From Takakia lepidozioides (taxonomy: Eukaryota; Plantae; Bryophyta): a stretch of 64,000 bases of DNA. Where the stretch lies: NCBI GenBank assembly GCA_030704615.1, contig CM060732.1:18228001-18292000 (forward strand), written 5' to 3'. The position numbers were made by a program, and so were the translations under genes. Numbering within the stretch: position 1 is the first letter of the stretch; every line of letters starts with the position of its first letter. The notes beneath the pieces were generated by a model. It saw only the letters and a list, made by a program, of their open reading frames with translations, had not been told where the DNA came from and searched no databases. This document shows, one piece after another, positions 1 to 64,000 of the stretch.

Positions 1-104
1 AACACCGTGCTCCACAGAGGGTCCAGCCAGTAGAGTGGGAGGGGCCTGTTCAGATTCGCCATTCGCCAACTACCAGCGCTTGTCCCCCAGGCTTCGAGGC
101 CAAC

Positions 105-3100
105 ATGCACGTGAGCGATGCATCACCGGCGCTTCTTCGGCTCCGCCCTGCCGTGACTTTTAGTAGGACGGAACTCCTGGATTACAAGCACAATTTGAGT
201 AGGGTGGAGAGGATGGGAGAAATTATGGACAAGCATGAGTATTCTGATGTGAGATCACGAATGGTTGCCAAAAGACAAAGCACTCATGGTTGGGACTCGA
301 GCATTTTCCTGGATGAGAGAGAGGGGATGGGTATACGCCGAACTGGTAATCATCTCCAACCTACTTTTTCCCAATCGAAGCCCTCAATTCAGCATACAGG
401 AAACCACAACCGGGCCGCCGGATTAGAACGGGATGATACTAGTCGGTATATTCGTCGACCTTCCTCCACATCTGCAATGGAAAAGATCTTGTCACCTACA
501 AGATCGCAACCTAAGGATCCGTCACGGAAAAGAGGGCGGGAGGAACATGTAGAAAGTGGTAGCTTGGCTAGATTACAGAGAAACCGACGTTCGCCAGAAG
601 CCATTGCTGGCAGTGTACATTCGCAACCTCTCAAACGTGTAAGAGAGGGGCATGGAACCATTGGCAATCCTTCAGAGGCTCTCAGAGTGGTTCGAGAGAC
701 GGGCAAGGCAACGTTTGATGGATTTTGTAGAAAAGATGGAGAGCCTGAAGATGGTCAGCTTAGTTCGGCCTCTTCACTCCTTTCCAGAAGGTGGCTGTCT
801 GATGAAATCCCTGTGTACTCTGATGCGGGAAGAGCCAAGCAATCCAAACAGACTACTTCTCTGAGCCGACAGCTTGGTGGCAATAGGAACAATATTTCTG
901 AGGCTGAGAGAGGTGTAGCTTCCCCCCGGCTTAAGGATCGCCTCGTATTTCCCACAGGAACTTGTGAAGATGTAATGGCCCGGCCTAGTTCTTGCAGTTC
1001 CAGGCTTTCAGAGCCGAGTTCGGAGGCCTTGAAGCATCCTGTCAGGGAACATGCTTTTGCAACAAAGCGGGAGCCATCATCATATTCATTGGGTAAGCGC
1101 TGTGAAGTTGAGAGCAGGTTGGACCAGTTGTTAATACCAAGCAGTAGAGAGCATTCACTCATCCTGTCATCAAGGGACAAATCAGATACTCAGAAAAGGT
1201 TGGACCATTTGTTATCACCAAACAGTAGAGAGCATTCACTCTCATCAAGGGACAAATCAGATACTCAGAAAAGGTTATTATCACCAAGCAGTAGAGAGCA
1301 GTCACTCATCATCTCGTCAAGGCACAATTTCGATGCTCGGAAAAGGTTGGACCAATTGTTATCACCAAGCCGTAGAGGGCATGCGCCCATCATCTCATCA
1401 ACGGACAAATCAGATGCTCGGAAAAGATTGCGACCTTTGGAAGATTTGCACAGGCCGGTTGTGGGGTCTCGAAGTCCTAATGTACCACGACAAACCACGA
1501 ATGTAAAGAGCCAACCACAAGATGGCGATGTCCGCAGGGAGGGTAGTTTGATTAGTATACCTGCAAGGAGGACGACAGGGAGTAGCAGGTTAGGGGAGGA
1601 AGCTACCAGAGCTGGTTCCCCACAACGGCGGTCAGTGAACTCACTCAATGTCAAGGTGAAGAAAGAAGGCCAATCTGATGTAATGGCTATCTTGAAATCT
1701 CAGCTTTCAAGAGAAGAGATTGAGCTCGGGAAGGAAGTACAACACAGACGTGGTAAGCAACACTCCTATTGTGGTGAGGGGAAGTATAAGGAGTGCTTGA
1801 TTTTTTCTGATACTCAAAAGACTGCACCAAAGACATTGGTGGCTCAAGCAGATAGTAAGGTAGACAAAAAGTCATTGCAGGCTGCGCGATTACAGGAAGA
1901 TGCTCCAAAATTGCATCAGGAGAAGGTGTTGCGGTCTGAAAATGTTGCAAAGGTGCTGCCCTTGCAGAGTATTCCTCAAGAAGAATTGGAAGTTATACAT
2001 TTGACCAACAATGTTGATACAGAGGAGCATCAGAACCGTGACCATGTAAGTAAGGATGTAGTGGAAGCCCGACCAACGTCAGCTAAGCAACAGCGATATG
2101 AATGCCTCAATATTACAGAGTCAAAGATGGTGGGTGAGCACACTAAACCTAAGATACAATCTCCCGAGGCAACTGGTGGCAGTGATGTGATTTTATCTTG
2201 TGATGTTAGCCGATTGCTGCTGCAACTGGAAGGGCCTCCAGTAGCATTGGATAAAATGCACGACCCCCTCCCCCCACAGCTGGGCTTGTTCGACAGACCT
2301 GAGGATCTGCAAGCACAAACTGTTGAATGTGGTAGTGGAAACAATGGAAGACTCGGTCCCATATTGATCTATACTGGCCACAAGACTGACCACACGTTAG
2401 GTAGCACAAAATCAGGTTTGGAACCTTTGGAAGGTCCAGACAAGCCCTCTACTAGCCTTCCACAAATCCTCTTGCAAGAAGAGGCACCAGTTGATTGCAC
2501 TTCTAGGCTTACAACCTCAAAACCGCTCGGCTTTGAGACCATAGAACAGGAGGATGGAGATGTGCCAGACTCACTGTCAGCAGGAGCATGTGACAGTTGT
2601 GTAGGTTTAAGGTCATTAGGTTTGTCTCGTGAACCTCCTTTGCAAGAGCGGGAGAAAGAGGAGCCTGAACAGTGGCAAGGGGACAAATCTGAGTTGATTA
2701 TGGATAGTACAGTTCTTATCGATGAAAATTGTACTTTGGGTACTTCCATCAAGGCCTGCCTCAATGAAAGGGATGCTCAGTGGGGTTTGTTAGGAGGTTC
2801 AATGTCATCTTCAGATTGTTCAGAATCACCAACGGACCAGCAATCACAAATCTTAAGGCCTCCACCTCAGACTGAAGCTCTTCAGCTATGTTCTGAAAGT
2901 TTACCCAACCAAGAAATCTTTTCTGGTGCTTGGCTGCCATGTGGTGATCAGGAGGTGGAAGAAAAGGCTAGCTCATCAACTGGAAATATTTTAGCATCCC
3001 CTGAGGAATTATCAATGCGGGAGGTACGCCTATTTGGGACTAACCTCAATGCATCAATGGCCAGTGCATTTGAAGGAGAGATGCAAGCAAAGGAGCACTG

Positions 3101-6100
3101 GTGTCGTTACGAGGTTTTCAAACCACCAATGCAATCTGAGGTGGATTCTGGTGCATTCTTGATTGTGGATAAAATAGCAGAGGGTAGCCCCCCTGGCCAA
3201 ATGGATGTTCTGGAAGGCCTTCAAGCTGCCTCAGGATCAGAGCAGGTGTTGAATGGTAAACTTCTGCATTCAGTGAAGGAAGCGGTTGTGACACAGGAAC
3301 AAGAGGATCTGCAACAGGATTTTGCAGAGCTAGTTGTAAAAGTGGAGGAAGACAAATTCCAGTTGGTGGATAGAGACGAGATCAGGACACCTGAAAAAGT
3401 AAGGACCATACACGTGGAGACAGAGGAAATACTGGATTCTATGACAGTCGATTGTGGAAAGTCTGAGAGGAAACAGGAAGAACAAGTTGACAGAGTAGCT
3501 GCAAATGAGGGTGAGGGACAAGAAACTCATCAAGAATTTAAGGCAGTGGATGGAAGAGAGACCAGGAATGGCAAAACAGATGAGACCTCGCATATGGTGA
3601 TAGAGGACACTGTCGACAATTGTAGGAACCTTGAGAATAGAGAGAGAGAGCAGTATGAGCGAGCAGCTGCCAATGAGGGTGTGGTACTTGAAACTCTTCA
3701 AATCAAGGAAGGTGAGATTCTGCATGTTGGAAAAGAAGCAACTCAGCAATCTACATGGCCCCTTTTCAAGCAAGAAGAGCCACCTCCACCCTCTACAGGT
3801 CTCTCACAGCGGGCAGTAAGCACTCCACAATTGCAGCCACCTGCATCAGGAATCTCTTATCGGTCGGTTTCTCGGTCATCAGTTTCATGGCATAGACATC
3901 CCTCCAATGGTGTCCAAGTTACTAAACAAGCTGGGCAAATATCTGCTTTGAGGTCTGCGGCAGTTCCAGGTCCTGCTGCTTATGTGCGGAAAAGAAATAG
4001 CCTTGTGAGGTTCCCTGCACCTTCCACTTCAAGCCTACAGAAAGTTGCTGCTCCTTTGCAAGTAGCAGCTATGCCTGTCATCATCAAGGACTGTGCAATG
4101 AAGAATTTGGATCCCCCGAGAACAAGACAGTTAGTCTCACCAGGGCATTCTATTAAGGCAAATTGTCATACTCTTCTTAACACTGGTGGCAGGACATGGC
4201 AGCAAGGTGCACATGGTATAGGGCATTCTGCTTATGCCTCGACCTCGGCAAGGTCAACAACTCCCCTGCAAGAGGCCACGTCATTAGTCCAAGCTGGTGA
4301 TGTGGACTCAGCAAGCAGCACTCTGCCTCTGAAGTCAGCAAGCTCCAGATCAAGCCTTTCTACTTTGAACAATCTTGCTACAAAACAACATGATGTTGTC
4401 CTACAAACTCAGCTAGCCAATGATATTTCCACCTTTGCTTCTAGCTCATTGAATAAGTCCCCAGGTAGATCCAGTCCCATGGTTGTTGGGAATTCCGTGA
4501 CTGGAGCTAGGTTGTACATGCGGAGGAAGGCAAACCAACTTGTTGCCCATTTGTCTCGATCATCCATAGGTTTGACACTTCCGATAAGCAGTGATATTGG
4601 ACTTGGTCACCCACCATGGGAGTTGTATGTGAAAAGGAAGACAAATCAACTTGTGCGGAACATTGTGGGCACGAAAAATGGGGACAGGAATGGTTTGCAG
4701 ACTGGAGGTCTAAGGGGGCCTGCTCTAAATCTGGGGAATCAGGGCAGACAGGGAAGACGTGAATCTCAAATGACCTCTCCAGTGTGGAAGACTAAGCTTG
4801 GCAGAGGTTGCTCTCTTTCACACCCTGTTGGCATGTCTTGACCCTAATTGTGCCCTTTTTGAAACTGTGGCCAGCTCTTTAGCTTAATCTGCTGCAGATG
4901 AGTGCTCAATTTTGGTGGATATACTGTTGCAAGAACTGATTTGAGTCTTTTCAGCCTCTTATATATAGGGGTCAGGTATTGAATGCATTTGGGAGCTGTA
5001 TTACAAAAGTAGTCATCTTCGTTATCCCTCTCCGTTGGTTTGTGAGGCAGGACTTTTTATGCACTTAAGGCATGTGTTATTACACGTATATTTGAGGAAT
5101 GGATTGCGTGGTTGATTTGTACTGTGGTCAATAGAATGTAGGGGTTTATCTGGACACATTGGGCTCTTTACCTTTGCAGTTTTAAGCCAGAAGAAGTGCC
5201 CAGCTCTTGGCTCGGCCTGGGTGTGGACCTTGAGCAGCGAAACTCGTGCATCTACAACAGTAAGAGCAATCTGTCCAGCTAGGCGCCCTACTCCCTGGTT
5301 GCTCCCTTGGAAGAGGGTTGGATTTGGTACTGTGACACCACGCCAACGGAGGCGCAAGAATTTCCCAGAAGCAAAAAAAGGCTCATTGCTTTTCCACCTC
5401 AGGTATGGAAATCTACTCTCACGCCCTCCTGCACAAATTCTCATTAGCTATTATCCATTGGCTTAAAAAAGACCTGCATGATGTCCCATTCAATGGCCAC
5501 TAGAGAATTAAAGCTGGTACTGATTGAGTGTCCAAATTGGTGAGTTTGACATAAGCAGCATGTTTTGGGTAACCCAGTAAGTATTTTATAAGGTTTGTAG
5601 AGCTACAAGTCTGAAGGCTTCATTTTCTTTTGTTGTGAGTTCTCTCTTATGGATATCCATTCTCAAGGATAATTGCCCTTTGTGTTGGCAACCTGAAGAC
5701 AATATTCATTTTCTGATTCGTTGTCCGGGGTTCTCTCACCAGAGAGACGCTCTCTTCATATCTATCAAGGGAATTGTGCCTGTACCTCTGTTTACCAACT
5801 TTGAAAGTCTCGAGGCTGAGCCAAAAGCCCAGGCCCTTTTGGGGCCTAGTTATTGGGCAAACCACACACAGCAGGTTGATGCTTGTGTAAAGGGATTTCT
5901 AGAGGATATCTGGAAAACCCGGATCAATGGTTTATTCCAAGGTAAGTCTTCCTACCGGCGTCAGCCCCTGACAAAGGTAGGTTCTGTGTCCCGCTCAAAA
6001 CCGGGCGTGGGGTCAATGGTCACAAGGCTGTGGCAAACAACGTCTTATGAGTACATTCTTATGGATATCCAACCTGGATATACGCTTCAAAAATAAAGAT

Positions 6101-9100
6101 TGTTGTTTGGGTCGAATCTTTAGTTTCTCCTCAGATCTCCAGTAGATTCTTTTGCTCAGTTGATACATATGCTGCCTTCATTGTGGTGTTGTCTGATATC
6201 GTAAGACAGGTAGACTTGGTGAATCGATTCGCGTGTTTTTACAGATGGCAATAAGCCTTGATTCACCTTCTCTGTTTGCCTACAGCAAGAAGCTGCAGAA
6301 GTTTCGATCAGCACAGCCTGTATACACTCGCTCAGCTGATGGTTTCTCCCTACGCCGGTCTGGTGTGGTAAGTCGTCGAGGCGCAAACCTTAAGTGGACT
6401 AAGTCCCTCGAGAAGCAGTCCAAGCTAGCTAGTGAGGTCAGTTGCGCTCTCGATCTTCCTTCTCTGTGCCCCGGCCAGCTCGAACTCTCTTGAAGCTTCA
6501 ACATACTCCTGATTGCTGAGGACTCAGCTATATTTTACTAGATGCTTTTCTTTCCGGTCAGCCATCTACAGTGGTGTATGACATAAGCTTCGGTTTCTCA
6601 CTCTGTTCAAATTATGAGGTAGAATGTTATGTGCAGAGAAACTGACAAGTACATTTCTTTGTATCAAAATCTGAATATATTGTAGGCGGCAACCAAGGCA
6701 GTGGCTGAAGCTGAGAAGAAGAAAAGGGAGAAGAAGGAGGCTGTGGTTGAAGCAGCCACTGCCGCTGCTAAAGGGAAGGGTGACCGAAGAGCTGCTCGCA
6801 AGGCAGCTCGAGCTGGTAAGCTCCTTCCACGTAAGTTTGAACTCGTGTGTTTATCTTTTGTACCATGTCTATTTTGTCCTCCCTTCTTCTCCGTTTTTCC
6901 TTCGTTCTTGTCTCTGTTTTTCTTTTCTTTGCTGTATTTCTGGTTTTCTTTATGAAAATCTCCTTACTGTAGATCAGATTTTCTCTGTACTACTTGTTTT
7001 TTGGATACCTTTAATTGTTACTATGGAGATATCTCGATACTTGTAAGGATATATTTGTACCATAGTCCCTGCACCTCTGTTCACCAACTTCCAAAATCTC
7101 GAGTCTGAGCCTAAGCCCTGGCCCTGTTGGGGTCTAATTGCTGGTCAGCTTACACTGCAGATTGATGCTTGTTTGAAGGACTTTTCAGAGGAAATCTGGA
7201 AAGCCTGAACCAATTGTTTATACCAAGCTAAGTCCCACTACTGGAGTGAGCCCTCACAAAGGTACATACACACAGAGGTTCAGTCAACCCCACACTGAAT
7301 TATGATTTGTAAACATTGTCTGTTGGAGAAGAAGTCTCCTCAGGTTCCCTTCTAATTTGTCCATGCAGGAGAACGAATTGTGTGGGTTGGTTTGGTGCCT
7401 TACAAGATGGACCCCTCACAACACACTTTGCAACGGCTCCCTGGTATTGATATATCTTCACTCTAGCAGTCAGTAGCGTGAAGTTAGCCTCACCACTATA
7501 CTTGAGCAGCTCTTGCACCATTTTGCAGTGGACTTTAGGTTTTCTTTCCCTTTATATGTGTTGCAAAGATCAGCTGCCTTATCATAGCAGGATCCGCTAA
7601 GAGATCCCCTCAGAGAAAGTCTTCTATGATAGTAATCCAGAGTTGCAAGAATCTCAGAATACGGGGTTCCAGATGTGCAGCAGTCTGCTGGATATTCCAG
7701 TGTCTCTGCTTCGACTGGGGTGGTTGATGCTGCGGGATTCTTGACGCCAAGGACTTCTCAGATCGGCGGGGCTGTGTGAGTGTCAGTCCTCTATTGCAGA
7801 TGCTTTGGGACCATGCAGCTTGAAGGTGTATCTTAGTTTGCCAGGCTTGAATAACTGGATGAACCATCTGTGCTATGTTAGTAGTGACTGAGGGAGGCCC
7901 ATGACTAATTGTATGTTGTAGACTTGTGCTTCTGTTCTCCCTCCCATTTAGAAAGCTATGTTTTTCTCCTCTCCTAGTGAGCCCTGGTTGATGTGATAAA
8001 GTTTCTTCCTGTCCTAGTCTTTACGGCTACTCCTTATATCTGTATGTCTTCTTGCTGCTCTTTCAAGCATTGGGTGTGGGTTGTCTAGCAAAGCTGATGG
8101 TAAGCAAACAGAGTTTAACTCTCACTCTCGATTGCAGTTACGTAAGGGTGGGAAATGGCAACCAGCTTGTGAGGGATCCAAAGGCAGCTACCCGGGCTTT
8201 GGCCAGTGAGAAGGTGCGCTGGAGTCTACATAATGCACGCTTCCGCCGTGCAAAGAAGCAATCTTTCTGCCAGTTCTATACACGCTTTGGAAAATGCAAT
8301 AAGGGAGATGGCAAGTGCCCCTATGTGCATGATCCAGAGAAGGTGGCGGTGTGCACCATGTTTTTGAAGGGCTCTTGCTGTAATACTAATTGCCTATTGA
8401 CTCACAAGGTAAGGTTGCCCCTCCAGGAAGAGTCTTCCATGTGAAATAAATGGTGCAAATGTGGATGGACACAAGTGCAGTTTGGCCTTTGCTTCTAGGT
8501 AGTATCACCAATCACATGCAAGAGGCATGGCAATGTCAACAATTGTTCTTCTGGTAGCGTTTACTCGCCAAGTCCAAACCTTGGGGAATTACTGATGGAC
8601 TCTGGATTTTTCCAAAGAATCACCGTCCCATAGTTTTCACTCTATTTTTTGTGTGTTGAACATTGTACCCTATGAGTACGAAACAGAAATGGTACATCTT
8701 CACTTTATTATTGGTTCTCTATCTACTTTTCTAGCACTTTTTATTTGCATTGTTGGTTTACAGACTTTGCTTCATATTGTTCATGGCAGGTGATTCCAGA
8801 GCGAATGCCAGAGTGCTCATATTTTCTTGAAGGTTAGTGGTCTTCTTTGCTGTCTTTCACTAGGCCATAAGCTGGTTCTTCTTTTGTTTACATATTATTG
8901 TGCCTGTGGGGGCCTAAGGTGGTGGTCACGTGTCTTTGGACAGGCATGTGTACAAATGAGAGTTGTCCATACCGGCATGTTAATGTGAACCCAAAAGCAC
9001 CAATCTGCGAGGGTTTTCTTCGGGGCTACTGTGCAGACGGTGACAAGGTATGCACAGGGTTTGTCTATTGTGAAAGGAGAGAAGTGGTATGCAAAGTCAA

Positions 9101-10047
9101 TGAATCGCTTTTTAAGGTTGTCAAAGCCATAGTAAACCAACTCCATTGCAGTCACTTCGCAACACGGGAAGATGAAGGGCATCACTGATATTTGGGTGGA
9201 ACATTGCTTCTGAGCACTGGCCACTAATTAATCTAGAGCCTGTGACTGATGTGCAGTCTTACCTTCGTCCAAACGAGAACTTGCAGAGCCTGTTCCTTGC
9301 CCAAACATGATCTGGAAGCTCACCTTATCATCTCTCTTAAGGCACAGAGCCGTCTTACAAGTGGTCGCGGGTTCAAAACCACATAGGTGTATGTGGGATG
9401 TCACCCATTATTCGCAAATCATTTATTTACATCTAGTTCATACACTATGCTTGCCGAGAAATCTCGTCCCAGCATGGATTTCCGAAAGGCTCTGGCAGGA
9501 AGTTTTCAAAGATGCTTCACAACTGCTACTTCAACAAATGTTTTGCTATGAAAGGTTTACAATTTTGAGTCTTGTGTGTCTCATCTTGGGCATCTCTTTG
9601 TGCCAGTGCAACAAGAAGCACACGTATGTGTGCCCGGCCTACGCAGAGACAGGACAGTGCTCTGAGGGAGTCGCATGCAAGCTTCATCACCCCAAGAAAA
9701 AAGAGTCGTCTGCCCCGCCTCTGAACAGCCGGAAAATCAGCACCAAGCGCAAACGCCGCTACTTTGCTTCAGATCTACCTCTGAGGCCAAGGCCCAGGAA
9801 TGGGGGGACCCCCGTACAACAACTTGGCCTTGGAGAAGGGGAGTTGCTCAAACAAAATGATGAAACAGCAGAGTTCATCAGTCTCCCTGAGGTCGGATTA
9901 GATAATGATGAAGGTCTGGAGCCAGAGAGCTTGCAGAAAAAGAAAAAACCCGGGTTTTCTTTGTTGTTCAGGCAGGGAGGAGCCAATGAGGAGTTAGAAG
10001 CCTTGATCAAGCCTGCATTTTTGTTGCGAAGACACCAAGAGTCTTGA
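105..10047 (+). CDS. SOP1: Zinc finger CCCH domain protein 7-like (SOP1/ZC3H3-type nuclear exosome cofactor), multi-exon; the 5' end probably lies upstream of the window
   Basis: Phase-consistent GT-AG exons: <105-4806, 5180-5402, 6286-6436, 6686-6815, 7369-7443, 7673-7775, 8138-8408, 8790-8832, 8944-9047, 9607-10047. The translation has LKWTKSLEKQSK, YKMD, YVRVGNGNQLVRDP and five CCCH fingers (CQFYTRFGKC..CPYVH, CTMFLKGSC..CLLTH, CSYFLEGMC..CPYRH, CEGFLRGYC..CNKKH, CPAYAETGQC..CKLHH). The frame is open from base 3, so the true start may be outside the window. Confidence 0.85.
1115..1430 (+). repeat. Coding tandem repeat, 4 copies of about 72-81 bp, in the giant first exon
   Basis: Peptide units RLDQLLIPSSREHSLILSSRDKSDTQK / RLDHLLSPNSREHSLSSRDKSDTQK / RLLSPSSREQSLIISSRHNFDARK / RLDQLLSPSRRGHAPIISSTDKSDARK; all indels are in frame. 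Confidence 0.9.
5670..6000 (+). mobile_element. Intronic LINE 3' fragment (zinc-knuckle C-terminus of ORF2)
   Basis: CPLCWQPEDNIHFLIRCP matches the CxxC...HxxxxC motif at the end of non-LTR ORF2; it lies in intron 2 of the CCCH gene. Confidence 0.6.
7065..7265 (+). mobile_element. Second diverged copy of the same intronic LINE fragment
   Basis: cctgcacctctgttcaccaacttccaaaatctcgagtctgagcctaagccc...gattgatgcttgtttgaagg aligns by eye with 5779-5980. Confidence 0.6.
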
Positions 10048-11255
10048 GGCCTATCTGCCATTGGAGGATCTTGTCAGTCATTGCCCAGTGCTGGAGTCCG
10101 AGCTGGGGATCCAGAGCCAGGTGTTGAGGATGACACCTGTCCACAAGAAGGGTTCCTTCCTTTTTGGGAGATGAGCACAAGTCTGGGGCTGGGCAAGGTT
10201 GCAAGTGGTGGTTGCTGATTGTTCAGGACCCCCCAGATCCATGATTTGCTTTGTTCTGTGCGATTTTGTAGTATCCTGGATTGACAATGAGCTTTGACAA
10301 TTGATGATCCTTCATCTGGAGTATCTGATTTCAGAGTGGTTTAGTGTCACGGACGCAGCAAGCTAGTTCATATTTGCCCTTGGGTGCTGTTGCCATTAAG
10401 AAGAAGCAAGGCTCTCAGATTACCAAGTAGTGTGGAGTTGGGGTTACAGTTAGTGTTCATAACCACCCAGCTGCTGGTTACATCACCATTGCCTCATGTA
10501 CATGTACTGTACAAAGTTTTATAGAAGTTTACAGCATTGATCTTCATCTGGCTCTATTCCCTTGTTTTGGACTGAATGTATCCTCCGTGGTGTGTTTTTG
10601 TGTGGGCACCTGGGACATTATTGCATTTGAGAGTTCCAGTGTCGAACCTACATTGCATAACATAGTCACACAGTGTGCAAAGGCCTTAGACTGCAGCAAA
10701 CAATGCTCGGGCTTGGGCTGATTCCACCACAAAAGACCTTGGCATAAGTGTTCCAACCTTGAATATGACAGAACATGCTGGTGGACCATGGGGATCACAG
10801 TATTGTTGTGCAGGCCAATAGAACATATTGCTATGGAAGCTGTCTCAAAGTTTGGAGATACTACCCAGGAGAGAAAGGTGAAAAACTAGTCTAAGCAATC
10901 AGATTGTTTGCCTTCAGTTCTGGATATTTACATTGGTGGAACTTAATGGTATGTATGACAACCTTCGATACTGTGGCAGACTGTTGTATGCAGACAGAAG
11001 CTATCTGCAACTACTCACCAACATATTCGCACTTCTCATGTATACTGGAGGTCACCCAATGATGCACCATGTTGGAAAGTGGAAATGATGTTGCATCTAT
11101 TGTTGTATGTCCTACACTCACATTTTTGTGAATGCCTTGGAAGCAAGAGGTTTATAATGGGATGTTGGCTAAAAAAGATATTTAAACAAAAGAGAAAAGA
11201 GAAACTTGACCACAATTATATTTATTGACATCTATGATCTCAAGTTAAATGTAAA

Positions 11256-12530
11256 CCCCTAATGGACGACGCAAATCATCCACGATGTACAATCGTCGGA
11301 TGACCTTGGAATCTGAGTGAAAATTGTGTGCCGTGAAGTCATGCACATGCCTATCTTTATGGCACCCTAAAACAATAAAACCACTGCCGTGAGTAATATT
11401 TTTAGTGCGCCGGGGTACCCAAAATGATGTGGTTCAGGGCCCTCCAGCAGCATTGACCTAGCCACATGGCAGGCCAAACGGGCGACGGTGCAAAAAATGC
11501 CGGCGATGGGTGCCAACACGGGGCTGCATGTCTGCCCGCGCGGAGAGACGCTGAAGGGTGCCGGTAGGTGGCGGGAGTGACGGGGTGTCGTCCCACGCAC
11601 TGTGTCGAGCCTCCTTGCACCTTGCTTAGCGTAGATTCTCGCATGTCTTTGTGTTTTTGTTGTGCTTGTTTTTTCCAGGGTTGCATACAAGGGATTTGCA
11701 GAGAGGGGCCTTCTATGTGCGCTCATTATTAGCTCATCGCGAGCTGCACACCCACCCATTTTTCATGCTGTGTACGGCGGGAGCTGTTCCGTTTTGCTCA
11801 TTTCTGCTTCTGACATTACAGCTCTTGCTTTATGGTGCGTTGACGATGGTGTTAGGGTTCTGAATGGAGGCTGTTTAGATTGTAGTGCCCTGCCGTCACA
11901 GATGCTAATGCGCGCTGCTTTTCTGTATGTTCATGCGTGCTACATTTCTATATGTTCATGCGCATTATTTTGTAGATAGGTCTGCATTCATTGGGGTGAG
12001 CTGTGTAGGTGGTAGGGAATGTATGGCACCTAAACTGAAGACCGTTGCTGCAGCTGAGCCACCACCACCTGCACTCGAGCATGCAGCTGCAGCGGAGATC
12101 ATAAGGGATTGGGCGATTCGTGAACAACATTGCACTCTTGAGTGGTGCAAGGTAATATTAGATTATCTCTATCCTGAGTTCCTGTGTGCCAATCGGTTGC
12201 CTCGCCACCCTTGCCCTCACAATTTTCGATTTCTGTTTAGACGTCAAGTCGCTCTTGTTCTTGGTTGGAGAGAGAGAAGAGATGAAGGAGACAAAGAGGG
12301 CTTTAGTGGCACTGCCAATTTAGTTTTGAGAGAACATGTCTGGCCCAATGCCGACAGGCAGGCGTCTGAAATAGGTTTGCGACCATACTTAGATGTTTAC
12401 ATCTTGTGGAGAATGCCACTTCGGTCTCTGATTGTAGCAATGCCAATTTTGACAAGATTGGAAAGCTTAGGTGGGCTTGTGATGTAGTTGGTAACACTAA
12501 GTCCTTCTGGAATCTTCATAAGATGCTGTC
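11256..12530 (+). mobile_element. Internally deleted piggyBac-like element, left part with TIR
   Basis: CCCCTAATGGACGA at 11256-11269 (preceded by TAAA) is the exact reverse complement of 43444-43457. Segment 12241-12371 is homologous to 40774-40903, and 12385-12530 (LRCLHLV...KIGKLRW) is homologous to about 41716-41860 of the piggyBac transposase. Confidence 0.75.
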
Positions 12531-12629
12531 AGACCCTACCTAACTCCATTTTCCCTACCCTTACTAGGCTTCCAGTGGCACCCGACTAACGGCCCAGGAA
12601 TAAACTAAAATTTGCATGTTCTTTAATAA

Positions 12630-12932
<303 letters not shown>

Positions 12933-13675
12933 TAGCTGGCCAATTCAAGTGTCGCGTAGAAAAGATATGTAGACGACTTGACCCTACCCAAACCGACCTT
13001 CCTAACTGAAGTGGTAGAATCGGTGGGATAACTAAATGAAATGATGAAATTTCCAGTAACTTTTGAATGTCTGGATCGATTTGAGATGTACTTAGGAGGT
13101 TCACAAAACAGGGGATTGGTTAATCAAATAATAGATCGTGAATCAATTGGCTTAAAAATAAATGGATTGTCTTTTTCTTTTCTTTTTGGTGGAGAAAGGG
13201 AATGAAACCCCAGCATAAAATAAACCCCATACGCCCGTTTGCGAACATGCCGTTTGGCGAGGGACGAACCAAAGATACCTACTGAGAGAGCACCATCCAG
13301 TTGGATGAAAAGCATTAGCTAGGTCCTTGAAGAGCCCAAGGACTAAGCCAAATAAAGATTTAGAGCCTACGAGGTGTGTGCTCCATAGATCGAACCTTGT
13401 GGCCTTTAATAATCAGACCCCCCTTGTGAAGGCTGCCTGACAGCGGGGCCACCATTGAGAATGGACCCTTAGACCCCTGAGGCCGAGGCATCCACGCAGA
13501 ATTGCAAGTCAGAGTCGGGGAAGCCATGCCTGGACCGGCAGACATAGAGGAATGAGATAGGATTGCTTGCAACAAGAGTCAATTAGCAGAAGTAGGTAAC
13601 ATGGAGGCCAACGGACGGAGATGGTGAGGAGGGTGACTGCGTTTACTGGCTAGCCTCCCAAACACTACAGGAAAA

Positions 13676-13706
<31 letters not shown>

Positions 13707-15359
13707 CGGGTGGGGTTAGCGACGTCGCGGCGTCACTTAACCGCCCGTTTCGGCCACGGGGACGGCGCCATTTTTGCGACGCCCAGGCGTCGCTGGCCCG
13801 TCGCACTGGCGTCGCTAAAAAAACGTCGCAATTATGCAACAGATGGGGTCGCAAGCCCCCGCCCCCGCCAACAATGTCTGGACGTCGCTTTTCGGGCGGT
13901 CCATGGCGCTGGCAGGGGCCTCCTGCTAGTGACGCTCGGCCGTCGTTGCCCCCAGCCGACGGCATTGGATGGGGCGACGGATCAACATCGCATAAAAGTT
14001 TTCTTCTAAAATGCCCGGGCGTCGCATACAAAGAACAAAAAACACGTGGCGCAAGTCGAGTGTTAGGATCAGCGACGCCGTTGCGTCGCTGCTAGCAACT
14101 CCCGGGCGTGGCAAAGAAAAAACACCCGTCACAGCTAGAGTCAGACGCTGCGACACCCGGCCGTGGGTTCCCACGACGCGCTGGCGTCGCATGTTAGAAT
14201 TTAATCAAAAAATAAAAACACGTGGCGCAGGCCAAATGTTGGGATTAGCGACTCCATGGCGTCGCTGCTAGCGACCCCCGGACGAAAAAAAAACTGTCGC
14301 AAGGGGGGTCGGGCGTTGCTACCGGCGTGGGTTCTAGCAACGCCTGGCCGGCGGTTCTTGCGACCCCCACCAAAAAAACCCGTCGCAAGGGCGCTGGTTT
14401 TAGTGATGCCCTTCCGTCGCAAGGCCAACCTGGTTGGGGGGGGGATTGGGGATTGATTTTGGGGGTGAATTGGGGGTGGTTTTTGTCTTTTCCCTGGGTT
14501 TTTTTTGGGGTGTTGGGAGACCTTACAACTTCCATTGCTCTGATTTAGCAGGTACACAATTGAGCAAGCATGAATCGAGGATGAGGCCGGTGCGACACAT
14601 TAATAAGATGAAAGATGGAAAGATGGAAATATATTTACACGGAATGAGCTGAAATGCTTTGCTCACAAGGGTTCAGTAGGCTGACCCTGGGACCTACACG
14701 GATTAGGACTAGTCATCCTCATCCTCATCCTCAGAGGTGGACTCATAGCTATCCGATGAGCCTGATGACTCCGCGCCCTTTGCCTGAGCACCTAAAGCAG
14801 ACGGCATTCCCCTAAGTCCCACAGAGCTCTCATCCAATCCCTGGCCATGACCCCCCATCCATACTAGTGTCATGTAGTGCACTCATCCCCTCCGTGTTGG
14901 CCATGTTGTTCATGAGGAATATCCAACCATGCTCCTTGGCGTAGTTGTACTCTACCGGAGATGGCTTCCTCTCAAACATGCGTTGCTACACATGCCACAA
15001 ATTAAAGTCAGTTCTTCACGATGATGGAGCCAGAAAGAAGACATATCAACAAAATATATAGGGAAGTATGACTTACAAATCGCAAGATAAAACCTTTGGA
15101 TCCACCGGGGCCCCACTTGTGTGTGGATTCGTGCTTGTCAAGGTGGACTGTTGTTGTTTCGCGTGTCTGCTCAAATTTGGTCTTCTTTGCCGCATCATTA
15201 GCGCATCCCACGATACATATGCCCCTCCCCCCCCAATAATTAGTGAATTACACACATACGTTGCATCGAATCCACCTCATTAATGCACATGCAACAAATG
15301 GAAGGTGAAATGATTCAAGGATTTGCCAACCTGTGTAATTCCAAAAGGTGGTTTGGGTT

Positions 15360-15616
15360 GGGCCCCCTTTTCCATTGCCCTCCGAATGATCTCTCTGGCA
15401 CGGTACCTCTTGTCCTTCAAATTCCGTCCCACCATCTCCATCACCCTTGTGTCACTCCAATTGCCCGGAAACCGGCGGTCTAACTCACGGGCATACGCCT
15501 GCTTCGCGCCAAAGTGTTGATCAGCCCACTCAATGTGCCAAGGGAACCACCGCGCTGCGAGTTCAAAGACTGGCTTCTTCGTAGCCTCCCATAACGCATT
15601 GCAGGGGTCACCATGG
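15360..15616 (-). pseudogene. Downstream half of the CACTA TnpA-like ORF split by the Gypsy element
   Basis: Removing 15617-26368 and one ATGG copy restores the in-frame reading ...IVVPPVEVNCH-GDPCNALWEATKKPVFELAARWFPWHIEWADQ...; family assignment is by resemblance only. Confidence 0.65.
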
Positions 15617-15974
15617 TGTCAAGTTAAATAAGCACAGTGTGAAAACAGCTAGAATAAAACTAGTTATTTGTATTTAACACTTGGATTTAGGTCAAGTGTT
15701 AAATCAGGTATCAAGTTTAGTTTGACACCTGGTCTGTCTTATCTTCACGAGAGCGGCAGTCGCGCGGCTCATCTCTCTCGAGTTGAGCCTGCGCGACCGA
15801 GCTCCTGCATTGTTGAGGACTGAGTGTGCTTATGATGGGAGTGTAGGTTGTTGTGGGGTGGAGTCCCCATAGCTTGGGGTGCCCCTGGCTCGACTTCTAT
15901 TTTAAAGAGTGACCTTGAGGGATTGCATATTTCTTGTGTTGAGAGTGTGTGTCCTTTTACAAGTTTGTTTATCA
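15617..15974 (+). repeat. 5' terminal repeat X1 (358 bp)
   Basis: Nearly identical to 25928-26282; begins TGTCAAG and ends TTATCA; differences are mostly 1-bp indels. Confidence 0.95.
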
Positions 15975-15988
15975 CTCGAGAGAGATGA
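15974..15988 (+). promoter_or_regulatory. Self-priming primer-binding site
   Basis: ACTCGAGAGAGATGA directly at the repeat end is the perfect reverse complement of 15769-15783 (TCATCTCTCTCGAGT); no TGG tRNA-type PBS is present. Confidence 0.8.
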
Positions 15989-16869
15989 CCGTTATCTAGG
16001 GTGCTGGTGCTAAGCTAGATACAATGTTTGTTTTAGCATTATTATAATATATATCTTGGGGCGGGAGTCCATCTGGCCTTGCTGTTTCGCTGGTCTGTGC
16101 GCAAGAGCATAGGTGCTGTACAGTCCATTAGAGGGAGAAGGAGAAGGTTGCAGAGATGGAGAAGGCAGCGGACAGGCATTGAGGGAATGTGGTGCTGGTG
16201 CTGGACTTCGGATCGCAGTGGGTATCACGATTTGCTTTTCTCTGCGCGTGGGCCTTCCTCCTCGAGACCTAGAGACTGCAAACCAGCGAGTGGAGCGATT
16301 TCAAGAGTAGATGCACTGCGCAGCACCTTCATGGCTTATGGACAGGCGGCCTGCTGTGATGTGGCCGTCTTTGCATGGAATCCAAAGCCAAGACTAGCTT
16401 GAAGTTCCATCAACTTGGTCTAATTCGCATCTCTCATGTTTTCCTGCAACGGGCATTGACGCCCACAATTTCCAGGGCTTGCACTGAAGCATTTCTAAGC
16501 TGTTCTTAGGCCACTAACACACCCTGTGTAGCTGCAGAAATTGTTCCCACGGGACCCTATAGCTTCACCTGTAAGGCTGCTCAACGCCTGAGCTTAGAGT
16601 ATGGTTGGATCACTTGCTCATTAAAGGCCCACAGGATCTCTACAAAAGGCCCCAGCCTGACCACCACCTGCTTGTGCCAGCTTGTTCAAAGATTTGCCCA
16701 GGTACTTTCCTTGTCTCTCAGCAACACTCTTTGTTTGCGGTAGGGCTTCCATTAGTAACTGGATCAACTGCCAAGCTTCCACCAGGGCACTTCTTCACAG
16801 GTAAGGAGTGGACAAAGGAAGAAGATCCAACACCCATTGATCAACCAGCAGCCCGTATAGCACCTCCGT

Positions 16870-16995
16870 CTAGCGCCACTGACTTCAACAGCAGGCTCAG
16901 CAGGCTTTGTCCATAGAGAATGTTCAATAGTTCAAACAGCTCAGCATCACTGGCCAGCTCCAGTACAGAGTGTAGCTCTGGATCAAATGCAGCTC
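16870..16995 (-). pseudogene. Captured fragment of a plant YaaW-like uncharacterised protein
   Basis: AAFDPELHSVLELASDAELFELLNILYGQSLLSLLLKSV resembles the FDPELRSVLELATDSELYEL motif of a conserved plant/cyanobacterial family (recalled, not searched). Confidence 0.5.
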
Positions 16996-17125
16996 CTAGC
17001 ACTGACTCTTTGCCAGTAAGCAGGTATATCTCTGCTGCTTTCTTGTCATGTTGTAAACAGCCTTGGAAGGTTTCAGACTTGGGGGAGTTTCAGACCTTGA
17101 GCTGGTCCACCTGTGACTTCTCGAC

Positions 17126-17475
17126 CTGGATGAATAGTTGTACGCTTCAGTCTGTGCTGGGTCAGCTGGATTTGGGCATCTAGCAGCTCCTGGATGCCAA
17201 CCAGAATTTGTTTCACGATGATGGCTGGTCTCCACCCAGAGTCCTCATTGAGGATAGAGAGGCACACTGTGCCTGACGGATACAGGTTCGGGTGAAAGAA
17301 GCCTGCGGGAAACTTGCACTTGGGTGGCTTACTGGGATAGTCCTCGCTGAAATGGATTGCAGTTGGGTAGAATCCCCCTTCCCAATCAGTCCCAGCTTTG
17401 CCAGGTAAAGTGCACTGCCAGATCATGAGATTGAGAGACCCGTCCGTCCCAGCCTCTGGCCTTGCCACAAAACCC
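17126..17475 (-). pseudogene. SCE1: Captured intron-less fragment of SUMO-conjugating enzyme SCE1/Ubc9
   Basis: GFVARPE...[16 protein letters not shown]...[71 protein letters not shown]; lacks the N- and C-termini, has frameshifts and no introns. Confidence 0.92.
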
Positions 17476-17910
17476 TCGGATGATATTGAAGAGCATAAAT
17501 TCCAGCAGCGCTGTTCTCAATGGCAGCAATGTTGCCCTGCAAACTGGTGGCTACGACGTGAAAGCCTGGTGAACGTTAACTGCCTCATCACTATGACTCA
17601 TCCACACGACCGGGTTTGAGAAGCTCTCTGCATCACCATATAGTTTACTATCCTTCACAGCAGCTATTTACATGCGCCCATACTCTTGGCTCTCCGCCTG
17701 CTTGACCTCTCCTCCCAGCACTTTGACAATAAGGTGCAGCCCGTAAAACGCCAAGCACTACGATCCCATGATTCCTTGTGTACTCGAAGAAGCCATCAGG
17801 CACAGTTGGAGAGCCCTCTTCATGGACAGAACGGGGTCCACCTGAGAGAATTATAACGGAGGGATTGAGCCCCTGAATGGCTTCCAAGGGGGTACCAGCA
17901 GGTAAGCAAA
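17476..17910 (-). pseudogene. Captured fragment of GMP synthase (glutamine amidotransferase domain)
   Basis: [60 protein letters not shown]; frameshifted. Confidence 0.85.
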
Positions 17911-18232
17911 AGGGGTGTGTTTGGATCCCCCCCAACACCTGCATGCTTGACTGTGCGCCATGTTGGTTTTGTGTGGGCGCTTGCTTTCATAGGGATTAGG
18001 CCGGATTTGATCACCGGTCAATCCTAGAGTATGCTGTCGGTGGTGAGGCTGGAGTGATGACCAGCAAGACCACCAGTGTTTCTTCTATGGTGAGGCTGGG
18101 TTGATGACCAGCCAACCATAGGAGTTCTTGCGGTGGATGCAGGTGCAGGTGCCCTGAGCCACTGGGATATGACCCTTAGACTGCAACAGGTGCCCACCCG
18201 TGTCACTATTAGATTAGTACTAGAGCCTTATA

Positions 18233-20435
18233 GTGTCACTGGAGGAGGTGCACATTGTGAGTGTCATTACGGAGTTACCCAAGGGTTTTGAGGGGAGTAC
18301 GGCTACAGGCAGTAACAGTGAGAGTGGGTTCACAAGACGAGGTATTCGGTTCAGACCACCTTCACCGCCACCCTCAATTACTGTAGAGTCAGACACAGGC
18401 TCGGAGGCTTCATCAACAGGTGTGCACTTTCATTCGCCATTGTTGTGGGACGACATGGAGGAGATGTATGGAGCTACCAAGGGGCCTCGTAGGTACTCTG
18501 GAGCTGTGGGCACAATCGAGTTGGATGACTTTATCCAGGAGTTCGACAGCTGGTGTGATTTGCAGCAGATGCGCAATCCACATCTATTCACCCCATTCAT
18601 GGCGTGGAAGGGACTGTTCCAGCATTTGGAAGGCCCGCCTATGGACGATTACCACGAGTTCAGGCGAGAGGACATGAAGCAGAGATTGAGGAGTGGAGGA
18701 TGTATTGGTCACCTGACTACATCTCCATTACTCGAGGCATGACGCGACCAGTAGCTGCATCAGTACCAATAGCTCCCACTGCCAGCACTAGTAGTGGAGC
18801 AGGTAGTGCTGGTACTTCTGCAGGTGGTACCAGTTCAGAAGGTGCTACTACTCCTCCTGCCACAGCTACAACACATGTGCCTAGATTCAACCCGGTGGTG
18901 GAGTTCTTCCAGGAGTTGCGGAGGAACTACCAAGGTGTACGGACAGAGAAGCTGCGAAGTTTGCAAGACTTCCAGCGCAAACCCAGTGAGAGCCTGCGAG
19001 AGGCGTACACTCGTATGAGGCGCTTGATAAGTGTGACCCAAGGGGTTACTGAAGCTCAGGCAATCCAGTTTTGGTATGGAATTCTGGACAAGGAGCTCAA
19101 GAGAAGGGTGCGAGATGCAACTCTGTTACAAGCAGCCCAACCCACATTAGCAGATGTGTTTCTGCTGGCTGAGCGGATTGAGCTCAACATGGTGGAGGAA
19201 CGAGTTGTTACAATTGGATTTGGCAAGGACATGCCTGTACGGGGCACAGCTGTCAGCCCACAAGCACAAGGGACTGCCCAACAGCGTGGTCAGGGGGCAA
19301 GGTTGCCCAGCCCAAGTTCCATGGAGCTTACAGGGGCCTCAGGTGCAAAGGCCCGTGGCATCTTTTGCAGGCCAACAGCAACCAGGGGTGATATGTTGGA
19401 CATGTGGAGGACCCCATGTCAAGAGAGATTGCCCAGAGAGTGGCAGAAGGCCGGCACAAGCACAGCCTGCACAGTTGCAGTGTGGGCATTGTGGCAAATA
19501 TGGGCATGGAGATGCCCAGTGTTATGACTTACATCCTGAGTTGCGCCCAGGCCAGTTCCAAGGGAACAATGGTGGCCGGGGGCGAGGTGGACCAGCCCAA
19601 AGAGGACGAGGTGGTCGGGCACGAGGTGCAGGCCAAGGGCAACCTCCACATGGCCAAGGACGCGGAGGTCAGGGTGTTGACCAAGGCATGGCCAATCGGC
19701 TTCAGCAGCTAGAGCAGAGGATCGCTGCCATGGCTATAGCTCAGGCGGTACCGGCTCCCAGGCGGGATGGCCCACCTCCTGCTCCTGAGGGAGGAGATAT
19801 GGGCGGAATGGGATTCATGTGCGGAGCAGCACTACCATTAGAGCAGGTGGAGTCTGCTGCAGCCGTGACTCGAGGAGCAACACGAGTTCCTGAGCCACGA
19901 GGTGCCAGAGGTGGAGTTGGATCCACAACGTGGGAGGCAAGCCGCCAGGCAAGGCTGCCTCAGTCATTCACCTTGGCGGAGACAGTGTCAACGCCATCCA
20001 TGGCACCTAGTTCTCGCCCGACTGTTACCGAGGCGGAGGTTACTATGCCATTGGGGAGAGCTACCCGTGCAGCACTGACACCTACTACCAAGGCTAGTGC
20101 AGCCGGTGTGTTATTGGGAGCAGCCACCTCTGTGTGTCAAGCCCCACTGTTCTCGGCGACCATGATTGTGACGCCGGGAGTGAGACCAGCTGCAGTGTTC
20201 AGACTAGCAGCAACACTCTGCGAGAGTGGAGAGGTCACTTCATCTTCTGCGGAGTTAGTGGAAGGTGTAGTGGCAGAGGGATCCTCGGATTTGAGGGTCA
20301 AGACTGCCACGGCAGCGCCCTGGCAAGCTGCAGCTGCCAGATTGACGGAGCTGCCAGCTAGGCCAGCCTTTGAGCGCGCCATGGTGACACCTGGAGTTGT
20401 CTTGTTAGACAACCAGGGAGGCATTTTCACTTTGA
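18233..20435 (+). CDS. Gag (frameshifted over ORFs 18233-18742, 18604-19527 and 19154-20635)
   Basis: Retrotransposon-gag-like FQRKPSESLREAYTRMRRL; two zinc knuckles CWTCGGPHVKRDC and CGHCGKYGHGDAQC; RGG-rich segment. Confidence 0.8.
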
Positions 20436-20830
20436 GTGGACCGGCAGGCAAGAAGTACCGGCCCACTGCGGGTCTTGTTGGACTCAGGAGCCCAGCCACT
20501 GATGTTGGGCAGAGCTGCTATTGCAGGTTTGGGCCTCATGGAGGCGGATATGGAGCCTTGTCCTTTCCAGATACAGACATCTCTGGGAGGATCAGAGCAG
20601 GCTCGCGGCATGACACGGCATCAGTTGGCTATTAGACTGCAGCCGGATCATCCTGTAGATGGCTCAGTGATGCGAGCCAAGGCCATTGTGACAGACGCGG
20701 TCTCTTACGATGTCCTCGTTGGTGGGGCAGTGTTATACCCCATGGGCTTCACCCTGGATTTCTGGGAGGAGTCAGCATCCTACAGGCCTGGATGGCAGTC
20801 AGGGGATGGTCGCCGTGCACAGCTCCCTGT
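20436..20830 (+). CDS. Aspartic protease
   Basis: VLLDSGA catalytic motif and YDVLVG (DxLxG) motif. Confidence 0.85.
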
Positions 20831-21169
20831 GACATTCATTGGGGGTATTGCAGCTGCTCAGCGGGGCAAGATGCCAACACTAGCCGCCTTCACAGCTGCA
20901 GTCAGCTGGCCTGGAGAGTTGCTGGAAGGCAATGCCCATGCAGAGGATGTGCCACCTCCAGCAGACAGGATGACATGCATGGTACGGCGGAGTTGCCTGC
21001 CATGGTTGCTCACACTCCGTTGTGGGGGTACGAGCAAGGATTTGCAGCACGCTGCTGATGGACGGGTGCAACAAGCTTGGGTAGAAGCTTTTGTACCGTC
21101 AGGGGAGGAGGAGAGTGCGGTGATTGTACCAGGGCCACCTCAGTTGTCGCCATTGGACACCACACCTCT

Positions 21170-22185
21170 GTGTGGCAGCGGCCGGATGAAGGCATTTGCC
21201 TTCTGGACTTGTTTGGCGGGATCAGCACCGGATTGGCTGCTGTGCTACAGGCAGGTGTGCGGGTAAGGCGTTACCTGTATGTGGAGAGGGATGAGACTGC
21301 ACGACGCGTCTCACTGCGCCATGTGGCTCAGTTGGTACAGCAGTACCCTGACTTGTTGCCTGTGTCTGCAGTTCGTGGATACCAACAAGCCTTGCCAGCA
21401 GACATTTCCTTGTGGGGGGCGCAAGATTTGGAGCAGGTTGGCTCTATTGATCTGATAGTGGCAGGTTGGCCCTGCCAAGGGAATTCATCAGCCGGGCATG
21501 GCAATGGATTACGAGACTCGAGGACGGGTCTATTTTGGGAGATGGTGCGGATTTTGCGCTGCTTGCAGCTTCATCAAGCTGTATCTCCAGCATACATCTT
21601 GGAGAATGTACCACTGATGGGTGATTCTCGGGCCAGGGTGATGGCCAGTGTGCATCAAGTCCGGTCGTGGCTTGGGTCAGCAGTGTTGCTGGATGCAGCT
21701 GCAGTGGGGTCACGGGCTCATCGTCCACGACTATGGTGGACTAACTTGATGCCACCCGCACTGCTCAAGCGTGCATTTGATGGGGTGCAGCGGCCAGCAC
21801 ACCTCACCGTGGATGGCATTTTGGACACAGGAAGGCAGTCTCAACGTGTGAAACACGATGACCGTTCGCCTTTGGCAGTGGTCAACAGGTGGGTCAACCA
21901 CGAGCAGCATTACCTACACTGCTCAGCTTCCCAGGATCCCATGCTTTTCGGGATGGTGGACCTGGCCTCCTGTGGGATGCTCAGTTGCAGCAGTTAGTGG
22001 AGCCTAATGCCGACGAGCGAGAGCGGGCTATGGGGTTTTCCACTGGGACCACGGCGGTGCCTTCTCTTTCTGAGGCATCACGTCGTCAGGTGTTGGGGCA
22101 AGCAATGGATCTCAATTGCTTGACCTGGATTGTCAGCTTGGCTATGGCTGAGCAACGTAGAGTGCGGAGTGCACACTTCCCTTGA
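21170..22185 (+). CDS. DNMT3-like C5-cytosine DNA methyltransferase domain embedded in pol
   Basis: Motif I LDLFGG (21203), II VERD, IV GWPCQG (PC at 21470), VI ENV (21602), VIII RAHRPRLWWTNL, IX ERERAMGF, X RRQVLGQAM; one frameshift near 21890. Confidence 0.9.
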
Positions 22186-22559
22186 CGGTCTCTCTGCCTA
22201 CCGAGACGGTACAGGACAGCGAGTGGGGGCGAGCTGGTGAGGACCACGAGGTGTAGACATCCATGGCACATGTGGGAGGTGCTCGAGGTTCAGAGGGAGT
22301 TGGCAGCGAAGGCAGCTGTGATGGATGAGGTTGGGGATTCTTCTCGGGATGAGGAGGTTCTCAATGATGAGATGATGGGGCAGGATGAGGCCTTGTCATT
22401 GACTGAGCAGGAAGGGGGTACTGCTCAAGAGGTTGCAGCATAGCAACCACGGGACGGTCCTCTACCTCTAAGCCCACTGGACTTAAGGTTGCAGTTACGG
22501 AGGACAATTGGGAGCCTGACATTGGACCCATTGTCACCGGAGGAGAGAGAGACGACGTA

Positions 22560-23945
22560 TACGGCGGTTCCTGAGGGCTTACAGGAATTGCTTTGCCTTC
22601 AGTTTGAAGGACTTGGGAGCACTGAAGGGTCAAGAGATCCGTATTGAGTTGGCCACTGACACGCCAATCTTTCGGAGACCCTATAGATACAGTGACATGG
22701 AGAGGTCTTTGATTCAGATGAGGACTCAAGATCTCTGGGAGGCAGGTTTGGTGGAGCTCTCTGGTGGAGAGTATGCTTCAGCCACAGTGATGCCAGCTAA
22801 GAAGGATGTCTATGGCAATTGGACGGAGAGACGTATGTGCGGTGATTACCGGCCTGTAAATCGTCAGACCAAGTCCGATAGGTATGCCATGCCAACACCA
22901 GAGGAGATCTTTGATGCCATTGGGCATTCCAAGGTCTTTAGCACGTTGGATTTACGATCCGGATATCACCAGTTGCCGATCAAGGAGGCGGATAAGCAAA
23001 AGACGGCATTCTGGGGGATCAATGAGCACGGGAAGGATTGCCTATACCAGTGGCGGTTCTTACCATTTGGGCTTAAAAACGCTCCCGCTGAGTTTCAAAG
23101 AGTCATGGACAGGATTCTAGCAGGGGTGGAGTTTGCTCGGTGCTACATAGATGACATCATCATCTTTAGTGCTACGGTGGAGGAGCATGAGAGACACCTT
23201 CAGGGGGTATTTGAGCGCTTGAGGACGCACGGATTGAAGTTACATCCGGGCAAGTGCAAGTTTTTCCACAACCAGATTGAGTATCTGGGTCACATGATAT
23301 ATCCTGGAGGATTGGGGGTACAGCAGACTAAGGTAGAGTCCATTGCACAGGTTCCACGCCCCACGGATGTGAGCCGAGTTCGAGCTTTCATGGGGTTAGC
23401 AAACTATTACAGACGGTTTGTTAAGGGATTTAGTGCCATTGCAAAGGCTCTAACCAAGCTGACCAAGGTGGACCAGGAGTGGCAGTGGGAAGATGAGCAA
23501 GAACAAGCTTTTCAAGAGCTCAAGGCGAGGTTGACCTCGGCGCCCATCTTGAGACGACCTATCAGGGGGCGTCCTTTTCAGCTGCATACAGATTGAAGCA
23601 TGCTGGGGCTTGGAGCGGTGCTCACACAGGTGGATGATGAGGGAAGAGAGTTCGTAGTGGCTTATGCTAGCCGCTCGAACAATGCTGCAGAGTCTAAGTA
23701 TAGCTCATATGAGGGAGAATGCTTAGCTGCAGTGTGGGCCGTGGCACACTTCAGGTGCTATCTATACGGCAATCTCTTCACCCTTGTCACGGATCACCAA
23801 CCACTCAAGTGGTTGATGGAGTCAGACAAGCTTACGGGGAAGCTTGCACGGTGGGCACTCATCCTTCAAGAGTATGACTTTCAGGTGGTGCATCGACCGG
23901 GTTTGGTCAATCGAAATGCAGATGGGTTGAGTCGCAATCCATGCA
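22560..23945 (+). CDS. Reverse transcriptase and RNase H (Ty3/Gypsy type)
   Basis: RMCGDYRPVN, LDLRSGYHQ, LPFGLKNAP, YIDD, YLGH; RNase H HTD, YEGECLA, TDH, NADGLSR. TGA at 23594-23596 where TGG (W) is expected. Confidence 0.97.
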
Positions 23946-24329
23946 CGAGCCAGCAGGATGACACTGGAGCTCGGTGGCATGGTGAGACGGACGAGGAGAT
24001 GGTGCCCGGATGGCATGCATCTGCATTTCTGTGTATCTTGGCAGCGGAAGGCCAGGTTGGACCTACAACAGGGATGACGGTAGATCAAGTGTCTGAGGAC
24101 CCTGAGGCCAGCAATGAGCAGGGTGGCGCCAAAGATATACATGAGGATTCAGTTGTGTTGGACTACCTCCGCAGTGGAGACACGGCAGCCACTATGACTG
24201 CCAAGGAGAGGGATCGGATCCTACAACGAGCCAAGAGGTTCAGGCGGGAGGGGACACACCTGCTCCGAGTGTGGGAGGATGGTCGAGTGAGGATTGTGCC
24301 TCACCAAACACAGCGGGCACGGTTAGTGC

Positions 24330-25380
24330 GGCATGCCCATGAGGAGTTGGGGCATTTTGGGGTGCGACGCACTCATAGTCTACTGAGGGGCAGTATGGTG
24401 GCGTGGTATGCACACAGAGGTGTGCAACAATTTGTGGCTAGGTGCATGGTGTGTGACAGGGTGCGTGCTTCATTCAACGCCCCTACTCCACAATTGCACC
24501 CTCTTCCGATCATGGGATTGGGCTACAGGTGGAGTCTTGACTTCGCAGGGCCGTTGCCACTGACCATGCGCCACAACAAGTACGTGTTGGTGATGGTGGA
24601 GCACTTCTCCAAGTGGATTGAATTGGTTCCATTGCCTGATAAGGCTAGTGAGGGAGCTGCGTATGCATTCCTGGATTGTGTGCTTAGCCGATTCGGTGCT
24701 CCAGCTGAGGTACTCACGGACCAAGGGAGAGAGTTCTTGGGGGAGTTTCAGGCTTTGTGTGACAAGGCCTTGATAGACCACCGCACCACTTCTCGGGATC
24801 ATCCTGAAGCCGATGGCTTGGCAGAGAGAGTTGTTCAGACAGTAAAGAGGGGTTTGCGCAAGTATGGCTTGCAGAAGGGACACCTAGGAGATTGGGACCT
24901 TCAGTTACCCTGGTTAGCCATGGGCTACAGGTTCAGCAAGCAAGCATCACTTGCCTCCTTCTCACCTTTACTTCTTCTCTTTGGCCGAGAGCCGGATTTG
25001 CCTACATCCATTCGCAGAGAAGCTGCTACAGTTCTTAACCTTGACGATCCGGACGTGTGGGCACGTGCATGTGAGCAGCGTGCAGAGTTGTTCAAGAGAG
25101 TCATGCCATGGCTTTCGAGAACCTTGCCATTGCACAACACCGTGATACGTTGAGGTATGCTACCATACGTGGTGGGGGCTATCGTCCTGGGGTTCGGAGA
25201 TTCAACCCTGGTGACTATGTCTATCTGCAGCAGACTGCTCCTACGACCCTGGATGTGACTGCAAGACGTGTTATTTTGAGGGTCGAGAGGTCTTGCCCTC
25301 AGGCCGTCTTGGTCTTGGAGGGTCGGGATGGCAACACTTGGAAGGACCATGTGCGTAATTGTGCGCCATGTCACCTTCCG
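24330..25380 (+). CDS. DDE integrase
   Basis: HAHEELGH...CMVC zinc finger; WSLDFAG, LTDQG and GLAERV catalytic residues; FNPGDYVYL C-terminal segment; frameshift near 25110. Confidence 0.95.
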
Positions 25381-25429
25381 AATGTCGATGGCAGGATTGA
25401 CCCAAACCTGGCAGTGGTATCTGCAGGTT

Positions 25430-25570
25430 TGAGGTGCATGTTGTGTGGGTCTGCTAAAGGGGCAGCCACCATGCTGGTATGTGATCGGTGCTCTAGAGGT
25501 TGGCATATGGGATGCTTGACTCCACCTCTTGAGATGGTTCCGGATGGGGATTGGTTAGTCCACATTGCAT
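25430..25570 (+). CDS. PHD finger at the integrase C-terminus
   Basis: CMLC...MLVCDRCSRGWHMGCLTPPLEMVPDGDW, then tta-gt-cca-cat-tgc, one base short of L-C-P-H-C (C4HC3). Confidence 0.9.
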
Positions 25571-25823
25571 TGGATAGTGGGAGTGGATACAACCATGGAG
25601 GCTAACAGAAACGCAAGGCCCAGCTACTAGGAGACCTTGAACACACGAGATCTGGGCTCAAGTCATAGATTGCAAGACGGCGACTAACGATGGGGCTACT
25701 CTTGTACCCGGCCTCTTGGTTGATAGAGTTTGAGCTCGATAAAGACAGTGATAGAGGACTTAGTACGGCTGTGGCTATTACATCTTGTAGCTATCTGGAG
25801 GTAGGGGGACCTATCCACCAGCT

Positions 25824-25833
25824 AGGGGGGGAA
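25824..25833 (+). promoter_or_regulatory. Polypurine tract
   Basis: AGGGGGGGAA immediately followed by TG at 25834. Confidence 0.85.
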
Positions 25834-26368
25834 TGTGGGCGATTGGCTAGACTACTTATTGTGCATATATGTGTGGTGTGGTTTGGACAGCGATGTAGTT
25901 GTGTAGCGTATGTATGCGCACGACAGCTGTCAAGTTAAATAAGCACAGTGTGAAAAACAGCTAGAATAAAACTAGTTATTTGTATTTACACTGGATTTAG
26001 GTTCAAGTGTTAAATCAGGTGTCAAGTTTAGTTGACACCTGGTCAGGTTTATCTTCACGAGAGCGGCAGTCGCGCGGCTTCATCTCTCTCGAGTTGAGCC
26101 TGCGCGACCGAGCTCCTGCATGTTGAGGACTGAGTGTGCTTATGATGGGAGTGTAGGTTGTTGTGGGGTGGAGTCCCCATAGCTTGGGGTGCCCCTGGCT
26201 CGACTTCTATTTTAAAGAGTGACCTTGAGGGATTGATATTTCTGTGTTGAGAGTGTGTGTCCTTTTACAAGTTTGTTTATCATTGTGCTAGACTACTTTA
26301 TTGTGCATATATGTGTGGTGTGGTTTGGACAGCGATGTAGTTGTGTAGCGATATGTATGCGCACGACA
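25834..26368 (+). repeat. 3' terminal region Y1-X2-Y2
   Basis: Y1 25846-25925, GC spacer, X2 25928-26282, TTGT, Y2 26287-26368; Y1 and Y2 are near-identical copies of about 80 bp. Confidence 0.92.
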
Positions 26369-26600
26369 ATGGCAATTGACCTCCACCGGTGGCACCACAA
26401 TCTTTGCCAACTCCACATCCTCTATCCCCCGAGAATTTTTCTTCTTCTTCCCACCCTCTCCTTTCTTTGTAGCCTCCTTCCCCTGCTCCTTTGTTACCCC
26501 ACTGCCCTCCCCCGCATGCACACTCACCCCTTCGTCTCCGTGGGACTTCTGCTTCTTCTTCTTCTTCTTCTTCTTTTTCTTCCCCTTCTCCACGACCCCC
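26369..26600 (-). pseudogene. Upstream half of the split CACTA TnpA-like ORF
   Basis: Lys-rich stretch followed by NSRGIEDVELAKIVVPPVEVNCH, which continues in frame at 15612. Confidence 0.65.
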
Positions 26601-27439
26601 CTTCCCTTCCCTTCCCCGCTACTTCCTCTCTCTCCTTCTCCATCTCCCTTCTCTCTCTCTCCTCGGCAGCCCCTTCATTGATGGTAAAAGGGACCTCGGG
26701 AGGTCGAGGCCTCTTCTTCTTACCTTTGGTGTTCGGGTCCTTCATGAACACCACTTGCTCTCCCTCATTGGCAACCCCACCGGACTGCACCAATGAGGCC
26801 AAGAATGTTGCTGCCTCCTGAAGACGAATAACCCCCCCAAATTCAAAACAAGAAACAAATAACAAAGACATACATGCATGCAAAGGAAAGGACAAAACAT
26901 GGAATGGGCAAGGTGCGACAGTTGTACCTTTGCAAGCTTGGCCGACTTGGCCCCGGTGTCACCCGATGTGGCAGGAGTCCCCGTTGCCGGATGTGCCCGG
27001 GCTATCCCCTCCCGGAGCGCCATTGGAAGTAGATTCCAAATGTCGACCATAGCCGGCGGCGGCGCCCCGTAGTCCATGCCCTTTTTGCTGACCGCTCAGG
27101 CTAGAGCAGAGGTCGGTATAAAAGCATTACCAAATGCCTGCAAGTAGGCTCTATGAAATGAGCTGCTCCCGTACCCGCACAAATTTCACAAGAGGAGGCG
27201 CAGCAGAGGTGTATGACTCTACAATCCTTCCCGCATGAACAATTACTGAGGCACGCTAGGCTCTCCACCGGCCCGTAGCTCCTTCCCCCCCTCCCCTCCC
27301 ACAAATGTTCTGCAAGTTCGAGGGCCTCACCCGGCTTGACTAATTCGAGGCGCTTCCTCAACTCAGCCACCTCATTGGCCCTCCTCATCTCCTCTCCCTC
27401 ATCCTCAACATTGGGCTAGGAACGACCACTTCCAAAGGC

Positions 27440-28885
27440 TCTTGAACCTGACCTTGGGCCTTGGCAAGTGCAGCCTTCGCTGCGGAGGAAGGGGTCGCTA
27501 TAGGGGTGACATCCAAAAGTTGCCCATACCGGGCCCCCGAACGGGTGATGTACTTGCAAAGGTATATTTCGGGTGAAGGCAACCTACGGTGGCTCAGTGA
27601 TGACCAGATCATGGAGTGGATTCAAGGAACTTGTGAAAAGACAGTTTGTGCCTCTCAACGCGTCCTGGCTCGCCCATGACAAGATGATGAACTTGAAGCA
27701 AACGGATGACATTCGGGAATATGTTCAGGCTTTCAATGTGCTATTGCTCGAAGTCGCGGATATGGCGGAACCAGAAATAACTCTGTGGCGGGATTGGCCC
27801 CATGGGCCAAGCGGAAGTTGGAGGAGATGCCACCAAAGACTTTGAACGAGGCAATTGAAAGGGCTGAATGCTTCTCAGATGTCCCTAGGGGCGAAAGACA
27901 GGGCCGTACGAAGCTGAACCACAAGAAGGTCTGGCGGGAGGGTGACTCCTTTCGACCGAAAAAGAAGTGGGATAGGCCCCGCGGCGACAATGGCACATGG
28001 AAATCGAAAGGAAGGCCTTTGCACGTCAAGGCGGCAACTGGTGCTCCGAAAGAAAAATCAGGTGCGGCGGCTTATGGCGGACAGAGAAGGCGACCTTTGA
28101 TGGGGTGTGCTTTAATTGCGGGGAGCCCGGGCACATAGCCAAGAGGTGCCTGAAACCCTGACAATTGAACATGACTCGGGCAACCACGAAATTGTCCGAA
28201 GACTCCATCAGCCGCTTGGTGGAGATGGTGGTTGCCAAGACTGGCAAGGTAGACAACTACTCTTGTGAGTTATACCATGAGACGGGAGCTTTGCGTAAAT
28301 GAAGGCAGCTAATGTTCGTGTGCAGGATAATTTCCAGAATTGGGATCAAAATGGGATGACACAATGGCATGTGATTACACAAGATGGGATCAAAATGGAT
28401 GACAGAAAGGTGATGGCGATCTTGGACTGGGAACCTCCGACTTCGGTCTCGGGAGTGCAATCTTTTCTGGGACTCGCCTCCTACTACCAAAAATATGAGA
28501 GAAATTTCGCCAAGATCGCGGGGCCGCTGTCAGACCTTTTGTGTAAGTCCAAGGTATGGGTATGGAACACTTTTTGTGGCCAAGCTTTTGCCGAGTTGAA
28601 GCAGCGGATGGCGGAAGCTCCAGTCTTGAAGATCCTGGAGTTCGATCGTCCATTTGAGATTGGCCTACGCATGAGAAAGAAATGAAAGCGATGGTGCATT
28701 GCCTTGAGCTTTGGCGCCACTATGTTGGTTCCAACCCGGTGAAGGTGTTCACGGACAATGTCACGGTGAAAGTTTTTGCCACACAGCCTAAGTTGTCCCC
28801 AAAACAAATTAGGTGGCAAGAGACTTTGGCAGTGTTCGACGTGGATATCTAGTACAAACCGGGACGGGACAATGTGGTGCCGACT
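27440..28885 (+). mobile_element. Degenerate, internally deleted second Ty3/Gypsy element (gag, zinc knuckle, RT-RH pieces)
   Basis: KRQFVPLN..LKQTDDIREYVQAFN; CFNCG.PGHIAKRC near 28107; AILDWEPPTSVSGVQSFLGLASYY; EKEMKAMVHCLELWRHY, TDN, YKPGRDNVVP; stops and frameshifts, no LTR pair recognised. Confidence 0.85.
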
Positions 28886-31520
28886 TCCTCCAAGTCCCGA
28901 CCAAGGGTGGAGCCTCTCAAGCTCCAACCAGTGCACTCTTTTTGGCCACTTCAGGGCCAAGGAAAGATCTCCCCAGAGGATCGAATCGCTTTACTGCAAC
29001 AACATTGCTTGCGACCGCTCATGATGCCGCTTTTTGGCATCACCTTCAGCAAGGGTTCACCTTGAACCCTTTTTTTTACTAGGAAGATAACCTTGAACCA
29101 CCGTGCGCCCCAATCACTACAATTGGGTCCGCTTGGTGGAATGCTGGCCTGAGGTATGGGAACACGCCGAAGCCGCACTACGACTTCCTCCCAAGGCTAC
29201 ACGATTATAGTACGTGAACGGAAGCACGTAGCTTCCGTGTTAGCCCGCACTACAAGGCAACCCCCTCGGTAGCGCAGTTATAGTACGCGCACGTGCCAGG
29301 TGCGCACTAGCACGTGAACTCCCAAAGAAGACGCAAGTTTTCTTGCCCCTTGGATGGGAGTCACCCGATTTCGGCGCTGCGCAAACACACCATTTATCCA
29401 ATTTACCTCTCCCACTTTTGTAAGCTAGCATGCATTCTACACACTAGCCAACCATACCATGCATCATCATTCCAAACAAAATAGGAAGCACAACATTTGG
29501 AAACCATTTCATTTATAAACAAAATTTATATAACACAAGTTTTTGCAATCGGATTCCTGAGCTAGCTAAGCCGGACTAAGCATGCATTTCCTCCCCCACA
29601 ATCCAAGGTTGATGTCCCCATCACGCTTCTTCCGCTTTTGAGGTCGCCCTTCGAAAGCTGCAACCGCCTCGGATGCGTTTCCCATTTCTGAGGCACACAC
29701 CCAAGTTGCCTCCACTTGATGATAGCCCTTCCGTTTCACGGGATACTTTTTTTTTTTGTGCTTGGCAAGACTTTGCTTTGGTTAAGGTAGCAGTGTTGTG
29801 GTGCTGGCGGAGACCTCCCTGCACGGTTAGGCTTGTGGAGAGATGACGACTCTCCCCCAAACAGTAAAAAAAAGTTCTTTTTTGTTTGTCTTGCTTCCTT
29901 GCTTTCTTTGGCATTCTCTGCGCTTAGATTGAAGTGTATTTGACCTCGATAGCAAGTGTGGAAGCCTGCTACTCACCTCGTGCATCCTCACTAACTCACA
30001 ATGCATTGTGGTTGTTTTTGGGACGGGCACAGGTGAGGGCTTCCACTTAATATTCTAATGTCTAGGTGTTGTTGGATGCCAAGTGGGAATGCAGAACAGG
30101 GGAAGGAATCGCTTGCTAGGGACTCATCTTAAAATGTTGAAAAACTAAACTACTCTATGGTTTTTCTTGATCCTACCTCTTTCCTTCCTTTATTTTTGAA
30201 GAACAAGTGTAATGCTTTCTACGATGGGCTATTTTCGGCCCAACCAGTGGAAGACCTCTGTTTTGTTGTGACAGCCGGGTTTATGATGGCTTGTGTGTGA
30301 GACACACATCTGTTTTCCAGGCCCTAGTTTGCTTTGCTTACCTTATGGTAGTTGGAAACAAGTTGAGAGGCTGCAAGAAACTGTTTGTTGCAGCTATTCG
30401 GGTATCCATGTTGGTCCCTGTTATGTTCCAACCCGGATGGCTTTGTTAGCTAGATGCTCAGGCCAGGGTAAGTTGAAGATTCTGCCTGTGGATATTCGGC
30501 TGACAATGAAATATGGCAGCAATATATAACTGGTAACTGGTTTTTGAGGCAGCAAGGGTGGTCAAGTGGAAAATACCCCATGGACATGGTATAATGACAT
30601 GGTCAAATGTGGAATGATGTGAATAGGGTGTACTGACAGTATTATATACTGTCACATGATGTGTATGCAGTCCTTTATCTTTACCTTGCTGGGTCATGAA
30701 CTTTGATTTTCAGCTGTAGCAAGAAATAAAAGTATAGGGGTATTCTGGAAAACTTACCAGACATATCCACCTCCCCTGTGGGGGCAAGTTGTGCTGCAGA
30801 CCAGTCTAAGCAAATACTGGCAGGGCAAGGTATTTAAATCTGTGATATCCAAGTATTCCTTTCTATCTTTAAGAAAACCCTCCATGACACCCGTGGGGTT
30901 TTAGTAAGTATGCTTGGATTACAGCTTGCAGACAGTAAATCTGTATGATTATTTGACCTGCACCACATCAAGGCCAAAATATGGCCAAGTACCCGCCATC
31001 CCACCCAGACCTCTGAATGTGTATCATGATCATGAATGATGGGTCAATCAGCATCAGTGGCATACTCTTTGGGTTATGAATAATACTGACATGAACACAT
31101 TACTGTGCATGGATGTAATTCTGGATTTTCTAAGCTTGATGATTGATGGATGGTGCCACTGTTAAGTGGCTGATATGTCTGATTATTCTTCTTATTCATG
31201 ACAACGACCCTAGGGGTCCTGTCTTTGTCTTGACATGACAAAAAGTATCTTCCCTCTCTCACTGTCCAGTATGCTTAGTGATTTATGCATACACTATCCA
31301 TTGATTACCATGCTGATTTTCCAGCCTTTGTGCAGAACCCCACCAAGATCACTCCGGAATGGATTGATGAGTTGCAGACCTTGGGGTACTAGCTCCGGCT
31401 GCTTCCTCCAATCCCTGTTATTCAAGTTCTGCAACCATGGTTCATACCAGGTATGTTTTTCTCCAGCAGACCAATGGTTTGGGCATGGAGAATAGATAAG
31501 CACAGGGCATAACAGACTTA

Positions 31521-31942
31521 TGAATGATGATATTATGAGCTAGGCCCTGGTAAGATAGTATACTCGAGTATATGTACACACCTTCTACATGATCCGGTCA
31601 CTGTACATTACTCTTACTAATTGTCCCCTGTAGCCAATGCCTTATATCAATATTTAGTTTGTCTGCGGCTCAAATGCTTTTTGGCTTCTCCTGGATGTGG
31701 CTTTGCTCTTAGTAGCACCACACAAACAGACCCCTGAATGCTGATATCATGAGCTAGGCCCTGGTAAGACAGTATACTGGAGCATATGTACACACCTTCT
31801 ACATGATCCGGTCACTGTACATCGTTCTTGCTAACTGATCCCCTGTAGCCAATGCCTTATGTCAGAATTTAGTTGGTCTTCGGCTCACATGCTTTTTGGC
31901 TTCTCCTGGATGTGGCTTCGCTCTTTGTAGCACCACACAAAA
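31521..31942. repeat. Tandem duplication, two copies, period about 214 bp
   Basis: tgaatg.tgatat.atgagctaggccctggtaaga...agcaccacacaaa at 31521 and again at 31735. Confidence 0.9.
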
Positions 31943-33013
31943 ATGCGGGCGTTTGGGTGTGATTTTTGACTGCCTAAATATGGTGTGTCATTTTCCTTGA
32001 AAGCAGATATGCTTGTGATGGTGGAGTTCCCAAAAAACCAGACTAAGTAAATACCATGGTTTCTTACACCTGTGATTTCTTCTATAACTAGTTCCTTTTG
32101 GGGTCTATGCTTAGTACATACCCCAGCAATATGCTCGATTTCATATGCTTGCTCTGATTACCCAGCTTGCATAAGGGATAGCTTGATAATCCTCTATGGT
32201 ACACCTTCCGAAGGATTTGCTAATGAGCAAGGAGAGGTTAACCTTTTGGAGAAGGAGTCTGGTATGCACTCCCTTACGGGATGAGTGCATACCACACTCA
32301 CTCCGTAAGGGCCTGCCATATCAGGGGCTGGATGGTGGGATTCCCTCTTTCTCCCTCTCTCTCCCTCTGGAAACTGGGTTTATGGAATTGTTGTCCAGAG
32401 TTCCATCTTTGAAAAATTTGAAAAATTGGGTTGCAGGGAATTTTGGATGTTTTTCATCCAAAATACATTTTTTTCCATAGTGAAACATTTCTTCACTAAT
32501 ACCTGTGAGGTTTTTATCCGTCGAGTTCAAGACAAGATGAACGCACGATGTCTTTCATCTTCCGCGAATGAGAAACGGACAACGTCCGTCGGGCATACAG
32601 ACTGGCGGATGTTTTTCATCCTGAGGAGGATGAATGACGGGCCAGACAGGGGAAAACCCTGCAACCCTAATGTCTTTCTTTTTGCGCTGCGAGAGCGCGC
32701 GCGATGGTGGCTTGGGAGGAGCGATGGTGCTCGTGCTGCAGATACCATGAGCTGCCAATCTTTGAGTGTTTATGGCTCCTGTGAGCGCCGCTTATGTGGG
32801 CTCTTTAAGAGGATGGCGGTGGCTTAGAGATGAGGGAAGATTCACTGTCTCATTTGTCTGTTTTTTTGCTGCACAAGGGAACCACGGCAGTGATGGCGGA
32901 GGTACCACCTACCTGCTGACAATGACAGCCTAGAACTCTTCTAGCAAACACCCTAACCTACTTATCACACTAGTTCCTATGTTAACTTGCGTATGCTTCC
33001 AACAGGCATACAC

Positions 33014-33110
33014 CTTTTTGCCTCGGTTGTCCCACCATTGACTGGGGTCAGAAAAGTATTCATTCCATAGCTTCTCCTCATCTCTATTACCTATTTTTGG
33101 ACACTTTCCT
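33014..33110 (-). pseudogene. Isolated exon-like fragment with an OSB/PDF-type motif
   Basis: EEKLWNEYFSDPSQWWDNRGKK followed by a GT donor; matches the first half of the plant organellar ssDNA-binding PDF motif; the rest of the gene was not found. Confidence 0.55.
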
Positions 33111-35459
33111 GTTGTCACATTGGCAGTATCATGTCAAAGTCACTCCAAACTAGATTCACTCAATCAGGTAACTTGCAGAATTCAACATTGAAGTGAAAGG
33201 CTCGCCCCTCCAGCCTAATCCATAACCCTAATAATCCAGCAGCACCAGTAAACCAGGACCACAAACCACCCATACCAACCACCTTTACAAACCACCATAC
33301 AAACCACCATACAAACCACCAGCAGAGAAGCAGCAATGAATTGAAACACCTAAACCGCTTTAATCAATTCAAACTAATTGAAACAGCTTTGGAACCAATG
33401 AATTGAAATGAGATGCTCCGCATCAGACAAGACAACACACTCACGAAACGTGACATGCAAGAAACAAATGGTGCTCTATAACCTCTGGAACGAAAGCGAG
33501 TGAGGAAACAGAAGCAAACCAACAGCGACGTGGGCGATGTTGACCAACAAAAGCAACAGCAAAACAAAAACAAAAACAAAAACAAATCAACAAACAAATC
33601 ACCAAGCACAGGACCAAACTGAAATAGCATAACAACAGCAAACCAGCATAACAAAACAAGCCAGAGCGAGCCACAGAGAATCACATCAAACCAGATAGAA
33701 ACTGTAAACAAGAACATTACCTGCTGGATGCCTAAGCCATTTTGGTGCCCCTGTTGCGACCTGAAACACCTGACCCTTAAGCTTCCACCGCTCTCCCCTC
33801 CGCTCTGCTTCCCTCCCGTCTCCCGTCTACACTTGAATCCGTTGCCTCCTTGCTTTCCTCCACTGCACTCTCACGCTGCACTGAACTGCTCTCTTCTCTC
33901 TGCTCTCATGGCACCCTGCACAACACGCTCTCTGCTCTTCACGCTCTCCCCTCTTCAAAACTCTCTCTTTTCTAGCGCTAGTCTCTCTTAGCAAGTCCGT
34001 AGCGCTTCCGCGTACACAATGGAGTGCCGAAAGGGTGGGTTGAACGAGCGCACCCCTTATATGGTGCCGTCGCAGAGGATCTGAACCATCGCGTCCTTTC
34101 GAAATCGAACATCCATGCAAATATCATCCAATTCATCCTTTCCATTCTATCCATCCATTTAACGAATGATTAGATGAAATGAAAAAACGGATGAATGAAC
34201 GAGAAAATATGACGTTAATGATCCCTTGCACAGGATCATCAATTATAACCCCGCTCGATATTTCCCATACCCCACACATGACGATAAATGAAATGTACAA
34301 ATCAGATCCTCCTGCGGCGTTTTTGCCGCTTGGAATTATTGCTCCTGACAATTTGTCTACATTCGGCAGATTCCGGCGTGGAATATTTCCTCTCTCACTC
34401 CTTTACGCCCGCCGCATTCTCTGCTGAGTGTCATAGCCGCACAATTTCATGAAACGCTTATCAACGGCATCAGGCATTGATCCACGAGGACAACATTGAA
34501 TGTGAAATACGTACTGCTTTATAAGCACGAGTACGAAACCATTGAACCTCCGTTATCGGCCGTTATCGTTCTGGCATCATAATTGTGACATAGGGTGCTA
34601 CCAGTAAATGACACTCATTTTTGAAATCGCTCAAGAGTGCACTCCTGCACCCGCCAAAACCGTTCGATTGTGGCGATATCGGATATCAACGGCGCCGGAA
34701 ATCGATCCGCGAGACAATGTATCGCACTATCCCATTGGAGGGGTTCCAGCGGGCAACCTGGTTTCCACCTCTATATAAGGTCCTAGTGCACACTGTACAA
34801 ACTTCTACCTCCATACCTCTCACTTGTAGATTGTGTTTCCTGCACCTCTCTGGTCATCTCCCACCTCACTGCCCATAGTGCACCTCTTTGAGCATCCTGT
34901 ACCTTTGTGGCCATCGCAGGTGCACCTCTCTGAATTTCCATAATCTCTCGTGTGAACTGCATTTTCTCCCGTAGGAAATGTTATGACATTTGTGTGTTTT
35001 TGATAGTCTGCAAGAAAATCTACTTATTTCTCATCTGCACATTTAGAAATTACAGTCCAATAGTCTCATTTCCCTGTATTTGTCCATCTCTCCAATTTCT
35101 GTATTTCGCCATCCCTCAAGTCGTGGACCTCCACTGGACAGTCGTGTCAATGCTCACATTCATCCGTCATTTCAATTATTCATCCACGTACCCATATTCA
35201 TCCACTAATATTCATCCGTCCGACTTTTTTCATCTGTATCTCATCCAACCTCCACTGCACAGTGGAGGTTATATAATCAGATTCCATCTTCACATTACAT
35301 GTTCCAGACCAAACAGTAATTTCATTTCTATTCTACTTCTCGAAAACGTTCTTACACGAGGGTATTTACTCTTTTTCTATTGATTCATCTCTGAATAGAA
35401 TTTTTATTCATACTGAAAACTTCTTTGGGTAAGGTTGTTACGGAGGGGTTTTCAGTTTC

Positions 35460-38270
35460 TTGAACCTTGCGCGTGCAGTGGAGGTTCCAGTGATCATGAG
35501 CTTAGAGACGGGTCAAAGAGTGTTTCTTACTCTTCCCGGGTCTTCATCTCCAGTAGCAACTGGGGACCGCCTTAATGTCTCCAGGGTTGGGACCTGTCAT
35601 GGACACCAATTATCTTCGTCAACCATTTCAGTGGTTCTCATCTCCTGTGATGAAGCACACACATTATGTTCTCTTCCTTATGGACATATGGATGCTGACA
35701 CCTTGAAGGAGGCCATTGGGACCCCGGTGGTGTGGAACGTTGGCGAAGTTCATGCGGAAGATAATGAGTATCAAGGGCATGACATGAATCCTGATTTTAC
35801 GTCGGAGACAAGGCGAAAAACCTTCGGAGGACTTGGCTATCCGTACTTCGTTTTGGGGACCCACTTTCGATGAGAGGAGAGAACATGGACTAAATGTTTC
35901 ACAACAACTTCACATGCTGGAAGGGACCTCTGGCAGGGCATACGTTACGATTGAGGGTGTAGATGTTTGTGAGACTGCGTGGTGGACAATTCACGGAATT
36001 GGCAAGTCCACATACATGGAGTACAAAACAGGGTTGGTTGTCAAGTCTCCATGGGAACCGTGGAGTGAAGAGGCCACGCCCACAGACGCTGCAGGCAAAG
36101 GGTAACATTATGTCCATTATCAACGGAAATACTGACCTCATGCCCCATAGGACAAGGTGCATTGGGGAGGGAAGGAGGGATACTTTGAGAGTCTTACCAT
36201 CTGAAATGAACTGGAAGCGAATACGAGAAGAGTCCAACGAGGTATGAAATCTCCCTCCTTCAATTTCATTCTTGGAAGTTTTTTCTGATTCAATGTGGAT
36301 GACCTTCCCTTGGAATTTGTCTCTTTCGACTGTGGTTCTAGTTTCATGAACCTTCACTGTCCAATGGACGTTCTTTTCCTGACCCTTCCTGATTGTAATA
36401 GACGAACAGACTTTTCGGGTTGAAATGAGTCTCGCAGTCGGCTGTTAGCCGCATCCGGAGTTGGATAACTAACGTGGAGGCTCGTAAAACTGGGAGCACA
36501 TTTGCGAAGTGCACGGAGAGTGAGATGTTAAAGGACCCGATCAAAAAGTCTGTCAAGAGAAGTGCGGAACATGTGTCACACAAACGAGCGCTTGATAAAC
36601 ATTTGAGGCACCAAGAGTCGTGTAGAAGACTGTACCATAGCTGGAGGAATGAGTCTGTTATGATTCCGGAGGAGTTTCTCTGTATTATTCACGACAAAAT
36701 GGATCATAGGAAACCAGCTATTCCAAGGCTCCAGACTCCAAACAAGATGATTTCTGGATTGGGTCAGCTTCCAGTCTCACTAACGGGAATAGTCACGCAC
36801 AGACGGTGATGGAGCTTACGGTTAGTATTCTCTTGAGTTTTGGAAGGGAAATTCAAACTTTACAATTGGTTCTTTGGCACGTTGCCTACGCCAGCTGGAG
36901 AAGCCAACCTGTCGCGAGTCTAGGAACATTTTGGATTATGGACTTCAAAACGAGTTTTTCGAATCACTTTTATGTTTGGATGCTCTTAAACCCTGCAGGC
37001 CGGAAGACAAACGTGGTGCTCGTCCACTTCCGAGAAGACTCTACTTGCAAATGGACAACTCCGCGAAGGACAATAAGAACAGATGAATGCTTGTTTTTCT
37101 ATCCCTCCTGACCGCCAAAGATGTTTTTGAAGAGATCCAGCTAGGGTTTCTAATGGTCGGACATACCCATGAGGACATCGACTGGTTCTTCAACTACCTT
37201 TCGAAGAAGCTAAAGGAACGAATCACCTACATTCTTTCGGATTTGATGAGGTCATTCATGACCTCGCAAGATCTGCAGTTCATTCCACAGATTATTCAGG
37301 AGGTTCCCGACTTCAAGAATTTTGTAAATGGTTGTATTCTGGATGGAAATGAGGCGTTGGTCGGGATTTCGGAGATGCACATCTTCCGTTTTTTTAAGGA
37401 TGCGGAGGGTTGGCCCATCATGAAGTACAAAAAGTCAGCTACTGATTCGGATTGGCTTCCAACAAACAATAGCGTGAAGATGTGGAAGTCCAATCCTGAC
37501 GGGACTCCCAAGCTCCCTGAAGGAGACCCAGACGCCGTTCCAAGGAGACCTATCTGGGGAGTCGGGGACGACTCCTCCGAAAAACAGTCATTCATCAAGA
37601 ATGGAATAAAAAAATACAGGGATTTTTGGACGAAATGAATGATGCTTGACGATCATTACAGAGGTCGAATGGAACAATACGACCAATACTGGGGAAACAT
37701 TCTCGCCGAGCTGGATAAGCCAATTCCAGAAACTCTCGAGCGTACTCATCTGCTTGAGGGATTCTGGCCGAAAAAAAATTGGTCCACGAATCATCGCAGA
37801 GATGGAATCCATCCACAGATAGTGCCAGATGTGGAAGAAGAGGATGAAATCCCAGAACCTTACTGTGGCCCGAGGTGTGAGCGTCCAAGGATACCCTTGA
37901 ATCCGTTCAAGGATATTGAGAAAGGGTTTTTTGTGCTCGTTCGCCCTCATGACCCAAGTTCGTGCCCGGTCTGGATGAAGGTAGCAATATTTGACGTGAT
38001 CCGCGAAAGGGAGGATCCTAATTTTAAGAAGGTGAACCTGGTGGAGTGGTGGAGACGGAGAAAATGTGGTAACCCAACAAACTTGGAAAGGTACAGGGAC
38101 TGTTGGTCAAAACTTTGGGAGTATAACTTGTCAGATCCTCCTCAATGGATCCACGTGAACAATGTTATGTGGACAATGCCTCTATGAAAAAATACGACAA
38201 GGAATAGCACTAAGAGAATTACAGCCGCCGAAGCAGTGAAGGCGTGCGCTAATTTGGAGGAGGCTAATCG
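35460..38270 (+). mobile_element. Degenerate DDD/E transposase, Sola1-like (DUF7869-type)
   Basis: VCETAWWTIHGI, FAKCTE, HLRHQESCRRLY, CIIHDKMD, LYLQMDNSAKDNKN, FLMVGHTHEDID; several stops and frameshifts; TIRs not identified. Confidence 0.7.
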
Positions 38271-39129
38271 TCAGTCAGAAAGCAAGTCGTGCGAACGAGT
38301 TGCAGACCAAGGACAAAATGTTGAGGTCAACTCCAGTACTTCGATTTAAGAAATAAATTTTTTCTTCTCTATATGGCCCTTCTTGTTTGCGTTGGGGGCT
38401 CTTTTTTGTTATTTTCTTTTGTCGTACTGAACCTCGAATGTCCAATGGACGTTCTCGACCTTTGTTTCTGGTGTGTTGGATTCTGGCCTGCAGTACATTC
38501 TGGTCAACGAAGAAAAACCCTATGGGGGAGTCTGGCCTACATAACATACAGATCACAGGAACAAAAATGGTGGGCACGACCACTGGAGTCTTCAAATTCG
38601 GTCAAAGTGGTTTTTAATATCGAAAAAAAATAGCCCATTTCCAGTCCTTCTCTCAATGATTGCACTTGCTTTTCGCATAACCAATTCTCCCACTGAACTC
38701 TCCCCCACTAGGAGGACCCTTACCCAATCGTTGTTGACATACTTTTCAATTTGCCAGTCGTGAAGTTTTTTCTTTGAGGTTTTCCTCCATTTTCCCTCTA
38801 AGCTCTACGACTTTTCTACACCAAATTTTCATTTCATTTCATTCTCATCTTTGGCTGTGGTTTACTTGCATTGTTTCACACGATTTTTTCCGTTGTTCAA
38901 ATTTAAAGCAATTTTTATTTCTCATAGTTTTTATTTGGTGGTCTGACTTTTTATCCTCTCTCATGTTTTCTTCGGATCCATTTTCTTCCATGAGAACCAG
39001 GCGCTTCCCAAAGTCGTTATATAACGCCATTTTCTTTCCAAATCTCATAGGGTGTACTTTCAGCTTTTTTTTTGGCAATTTAGGATTTTGGATTGACATA
39101 CCTTTTATATACCTTGCTTTTTATGTTAG

Positions 39130-40320
39130 CATTACCCCTAAACCCTTACCCTTTTGCAAATGGCCCATGAACTATTTATACCATAGCCATAGCCATAACC
39201 ATAACCATTATGGTTATTGAAATGTCTTCTCCCTTCACTTTTGCGCTAGGTTTTTCCTTTGTTTTGGATTGACATGCACTTAGGCATGTTACAGTTTGCT
39301 TTCTATGTTACATCTTAATACCAGGTTCCAAGGACGAGTCTTTCATTCAAATACTTGTCCATAATATTAGGTTATTCATTTTTATTTTGCTTACTACCCT
39401 ACTAACAACATTGAGTTCTAGCGACTGGAGTCTTCCATAAGTGTTTGTTTATTTTGTACCTTAAACAAAAACCTAAAACCCTACCCAGAACCCTTACTAT
39501 AAAACCCTAAACATTTACCCTTAACCCAATACCCCAGAACCCTTACCCTTCCATTTGCAAATGGGAATCAACTATCCATACCATAACCATAACCATTATG
39601 GTTATCCAAATCTCTTCAATGTATCCAAATTTTCATTTTGTACCCTAACAAAAACTAAGTTGTAGCGAGTGCGAGTCTTTCGGCATGTATGCTAGTCGGA
39701 AACCCTAAACAAAACCCTACGCCATTATTACGTCTAAACCCTTACCCTTCCCCTGCAAATGTGAATGAAGTATCCATACCATAATCATATGTATCTTAAT
39801 ATCAGGTTCCAAGGACGAATCTTCAATCTAAATACTTGTCCGGCCTAATGACTCTTCCATAATATTTGTTTCTCCATTTTTATTTTTATTTTTTATCCTA
39901 CTAACACACACCAAGTTCTAGCGAGTGTGAGTCTTCCATATTTGTTTGTCCATTTGTACCTTAAACCCAAACCGAAAACCCTACCTTTACCATCACCCCT
40001 AAGCCATTAATCTTACCATAAATCAAAAACTTTAGTGTACTACCCTAGTTACACTCCAAAACTTATTGTACTACCATGTTACCTCTTCTCAATGTTTCAT
40101 GCTCTTTTAATATTTTCTTTTGTTGGATAAGGTATGATAGAATGATTATAGGACCATTCTTAATTCTACCGAGTGTGAGTCCATCATATTTGTTTGTCCC
40201 TTTGTACCCTAAATCCAAACCCTAAACCCTTACCCTTACTGTAAACCCAAACCTTATTGCACTTCTCTATTGTACTACCCTAGTACCTCTTCCGAATGTT
40301 TCATGCTATTCTAATATTTT
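39130..40320. repeat. Degenerate AT-rich tandem array (about 250 bp period) with telomere-like AAACCCT motifs
   Basis: The motif (c/g)ta(g/c)cgagtg(t/c)gagtc recurs near 39418, 39661, 39918 and 40165; aaaccct, cccttaccc and ccataaccat blocks are repeated. Confidence 0.7.
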
Positions 40321-40773
40321 ACTGCCCTTGTCACATCCAAAACATGATTCATTCCAATGGCATGGTATGTGAACATTGTGCTTGATATGAATATTCAATC
40401 AAGAAAATTACTAGCAAGTTGTATTGAGTATGGTAGAGTAGGAGTTTGCCCCATGTTCGATGCGACCCATTTGTTTATCATGATCCTGCAATGGAATATT
40501 ACATTATTCGACTTCCAAGTGGACGTTCAATGAATTGTTCAATATTGCTACTTCACAAGCACTTCAATGTCAAATGGACCTCTTATATGACACATTTTGA
40601 AACAAGTATGACATCACCTGTAATTTCACAAAGTTCAATCACACATTACACCATGATATTATTAATATTTCAATTAATTTTTATTCAAATATATATTTAA
40701 GTTTAGTATGGATTTAAGCCAAAAGTCCAGAATTAATTAAAATAGTGTATTATTGTCACTTCCTATTTACTAG

Positions 40774-43457
40774 GCGTCAAGTCGCTCTTGTTCTTGGTTG
40801 GAGAGAGAGAAGAGAGGAAGTCGACAATGAGGGTTTTAGTGACTATGTCAATTTAATTTGAGAGAGGATGTTTGGCCTGATGCCGACAGTCAGGCGTCTG
40901 AGATGGCTCGTGCAAAGAGAAGTATTTCTGCAAATATGACGTCACCTCCCAAGGGTGTAGTGAGGAGAAGAAGTATTGCTAGAGAGAATGTGGGCATTGG
41001 GAGAGAGTGTGCTGGTCCTGCCTTCAACATTGATTGTTACGGTGGATTTTCGAGTCATGCGAAGGTGATTCCCCTCGTGGAATTGGGTCGGCCTACTTTG
41101 GGTGAGTTGCATCCCAACACGGGTGCGTTTGTGGATGTGGGTGGTTCTTCTTCTGCTCCTACTAACCAGCACGATGGGGCCCATTCTGCTTTTGATGATT
41201 TGTTGGGGGAGGATGATGGGTACGTGGGGGACTTGGCTGACGAGGCCGATTGGGATAATGAGAATCTTGACATGGAGGGTGATAGTGTTGATGAAGTACC
41301 TAACCTGGATTTTGTGAACATGTTCAAGCCTTGTACCTGGGGGAAAAAAAGTGGGCATCGATTTTATAAACGATAGAGATGTTTTCAGTGGCCCCAAACT
41401 TGGTCCCTGCCTCTCGGACATGAAGGGTTCCAGTCCTATTTGGTTCTTTCACCTGTTATGGAGGCAATCTGTACTCAAGCAGATCTGTAGAGAGTCGAAC
41501 CGCTATGCATGTGAAGTGTTGGATACAGACACTCGTGGGAGGGGCCTTGTTGGAAGGAATTGATAGTTCCTGAACTGCGGGCTTGGATTGGTGTTTGTGT
41601 GTTTATGGGCATGAAGAAGCTGCCCCGAACTCGGTGTTACTGGCAACACTCCGAGGTGTTCTTCTCTTGCCCTGTCATCCGCAAAGTAATGACCCGAGAC
41701 AGGTGGGAGGCCAAACTTAGATGTTTGCACCTTGTCAACAATAACACTCTGGTCTCTGATCGTTGCAGTCCCAATTTGACAAGTTGGGAAAGCTTAGGCG
41801 GGTTTGCGATGAAGTTGTTGCTAGATGTAAGTCGCTCTAGAATCTTCATAAGATGTTGACGGTTGACGAGGTCATGATCCGTTACAAGGGCAAATATTGT
41901 GCGATTAGGATATACATGCCAAAGAAGCCTTGCAAGTGAGGCATAAAGGTGTGGGCGTTGGCTGATTCGGAGACTTCTTATGTGTACAATTTCTTTGTTT
42001 ACTGCGGGAAGAATGCAGGGGGGTCTGAGGGTGAAAGGCCAAAAAATGGCAAAGATGAGGGTTATGATGTTGTCACCAGGCTTGGTGCGGGATTGCATGG
42101 TTTGGGGCACTAACAATTACTTCATCTCGGTGCAGCTTCTCTATGACTTGGCCCAAGTTGGCACTTGGGCCACTGGTACAGTTAGACTAAACAGGAAGGG
42201 CCTCCCTCCCTCTTTGTTATCCTTGGAAAAGTATAAGACTGCCAGACAAGGTCAGTCATGCTACAAGATGCATGCTTCTAGGGAGCTTGCTGCAGTCTTG
42301 TGGTGGGACAATAAGGGGGTGTTTCTTTTGTCTTCTACAGCTAGGCTAGCCTGCAGGTCTTCTTCTCTTGTAAGACGGTTCATGGGACACCAGAGGGTGT
42401 CAATGCCATCTGTTCCTGCACATCTGCAATATCAAACATACATGCGAGGGGTAGATGTGCAAGACCAGCTTTGAGGTGTGTACAGCTTGCAACTGCGCAC
42501 AAAGAAGTGGTGGCATCGGCTGTTTTTCTTCCTTACGGACACAAGCATGGTGAATGCATATATCTTGCATTCAGCCCATGTCACCAAGATGGGCCGGTGG
42601 GCCATGAGCCATTTAGAGTTCAATTTGGCGCTCGTCTATCATTGACAACAGGGACTTGCATAGACAACATTGACAGCATGGGAACGTAGCTCAGACGGTT
42701 GGCAGTTGGACAGTTGGTTGCCTGCAGGTTGAAAAGATGAAACAAAAGGCCTTCCGAAGCAATCGTGGGGTGTTGCGTTTCGGAGGACCTGTTATTTCTT
42801 TGAACAAACGATGACGTAGCCCGATTTTTTTGGCCGGAATTCTCTGCCGGCTCAGGCAGCAGTTCCCCAGAGTTGGGATTCAAGTAGAAATGGAAAGAAA
42901 TGGAAATCGATGCATGTGGATAGGTTAGAATGCTTCCAAATTTTGTGTGGTAGTAAGTTTCCAAGCAAGGAACAATATGACCAGAGGAATTCACCCTCTG
43001 ATGAGAATTTGGACACTTTTGAGGCTGATTTGGGGTCAATTGTAATGGATGGTCTTATTCACCCACCTATTTTCCCATACAAAGCAACCCTCATGTGGTC
43101 TTGGAATTTGGTTGTGATATTTTGGCCCAAGGTGCTCTACATGCCAGGCAATCAGAATATCCGGGGTGGCCTGTACCAATGAAAATTCATTTTGCCAGGC
43201 CAAATACTTGGTCAAACCATTTTTCCACTCCAAAACTAGAGCACAGTAGACATTTACAGCTTGGATTTTTGTTATAATCTTCGTAATGACATGGTGAAAT
43301 CAACTGGAATTTTTACAGTAGGTTCCTGAAGTAGGTAGGATTACTTTCATACGGTTCATCCCCCTGGATGTTTGTCAAATGTCAAATATGCCCTCAAGCA
43401 TGAGGGCATGTTCCGTTTTGAAATGGGCCCACCAAAAACGGGCTCGTCCATTAGGGG
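40774..43457 (+). mobile_element. piggyBac-like element, transposase pseudogene plus right TIR
   Basis: ESNRYA, ELRAWIG..MG..KLP...YW, MTRDRW..LRCLHL, VDEVMIRYKG, YMPKKP..GIKVW, NNYF, ATGTVRLNRKGLP, WWDNKGVFLLSS, YMRGVDVQDQ, KKWWHRLFF; TCGTCCATTAGGGG (43444-43457) followed by TTAA. Confidence 0.9.
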
Positions 43458-46128
43458 TTAAGCTACTGGATTATTTTTGGCCCTAACGTAGCACACTCGG
43501 CGGAAATTTTAGGCCTAAAGACAAACTTATGTCGAGTGCCCACGGCTCCGGGGTTAAAGTTGGGCTTAGGGCAACTTTACCTCCATTTTTTTTCAACATT
43601 TCCCCCAAGCGCAAGCATCGTATGGGTCTTGGGTTTAACCCCCTTTTCTATACATTTTTTGCAAATCCAAACAAGTTTGCACACAGGTACATTGTTTGCA
43701 CACAGGTTTCATACAGAGTGACCAAAGTTAAAACTAGTCGAAAGAAGTAGGAGCACCTCTGACAGCAAGGCAGACGCCTTCTTCCCGCCTTATGTTTACA
43801 AGCTCCATGGCAATCTGAGACGGGTGTCCAACTGTAGGCATTTGGCAGCCACTTCAGGGCACTAGCGTTGGTTGAAAAGTCTCTAATTAGAGACTGAATA
43901 GGAGAGAAAAATCACCTTTATAGTAAAAGCTCTTAACAACAGGTTTTATAGTTCTTAAACCACGCTTCTCAGGGGTAGTAGCTAAAATCGATTTTAGAGC
44001 TTTTAGTGCCAGGATTTACAAGTAGATAGGAATTTTTTTTATGGTAAAAGCATTAAGAATAACCTGGTGGGAACTCCGTTTGGAAAAAATGGCCTTAATA
44101 CATCAAATACCGTGTGGTGTGAAAAAAGCTGAACACAAACTAATTTGAGAGTCTCTCATGTTTGTTCTAGAATGTTATAAGTTAGTAAACTTGTGTGATA
44201 TAGTTTGAGGTAGTGTTCATGTCCTTATACAGTCTGGAAAGTCCTTTTCAATCAAGTGAGGATCAGATCCCTACAATGCCACAAATTGAGAAGGGCATGA
44301 GAACATCCAATAAAGAAATAGGACAGACACTGTCTATGTGCACATACACCACTTCAGCTTGTTCATTGTAGATTTGATACAACTGCTATTGAACTCAATG
44401 GTTGGCACTAGCATTTATATGTAAAGCAATACTTGGGGAAGTATGCGTATTATCAACATGAGGCATATACCTTTGCTGGTAAGAGGTTTGCATTACTTGG
44501 ATGAACATGCAGGACTCAAGAAAGCTTGGTTACCCAATCTCCCCACAGAGGCAGCAGATGGGTGTTCCAACTAAGCACCACAGGATGAAATGCTTGGTGA
44601 CGAATGCCTCTGCATCATGGCAACCACACAACTCCCTCTCTAAGGAAAATTACTACGAAACAGATGCTGGACCAATGGGTGGTACTGATATACTACAGCA
44701 CTCCTCAAAAGTACTAGCTTCACTTGATTAGGCCAAGCAGGAAAGACCTGAGTGTGAGTAGGCATAGTTATGTATCAAGATAACTCCATTCCTTGGGGGC
44801 TTTGCTGAAAAGACTTGATTTCTAATTTCTTGATTATTAAGTTAAGTTATTTAACCTGGGTTGGTAATGGCTGGTATGACAATTGGAATACGACCAGTTG
44901 ATAACTGCCTACAAATCCAAAATCTTGCATCTATTGAGAACAAGATATTAAATTTTGCAAATATTCTAATACCAGGCAACCTGCTGGTATGGTATGCGTG
45001 TGGGGAATCCTAAAGCCTTACTCCCCCAGTCCACTCCCCCAGTCCGCGTATCACATGGGTACACTGGTTCTTTCATACCCGACTGGTAAAGAGAAAGAAG
45101 TCTCTCCGGCCAAAGCCATTGTAACTAAGAGCCACTTTGCCTTGTGGCTAATGCCCCCCCTTTGGGAGGTGGGTCCTATGGAAGTAGGGGGCGCCCCTGC
45201 AATACTGGCTGGTATTGAAATGTAAATATTTCAATACCAAGACACCGCCGGTATCAAAAAGAAGTAATACCGCCCAACGCTGGTACCGACACCATTGGCA
45301 GAGGCCAATTCACATGAAAACTAACTCCTTAAACAAACATTTAACATGGAAATTTCCTTGCTCTTTCAGCTTTTTCTGCAATTATGATAATTCCTCCAAA
45401 CTTACATTTAATAGGGATAAGCTGACAACAAAACTATCACTGGGTCTAAGCAAATGTGGTGGAAGCCCTTTGCTGCCTGAGGAATTTGCATTACAGTGCA
45501 GTTGCTGACTGAAACCCCCTTACTGAAATGGATACATAGCAGTGTCGAAATGGTCATAAAGCAAACCCTCTTGAGAAATGTAACAGTAACAACCTAGGTA
45601 AAACAGAAATTTCCACAACTTACATTTGCAGCAAATCACAGGCTTTGAGCAGCCTGAAGATAACCCCTCTAGAGCTGATGCTTTAGCAAACAGCATTGCT
45701 GACATGACATCATTAAGTCTAAAGGACTTTCTGCAATCTGTATGATGCCAAATCGAGACTCAAAAAGGGGCCTACATACATATACACGATCAATCTGCTT
45801 CCCTCACAGAGAGAAAGAAACATTTCTGAGGACACTTTGCTGTGTGGACAACATCACACCAAGTCAAAGGTTGGTGGTGGCAAATACTGAGCCCACCCTA
45901 GAACCAGTCGGAAGCCTCCCCTAACCTAGTAAATAACCTCTGGATCCCTTTACAAAACCCAAGTTATTGGTATTTCGTGAAGAGTTAGGCACCATTCCAA
46001 TAAGCAGTACAGCTGAAGGCCTCACCTTGTGCTACATGGAGGGCAAACCAATACAAGAATTGATAAATAGAACAGAGCATTTGGTACAATGGTCACAACC
46101 GATGAGGCAGCCCAACCAAGGGGTCATC

Positions 46129-49100
46129 CTAGGTGGGGAGGTGGCGACTGAGAAGCCCATCAAAGGCGATGTACAAATCCTTGTTCTCGGGCCCAAAAGT
46201 TTCATCGGCTTTCCTCAGTGTCTCCTGCAGTTATCACACATCAGAACCCTATACTTAACTCTCAAAATTCCCTCCACCACTTTCCTTGCACAAGTCTCTA
46301 CTCCGGGCACTAAAGAAACTCCTCTGGTCTCCGCTGACATCAGACAGAAGTAGGAATGCCAATGGTGCCTAAGCTGCAAAGAGACTGGGCATGTTCTCTT
46401 TTGGCTATGTGGCCACCGAGTTCAGAACAAAGCCCAGAGCAGCATTTGGAAACAAGGTGACTGGCTACAGCTGACAATTACCCATTGAGCATTTGTCCTT
46501 GTCCCAAGTCAGACTCCTAGGAGTAATGGTGAAAAACCTTGACCAGACTGGCATGTGAAAGAGAAACCTTCGTACTCCTGTAGACATAGATCCTAACCCG
46601 AGCACCACACCGAAGGTTTACTTAGACCTAGTGGTGACACTCCCAAGCCTAGCGGCTGACAAAGTGATATACCACCAAAATGAATATATTGGAAACATGA
46701 AATAGGGACATACCTCACGGGTCTGCCGGTGCGCATTAAGCTCCTTGATGTTGGCCAGAAATGCACTAAACTGTTCATACGATAACCGATTCCTGCACCA
46801 GATATCCCTCTGCACATCTTAGCTCTGATGTTTAAGGGGGTGAGCTCTAAGCTTTTGTCCAACCTTATGCCTTCATACTTCAGGTAAATGTACATTCTAG
46901 TTATTGGCAAGGCTCTAGATGTACGCCAATACGTAGGTAATGCAGCTTAGACTTTACTGATCAATCTCTTCGGGCTCTGCAATCATAGCCAAGAGCACGG
47001 GGACAAGCTATTAAATTTGTCAATGCCACACATAATCATGTGTGGCTGTCTCTCAGAGGTCACATGGCACAGGGACAGTTGCCTGGAGAGAAGGAACTAG
47101 TTCTATAAGAGGCAAAGAAAATATCGACTGTTTGCAGAGAAGTCCAATTCTCTGCAAACAGGTTGACGCTACCATATTGGTAGCGTCAACCTGTCAGAAA
47201 TGTGGTTGAGAGAACCCACTGCCAGGTCTCTCCTTTTCACTCGTTGCAGCGACAAATCAACAGAGCTTTGCAACAAGAGCATGAGATTCTGCACATAAGT
47301 TATATAGGGTATAACAGGTTGCCTCAATAAAATAATACCGTTGGAAGTCAATAAAACATGAAGGTCAAGTTGGCTCAGGTATTCAGACTAGTCAATTAGT
47401 GATCAAATGAGTTAATCTCACTGAGATCTAATATACAACTGATGCATGGTTCAGGAAAGACTGGTCACTGCCCATCTATACATTGAATTAAACCAAGAAA
47501 AAAAAATCATTGGATTGGAACAGACCTGGCCTGGCGGAAGAATTCTTTGCCATCCACACGAGGTGTGCGTGCTGCCACACAATGTTCAGAAACAGCCAAT
47601 TTGTCAGAACTCAAGCCTGCAATCCTTCAACATGAGCCTGGGCCAGGCTTCCAGATGAGGCTGATATGCCATATTTCAGAGGTAGCCTGCTGCACCCCAA
47701 TCATCCTCTCTGCTTATCTTGGGAGTCCAACAATGTGGCCATTTGGACACAGCCAATCTGTCATTACCTCAATATTCATAAGCTGAGTCTCTTTCATGAA
47801 AAACCTCAACCATTCCAAGAGCTGTACACACAAGACATTAGGGGAACTGAAGCACAAACTTGGTAAGGAGCCATGGCTTGGTGGAGAGTTTGGAGCTGTG
47901 GTGGACTGACTGGTGGGCTGTGACGATGGAAGAGGGATCCGATGATTCTCATTGACAGGCACGCGCCGTGGAGATCCTCTCGCAGATTTCTGCCGAGGTG
48001 ACCCAGTTGGGGTTTGCTTTGGGGTCAGGCGAGGTGTCAATGAAAGTGATGATGACCGCTGTGATTGAGTGGAAGAGTTGGACAACGACGGCTTTGACGT
48101 TGCTCCTACTCACCCCCAACCACGAATCACAATACCACACTGTAAGAAGGCATACAAGGAGTACATGGAAGTACATAGATTCCCTGGGTATTTTCAACAC
48201 CAAATTTCACAGGGTTATACCAGATGGGATGCCCTTTATGATCTGTTGCTCCCAAGAAACCCCGTACTCCAAGAATCTACATTTCTGAGATAAAAGAAGC
48301 TATTTCTGCACAGTTCTTTCATCAGGGATGCAACGTACTAACGGCACCTAACTCTATTCATGAATCGCACACATTGACACCTCAAATGGTTACAACCACT
48401 ATTCTATCATCCTAACAGGGTGTGTACAGAAGACCGTGACTCTCCCTGTACGGTATATCCCCCTTGCACCCTACGACCTACTACCAGAATACTGCAATTA
48501 CCGTCAACCCACAGCATACAGTTACTTGCCAATAAAGCATCCAGCAGATGGCCCAGTGGTTAGGGCACAAGAAAGACAAACCATCAGATTCTGGGGGATG
48601 CTCCTCTTCCTGTGATGTGGCGGGCGTGCTAGAATCTGAACCTGCCGATACTTTCACAGTTTGGCCATCGTCCTCGATAACATGGGCTCTACTGATTGTT
48701 GACTCCGCCTCTGAAAGCAAAACAAACACACCGATGAAATAACCATTAAACATATTTGAAAAACTTTAAGCTGCTGACTAAAAGATGTCCTTATCACATA
48801 ATGAATATTAGTGTTCTTTCAGCAAAAGCATTAACATGGAGTCTGCTCCTGGTGATCAGGCAATTTCGAATTCAAGACCCACTTACGTGATGCCCTTCTG
48901 ATAGCTGAGTTGGAATTTGCACCTCCCCGCTTCTCCCCACCCTCCCCCTGACATGGACACAACCCCAAATTTCATTAGTTACCTGCTGAGGCAATTGACA
49001 GGAATCTAATAGCAGTAACGAAGGTTTTCTAACATCCATTTCCTAGGAACACATCAAGCCTCTCTAACCTGCCGCCTACATAACAAAGTTGGAAATCTAC

Positions 49101-52100
49101 ATCATAACCACTACAACTTCATGTTTGATACTCTCAATTGTCCTAGTCCTGTATATGCCCCCTTGCGCAGTCCTGAACAGTTGTAATATATGTAGTTTCG
49201 AGCTGTTTCAATTTTCTGCATCAAGCCATGCAGAGTTGAAGTCTTTGCGGATTGATTCCCAAAACTGAAGGCATCACACGCAAACTTTGTGAGGCACCTC
49301 AATGAGGTAATCTGCTTACATGGAATGGCTGATTGCCAAGGTAGCTGATTCCATGTGATACTTCCGTAGAGGTAACCTCAGAAGTGTCATCTCACCCCAA
49401 ATCTACTTAAACCACTCCCAGCCAGTCACAGCCTCTGAATGGATAGAAGTCAGTAATGGGTGTCTCGAGTCTCTCTCTGGATGAATGGGAATATTTCTTT
49501 CTTTTCCTTCACAGTTTTCCTTTTCATGGACAAGCCATCAGCTCAACACTTTACATCGGCTTCTAAATGGCGTGTCGACTTGGCCAATGAAGTAACTACT
49601 TGTACTTAGAGAGACCATGTCCATTTTCAACTAATTAAGTAGCCCCAAATTCTTGCACCATGTAGAAGTAGTGTGAGTAGGAAGAATGTGGCCAAGAGCT
49701 ACATCACATATTTACATCTTCAGGATAGGGAACTGAAATGCTGCACTGCCAGCTTCCAGTTCCTCAAGGTTCCTTGGAGGTAGCCTAACCAGCTGCTGTC
49801 AGAAGCCCCTGAACACCTGACAACCTCTTTGGGTTCGATTATTGTGCTTTGTATGGCTCCACCTTGCAGCTAGCTGGGAATGAGGATCTAATGACTCCAC
49901 AAAACCTCATACACCATACAACTCGACTATCTACTTTAGTGCCTTCAACTTCAAAGAATGTTCTGCTGCTATTCCCTGCCGGTTGCCATAGCCTTACGGA
50001 CATCGACCCCATGGGAAACTAACCATCCCGGAGGACTTTTTGGGTTTGCACCCACCAGAGTATAGCATATCCCCGCAACTCAGCTGCAGGTATTAAACTG
50101 ATTGGACTTCAAAGAATGGCAGTGAGAGAGAAACTATTGAAGTCAGGATATAACAATCAAGAATCCGCAACCAGAGGGGAAAAGGAAAATATAATGTGGA
50201 GGTTTGAGAGGTAGATCTACCATACATTTGGCATGGAAGCAAACTAACCAATGCAATCGGCCTGGAATGATCCAAAGGACAGTTTGAGGTACATGGATCA
50301 CTCAAGTCTTACAACCAAGTTCTATGCTGGTTGGGAAAAGTCATCCCTAAAGCAGCCTGTGATGAGGATACCTACAGAGGGGCTCTCGTCGTCTTCTTGG
50401 AGTGATTGCATAAGTGTGCGCTTGAAAGTCTCCAGCTGTCAAGGAAAAACAGAGCCACAACACACAGGCAGTAAGATCATGCAATCATTTCAAGTCAATA
50501 CCAACATATATATTTTTCAGGGCAAGGAGATTTGCTTCACCATGAATGACACTGAACATTGTGGTAGGTAAACCCTTCACTCTATGACCCAGCAGCCATG
50601 ATGTGTCCATACAAGGCAGTAACACTCAAGGAAAACCCCAACAGATATTACTCAACCATTAGCTGGTTACCCTTATTCCGGGAAGCAGAAAGTTGAGGAT
50701 CATTCTCTGAGGGTTGTGACAACAAGGGGTCCTGCATCAATACCTAGTTTCGAGTAGCTGCCTCTCCTAAATTTTGAAACAAGCATCAGCCATGGTCACA
50801 AAAGCTTGATTGTCCATTTTCCTCAAAGACATCAAATGCTGTATTGCTCTCAGCTGAACAAGTTTGTTTGAGGGTGCTATGCAGACTCTTCACGACAGAC
50901 GTGAACTGTAAAATGATTTGATAAGAATAGTTGAACATCATTGGGTCAACAAGGATGAACAGAATCAAAATAGAACCTTCCTCCAAGTCTGAGCCCTGCA
51001 TATACTAAAAGTCAAGTAAAATCTGAGGCGCAATCATCATTCTTCAGAGGCTTCACGTTGAGACAGTAACAAATTTGTTCTATAATTGTTGTGAGGTGAA
51101 GTCATAGTACAACACTGACAGATTCTCCAAGTATGGTATGGTCCAAGGCAAGTTCCTCGGGCATATCCAATCACTCAGACAGCCCTCTGCACCCCAGACA
51201 CTCCAGCAAGTATCAAAATATATCACCAACTTGTACACTCACCTTAGCAACATCGCGCATGAGCTTCTTCACCTGTGCTGCTAGCACAGTCCTCTCACTG
51301 GACAGCTTTGCCTGGAAAATATAATCGAAAGCCAAAGTGTCAGAGGAGTAGGAGAACCCAACTAGGACAAGAACAGCAAACAGAAATGCCAAGAGTGGTG
51401 AAAGTAAATTCACATGGATAACAGCCCAAGGACTACAGGATCTTCACATTGATTGTAGGGTCCCTTGCTGGAAGGATGAAGTGAGCACAACCTAAAGAGC
51501 ATAATTGGGATGGACAAGACCACATAGATATCTCGCATTCAGATACGGAATGATACAGACAAGACACTAACCTACAAATGCACGAAGACAGTAATGCTGG
51601 AAATACTTTTAGTGCGACGTTGCGGGGTTTGCAGGTTAAATATAACGAATAGAAGTGTCAAAGAAAAGGACGGTGAAAATATATACAGACAAACCTATAA
51701 ACACACAGAGAAAAGCAAGGTCGAGTTTTGATGTTGATGGACGTGAACAAATTAACATGACAGACAAGTATAGGGGATGCATTGGATACACTGTTGCCAA
51801 GGCGGTCCAACACACAAGTAGGAAAGAAGGAACCACCGACGAGCGACCTTGCCCTAACACAAATCAAACGAACAAGAAGAGGCTAAGGTCAATCGTAAGG
51901 ACGCAGGAGAACACAAAAACGGAGTGGACCAGAGAAGAACCACAGCCAACCTGATCATCCAATGCGTGGGAGAGCCGCGCGGTCGTCTCTTGCAAAGTGG
52001 TCTCCGCCTCCATCACACGCTCCTGCAAGCCATAGATAATATGCTCCTTCTCCGTCAGCTTCTGCCGCAGCTTTCCGGTCTCCGACTCCAGCTTGGAGAC

Positions 52101-52220
52101 GCGGGAGGCCACGGCCATAGCCGTGATCCGGCGCGCCACATCCAGCTGCTCATACGGATCCGACGGCAACACCGACAACACCTCCTGCGGGAGCTCAAAT
52201 TCCCCTCCCCCGTTTGCCAT
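46129..52220 (-). CDS. At4g15545-like (NAIP-family) coiled-coil protein, multi-exon
   Basis: Exons approx. 52220-51951, 51311-51243, 50435-50372, 48710-48581, 48110-47860, 47571-47526, 46792-46714, 46224-46129. Motifs LPSDPYEQLDVARRIT, RDVAKLETFKRTLMQSL, RVDGKEFFRQARNRLSYEQFSAFLANIKELNAHRQTREETL..A...FG.ENKDLY. Middle exon borders are uncertain. Confidence 0.88.
47128..47194. repeat. Two overlapping perfect hairpins in an intron
   Basis: ctgtttgcagagaa/ttctctgcaaacag (14-bp stem) and acaggttgacgctacca/tggtagcgtcaacctgt (17-bp stem, 3-nt loop). Confidence 0.9.
49110..49700 (-). mobile_element. Possible degenerate LINE C-terminal fragment in an intron
   Basis: LGQLRVSNMKL resembles the GQLRVSSHxL motif of LINE ORF2 tails; otherwise heavily decayed. 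Confidence 0.35.
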
Positions 52221-53700
52221 CGCCACGTGATTTATCCCGTTCTTGCTCATTCCCAACCCCTACCCCGCTCTCTCCACCCCTTCCCTTCTTTCTCTTTCCT
52301 CCCCCACTCAACCCCCTCTATCCCTTCCCTCCCCCTTCCCGTCTCTCCCCAATCAAACAGCGTCGTGCAGCCCTATCGGCCCACTCCCCTCCCTTCCTCT
52401 GAGATGCTCACGCACAGACAGAAACACGCACCCGCTGATTCACATTCCCGCATCTCGCTCTCTCTCTCGCTCGCTCGTCTCTCCTCGTCTCCGTCCTCAC
52501 CATCTCCACCTTCCCAGGAGCCCCCACGCATAATATTTTTCGAGCCACCGCACCCGTCCGATCCATCCGATACCGGTAGATCCCGGTTCCCATCCTGCCC
52601 GCCGGCTCTGCCGGTATCCTCAGTGTCGACGGGAAGCCGGCATCCCTGGAGCACCGGGCCTTCCAGTCCTGCAGAACCAATCACCGGGCGGGACCGGTCA
52701 TTGCCGGTACACCCTTCCATCCAACAGCCAATGTGAACGGGGCCTGATTTTAGCGCGCTGCACGGATTTGAATTACCCACAGCGACCGTCCGATCGGGGC
52801 CCGGGTGGCCTCACCCGCTGCCCGTCGCTGGCCGCCGGTCGACCCGAGGTTGTCGTCACGGGTGCGGCGGGTAACCGGTGGTGGATGGATGGATGTCGGC
52901 CTCACATACCATGTGGCCATTTGCAGCTATACCTCTGTCCAGCCAATTGCGTGGGCCGGCATCGGACCAAAAGAATGCTGGGTTCAAATCCTGACCGCGT
53001 CGTTTCCTGGGCAGATAAACATTCTCCTATCAGAAATATTTATGACGGACGGAGAACAGTTTTTTCATCCAGTCAGTGATAATGCGCATGCCAGCTCACC
53101 CTACACCATTATACATCCCGGAAGCCTCGGAAAATTGAAGCCCAAGTCACCGGGAATACGCACCGCAAAACTACACCGGCTTGTGTTTCGCGGCGACCGA
53201 GACTTTAGGCCGCCAAGCGTCGCACTCGGGATTCGAAACTCCGATTGGGTTTCCAGATAACCGCGGTTAGTTTCTAGCCCTAAATTCTCCTTATGGGAAC
53301 CCTTTTAAGGGGGCCCAGAAACTTAATGAACGAGCAGTGGGGCTTATTTTTATGGTAATAAAAAGGGTGGACTAACTAGAGTTGGTGTAGGTAACCAGGG
53401 TTAGCAGGCAGGATCGTGCGAGCGAGGTGAGTCGGGTGTTGTTCGTCTTCTTCTTCGCAACGAGCGCATATCGTCGCTCTGCTCGACTCGCTCTGCTTCC
53501 CATCACGCAAGAGAAGCCGCATTTGTACTCAATCTGTGTAGCGGTGCACCGGCGAACGGAATTGTGCAGGGATTCTTTGGGCTACCTATTGTATGTGAGG
53601 AATTCTGTCTCTTTGAAAGAGCGAAAGAGCGTTGGAAGGGTTGTGATAAGCGAGGGGCGGGACGCACCTTTGGGCCGCGTGATTTGGAAGTTTGGAGAGC
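52221..53700. promoter_or_regulatory. Divergent promoter and 5'UTR region between the At4g15545-like gene and RabD
   Basis: Start codons are 1.48 kb apart head-to-head; the interval is GC/CpG-rich with purine/pyrimidine-rich leader tracts. Confidence 0.55.
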
Positions 53701-56700
53701 ATGAATCCGGAGTAGTAAGCCCCTGTTTTTCTCCGTTTCTGTTCGGATCTCTTGTCTTCACTGAGGTTGCTGACCGGGATCTTTGGCCGTCCGAGGAGGA
53801 GTTCGCCGTTCTGTCCCTTGCGATGTCTTTGTCTTTGTCTGCCTCTCTCTCTCTCTCCACTTTGCATCCTTCGTTTCTCTTGATGTGGTCGTTAGGTTGC
53901 TTGTGGAAATTCAGCTGTGTTCTCTAATCCTTCTGCATAATGCTCGCCCCTCACATGCAACGTTGGGAGAGAACTGACACTTCGTGCCACACATCATCCC
54001 TGCTTAGAGAGCATAATCTCTTTCATTTAACAGCCGTTTTGGTGACAAAGTTCACCCCAGATCTCAGAAAGCCTCATGGTAAGCACGGGCGTGGCAAACT
54101 TTTGTTACAGTGGCAAGTCTAAGCAAGAAGCTCTACCTTAACATCCTATCCACAACTTGCAGTGACCCGAGTACTTGATCTGAGAGATTGCAAAGTCGTC
54201 AACCGCCTTCGAGGACGAGGTGGAGAGTACGGGGATTCAGTATAAGGGAAGGAAGGAAGGGGTAATTTAGGGTTTCAGAGAGTAGCAGATGTTGCGGATG
54301 TCATGCTCTGTCACGCCGCTCCCCCAATCTGATATCCTTTCAAGTCCATCCCTGTTGAGAGAAAAGCAGGTTAACGAGAAATCGTGATGATTATGAAAGT
54401 TGGTTGGAGCTTTTCTAACCACACTTATAATCGATGAGTAGAGTTGCATCGCACATTACTGAGGGGAGATGGTAGCTGTAGTAGTTGCTAAGTTGGAGAG
54501 TATTAACTAACGGCCACTCTACACACGCCCAAGAGTTATGCCCGATTTGAGGTGGAAGGTCAGGATTGGTTGAAACACATCAAATCGGGTCGAATGCAAG
54601 TGTAAAACCAGCAGAGTTTCATTTGAAGTTGGCATTCAGGTGGCGCATAGGTACTGTAATCCACGTAGCATGGAGCACTTCCTACATCATGGGCAAGTGC
54701 CCTCTTGGGTACCAGAGCAAAGGAAGAAGTATGATGCAGTTAATGCACCTGCTAACTACTCTTGTTTATGTGGTTAGTGCAAGAGGAGTAACGAGGAGAG
54801 GAAGAAAGTCAAGGGTGAGCACCATGTAAATTATATTGTAATAGAATCTGGAAAAACCTACTTTACATTGCAAAAAATTTGGTAGTCCAGCTGATTTATG
54901 TCACACCCAAGAGGTCCAAAGGGGCGGGCGCGTTTGGGCCAAGTGTAAAGAGGTGCTAAGTGTGAGTATTGTGACCCGTCCAACTATTGGAGGTTCACTA
55001 GCACATTGCCGCTGTAAGATTGTTACGGAAGAACAGAAAGGCTTTCATCAGAATTGAGGCCACTGAAAGTCATTAGAGCACTGGGAACACTTTGCCAGCA
55101 GCCAATTTGCTTGGTGATGTCTTTTTGGAAGGGACAGAGCACGGTAGAAATCCTCAACATTGCGCAGGAGACCTATGCAGGAAGGTTTTGCATGCCTGTA
55201 CCAAAATGCGTTAGTTCAAGTATTTCAGTCCTTAGCAGTCAGACTGAGATCTTTGTGAACTTTCCTATTTGTTTTCTTATTCAATGATAAGAAGGAGAGA
55301 GGGGTTAGGTGGAGGAAATGTATTATGCATGTCTTCCAAGAGAACTTGATTGTAGGGTTTGTACCTTACATTTGAGACAGTGTACGAAGATAGAAGCTGG
55401 TATTGGCCATTCGAGTTCTACCAGCACAATTCTGACTCGTCATCCCCTTCTTTTGTGCAGTCTACCATTCCACCCCTTTTATGGGGTGCATGAGAGAGTA
55501 GGGTATATAAGGGCAGAGGAACATTGAAATCATACCTTACGAAGGGTGCCAAATTGAAATCACTTACATCTGAGGGCCCTTGCTAGGACGCCCCTTGGAT
55601 GTCAGTTGTTGTAAGAAATGCCTCATTGTAACCTTTACTACAGTCAATTACATGTCTTTGCAACACTGACCAGCATATCACCATTATTACCATGCCATCC
55701 AGACCATGTGCATTGTAGCATCTCATGTGTATTGGGAGCTGTATGTCAATGACACTCCGGGCTAATACAGCTGAGGTAGATGTTATTATGTCACTGGGCT
55801 GCCAGAGGAAGTTCCAGTTTGCAATGGCTAGTCATTAAGAGAGCATGGAATTTACATTTATATTTAATCAAGATGTGGTGACAGTATAGTTTCTCCCATA
55901 CGATTCCTCTGCACTGTGTTAAGGCATCCTTTTCACTTGAATGTCTAGTGAACAGAAAGTGGGATGTGCTAGAGTGGGGTATAAATTGTGGCAGCCAGAA
56001 GCGTGCGTCAATGCAGACCTTAACGATGGGTTGCTATTGTCATGGGGAAAGGAATGCAGAGGGAAAAGCAGTTAAAGCCTAAAAAGGCATGAACTCTTTA
56101 AAGCACAGCAGAGTGGAAAGCATAATCAGCCTTACGGACATGCAAGTGGTGGTGGTCCGAATGGCTGTGTTTCTTTTTTATGAGACGATGAACCACTTCC
56201 TACCTTGTTTAAATGTAGGGGACGGCCTACATGGTCTGTACCTTCTTGAATTGCTTAGAGCTATGTATTTTATGGGATTGATTCATAGCTAATGCATGAA
56301 TTGGTTGATGGCAGTGATTACCTCTTCAAGCTACTGCTGATTGGGGACTCAGGTGTCGGAAAGTCATGCCTTTTACTCCGGTTTGCTGTAAGCTCCTGAT
56401 CTTTATTTCTGGTCAATAATCAAAGTAAAATTAATCACAAACTCAGAAGTATTTTTGGGGTCTGCTGCCATACTGTTGTACAATTGCAAAACGTACAGCC
56501 TAGATCTATGTTCGTTATATTATGCTTATGGACGATGGTTGTCTGCTGGCGCAGGATGACTCCTACTTGGAGAGCTATATCAGTACTATCGGTGTCGATT
56601 TTGTAAGTCTCTTCGTGTATTGTAGTCATTGGATGCGGTTCTTGGTTCTTCCATTTGAAACCCTTACAACGCAATCTGATCTGGCCCCACAGCAAACTTG

Positions 56701-58497
56701 ACCAGACATTCGGATGTTCCTTGCAATATGTGGCTCATTGTTTAGTTGATGAGCTCTCTTGCTCTTTCATCTTGCACTTGTTTGGGCCACATTCACTTTA
56801 TTTGTTCCAACTCTAGTGAGAATAGTTTGGGAACTTTCTCTAGAGTATCTTCCAATAAAATTTTGACATCACATGCAGAAAATACGGACAGTGGAGCTGG
56901 ATGGGAAGACGATTAAACTTCAGATCGTATGTATCCCTACCTCAGTCATCTCCCATGTTGTACCTTTCTGAACTGGGCTGTATGAAATTAGCTGTCATGG
57001 CGACTTTGCTGTCTTTCTCTGCACAATCATTTGTAAGTGCCTCTCTCTCCCTCTCTCCTCCAGGCATTTGAACGATTAGGGGTCATAGCCTGAGAAGACT
57101 GGCAGTTTGGATCAGCTGCAAGGTCTAAGAAGTTGTGGGTGTTATATGTCGGCAGTGGGACACAGCAGGCCAAGAGCGATTCAGGACCATTACCAGTAGC
57201 TACTATCGAGGTGCTCATGGAATCATCGTAAGTATGCTAATTCCTTCTTACCAGTGCTGGGTGCTACATTAATCTCTTGACTACACTGGAATAGGTTGCT
57301 GCTAAGAGCAGTTGATACCTGGAAGCTGTGTACAGCAGCTATGTACTTCATTAGTTGGACAGCTCTGTCGCAATGCTAGATATGCAGATCCTCTCTTGGG
57401 ATTGTGGACGTTGGTGGTCAGAATGTTGTGAACGGTGTTATTTTTCACCTGCATATATGAGCAAGGTGCCGTGCAACACTGGTAGGCCAAGAGATAGGTT
57501 TGGAATGAAAGGGGAACAATTGTTTTCTGAAGGTCAATGCTCAAAATCTCACAATTTGCCAAACTTTTGAGCAGGTGGTATACGACGTTACAGATGCAGA
57601 AAGCTTCAACAATGTGAAGCAGTGGCTGAATGAGATTGACCGCTATGCCAGTGAAAATGTAAACAAGCTGTTGGTTGGCAACAAGTCTGATCTTGTCAAC
57701 AAAAAGGTGGTGGACACCCAGACTGCTAAGGTGATTTTTGAACTGAGCCCTGAGTCCAGAATGCAAAAATGGAGGACAAACAAATATTAGCCGATTGGCT
57801 GGATCACTCTGTAGTGCATCACCACCAAGTAGGGGGTCTCATGAGGTTTGTGTGAATGAGATCTCCCTAGACACCAGATGAAGCCTCTCCTTTACTTTCC
57901 TCTTGGAAGAGGTGGAATACTCTGTCATTATAGAAGTCAAAGGAGGCTAAAGTCTAATTGTGCACTGGATATCACCATGAGTGCTCACTTCCAGCCTACA
58001 TCATGTGGTAATTTGACCAAGGTGGGATGCATCAATGCAATGAATGAGAGAAGGGATGTGACCATGGACCTTACACTGCAGGCGTTTGCGGATGAGGTTG
58101 GCATCCCTTTCCTGGAGACCAGTGCAAAGAACGCCAACAATGTTGAGCAGGCTTTCATGACCATGGCTGCCGAAATTAAGAACAGGTGTGTTGCCATCAC
58201 CCACTTGAGCCCACTTTGGAGGAAATCAATTTCCCTCTTTCTGTATCTCTTTCTCACTTGTATCGTTTCTTTCAGCTGTCCTTTGTGCACTGTCAAACCC
58301 AGCTAGAGCTGGAGCTTAGAAGTAAGAATCATTAGTTGCATGTTTGTAGTGTAGGTGATCTTTGAACCTCGGATTTGTGACATGAAGTGTGTTGGGGGAG
58401 CAGGATGGCCAGCCAACCAGCACTGAATAGCAGTAAGCCCAACACTGTGCAGATGAAGGGCCAGGCCATTGCACAGAAATCAAGCTGCTGTTCTTGA
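53701..58497 (+). CDS. RABD2: Ras-related GTPase Rab1/RabD2
   Basis: Exons 53701-53714, 56315-56387, 56555-56602, 56879-56926, 57156-57227, 57575-57730, 58082-58185 and 58404-58497 give [22 protein letters not shown]...TIGVDF...WDTAGQERF...GNKSD...ETSAK...KSSCCS. Confidence 0.97.
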
Positions 58498-61046
58498 TTG
58501 GGTATGTCTTGAAACATTTTAATGTTACCTGGATGGATGTGTTCTGCAGCCGGGTGCCAGAGTTGTGTTACTATGTGCATGGTTTGGTGGTTTATAGGGC
58601 ATTCTAGAGCTCCAAGAAAGTTTTGCTAAATGGTGGGGGTGTGACACCTAGGCTAACTGCACTATAAGTCATGTAGCAGGCATTTCAACCTGTGAGAACA
58701 CAGGCCTCGTTTGTGATGTAATGCTTGATTGGGGGTCGGTTTCTTTTCATAGTTTTCTTTTCTATTTGCATGCTGTGTAGGCGCCGGTTTTCCAGGCTCC
58801 CAGGAACCTTTGCTGAAGCGGTGCATACTACATGGAAGTTGTAGGAGGCATTTCACCACATAAACAATCAGGCACTGGTTAGAGATGTGAGTTTGACAGA
58901 GCGAAAACAGGGTGTTGTTGCAGGCAGCAAGAAACAGTGGTGAAGGTGTGACAAGGCAGAGTGGCACATTGGAGGGGGCTTCAGTATTTGGTGTAGAAAT
59001 TTGATGACTGGGCCGGAGAAATGTCATTAGCTGCAACAAACTGGGTGTCCAGAACCACCACATAGTCATAGGATTGTGCTGCTCTAGGATTCAACTGTAA
59101 TGTCCCAGATATTTTTAAGAGAATTGTACTGGGGTAGACTTTTTCTGTGTTTCTAGCTCAATATTTTGAGTCTGTGGATAGAGTGATCTACAATTATTTT
59201 TCAGCTAACCGAGAATGTTCTCGATGGTTGGATCATGGTATGTCTGCACCCCCTGTTGGGAACTGATGAAGTCAGTGGGGAGTTATAACAGCTGGTCACA
59301 GTCAGCCAGGATTTAGTTGATTTGTCTCAACACTCTTAGAATGACTCCCTAAGCTATGAGACAGCATTCTTTCGGGTTCCTTCCTTTTTGTATTGTTTCT
59401 TCTTCCACGTGACTTTCCTTGATGTTTTGTCCTGGTATGTTTCCTGTCATTTTTTAAACCTCTTGTTTTACCTTCCGCATCTTATGTGACTGTTGGTTAC
59501 CTGTTACCTCTTCAAAGTGAGTCCAGAGTTTATCATTATCTCACATGATTGCGGTGACTACCTGCATTGGTTTTGTGATCCTCGCACAGGAACTTGTTCA
59601 GCACATTCCATCTTATCATGTGTCCAAGTGTAGAGTGTCGACTATAACTCAGAATATTGTACCTGCCAAGTTTGCTTTCTTTTAGACAGCTGGATTCTAA
59701 TGAACCCTTGAGATATATCTCTGTCGCCAACAAAGCAGCCATTTGCTCTCCCTACTATTCCCTCAGGATGGAACCACTTGCTGTTGTGACTGAACTGAAC
59801 TTATTCAGATTTTATGATTGTCAATGATGACAGTGTTGCTTTGACATTTTGCAAGTGATGGCTTGCCAGGTTGAGTATGTTGCACTGGTGTGCTCTGGCT
59901 TTGTTTGTAGAACGGAATAAGTGAAGGCTGCGCATGTGTATTCAATGTAACCAACACTTGCGACAGGTTGCTGGACAACATTGGCAAGACATTTGGTGGC
60001 TCGGCATGCCAATGGGTTTGACTCCCACTTGGACAGTGCACTGATCTTGCATTGCATTCATCACTTTGCAAAAAGCCCTCCCTTAGTCCTCCCTCTTGTA
60101 TCTGGTAGGACTTGAGGCAAATTTCTAAGATTTGGACATTTCTTCTTTGCAACATTTAGCTGAACTTCAATAAAAAATGTGGTGGGCTCCCAAATGTGTC
60201 CACTGACTACATTTGGTGAGAGAGAGCCTGTGCTGGGGTTCGGCACACCTTTTTTTTTTGTTGTTGTAGCTATTTCTGATTTAGAAAAGTTTATAGCGTG
60301 ATGGTATGCAAATTTGACAATCTGGCCATAGTTGGGCACGGCTAATTGGATGGCAATAGAGGAACAGCAAGCAAAATTGTTCACACTGGATCACTTATAG
60401 AAGACGGCCCATGAAATCTGCATATTTTGAGGTGAAATTTTGCACACTGATGCTTGACTTGATTATGGACTGTAATTCATTCCCGCTTTCCCATGCTATT
60501 TGGAGAACTTCTGTGTGATTTATTTTGCCATATGTACAGCATGCAATTGAGGGAGACAAAGTCTCTTGATTTCACCATTGGTCCGTGATCGAATTTATAA
60601 TCTTGGAGATCCAATGGTGCATTGTGCATTCCAGTTTTTTGGTGGGCACAACTGGTTGGTCCCCAAAACTTAGGTGAAGCCAAAGGTGGGGGAGCTAAAT
60701 ATATGGTAAAATTTGCAAGATTGAATCCAAGTAGGTACATTTTCAGAATTTGTTTTTGGTTTGCTTGTTTTTCCCCCTTTGCATGTTCACATGATTCATG
60801 TGGCTTGAGTCACTGGGAGCAATGATCAATGAACAAAGAAGTTTGCTTGATCTCAGAGCGGTTTAGGTTTTAGAGTGGGGCTCAATTTGGTCTGGTTTAC
60901 TGTGAATGAGCCTCAGCCAGGTTGAGAGAGGGAGAGACTGGGCGAGCTTGATAAAGAGACGACGAAAGTTTGAACTTGTTGCAGAAAGATCCCCATTGGA
61001 AGTGGGGAAAGCAGAGGAATAAGCAGGTTACCTTTGAACTGGCGAG

Positions 61047-63887
61047 ATGGAGGAGGATCGGAGCAAAAGGCAGTTTCGGTTCTGCATCGACAGAGGGGGT
61101 ACCTTTACAGATATTTATGCCGAGGTTTTTTCTCACGGGCTTGTGCTTGAATTATCTCTAAGTTTGCGCTCACCTCCCCACAATTTGACGGTGGGTTTTG
61201 GATTGCAGTGATTCCGTCTCGAGATTTGGCATACTCGTTCAGGAGTCTCTATGATATTCTTATTGGTCAATTCAATAGCACAGCGTCCCATGCGATGTGC
61301 CAATGATATCACAATTTCCCTGGACACTGGAAAATCATAGCCAGTCAAAGGTGGTATTTTAAATAGATCGGTTTGATTGATACTGCCCGAGTGAAAGCTT
61401 TCGTGTTAATTAGATCAAGCAGGGCGCTTTTTCAATGCTTAATCACGAATCTACTTTCGCTATGTTACTTCAAGCGAACTTGCATTTGTGATTTTCCAAC
61501 TCCATTCTGCCCAAGAATTTCGGGTGAAGTATATTCGAATCCATGCATAAAGCCAGTGGATGTATAAGAGAAGCTGAGCTGGTTCCTTCAACACTGTAAC
61601 ACTGCCAAGGGCAGACCACTACAAGTAGACCTACTCGTTTGGATGGCAGAACAAACATTGATTGTATTGTATGGAATGATATGTAATTCCCATCTTTGCT
61701 TGCTTGAGGTAGGTACCGGGGGAGCCCAGCTGGCGTGCTACCAAGCTGTTGTCTGTGGATCCCGCAAACTATGAGGATGCTCCTCGCGAGGGGATTCGCC
61801 GCATACTTGAAGAGGTAATGGTCTGAATGGATTTGCCCCATCCAAAAGCAATTGCATTCCCTTTTCTTCCTACTCCATGACACGAGTTCTTCATATTTAT
61901 TCATGATTCTCTGTCATTGTCTCTCATCCTCTAGTTTTCATTTTCTAAGTCTCTCTCCAACCATATTTGACCCATTTTGTATCTTTCTCACCAGCTTTGA
62001 AACCTAGAACACATGCAGCCTTCACCAAAAGTAATGCAACTTTTACTCCCAGGTGACAGGAGAGAAGATTTCACGTTCTGTGAAGCTACCTACAGAGCGC
62101 ATTGACTGGATTCGCATGGGTTGGACATCTCTCCTGTACCTGCACAAGGCACCACGCTCAGCATATTTTCAAGCAATTCAAGCAATTTTTGCAAAGGAAG
62201 ATCATTTATCTTGTATTAAATGTCCACATAGAAGATGCACATGAATATAAGTTGATTGTGTGTTCTGTACAATCATACTCTGAATTTTGGTCAACTTTGT
62301 TTCACTAAACAGCTTTCTGACAACAGGTACAACAGTGGCAACCAATGCCTTGCTGGAAAGGAAGGGAGAGCGTACAGCTCTTTGTGTAACTAAGGTGTCT
62401 CTCTCTCTGAAACTGAAGAACACTTCTTCTTCCATTGCCCTCTATACTATGAATCCGTGGGAGATTCCACTGTCTATTCCGTGGAACCCAATCTCTCACT
62501 GAAGTCTTTCACTATGAAGATCGGAAATGCTTGGCAGCTTACCTGCACGAGGCACTCACCCTTAGACAATCACTCGAACAATAGTTCTTATCTCTGGCTC
62601 TGGTTTTCTGTTTCCCCTCTCATGTTTTCTTTCCATTTTGTCCCATAAGCTCTATGAGCTTTCCGCCAAGCTCGTCCTAAGATATTTGACCTCACTGTTT
62701 CAAAGCCACCATCCCTGTACGTATGCTGAAGAGACGCCTCCACTTTTTCTGCTCCTCCATTATTCCAAATCTCGTTGGGTTTGATGAGGATAATGTTGAA
62801 AGAAGGGCATCTCTGCCTGCATTTGCATGAGATAGCAAGGGGAGGGGTTTAACTTTTGTGGAGGAAGGAGGTGCACATAAAGATGTATATAAATAGGACA
62901 TGCCTATTGTGGGGTTGGTGAACTGCATATGTGTTGGACTATTGGGCAAGGAAATGCATCAAGAGGCAAATAGACTCTTGGTTTCACTCAATATTGGAGG
63001 TCTTGAATAAGACGGCAGGGTGCAGGTATGAGGAAGTAATAGAGGCAGATGAGCGGGTCCAGCTGGCTCTCAATGGAGTACAGAGTCCAGGTGTAGGAGG
63101 GCTTCACACAGTGAAAGGGGTGTCGGGTGAGATGGTGGAGATTGTGAAACCTCTGGATGAAGAGAGCCTCAGGCCTTTGTTGCAGGTAGGGAAGACTGTA
63201 ATGTGTCCCGCTTTTCACTTGATGTTAGTGCAGGAAGGGCTACTATAAATCAGGCCAGTGGGCCATGGTCACTGACAAACCACAAAAGACCACAACATAT
63301 CTACTGTCAAAGCTTCTGAAACAAAACAATGGCAGTTTGTCATCTATGCATGTCACTTTGTTTACTGAGGTAGATCATGACAACGTATTACGGTCATGTA
63401 AAGCAATTTGGGTGTAGTGTTGCGACCATATTTAGGTGTGCACATGTCATTGGATATATTTTCCTATTATATAGAATGCAGGTCCTGGGAACCATCAGTC
63501 CTAGAGACACCATAATCCTAAGTTGAGATTACTTGCCAAGCCTAGTTAGAAGACCAGAGTTATCTCTGATCTTTTCTTAAACATTTTCCAAGTTGTGGCT
63601 GTCATTGAATAGTATCAGCTTGACAGCAATTATACCCTGCTTGGAGCATCCTATGTCTAAGATATTGTCCTGTGCAAGTAGTCTGGGACTTCCTGGATCT
63701 GCAAGTTTGATAAAGTTGAAGCTTGTTTTATTGGGGTGTGTAATTCAGGTTACACATGGCCAGTTTTAGCAGCCATAGCTTGTGATCTAAATGGTCTTTG
63801 TTGGACATGAAGGGACTTCTGGAGAAAGGGATTCGAAGCCTAGCAGTGGTCTTCTTGCATTCTTATACTTACCCTGTTCATGAACAG
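61047..63887 (+). CDS. OXP1: 5-oxoprolinase, 5' part (continues beyond the window)
   Basis: Exons 61047-61124 ([17 protein letters not shown]), 61713-61814 ([24 protein letters not shown]), 62053-62119 (IRMG), 62327-62394 ([15 protein letters not shown]), about 62665-62716 (QARPKIFDL), 63026-63185 and 63813-63887 ([12 protein letters not shown]). Confidence 0.92.
62400..62580 (+). mobile_element. LINE 3' fragment inside OXP1
   Basis: [25 protein letters not shown]...[18 protein letters not shown], read across frameshifts, resembles a LINE ORF2 C-terminal zinc-knuckle tail. Confidence 0.6.
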
Positions 63888-64000
63888 GTGATTTCCCATC
63901 CTTTTACCTCCTTAGGCATTGTGGGTACAAAATATTGCGGATGTCTGGTTATGTGATACTTTTTTGAATGTAAGAACCGGATGTCTGGTTATGTGATATT

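Follow-up and report, generated by a model that had tools for sequence, protein, structure and literature searches.

The genome of Takakia lepidozioides holds a complete copy of a bryophyte Ty3/Gypsy family that carries its own DNMT3-like cytosine methyltransferase (MTase), and the MTase-bearing family is conserved in Sphagnum, Marchantia, and Calypogeia. The copy lies on the forward strand at 15617-26368 of a stretch of 64,000 nucleotides (contig CM060732.1 of assembly GCA_030704615.1, positions 18,228,001 to 18,292,000; hereafter the window), to which all coordinates refer. We somewhat favor an interpretation in which a first open reading frame (ORF) encoding Gag, protease (PR), and MTase ends at a conserved UAG, readthrough of which gives reverse transcriptase (RT), integrase (IN), and a PHD finger, with the MTase packed at the level of capsid and likely methylating the element's own cDNA. 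Gypsy-borne DNMT3 is a known kind (PMC5890265), represented here by a land-plant family conserved in mosses and liverworts. Within the literature searched, three features were not found in print: the stop-ended Gag-PR-MTase ORF, the self-complementary primer site, and the split repeats with a palindromic terminal joint.

Since 2018 it has been an open question why transposons carry their own MTase; of the plant-side enzymes only one was tested, and in yeast it was silent. Apparently whole Gag-PR-MTase frames are present in the model plant Marchantia polymorpha (P0080 = Mp4g09160), and the conserved stop predicts abundant MTase in particles; this prediction focuses the question on the cDNA. Likewise, the anatomy of the repeats offers a concrete, testable route by which an element with an integrase may come to have DIRS-like split repeats.

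Anatomy and Age of the Insertion

The element stands between 4-bp target-site duplications (TSDs; ATGG at 15613-15616 and the same four bases at 26369-26372), and a contig of run X1 that joins 15615 to 26375 as an empty site has the flank-to-flank length expected for a 4-bp duplication. Its left terminus is repeat A1 (15617-15974; 358 nt, beginning TGTC and ending CA), which would hold part of U3, R, and U5. Directly 3' of A1 lies the primer-binding site (15975-15988), complementary to 15769-15782 within A1, where the predicted self-primer, the 5' end of the RNA, is its exact reverse complement. Toward the right end a polypurine tract (25820-25831), found before B1 in relatives as well, stands immediately 5' of repeat B1 (25832-25925, ending GACA), the presumed start of U3; repeats A2 (25928-26282) and B2 (26283-26368, the right terminus, again ending GACA) complete the element, all on the forward strand. 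The joint of B1 and A2 is a palindrome, GACA-GC-TGTC (25922-25931), composed of the right terminus, two bases, and the left terminus, and is a predicted internal integrase site. The order gag-PR-RT-RNase H-IN, the D-D-E integrase, the primer site, the purine tract, the TG...CA termini, and the short TSD are thus those of a Ty3/Gypsy LTR element, except that the body is not flanked by two whole LTRs, the repeats being split as A...B-A-B. For elements of this build, LTR finders designed around a pair of flanking LTRs would set the ends in the wrong place.

Between A1 and A2 there are 4 substitutions and 9 single-base gaps, and between B1 and B2 no substitution and 2 single-base gaps over the compared 79-81 nt, as against 26 substitutions and no gap between the A repeats of a related locus, L042 (26/339; 7/113 for its B repeats). 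About a dozen frame breaks interrupt this copy, in addition to an in-frame TGA at 23594-23596 in RNase H. A contig spanning 22066-24242 has 5 differing letters and 6 gaps relative to the window, and at the window's frame breaks other copies in contigs differ from it by indels. From these comparisons the insertion is young, and many of the breaks are likely long-read errors, that is, indels of the assembly.

The flanks (15000-15616 and 26369-27000) are themselves repeated DNA, as shown by X1 depth in the tens of thousands and by the empty-site joint, and the element therefore jumped into an older repeat. To the right of the insertion, at 27549-29100, lies a decayed second Gypsy element with gag and RNase H pieces. 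Elsewhere, at 41515-42471 and 37087-37635, the window holds DDE_Tnp_1_7 transposase pieces, of piggyBac type, together with a DUF7869 ORF. It also holds two host genes, a CCCH zinc-finger gene with an open exon of 1612 codons (3-10044) and a Rab-type GTPase gene with introns (56900-58300). The CCCH exon has 4 protein matches, of which the best named is from Sphagnum jensenii (39%, E 3e-32), with Marchantia at E 3e-3; by the sequence similarity of this one gene the host would be a bryophyte and likely a moss. No tRNA genes were found within the window.

Coding Regions and the Methyltransferase Domain

Gag, with zinc knuckles and a spacer (18455-20465), has its start aligned to residue 1 of Marchantia P0080 and is broken near 18667, 19345, and 20470. 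The aspartic protease (20466-20850, LLDSGA at 20475) has a weak Pfam match (E 0.02), and its region is 48-74% identical to the matching part of bryophyte relatives in most compared rows. RT and RNase H (22577-23950, YIDD at 23144) include the in-frame TGA; they are followed by an integrase with an HHCC zinc domain and a D-D-E core (24332-25290; rve and Integrase_H2C2 Pfam matches) and, at its C-terminus, by a PHD finger (25420-25555; Pfam PHD, E 6e-9). All lie on the forward strand. Pfam gave no tyrosine recombinase match in the element's scanned ORFs and no chromodomain match in the element. The nearest solved relatives of the PHD finger are those of CHD4, DPF3, and KDM5B, which read unmodified H3K4; a PHD finger with that specificity would pair with a DNMT3 that has no ADD domain.

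The 5' leader contains intronless pieces of host genes on the reverse strand (16220-17915, edges approximate), which are rare in the family. They comprise a GATase/GMP-synthase-like piece (GATase, 17648-17983, E 0.047), a ubiquitin/SUMO-conjugating E2 (17073-17513; UQ_con, E 2e-30), and at least two unnamed pieces. One X1 contig joins 16219 to 17915 on opposite strands, and another copy or allele may thus carry the cassette inverted.

In this assembly the MTase (21170-22165) is split between two frames, being broken near 21170 and 21885. Its motifs I-X follow in canonical, non-permuted order on the forward strand: LDLFGG (21203-21220), YVERD (21278-21292), GWPCQG (21464-21481, catalytic Cys at 21473-21475), ENV (21602-21610), RAHRPRLWWTNL (21713-21748), ERERAMGF (22015-22038), and RRQVLGQAM (22081-22107). 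PF00145 scores 49.5 bits (E 5e-13, cut-off 22). An earlier reading of these letters, made without database searches, had reported C5-MTase motifs in this order on the sense strand with an intact catalytic Cys, and every element of that description is borne out. Its placement of the domain in the pol region holds insofar as the domain lies between the protease (20475) and RT (23144), but not in the sense of a continuous Pol, from which the stop at 22441-22443 separates it.

The assignment to DNMT3, rather than to the permuted DRM or the MET1/CMT enzymes, had likewise been proposed from the letters and is upheld by P0001, an intact relative that is 71-79% identical to the window's two MTase parts. 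Against solved sequences P0001 matches DNMT3A at E 6e-12, a tobacco-type DRM entry at 1e-8, and HhaI at 4e-3. Its structure model, built from 86 sequences with a pLDDT of 94 (54 for a model from 15 sequences), has DNMT3A/B as the top Foldseek match (E 8e-19). In a wide structure search the model matches DNMT3B with Z 28.3 (rmsd 2.6 over 279 residues) and DNMT3A with Z 27.1, followed by M.MpeI (24.9), DNMT2 tRNA enzymes (20.8-22.1), DNMT1 (17.8), and DRM2 (9.4); in the ESM Atlas one Streptophyta cluster and two phage clusters tie at 0.96, a result that does not discriminate between them. In sequence and in modeled fold the domain is thus DNMT3-like, closest to DNMT3 among solved MTases. The catalytic residues are nearly invariant across 157 full domains (Cys of motif IV in 156, Glu of motif VI in 157, both Arg of motif VIII in 156), and the Cys is present in all 29 distinct locus copies as well as in the window. 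The middle of the domain has no sequence alignment with DNMT3A, and target specificity therefore cannot be read off it.

Family, Layouts, and Selection

With the N-terminal part of the MTase as query, 79 proteins were found. Of these, 74 reach E<=2e-13, and the proteins with a named source come from Calypogeia, Marchantia, and Sphagnum. A search for longer relatives gave 58 proteins, among them the Marchantia Gag-PR-MTase ORFs P0080 and P0081 along with polyproteins from Chromochloris, Haematococcus, and Mesostigma; none of the named matches in either protein search bears the label Klebsormidium. A profile search returned 381 clusters at E<=1e-30. In viral and prokaryote collections 0 of 44 and 0 of 24 pattern matches were confirmed, in scans that need near-exact short motifs. 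Three Gag-PR-DNMT3 ORFs of Marchantia polymorpha are annotated as hypothetical (P0080 = Mp4g09160, P0081 = Mp8g17980, P0084 = Mp6g11220), and several Marchantia gene models bridge the conserved stop by apparent false introns.

Metagenome searches yielded 55 loci, or 43 distinct copies, with protease upstream in 38 and RT downstream in 37, the others being cut or truncated; found through the MTase, these loci are blind to copies that do not carry it. Free of that bias is the summed contig depth in X1, which is no copy number and which is alike over the MTase and RT-integrase (0.6-1.2 million).

Between the window and 28 loci the MTase has a median pN of 0.21 and pS of 0.72, with dN/dS near 0.10 (RT 0.07, PR 0.14) at a dS close to saturation, and these ratios indicate that the domain is under purifying selection between lineages. 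Within the main group of copies dN/dS is 0.60 (PR 0.61, RT 0.46, IN 0.53), a ratio that reflects the decay of copies once inserted.

A midpoint-rooted tree of the 157 domains, in which one spliced gene model (P0092) is mislabelled, separates 47 of PR-MTase layout from 110 of mostly RT-RNase H-MTase-IN-PHD layout with support 1.0. Since the two layouts split in the tree, the domain either changed its place in the polyprotein a single time or was acquired in two separate captures. In the other clade, a large one (P0112-P0137, P0145-P0280), the MTase sits between RNase H and integrase, and 43 of 201 proteins have RT-RNase H-MTase-IN-PHD in one ORF; those of its members that bear a name belong to the chlorophytes (Chromochloris, Haematococcus), a group not among the lineages of the 2018 paper.

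A Conserved Stop After the Methyltransferase

The Gag-PR-MTase ORF ends at an in-frame UAG with the 3' context CAA-CCA (22441-22449, forward strand), a predicted leaky stop. The end of the MTase and the start of RT share one frame in 27 of 36 loci. Among 30 distinct copies the stop column, always in the RT frame and 39 codons before the RT anchor, reads TAG in 23, TAA in 6, and TAC in 1, so that 29 have a stop; the next codon is CAA in 29, and the stop column is never CAG or TGG. No variant is listed at 22439-22449 in four runs, while 22437, 22438, 22450, and 22451 vary. From motif X to the protein end there are 98 residues in Marchantia P0080 and 100 in Calypogeia P0083, compared with 117-164 in the deeper clade; a fused form without the stop is seen in relatives P0128, P0150, and P0152. 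Folding of the RNA 3' of the stop gave no signal (z -0.1 to -1.8).

The sequence UAG-CAR-YYA is the TMV-type (type I) readthrough signal, as given in the consulted parts of PMC3159437. The window and 2 of the 30 relatives (L023, L052) match it exactly, and CAA-YYN follows in 29 of 30. The likeness to the TMV-type stop lies in UAG followed by CAA and a pyrimidine pair, whereas 25 of the 30 relatives differ from it in having CAA-CCC. Suppression of a stop in SIRE1 is cited in the part of PMC2194720 consulted.

Decay as the origin of the stop was considered and dropped. Methyl-decay does create shared stops in the family: TGA stands in 7 of 12 rows at a CGA site of integrase, and TAG in 9 of 30 at a CAG site of the MTase. 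Sense codons persist in such decayed columns, but in the linker column neither CAG nor TGG occurs in any of 30 copies, and decay is therefore rejected as its cause.

Self-Priming, Split Repeats, and a Model of Replication

The primer site and the site within A1 are complementary over 14 nt, a length that none of 2000 shuffles approached (0 reached 13; the longest was 10). Relatives have a different sequence at both places, complementary over up to 16 nt. Of 25 A-ends of loci, 3 rows (2 copies) match over 16 nt and 7 over 9-11 nt at the same site, and in the rest the match is shorter or elsewhere. Given the primer site after A and the purine tract before B, the working LTR would be B-GC-A, primed as in Tf1, and self-primed reverse transcription very probably gives a cDNA with this true LTR.

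The integrated form is A...B-A-B, with a TGTC start and a GACA end. TSDs of 4 bp are found in the window, L042, L018, L027, L030, and L033, and with one mismatch in L016; L042 reads A...B-GC-A-B with the TSD AAGG. Only 4 B1/A2 joints were seen: those of the window, L005, and L042 read GACA-GC-TGTC, that of L046 reads GACA-AT-TGTC, and the joint occurs once within the window. That the B/A palindrome consists of both termini suggests that integrase may cut an internal site of a circle. Copies of the form A...B were considered as products of one-LTR circles, and this was dropped: L018 (A...B) and L046 (B-A-B) share a flank and are hence one locus in two forms, which gives no support for circle integration. 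Between these two the element is 91% and the flank 95-99% identical, which indicates faster decay in the element than in the flanking DNA.

Taken together, these features permit a model in which the RNA would start within A1 and end at the corresponding point of A2. With reasonable probability, most ribosomes would halt at the UAG and a few read through, after which the protease would free the MTase within the particle. The 5' end of the RNA would prime reverse transcription, giving a cDNA with the LTR B-GC-A. Ordinary reverse transcription would yield B-A...B-A, and the simplest route from there to the integrated form would be a two-LTR circle with a 2-base staggered cut at the palindrome. 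By a slight preference on our part, the ends would join and integrase would cut GACA-GC-TGTC in the upstream LTR, leaving CA-3' ends and 2-base overhangs and producing A...B-A-B with a 4-bp TSD. With even chances, the MTase would mark the cDNA before or at insertion, such that it arrives looking like host chromatin. Methylation of the cDNA would probably be at CG, by analogy with SymbioDIRS-Dnmt3 in yeast. The broadest form of this proposal, a widespread green-plant lineage with DNMT3 at capsid stoichiometry through a leaky stop, self-primed methylated cDNA, and circle integration by an internal palindrome cut, is doubtful as a whole; if true, it would describe an LTR element with an obligatory circular intermediate and self-written epigenetic marks.

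Alternative Explanations

That the MTase is a one-off capture of a host gene, or a nested insertion like the antisense pieces of the leader, is practically untenable. Captured host pieces do sit at 16220-17915 of the same copy, but their summed depth in X1 is 0.6-2.7 thousand, some 300-fold or more below that of the core, while that of the MTase is about that of RT. Further, the domain has the same position and spacing in relatives of three genera and, with 55 related loci and more than 100 related proteins bearing it at the same place, is collinear with them. The prospects of a single insertion, of a nested one, and of neutral evolution, any of which the sequence-only reading had named as fatal to its claim, are thus removed, the last by purifying selection between lineages. 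Less easily dismissed, although improbable, is the proposal that RT-integrase comes from a spliced or separately started RNA, or from reinitiation at an ATG after the stop. An ATG does lie two codons 3' of the stop in 27 of the 30 distinct relatives, a pyrimidine-rich tract ending in AG or AA lies 25-30 nt downstream, the context of most copies is the CAA-CCC noted above, and how Tca2 gets past its gag stop was left open in the parts of the literature consulted. However, the ATG is absent in the window (where the first Met after the stop in the RT frame is inside RT, at 22697), L023, L027, and L052; L023 and L052 have the candidate AG in a codon phase different from that of the main group, and in 10 of 30 copies it reads AA; the gene models that bridge the stop use different joints (P0084, P0088, P0090, P0108); and the coding sequence 3' of the stop is conserved in frame and in length. 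We regard readthrough as the likelier route, and on either explanation the MTase, judging from the arrangement of the frames, is made with Gag and not with RT.

For the repeats, a somewhat unlikely alternative dispenses with the closed circle, and invokes either a plus-strand jump from A to B followed by integrase trimming at palindromes or an RNA-templated B2 as in DIRS/PAT elements. Any route to B-A...B-A-B(-A) followed by a palindrome cut gives the same product, the A2/B2 joint is without the 2-4 bases that stand between the purine tract and B1, and the 2018 paper, in its consulted parts, likens such repeats to DIRS (PMC5890265). Against it, a primer site after A and a purine tract before B belong to an ordinary LTR cycle with the LTR B-GC-A, B1/B2 and A1/A2 diverge alike in L042, and the 4-bp TSDs and D-D-E integrase exclude the tyrosine-recombinase route; the circle remains slightly preferred. 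Similarly, the domain might be kept for another job, such as methylation of the insertion site or host DNA, methylation or binding of RNA, or nucleic-acid binding in the particle, which we consider unlikely. Observed/expected CG is 0.50 in the element, compared with 0.41 in the host exon and 0.38 in the captured pieces, so that depletion does not exceed the host level and CG depletion as a footprint of self-methylation was dropped. The Klebsormidium enzyme gave no methylation of yeast DNA, a result its authors call inconclusive, and the middle of the domain is that which does not align with DNMT3A. But the catalytic Cys, Glu, and Arg are near-invariant in 157 diverse domains, the modeled fold is nearer to DNMT3 than to the DNMT2 tRNA enzymes (Z 28.3 against 20.8-22.1), and SymbioDIRS-Dnmt3 domains methylate CG de novo (PMC5890265, consulted parts), points that stand against this alternative. 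Separately, CHG is not depleted in the element (17916-25830; 1.11) but is depleted in neighboring repeats (26001-30000, 38001-42000; 0.64-0.75), which may only reflect the youth of the insertion.

Comparison With Known Systems

Host DNMT3 enzymes (DNMT3A/B and, as described in part of PMC6453930, plant DNMT3 with DUF3444) share with the element's MTase the motif order, the catalytic residues, and, by the model, the fold (Z 27-28). At about 23% identity the element's domain differs from them in having no PWWP, ADD, or DUF3444 match, no introns, and inserts after motif II and in the target-recognition region.

With regard to priming, Tf1/Tj1 and plant Tcn1 likewise have a primer site complementary to their own LTR, according to the consulted parts of PMC4600332 and PMC6317226. 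Tj1, again from part of PMC4600332, further depends for its activity on an in-frame stop that precedes Pol; that stop ends Gag, whereas the one described here follows Gag-PR-MTase. Those elements have ordinary flanking LTRs and are without an MTase, in contrast to the present element, which has a PHD finger and no chromodomain match. The tyrosine-recombinase elements of the DIRS/PAT type, including SymbioDIRS-Dnmt3, share the split direct repeats and an inner joint that repeats the two termini; here, however, there are a D-D-E integrase, a purine tract, a 4-bp TSD, and no tyrosine recombinase match. In retroviruses it is the LTR ends themselves, and not an internal site, that make up the circle junction. 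Cutting of a palindromic circle junction, formed there by the LTR ends, has been reported for foamy-virus integrase (PMC1180852, in part).

In the literature searched, no land-plant Gypsy-DNMT3, stop after the MTase, or integration model of this kind was found, in agreement with the earlier view that this is not known as an established land-plant lineage; subscription papers, TE databases, theses, and supplements may cover them. The main text of a plant LTR survey (PMC6317226, in the part consulted) does not contain the words 'methyltransferase', 'PHD', or 'Marchantia', and two later papers, likewise in consulted parts, mention Gypsy-borne DNMT3 under 'streptophytes', one of them with reference to the 2018 paper. 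The closest known system by published description is KnitGypsy-Dnmt3 of Klebsormidium nitens (de Mendoza et al. 2018, PMC5890265, consulted parts, which describe neither a priming site nor a TSD, a palindrome at the joint, or a PHD finger), a Gypsy element with DNMT3, DIRS-like repeats, and Ka/Ks<0.2. The two share an intronless, non-rearranged DNMT3-like domain under purifying selection and the DIRS-like arrangement A1...B-A2-B, which is whole in the window and L042 and partly seen in L005 and L046. They differ in host, the present family being one of land plants, and in the organization of the frame, since its authors place the DNMT of KnitGypsy-Dnmt3 in one ORF with RT and RNase H, whereas in the bryophyte family a conserved stop stands between them.
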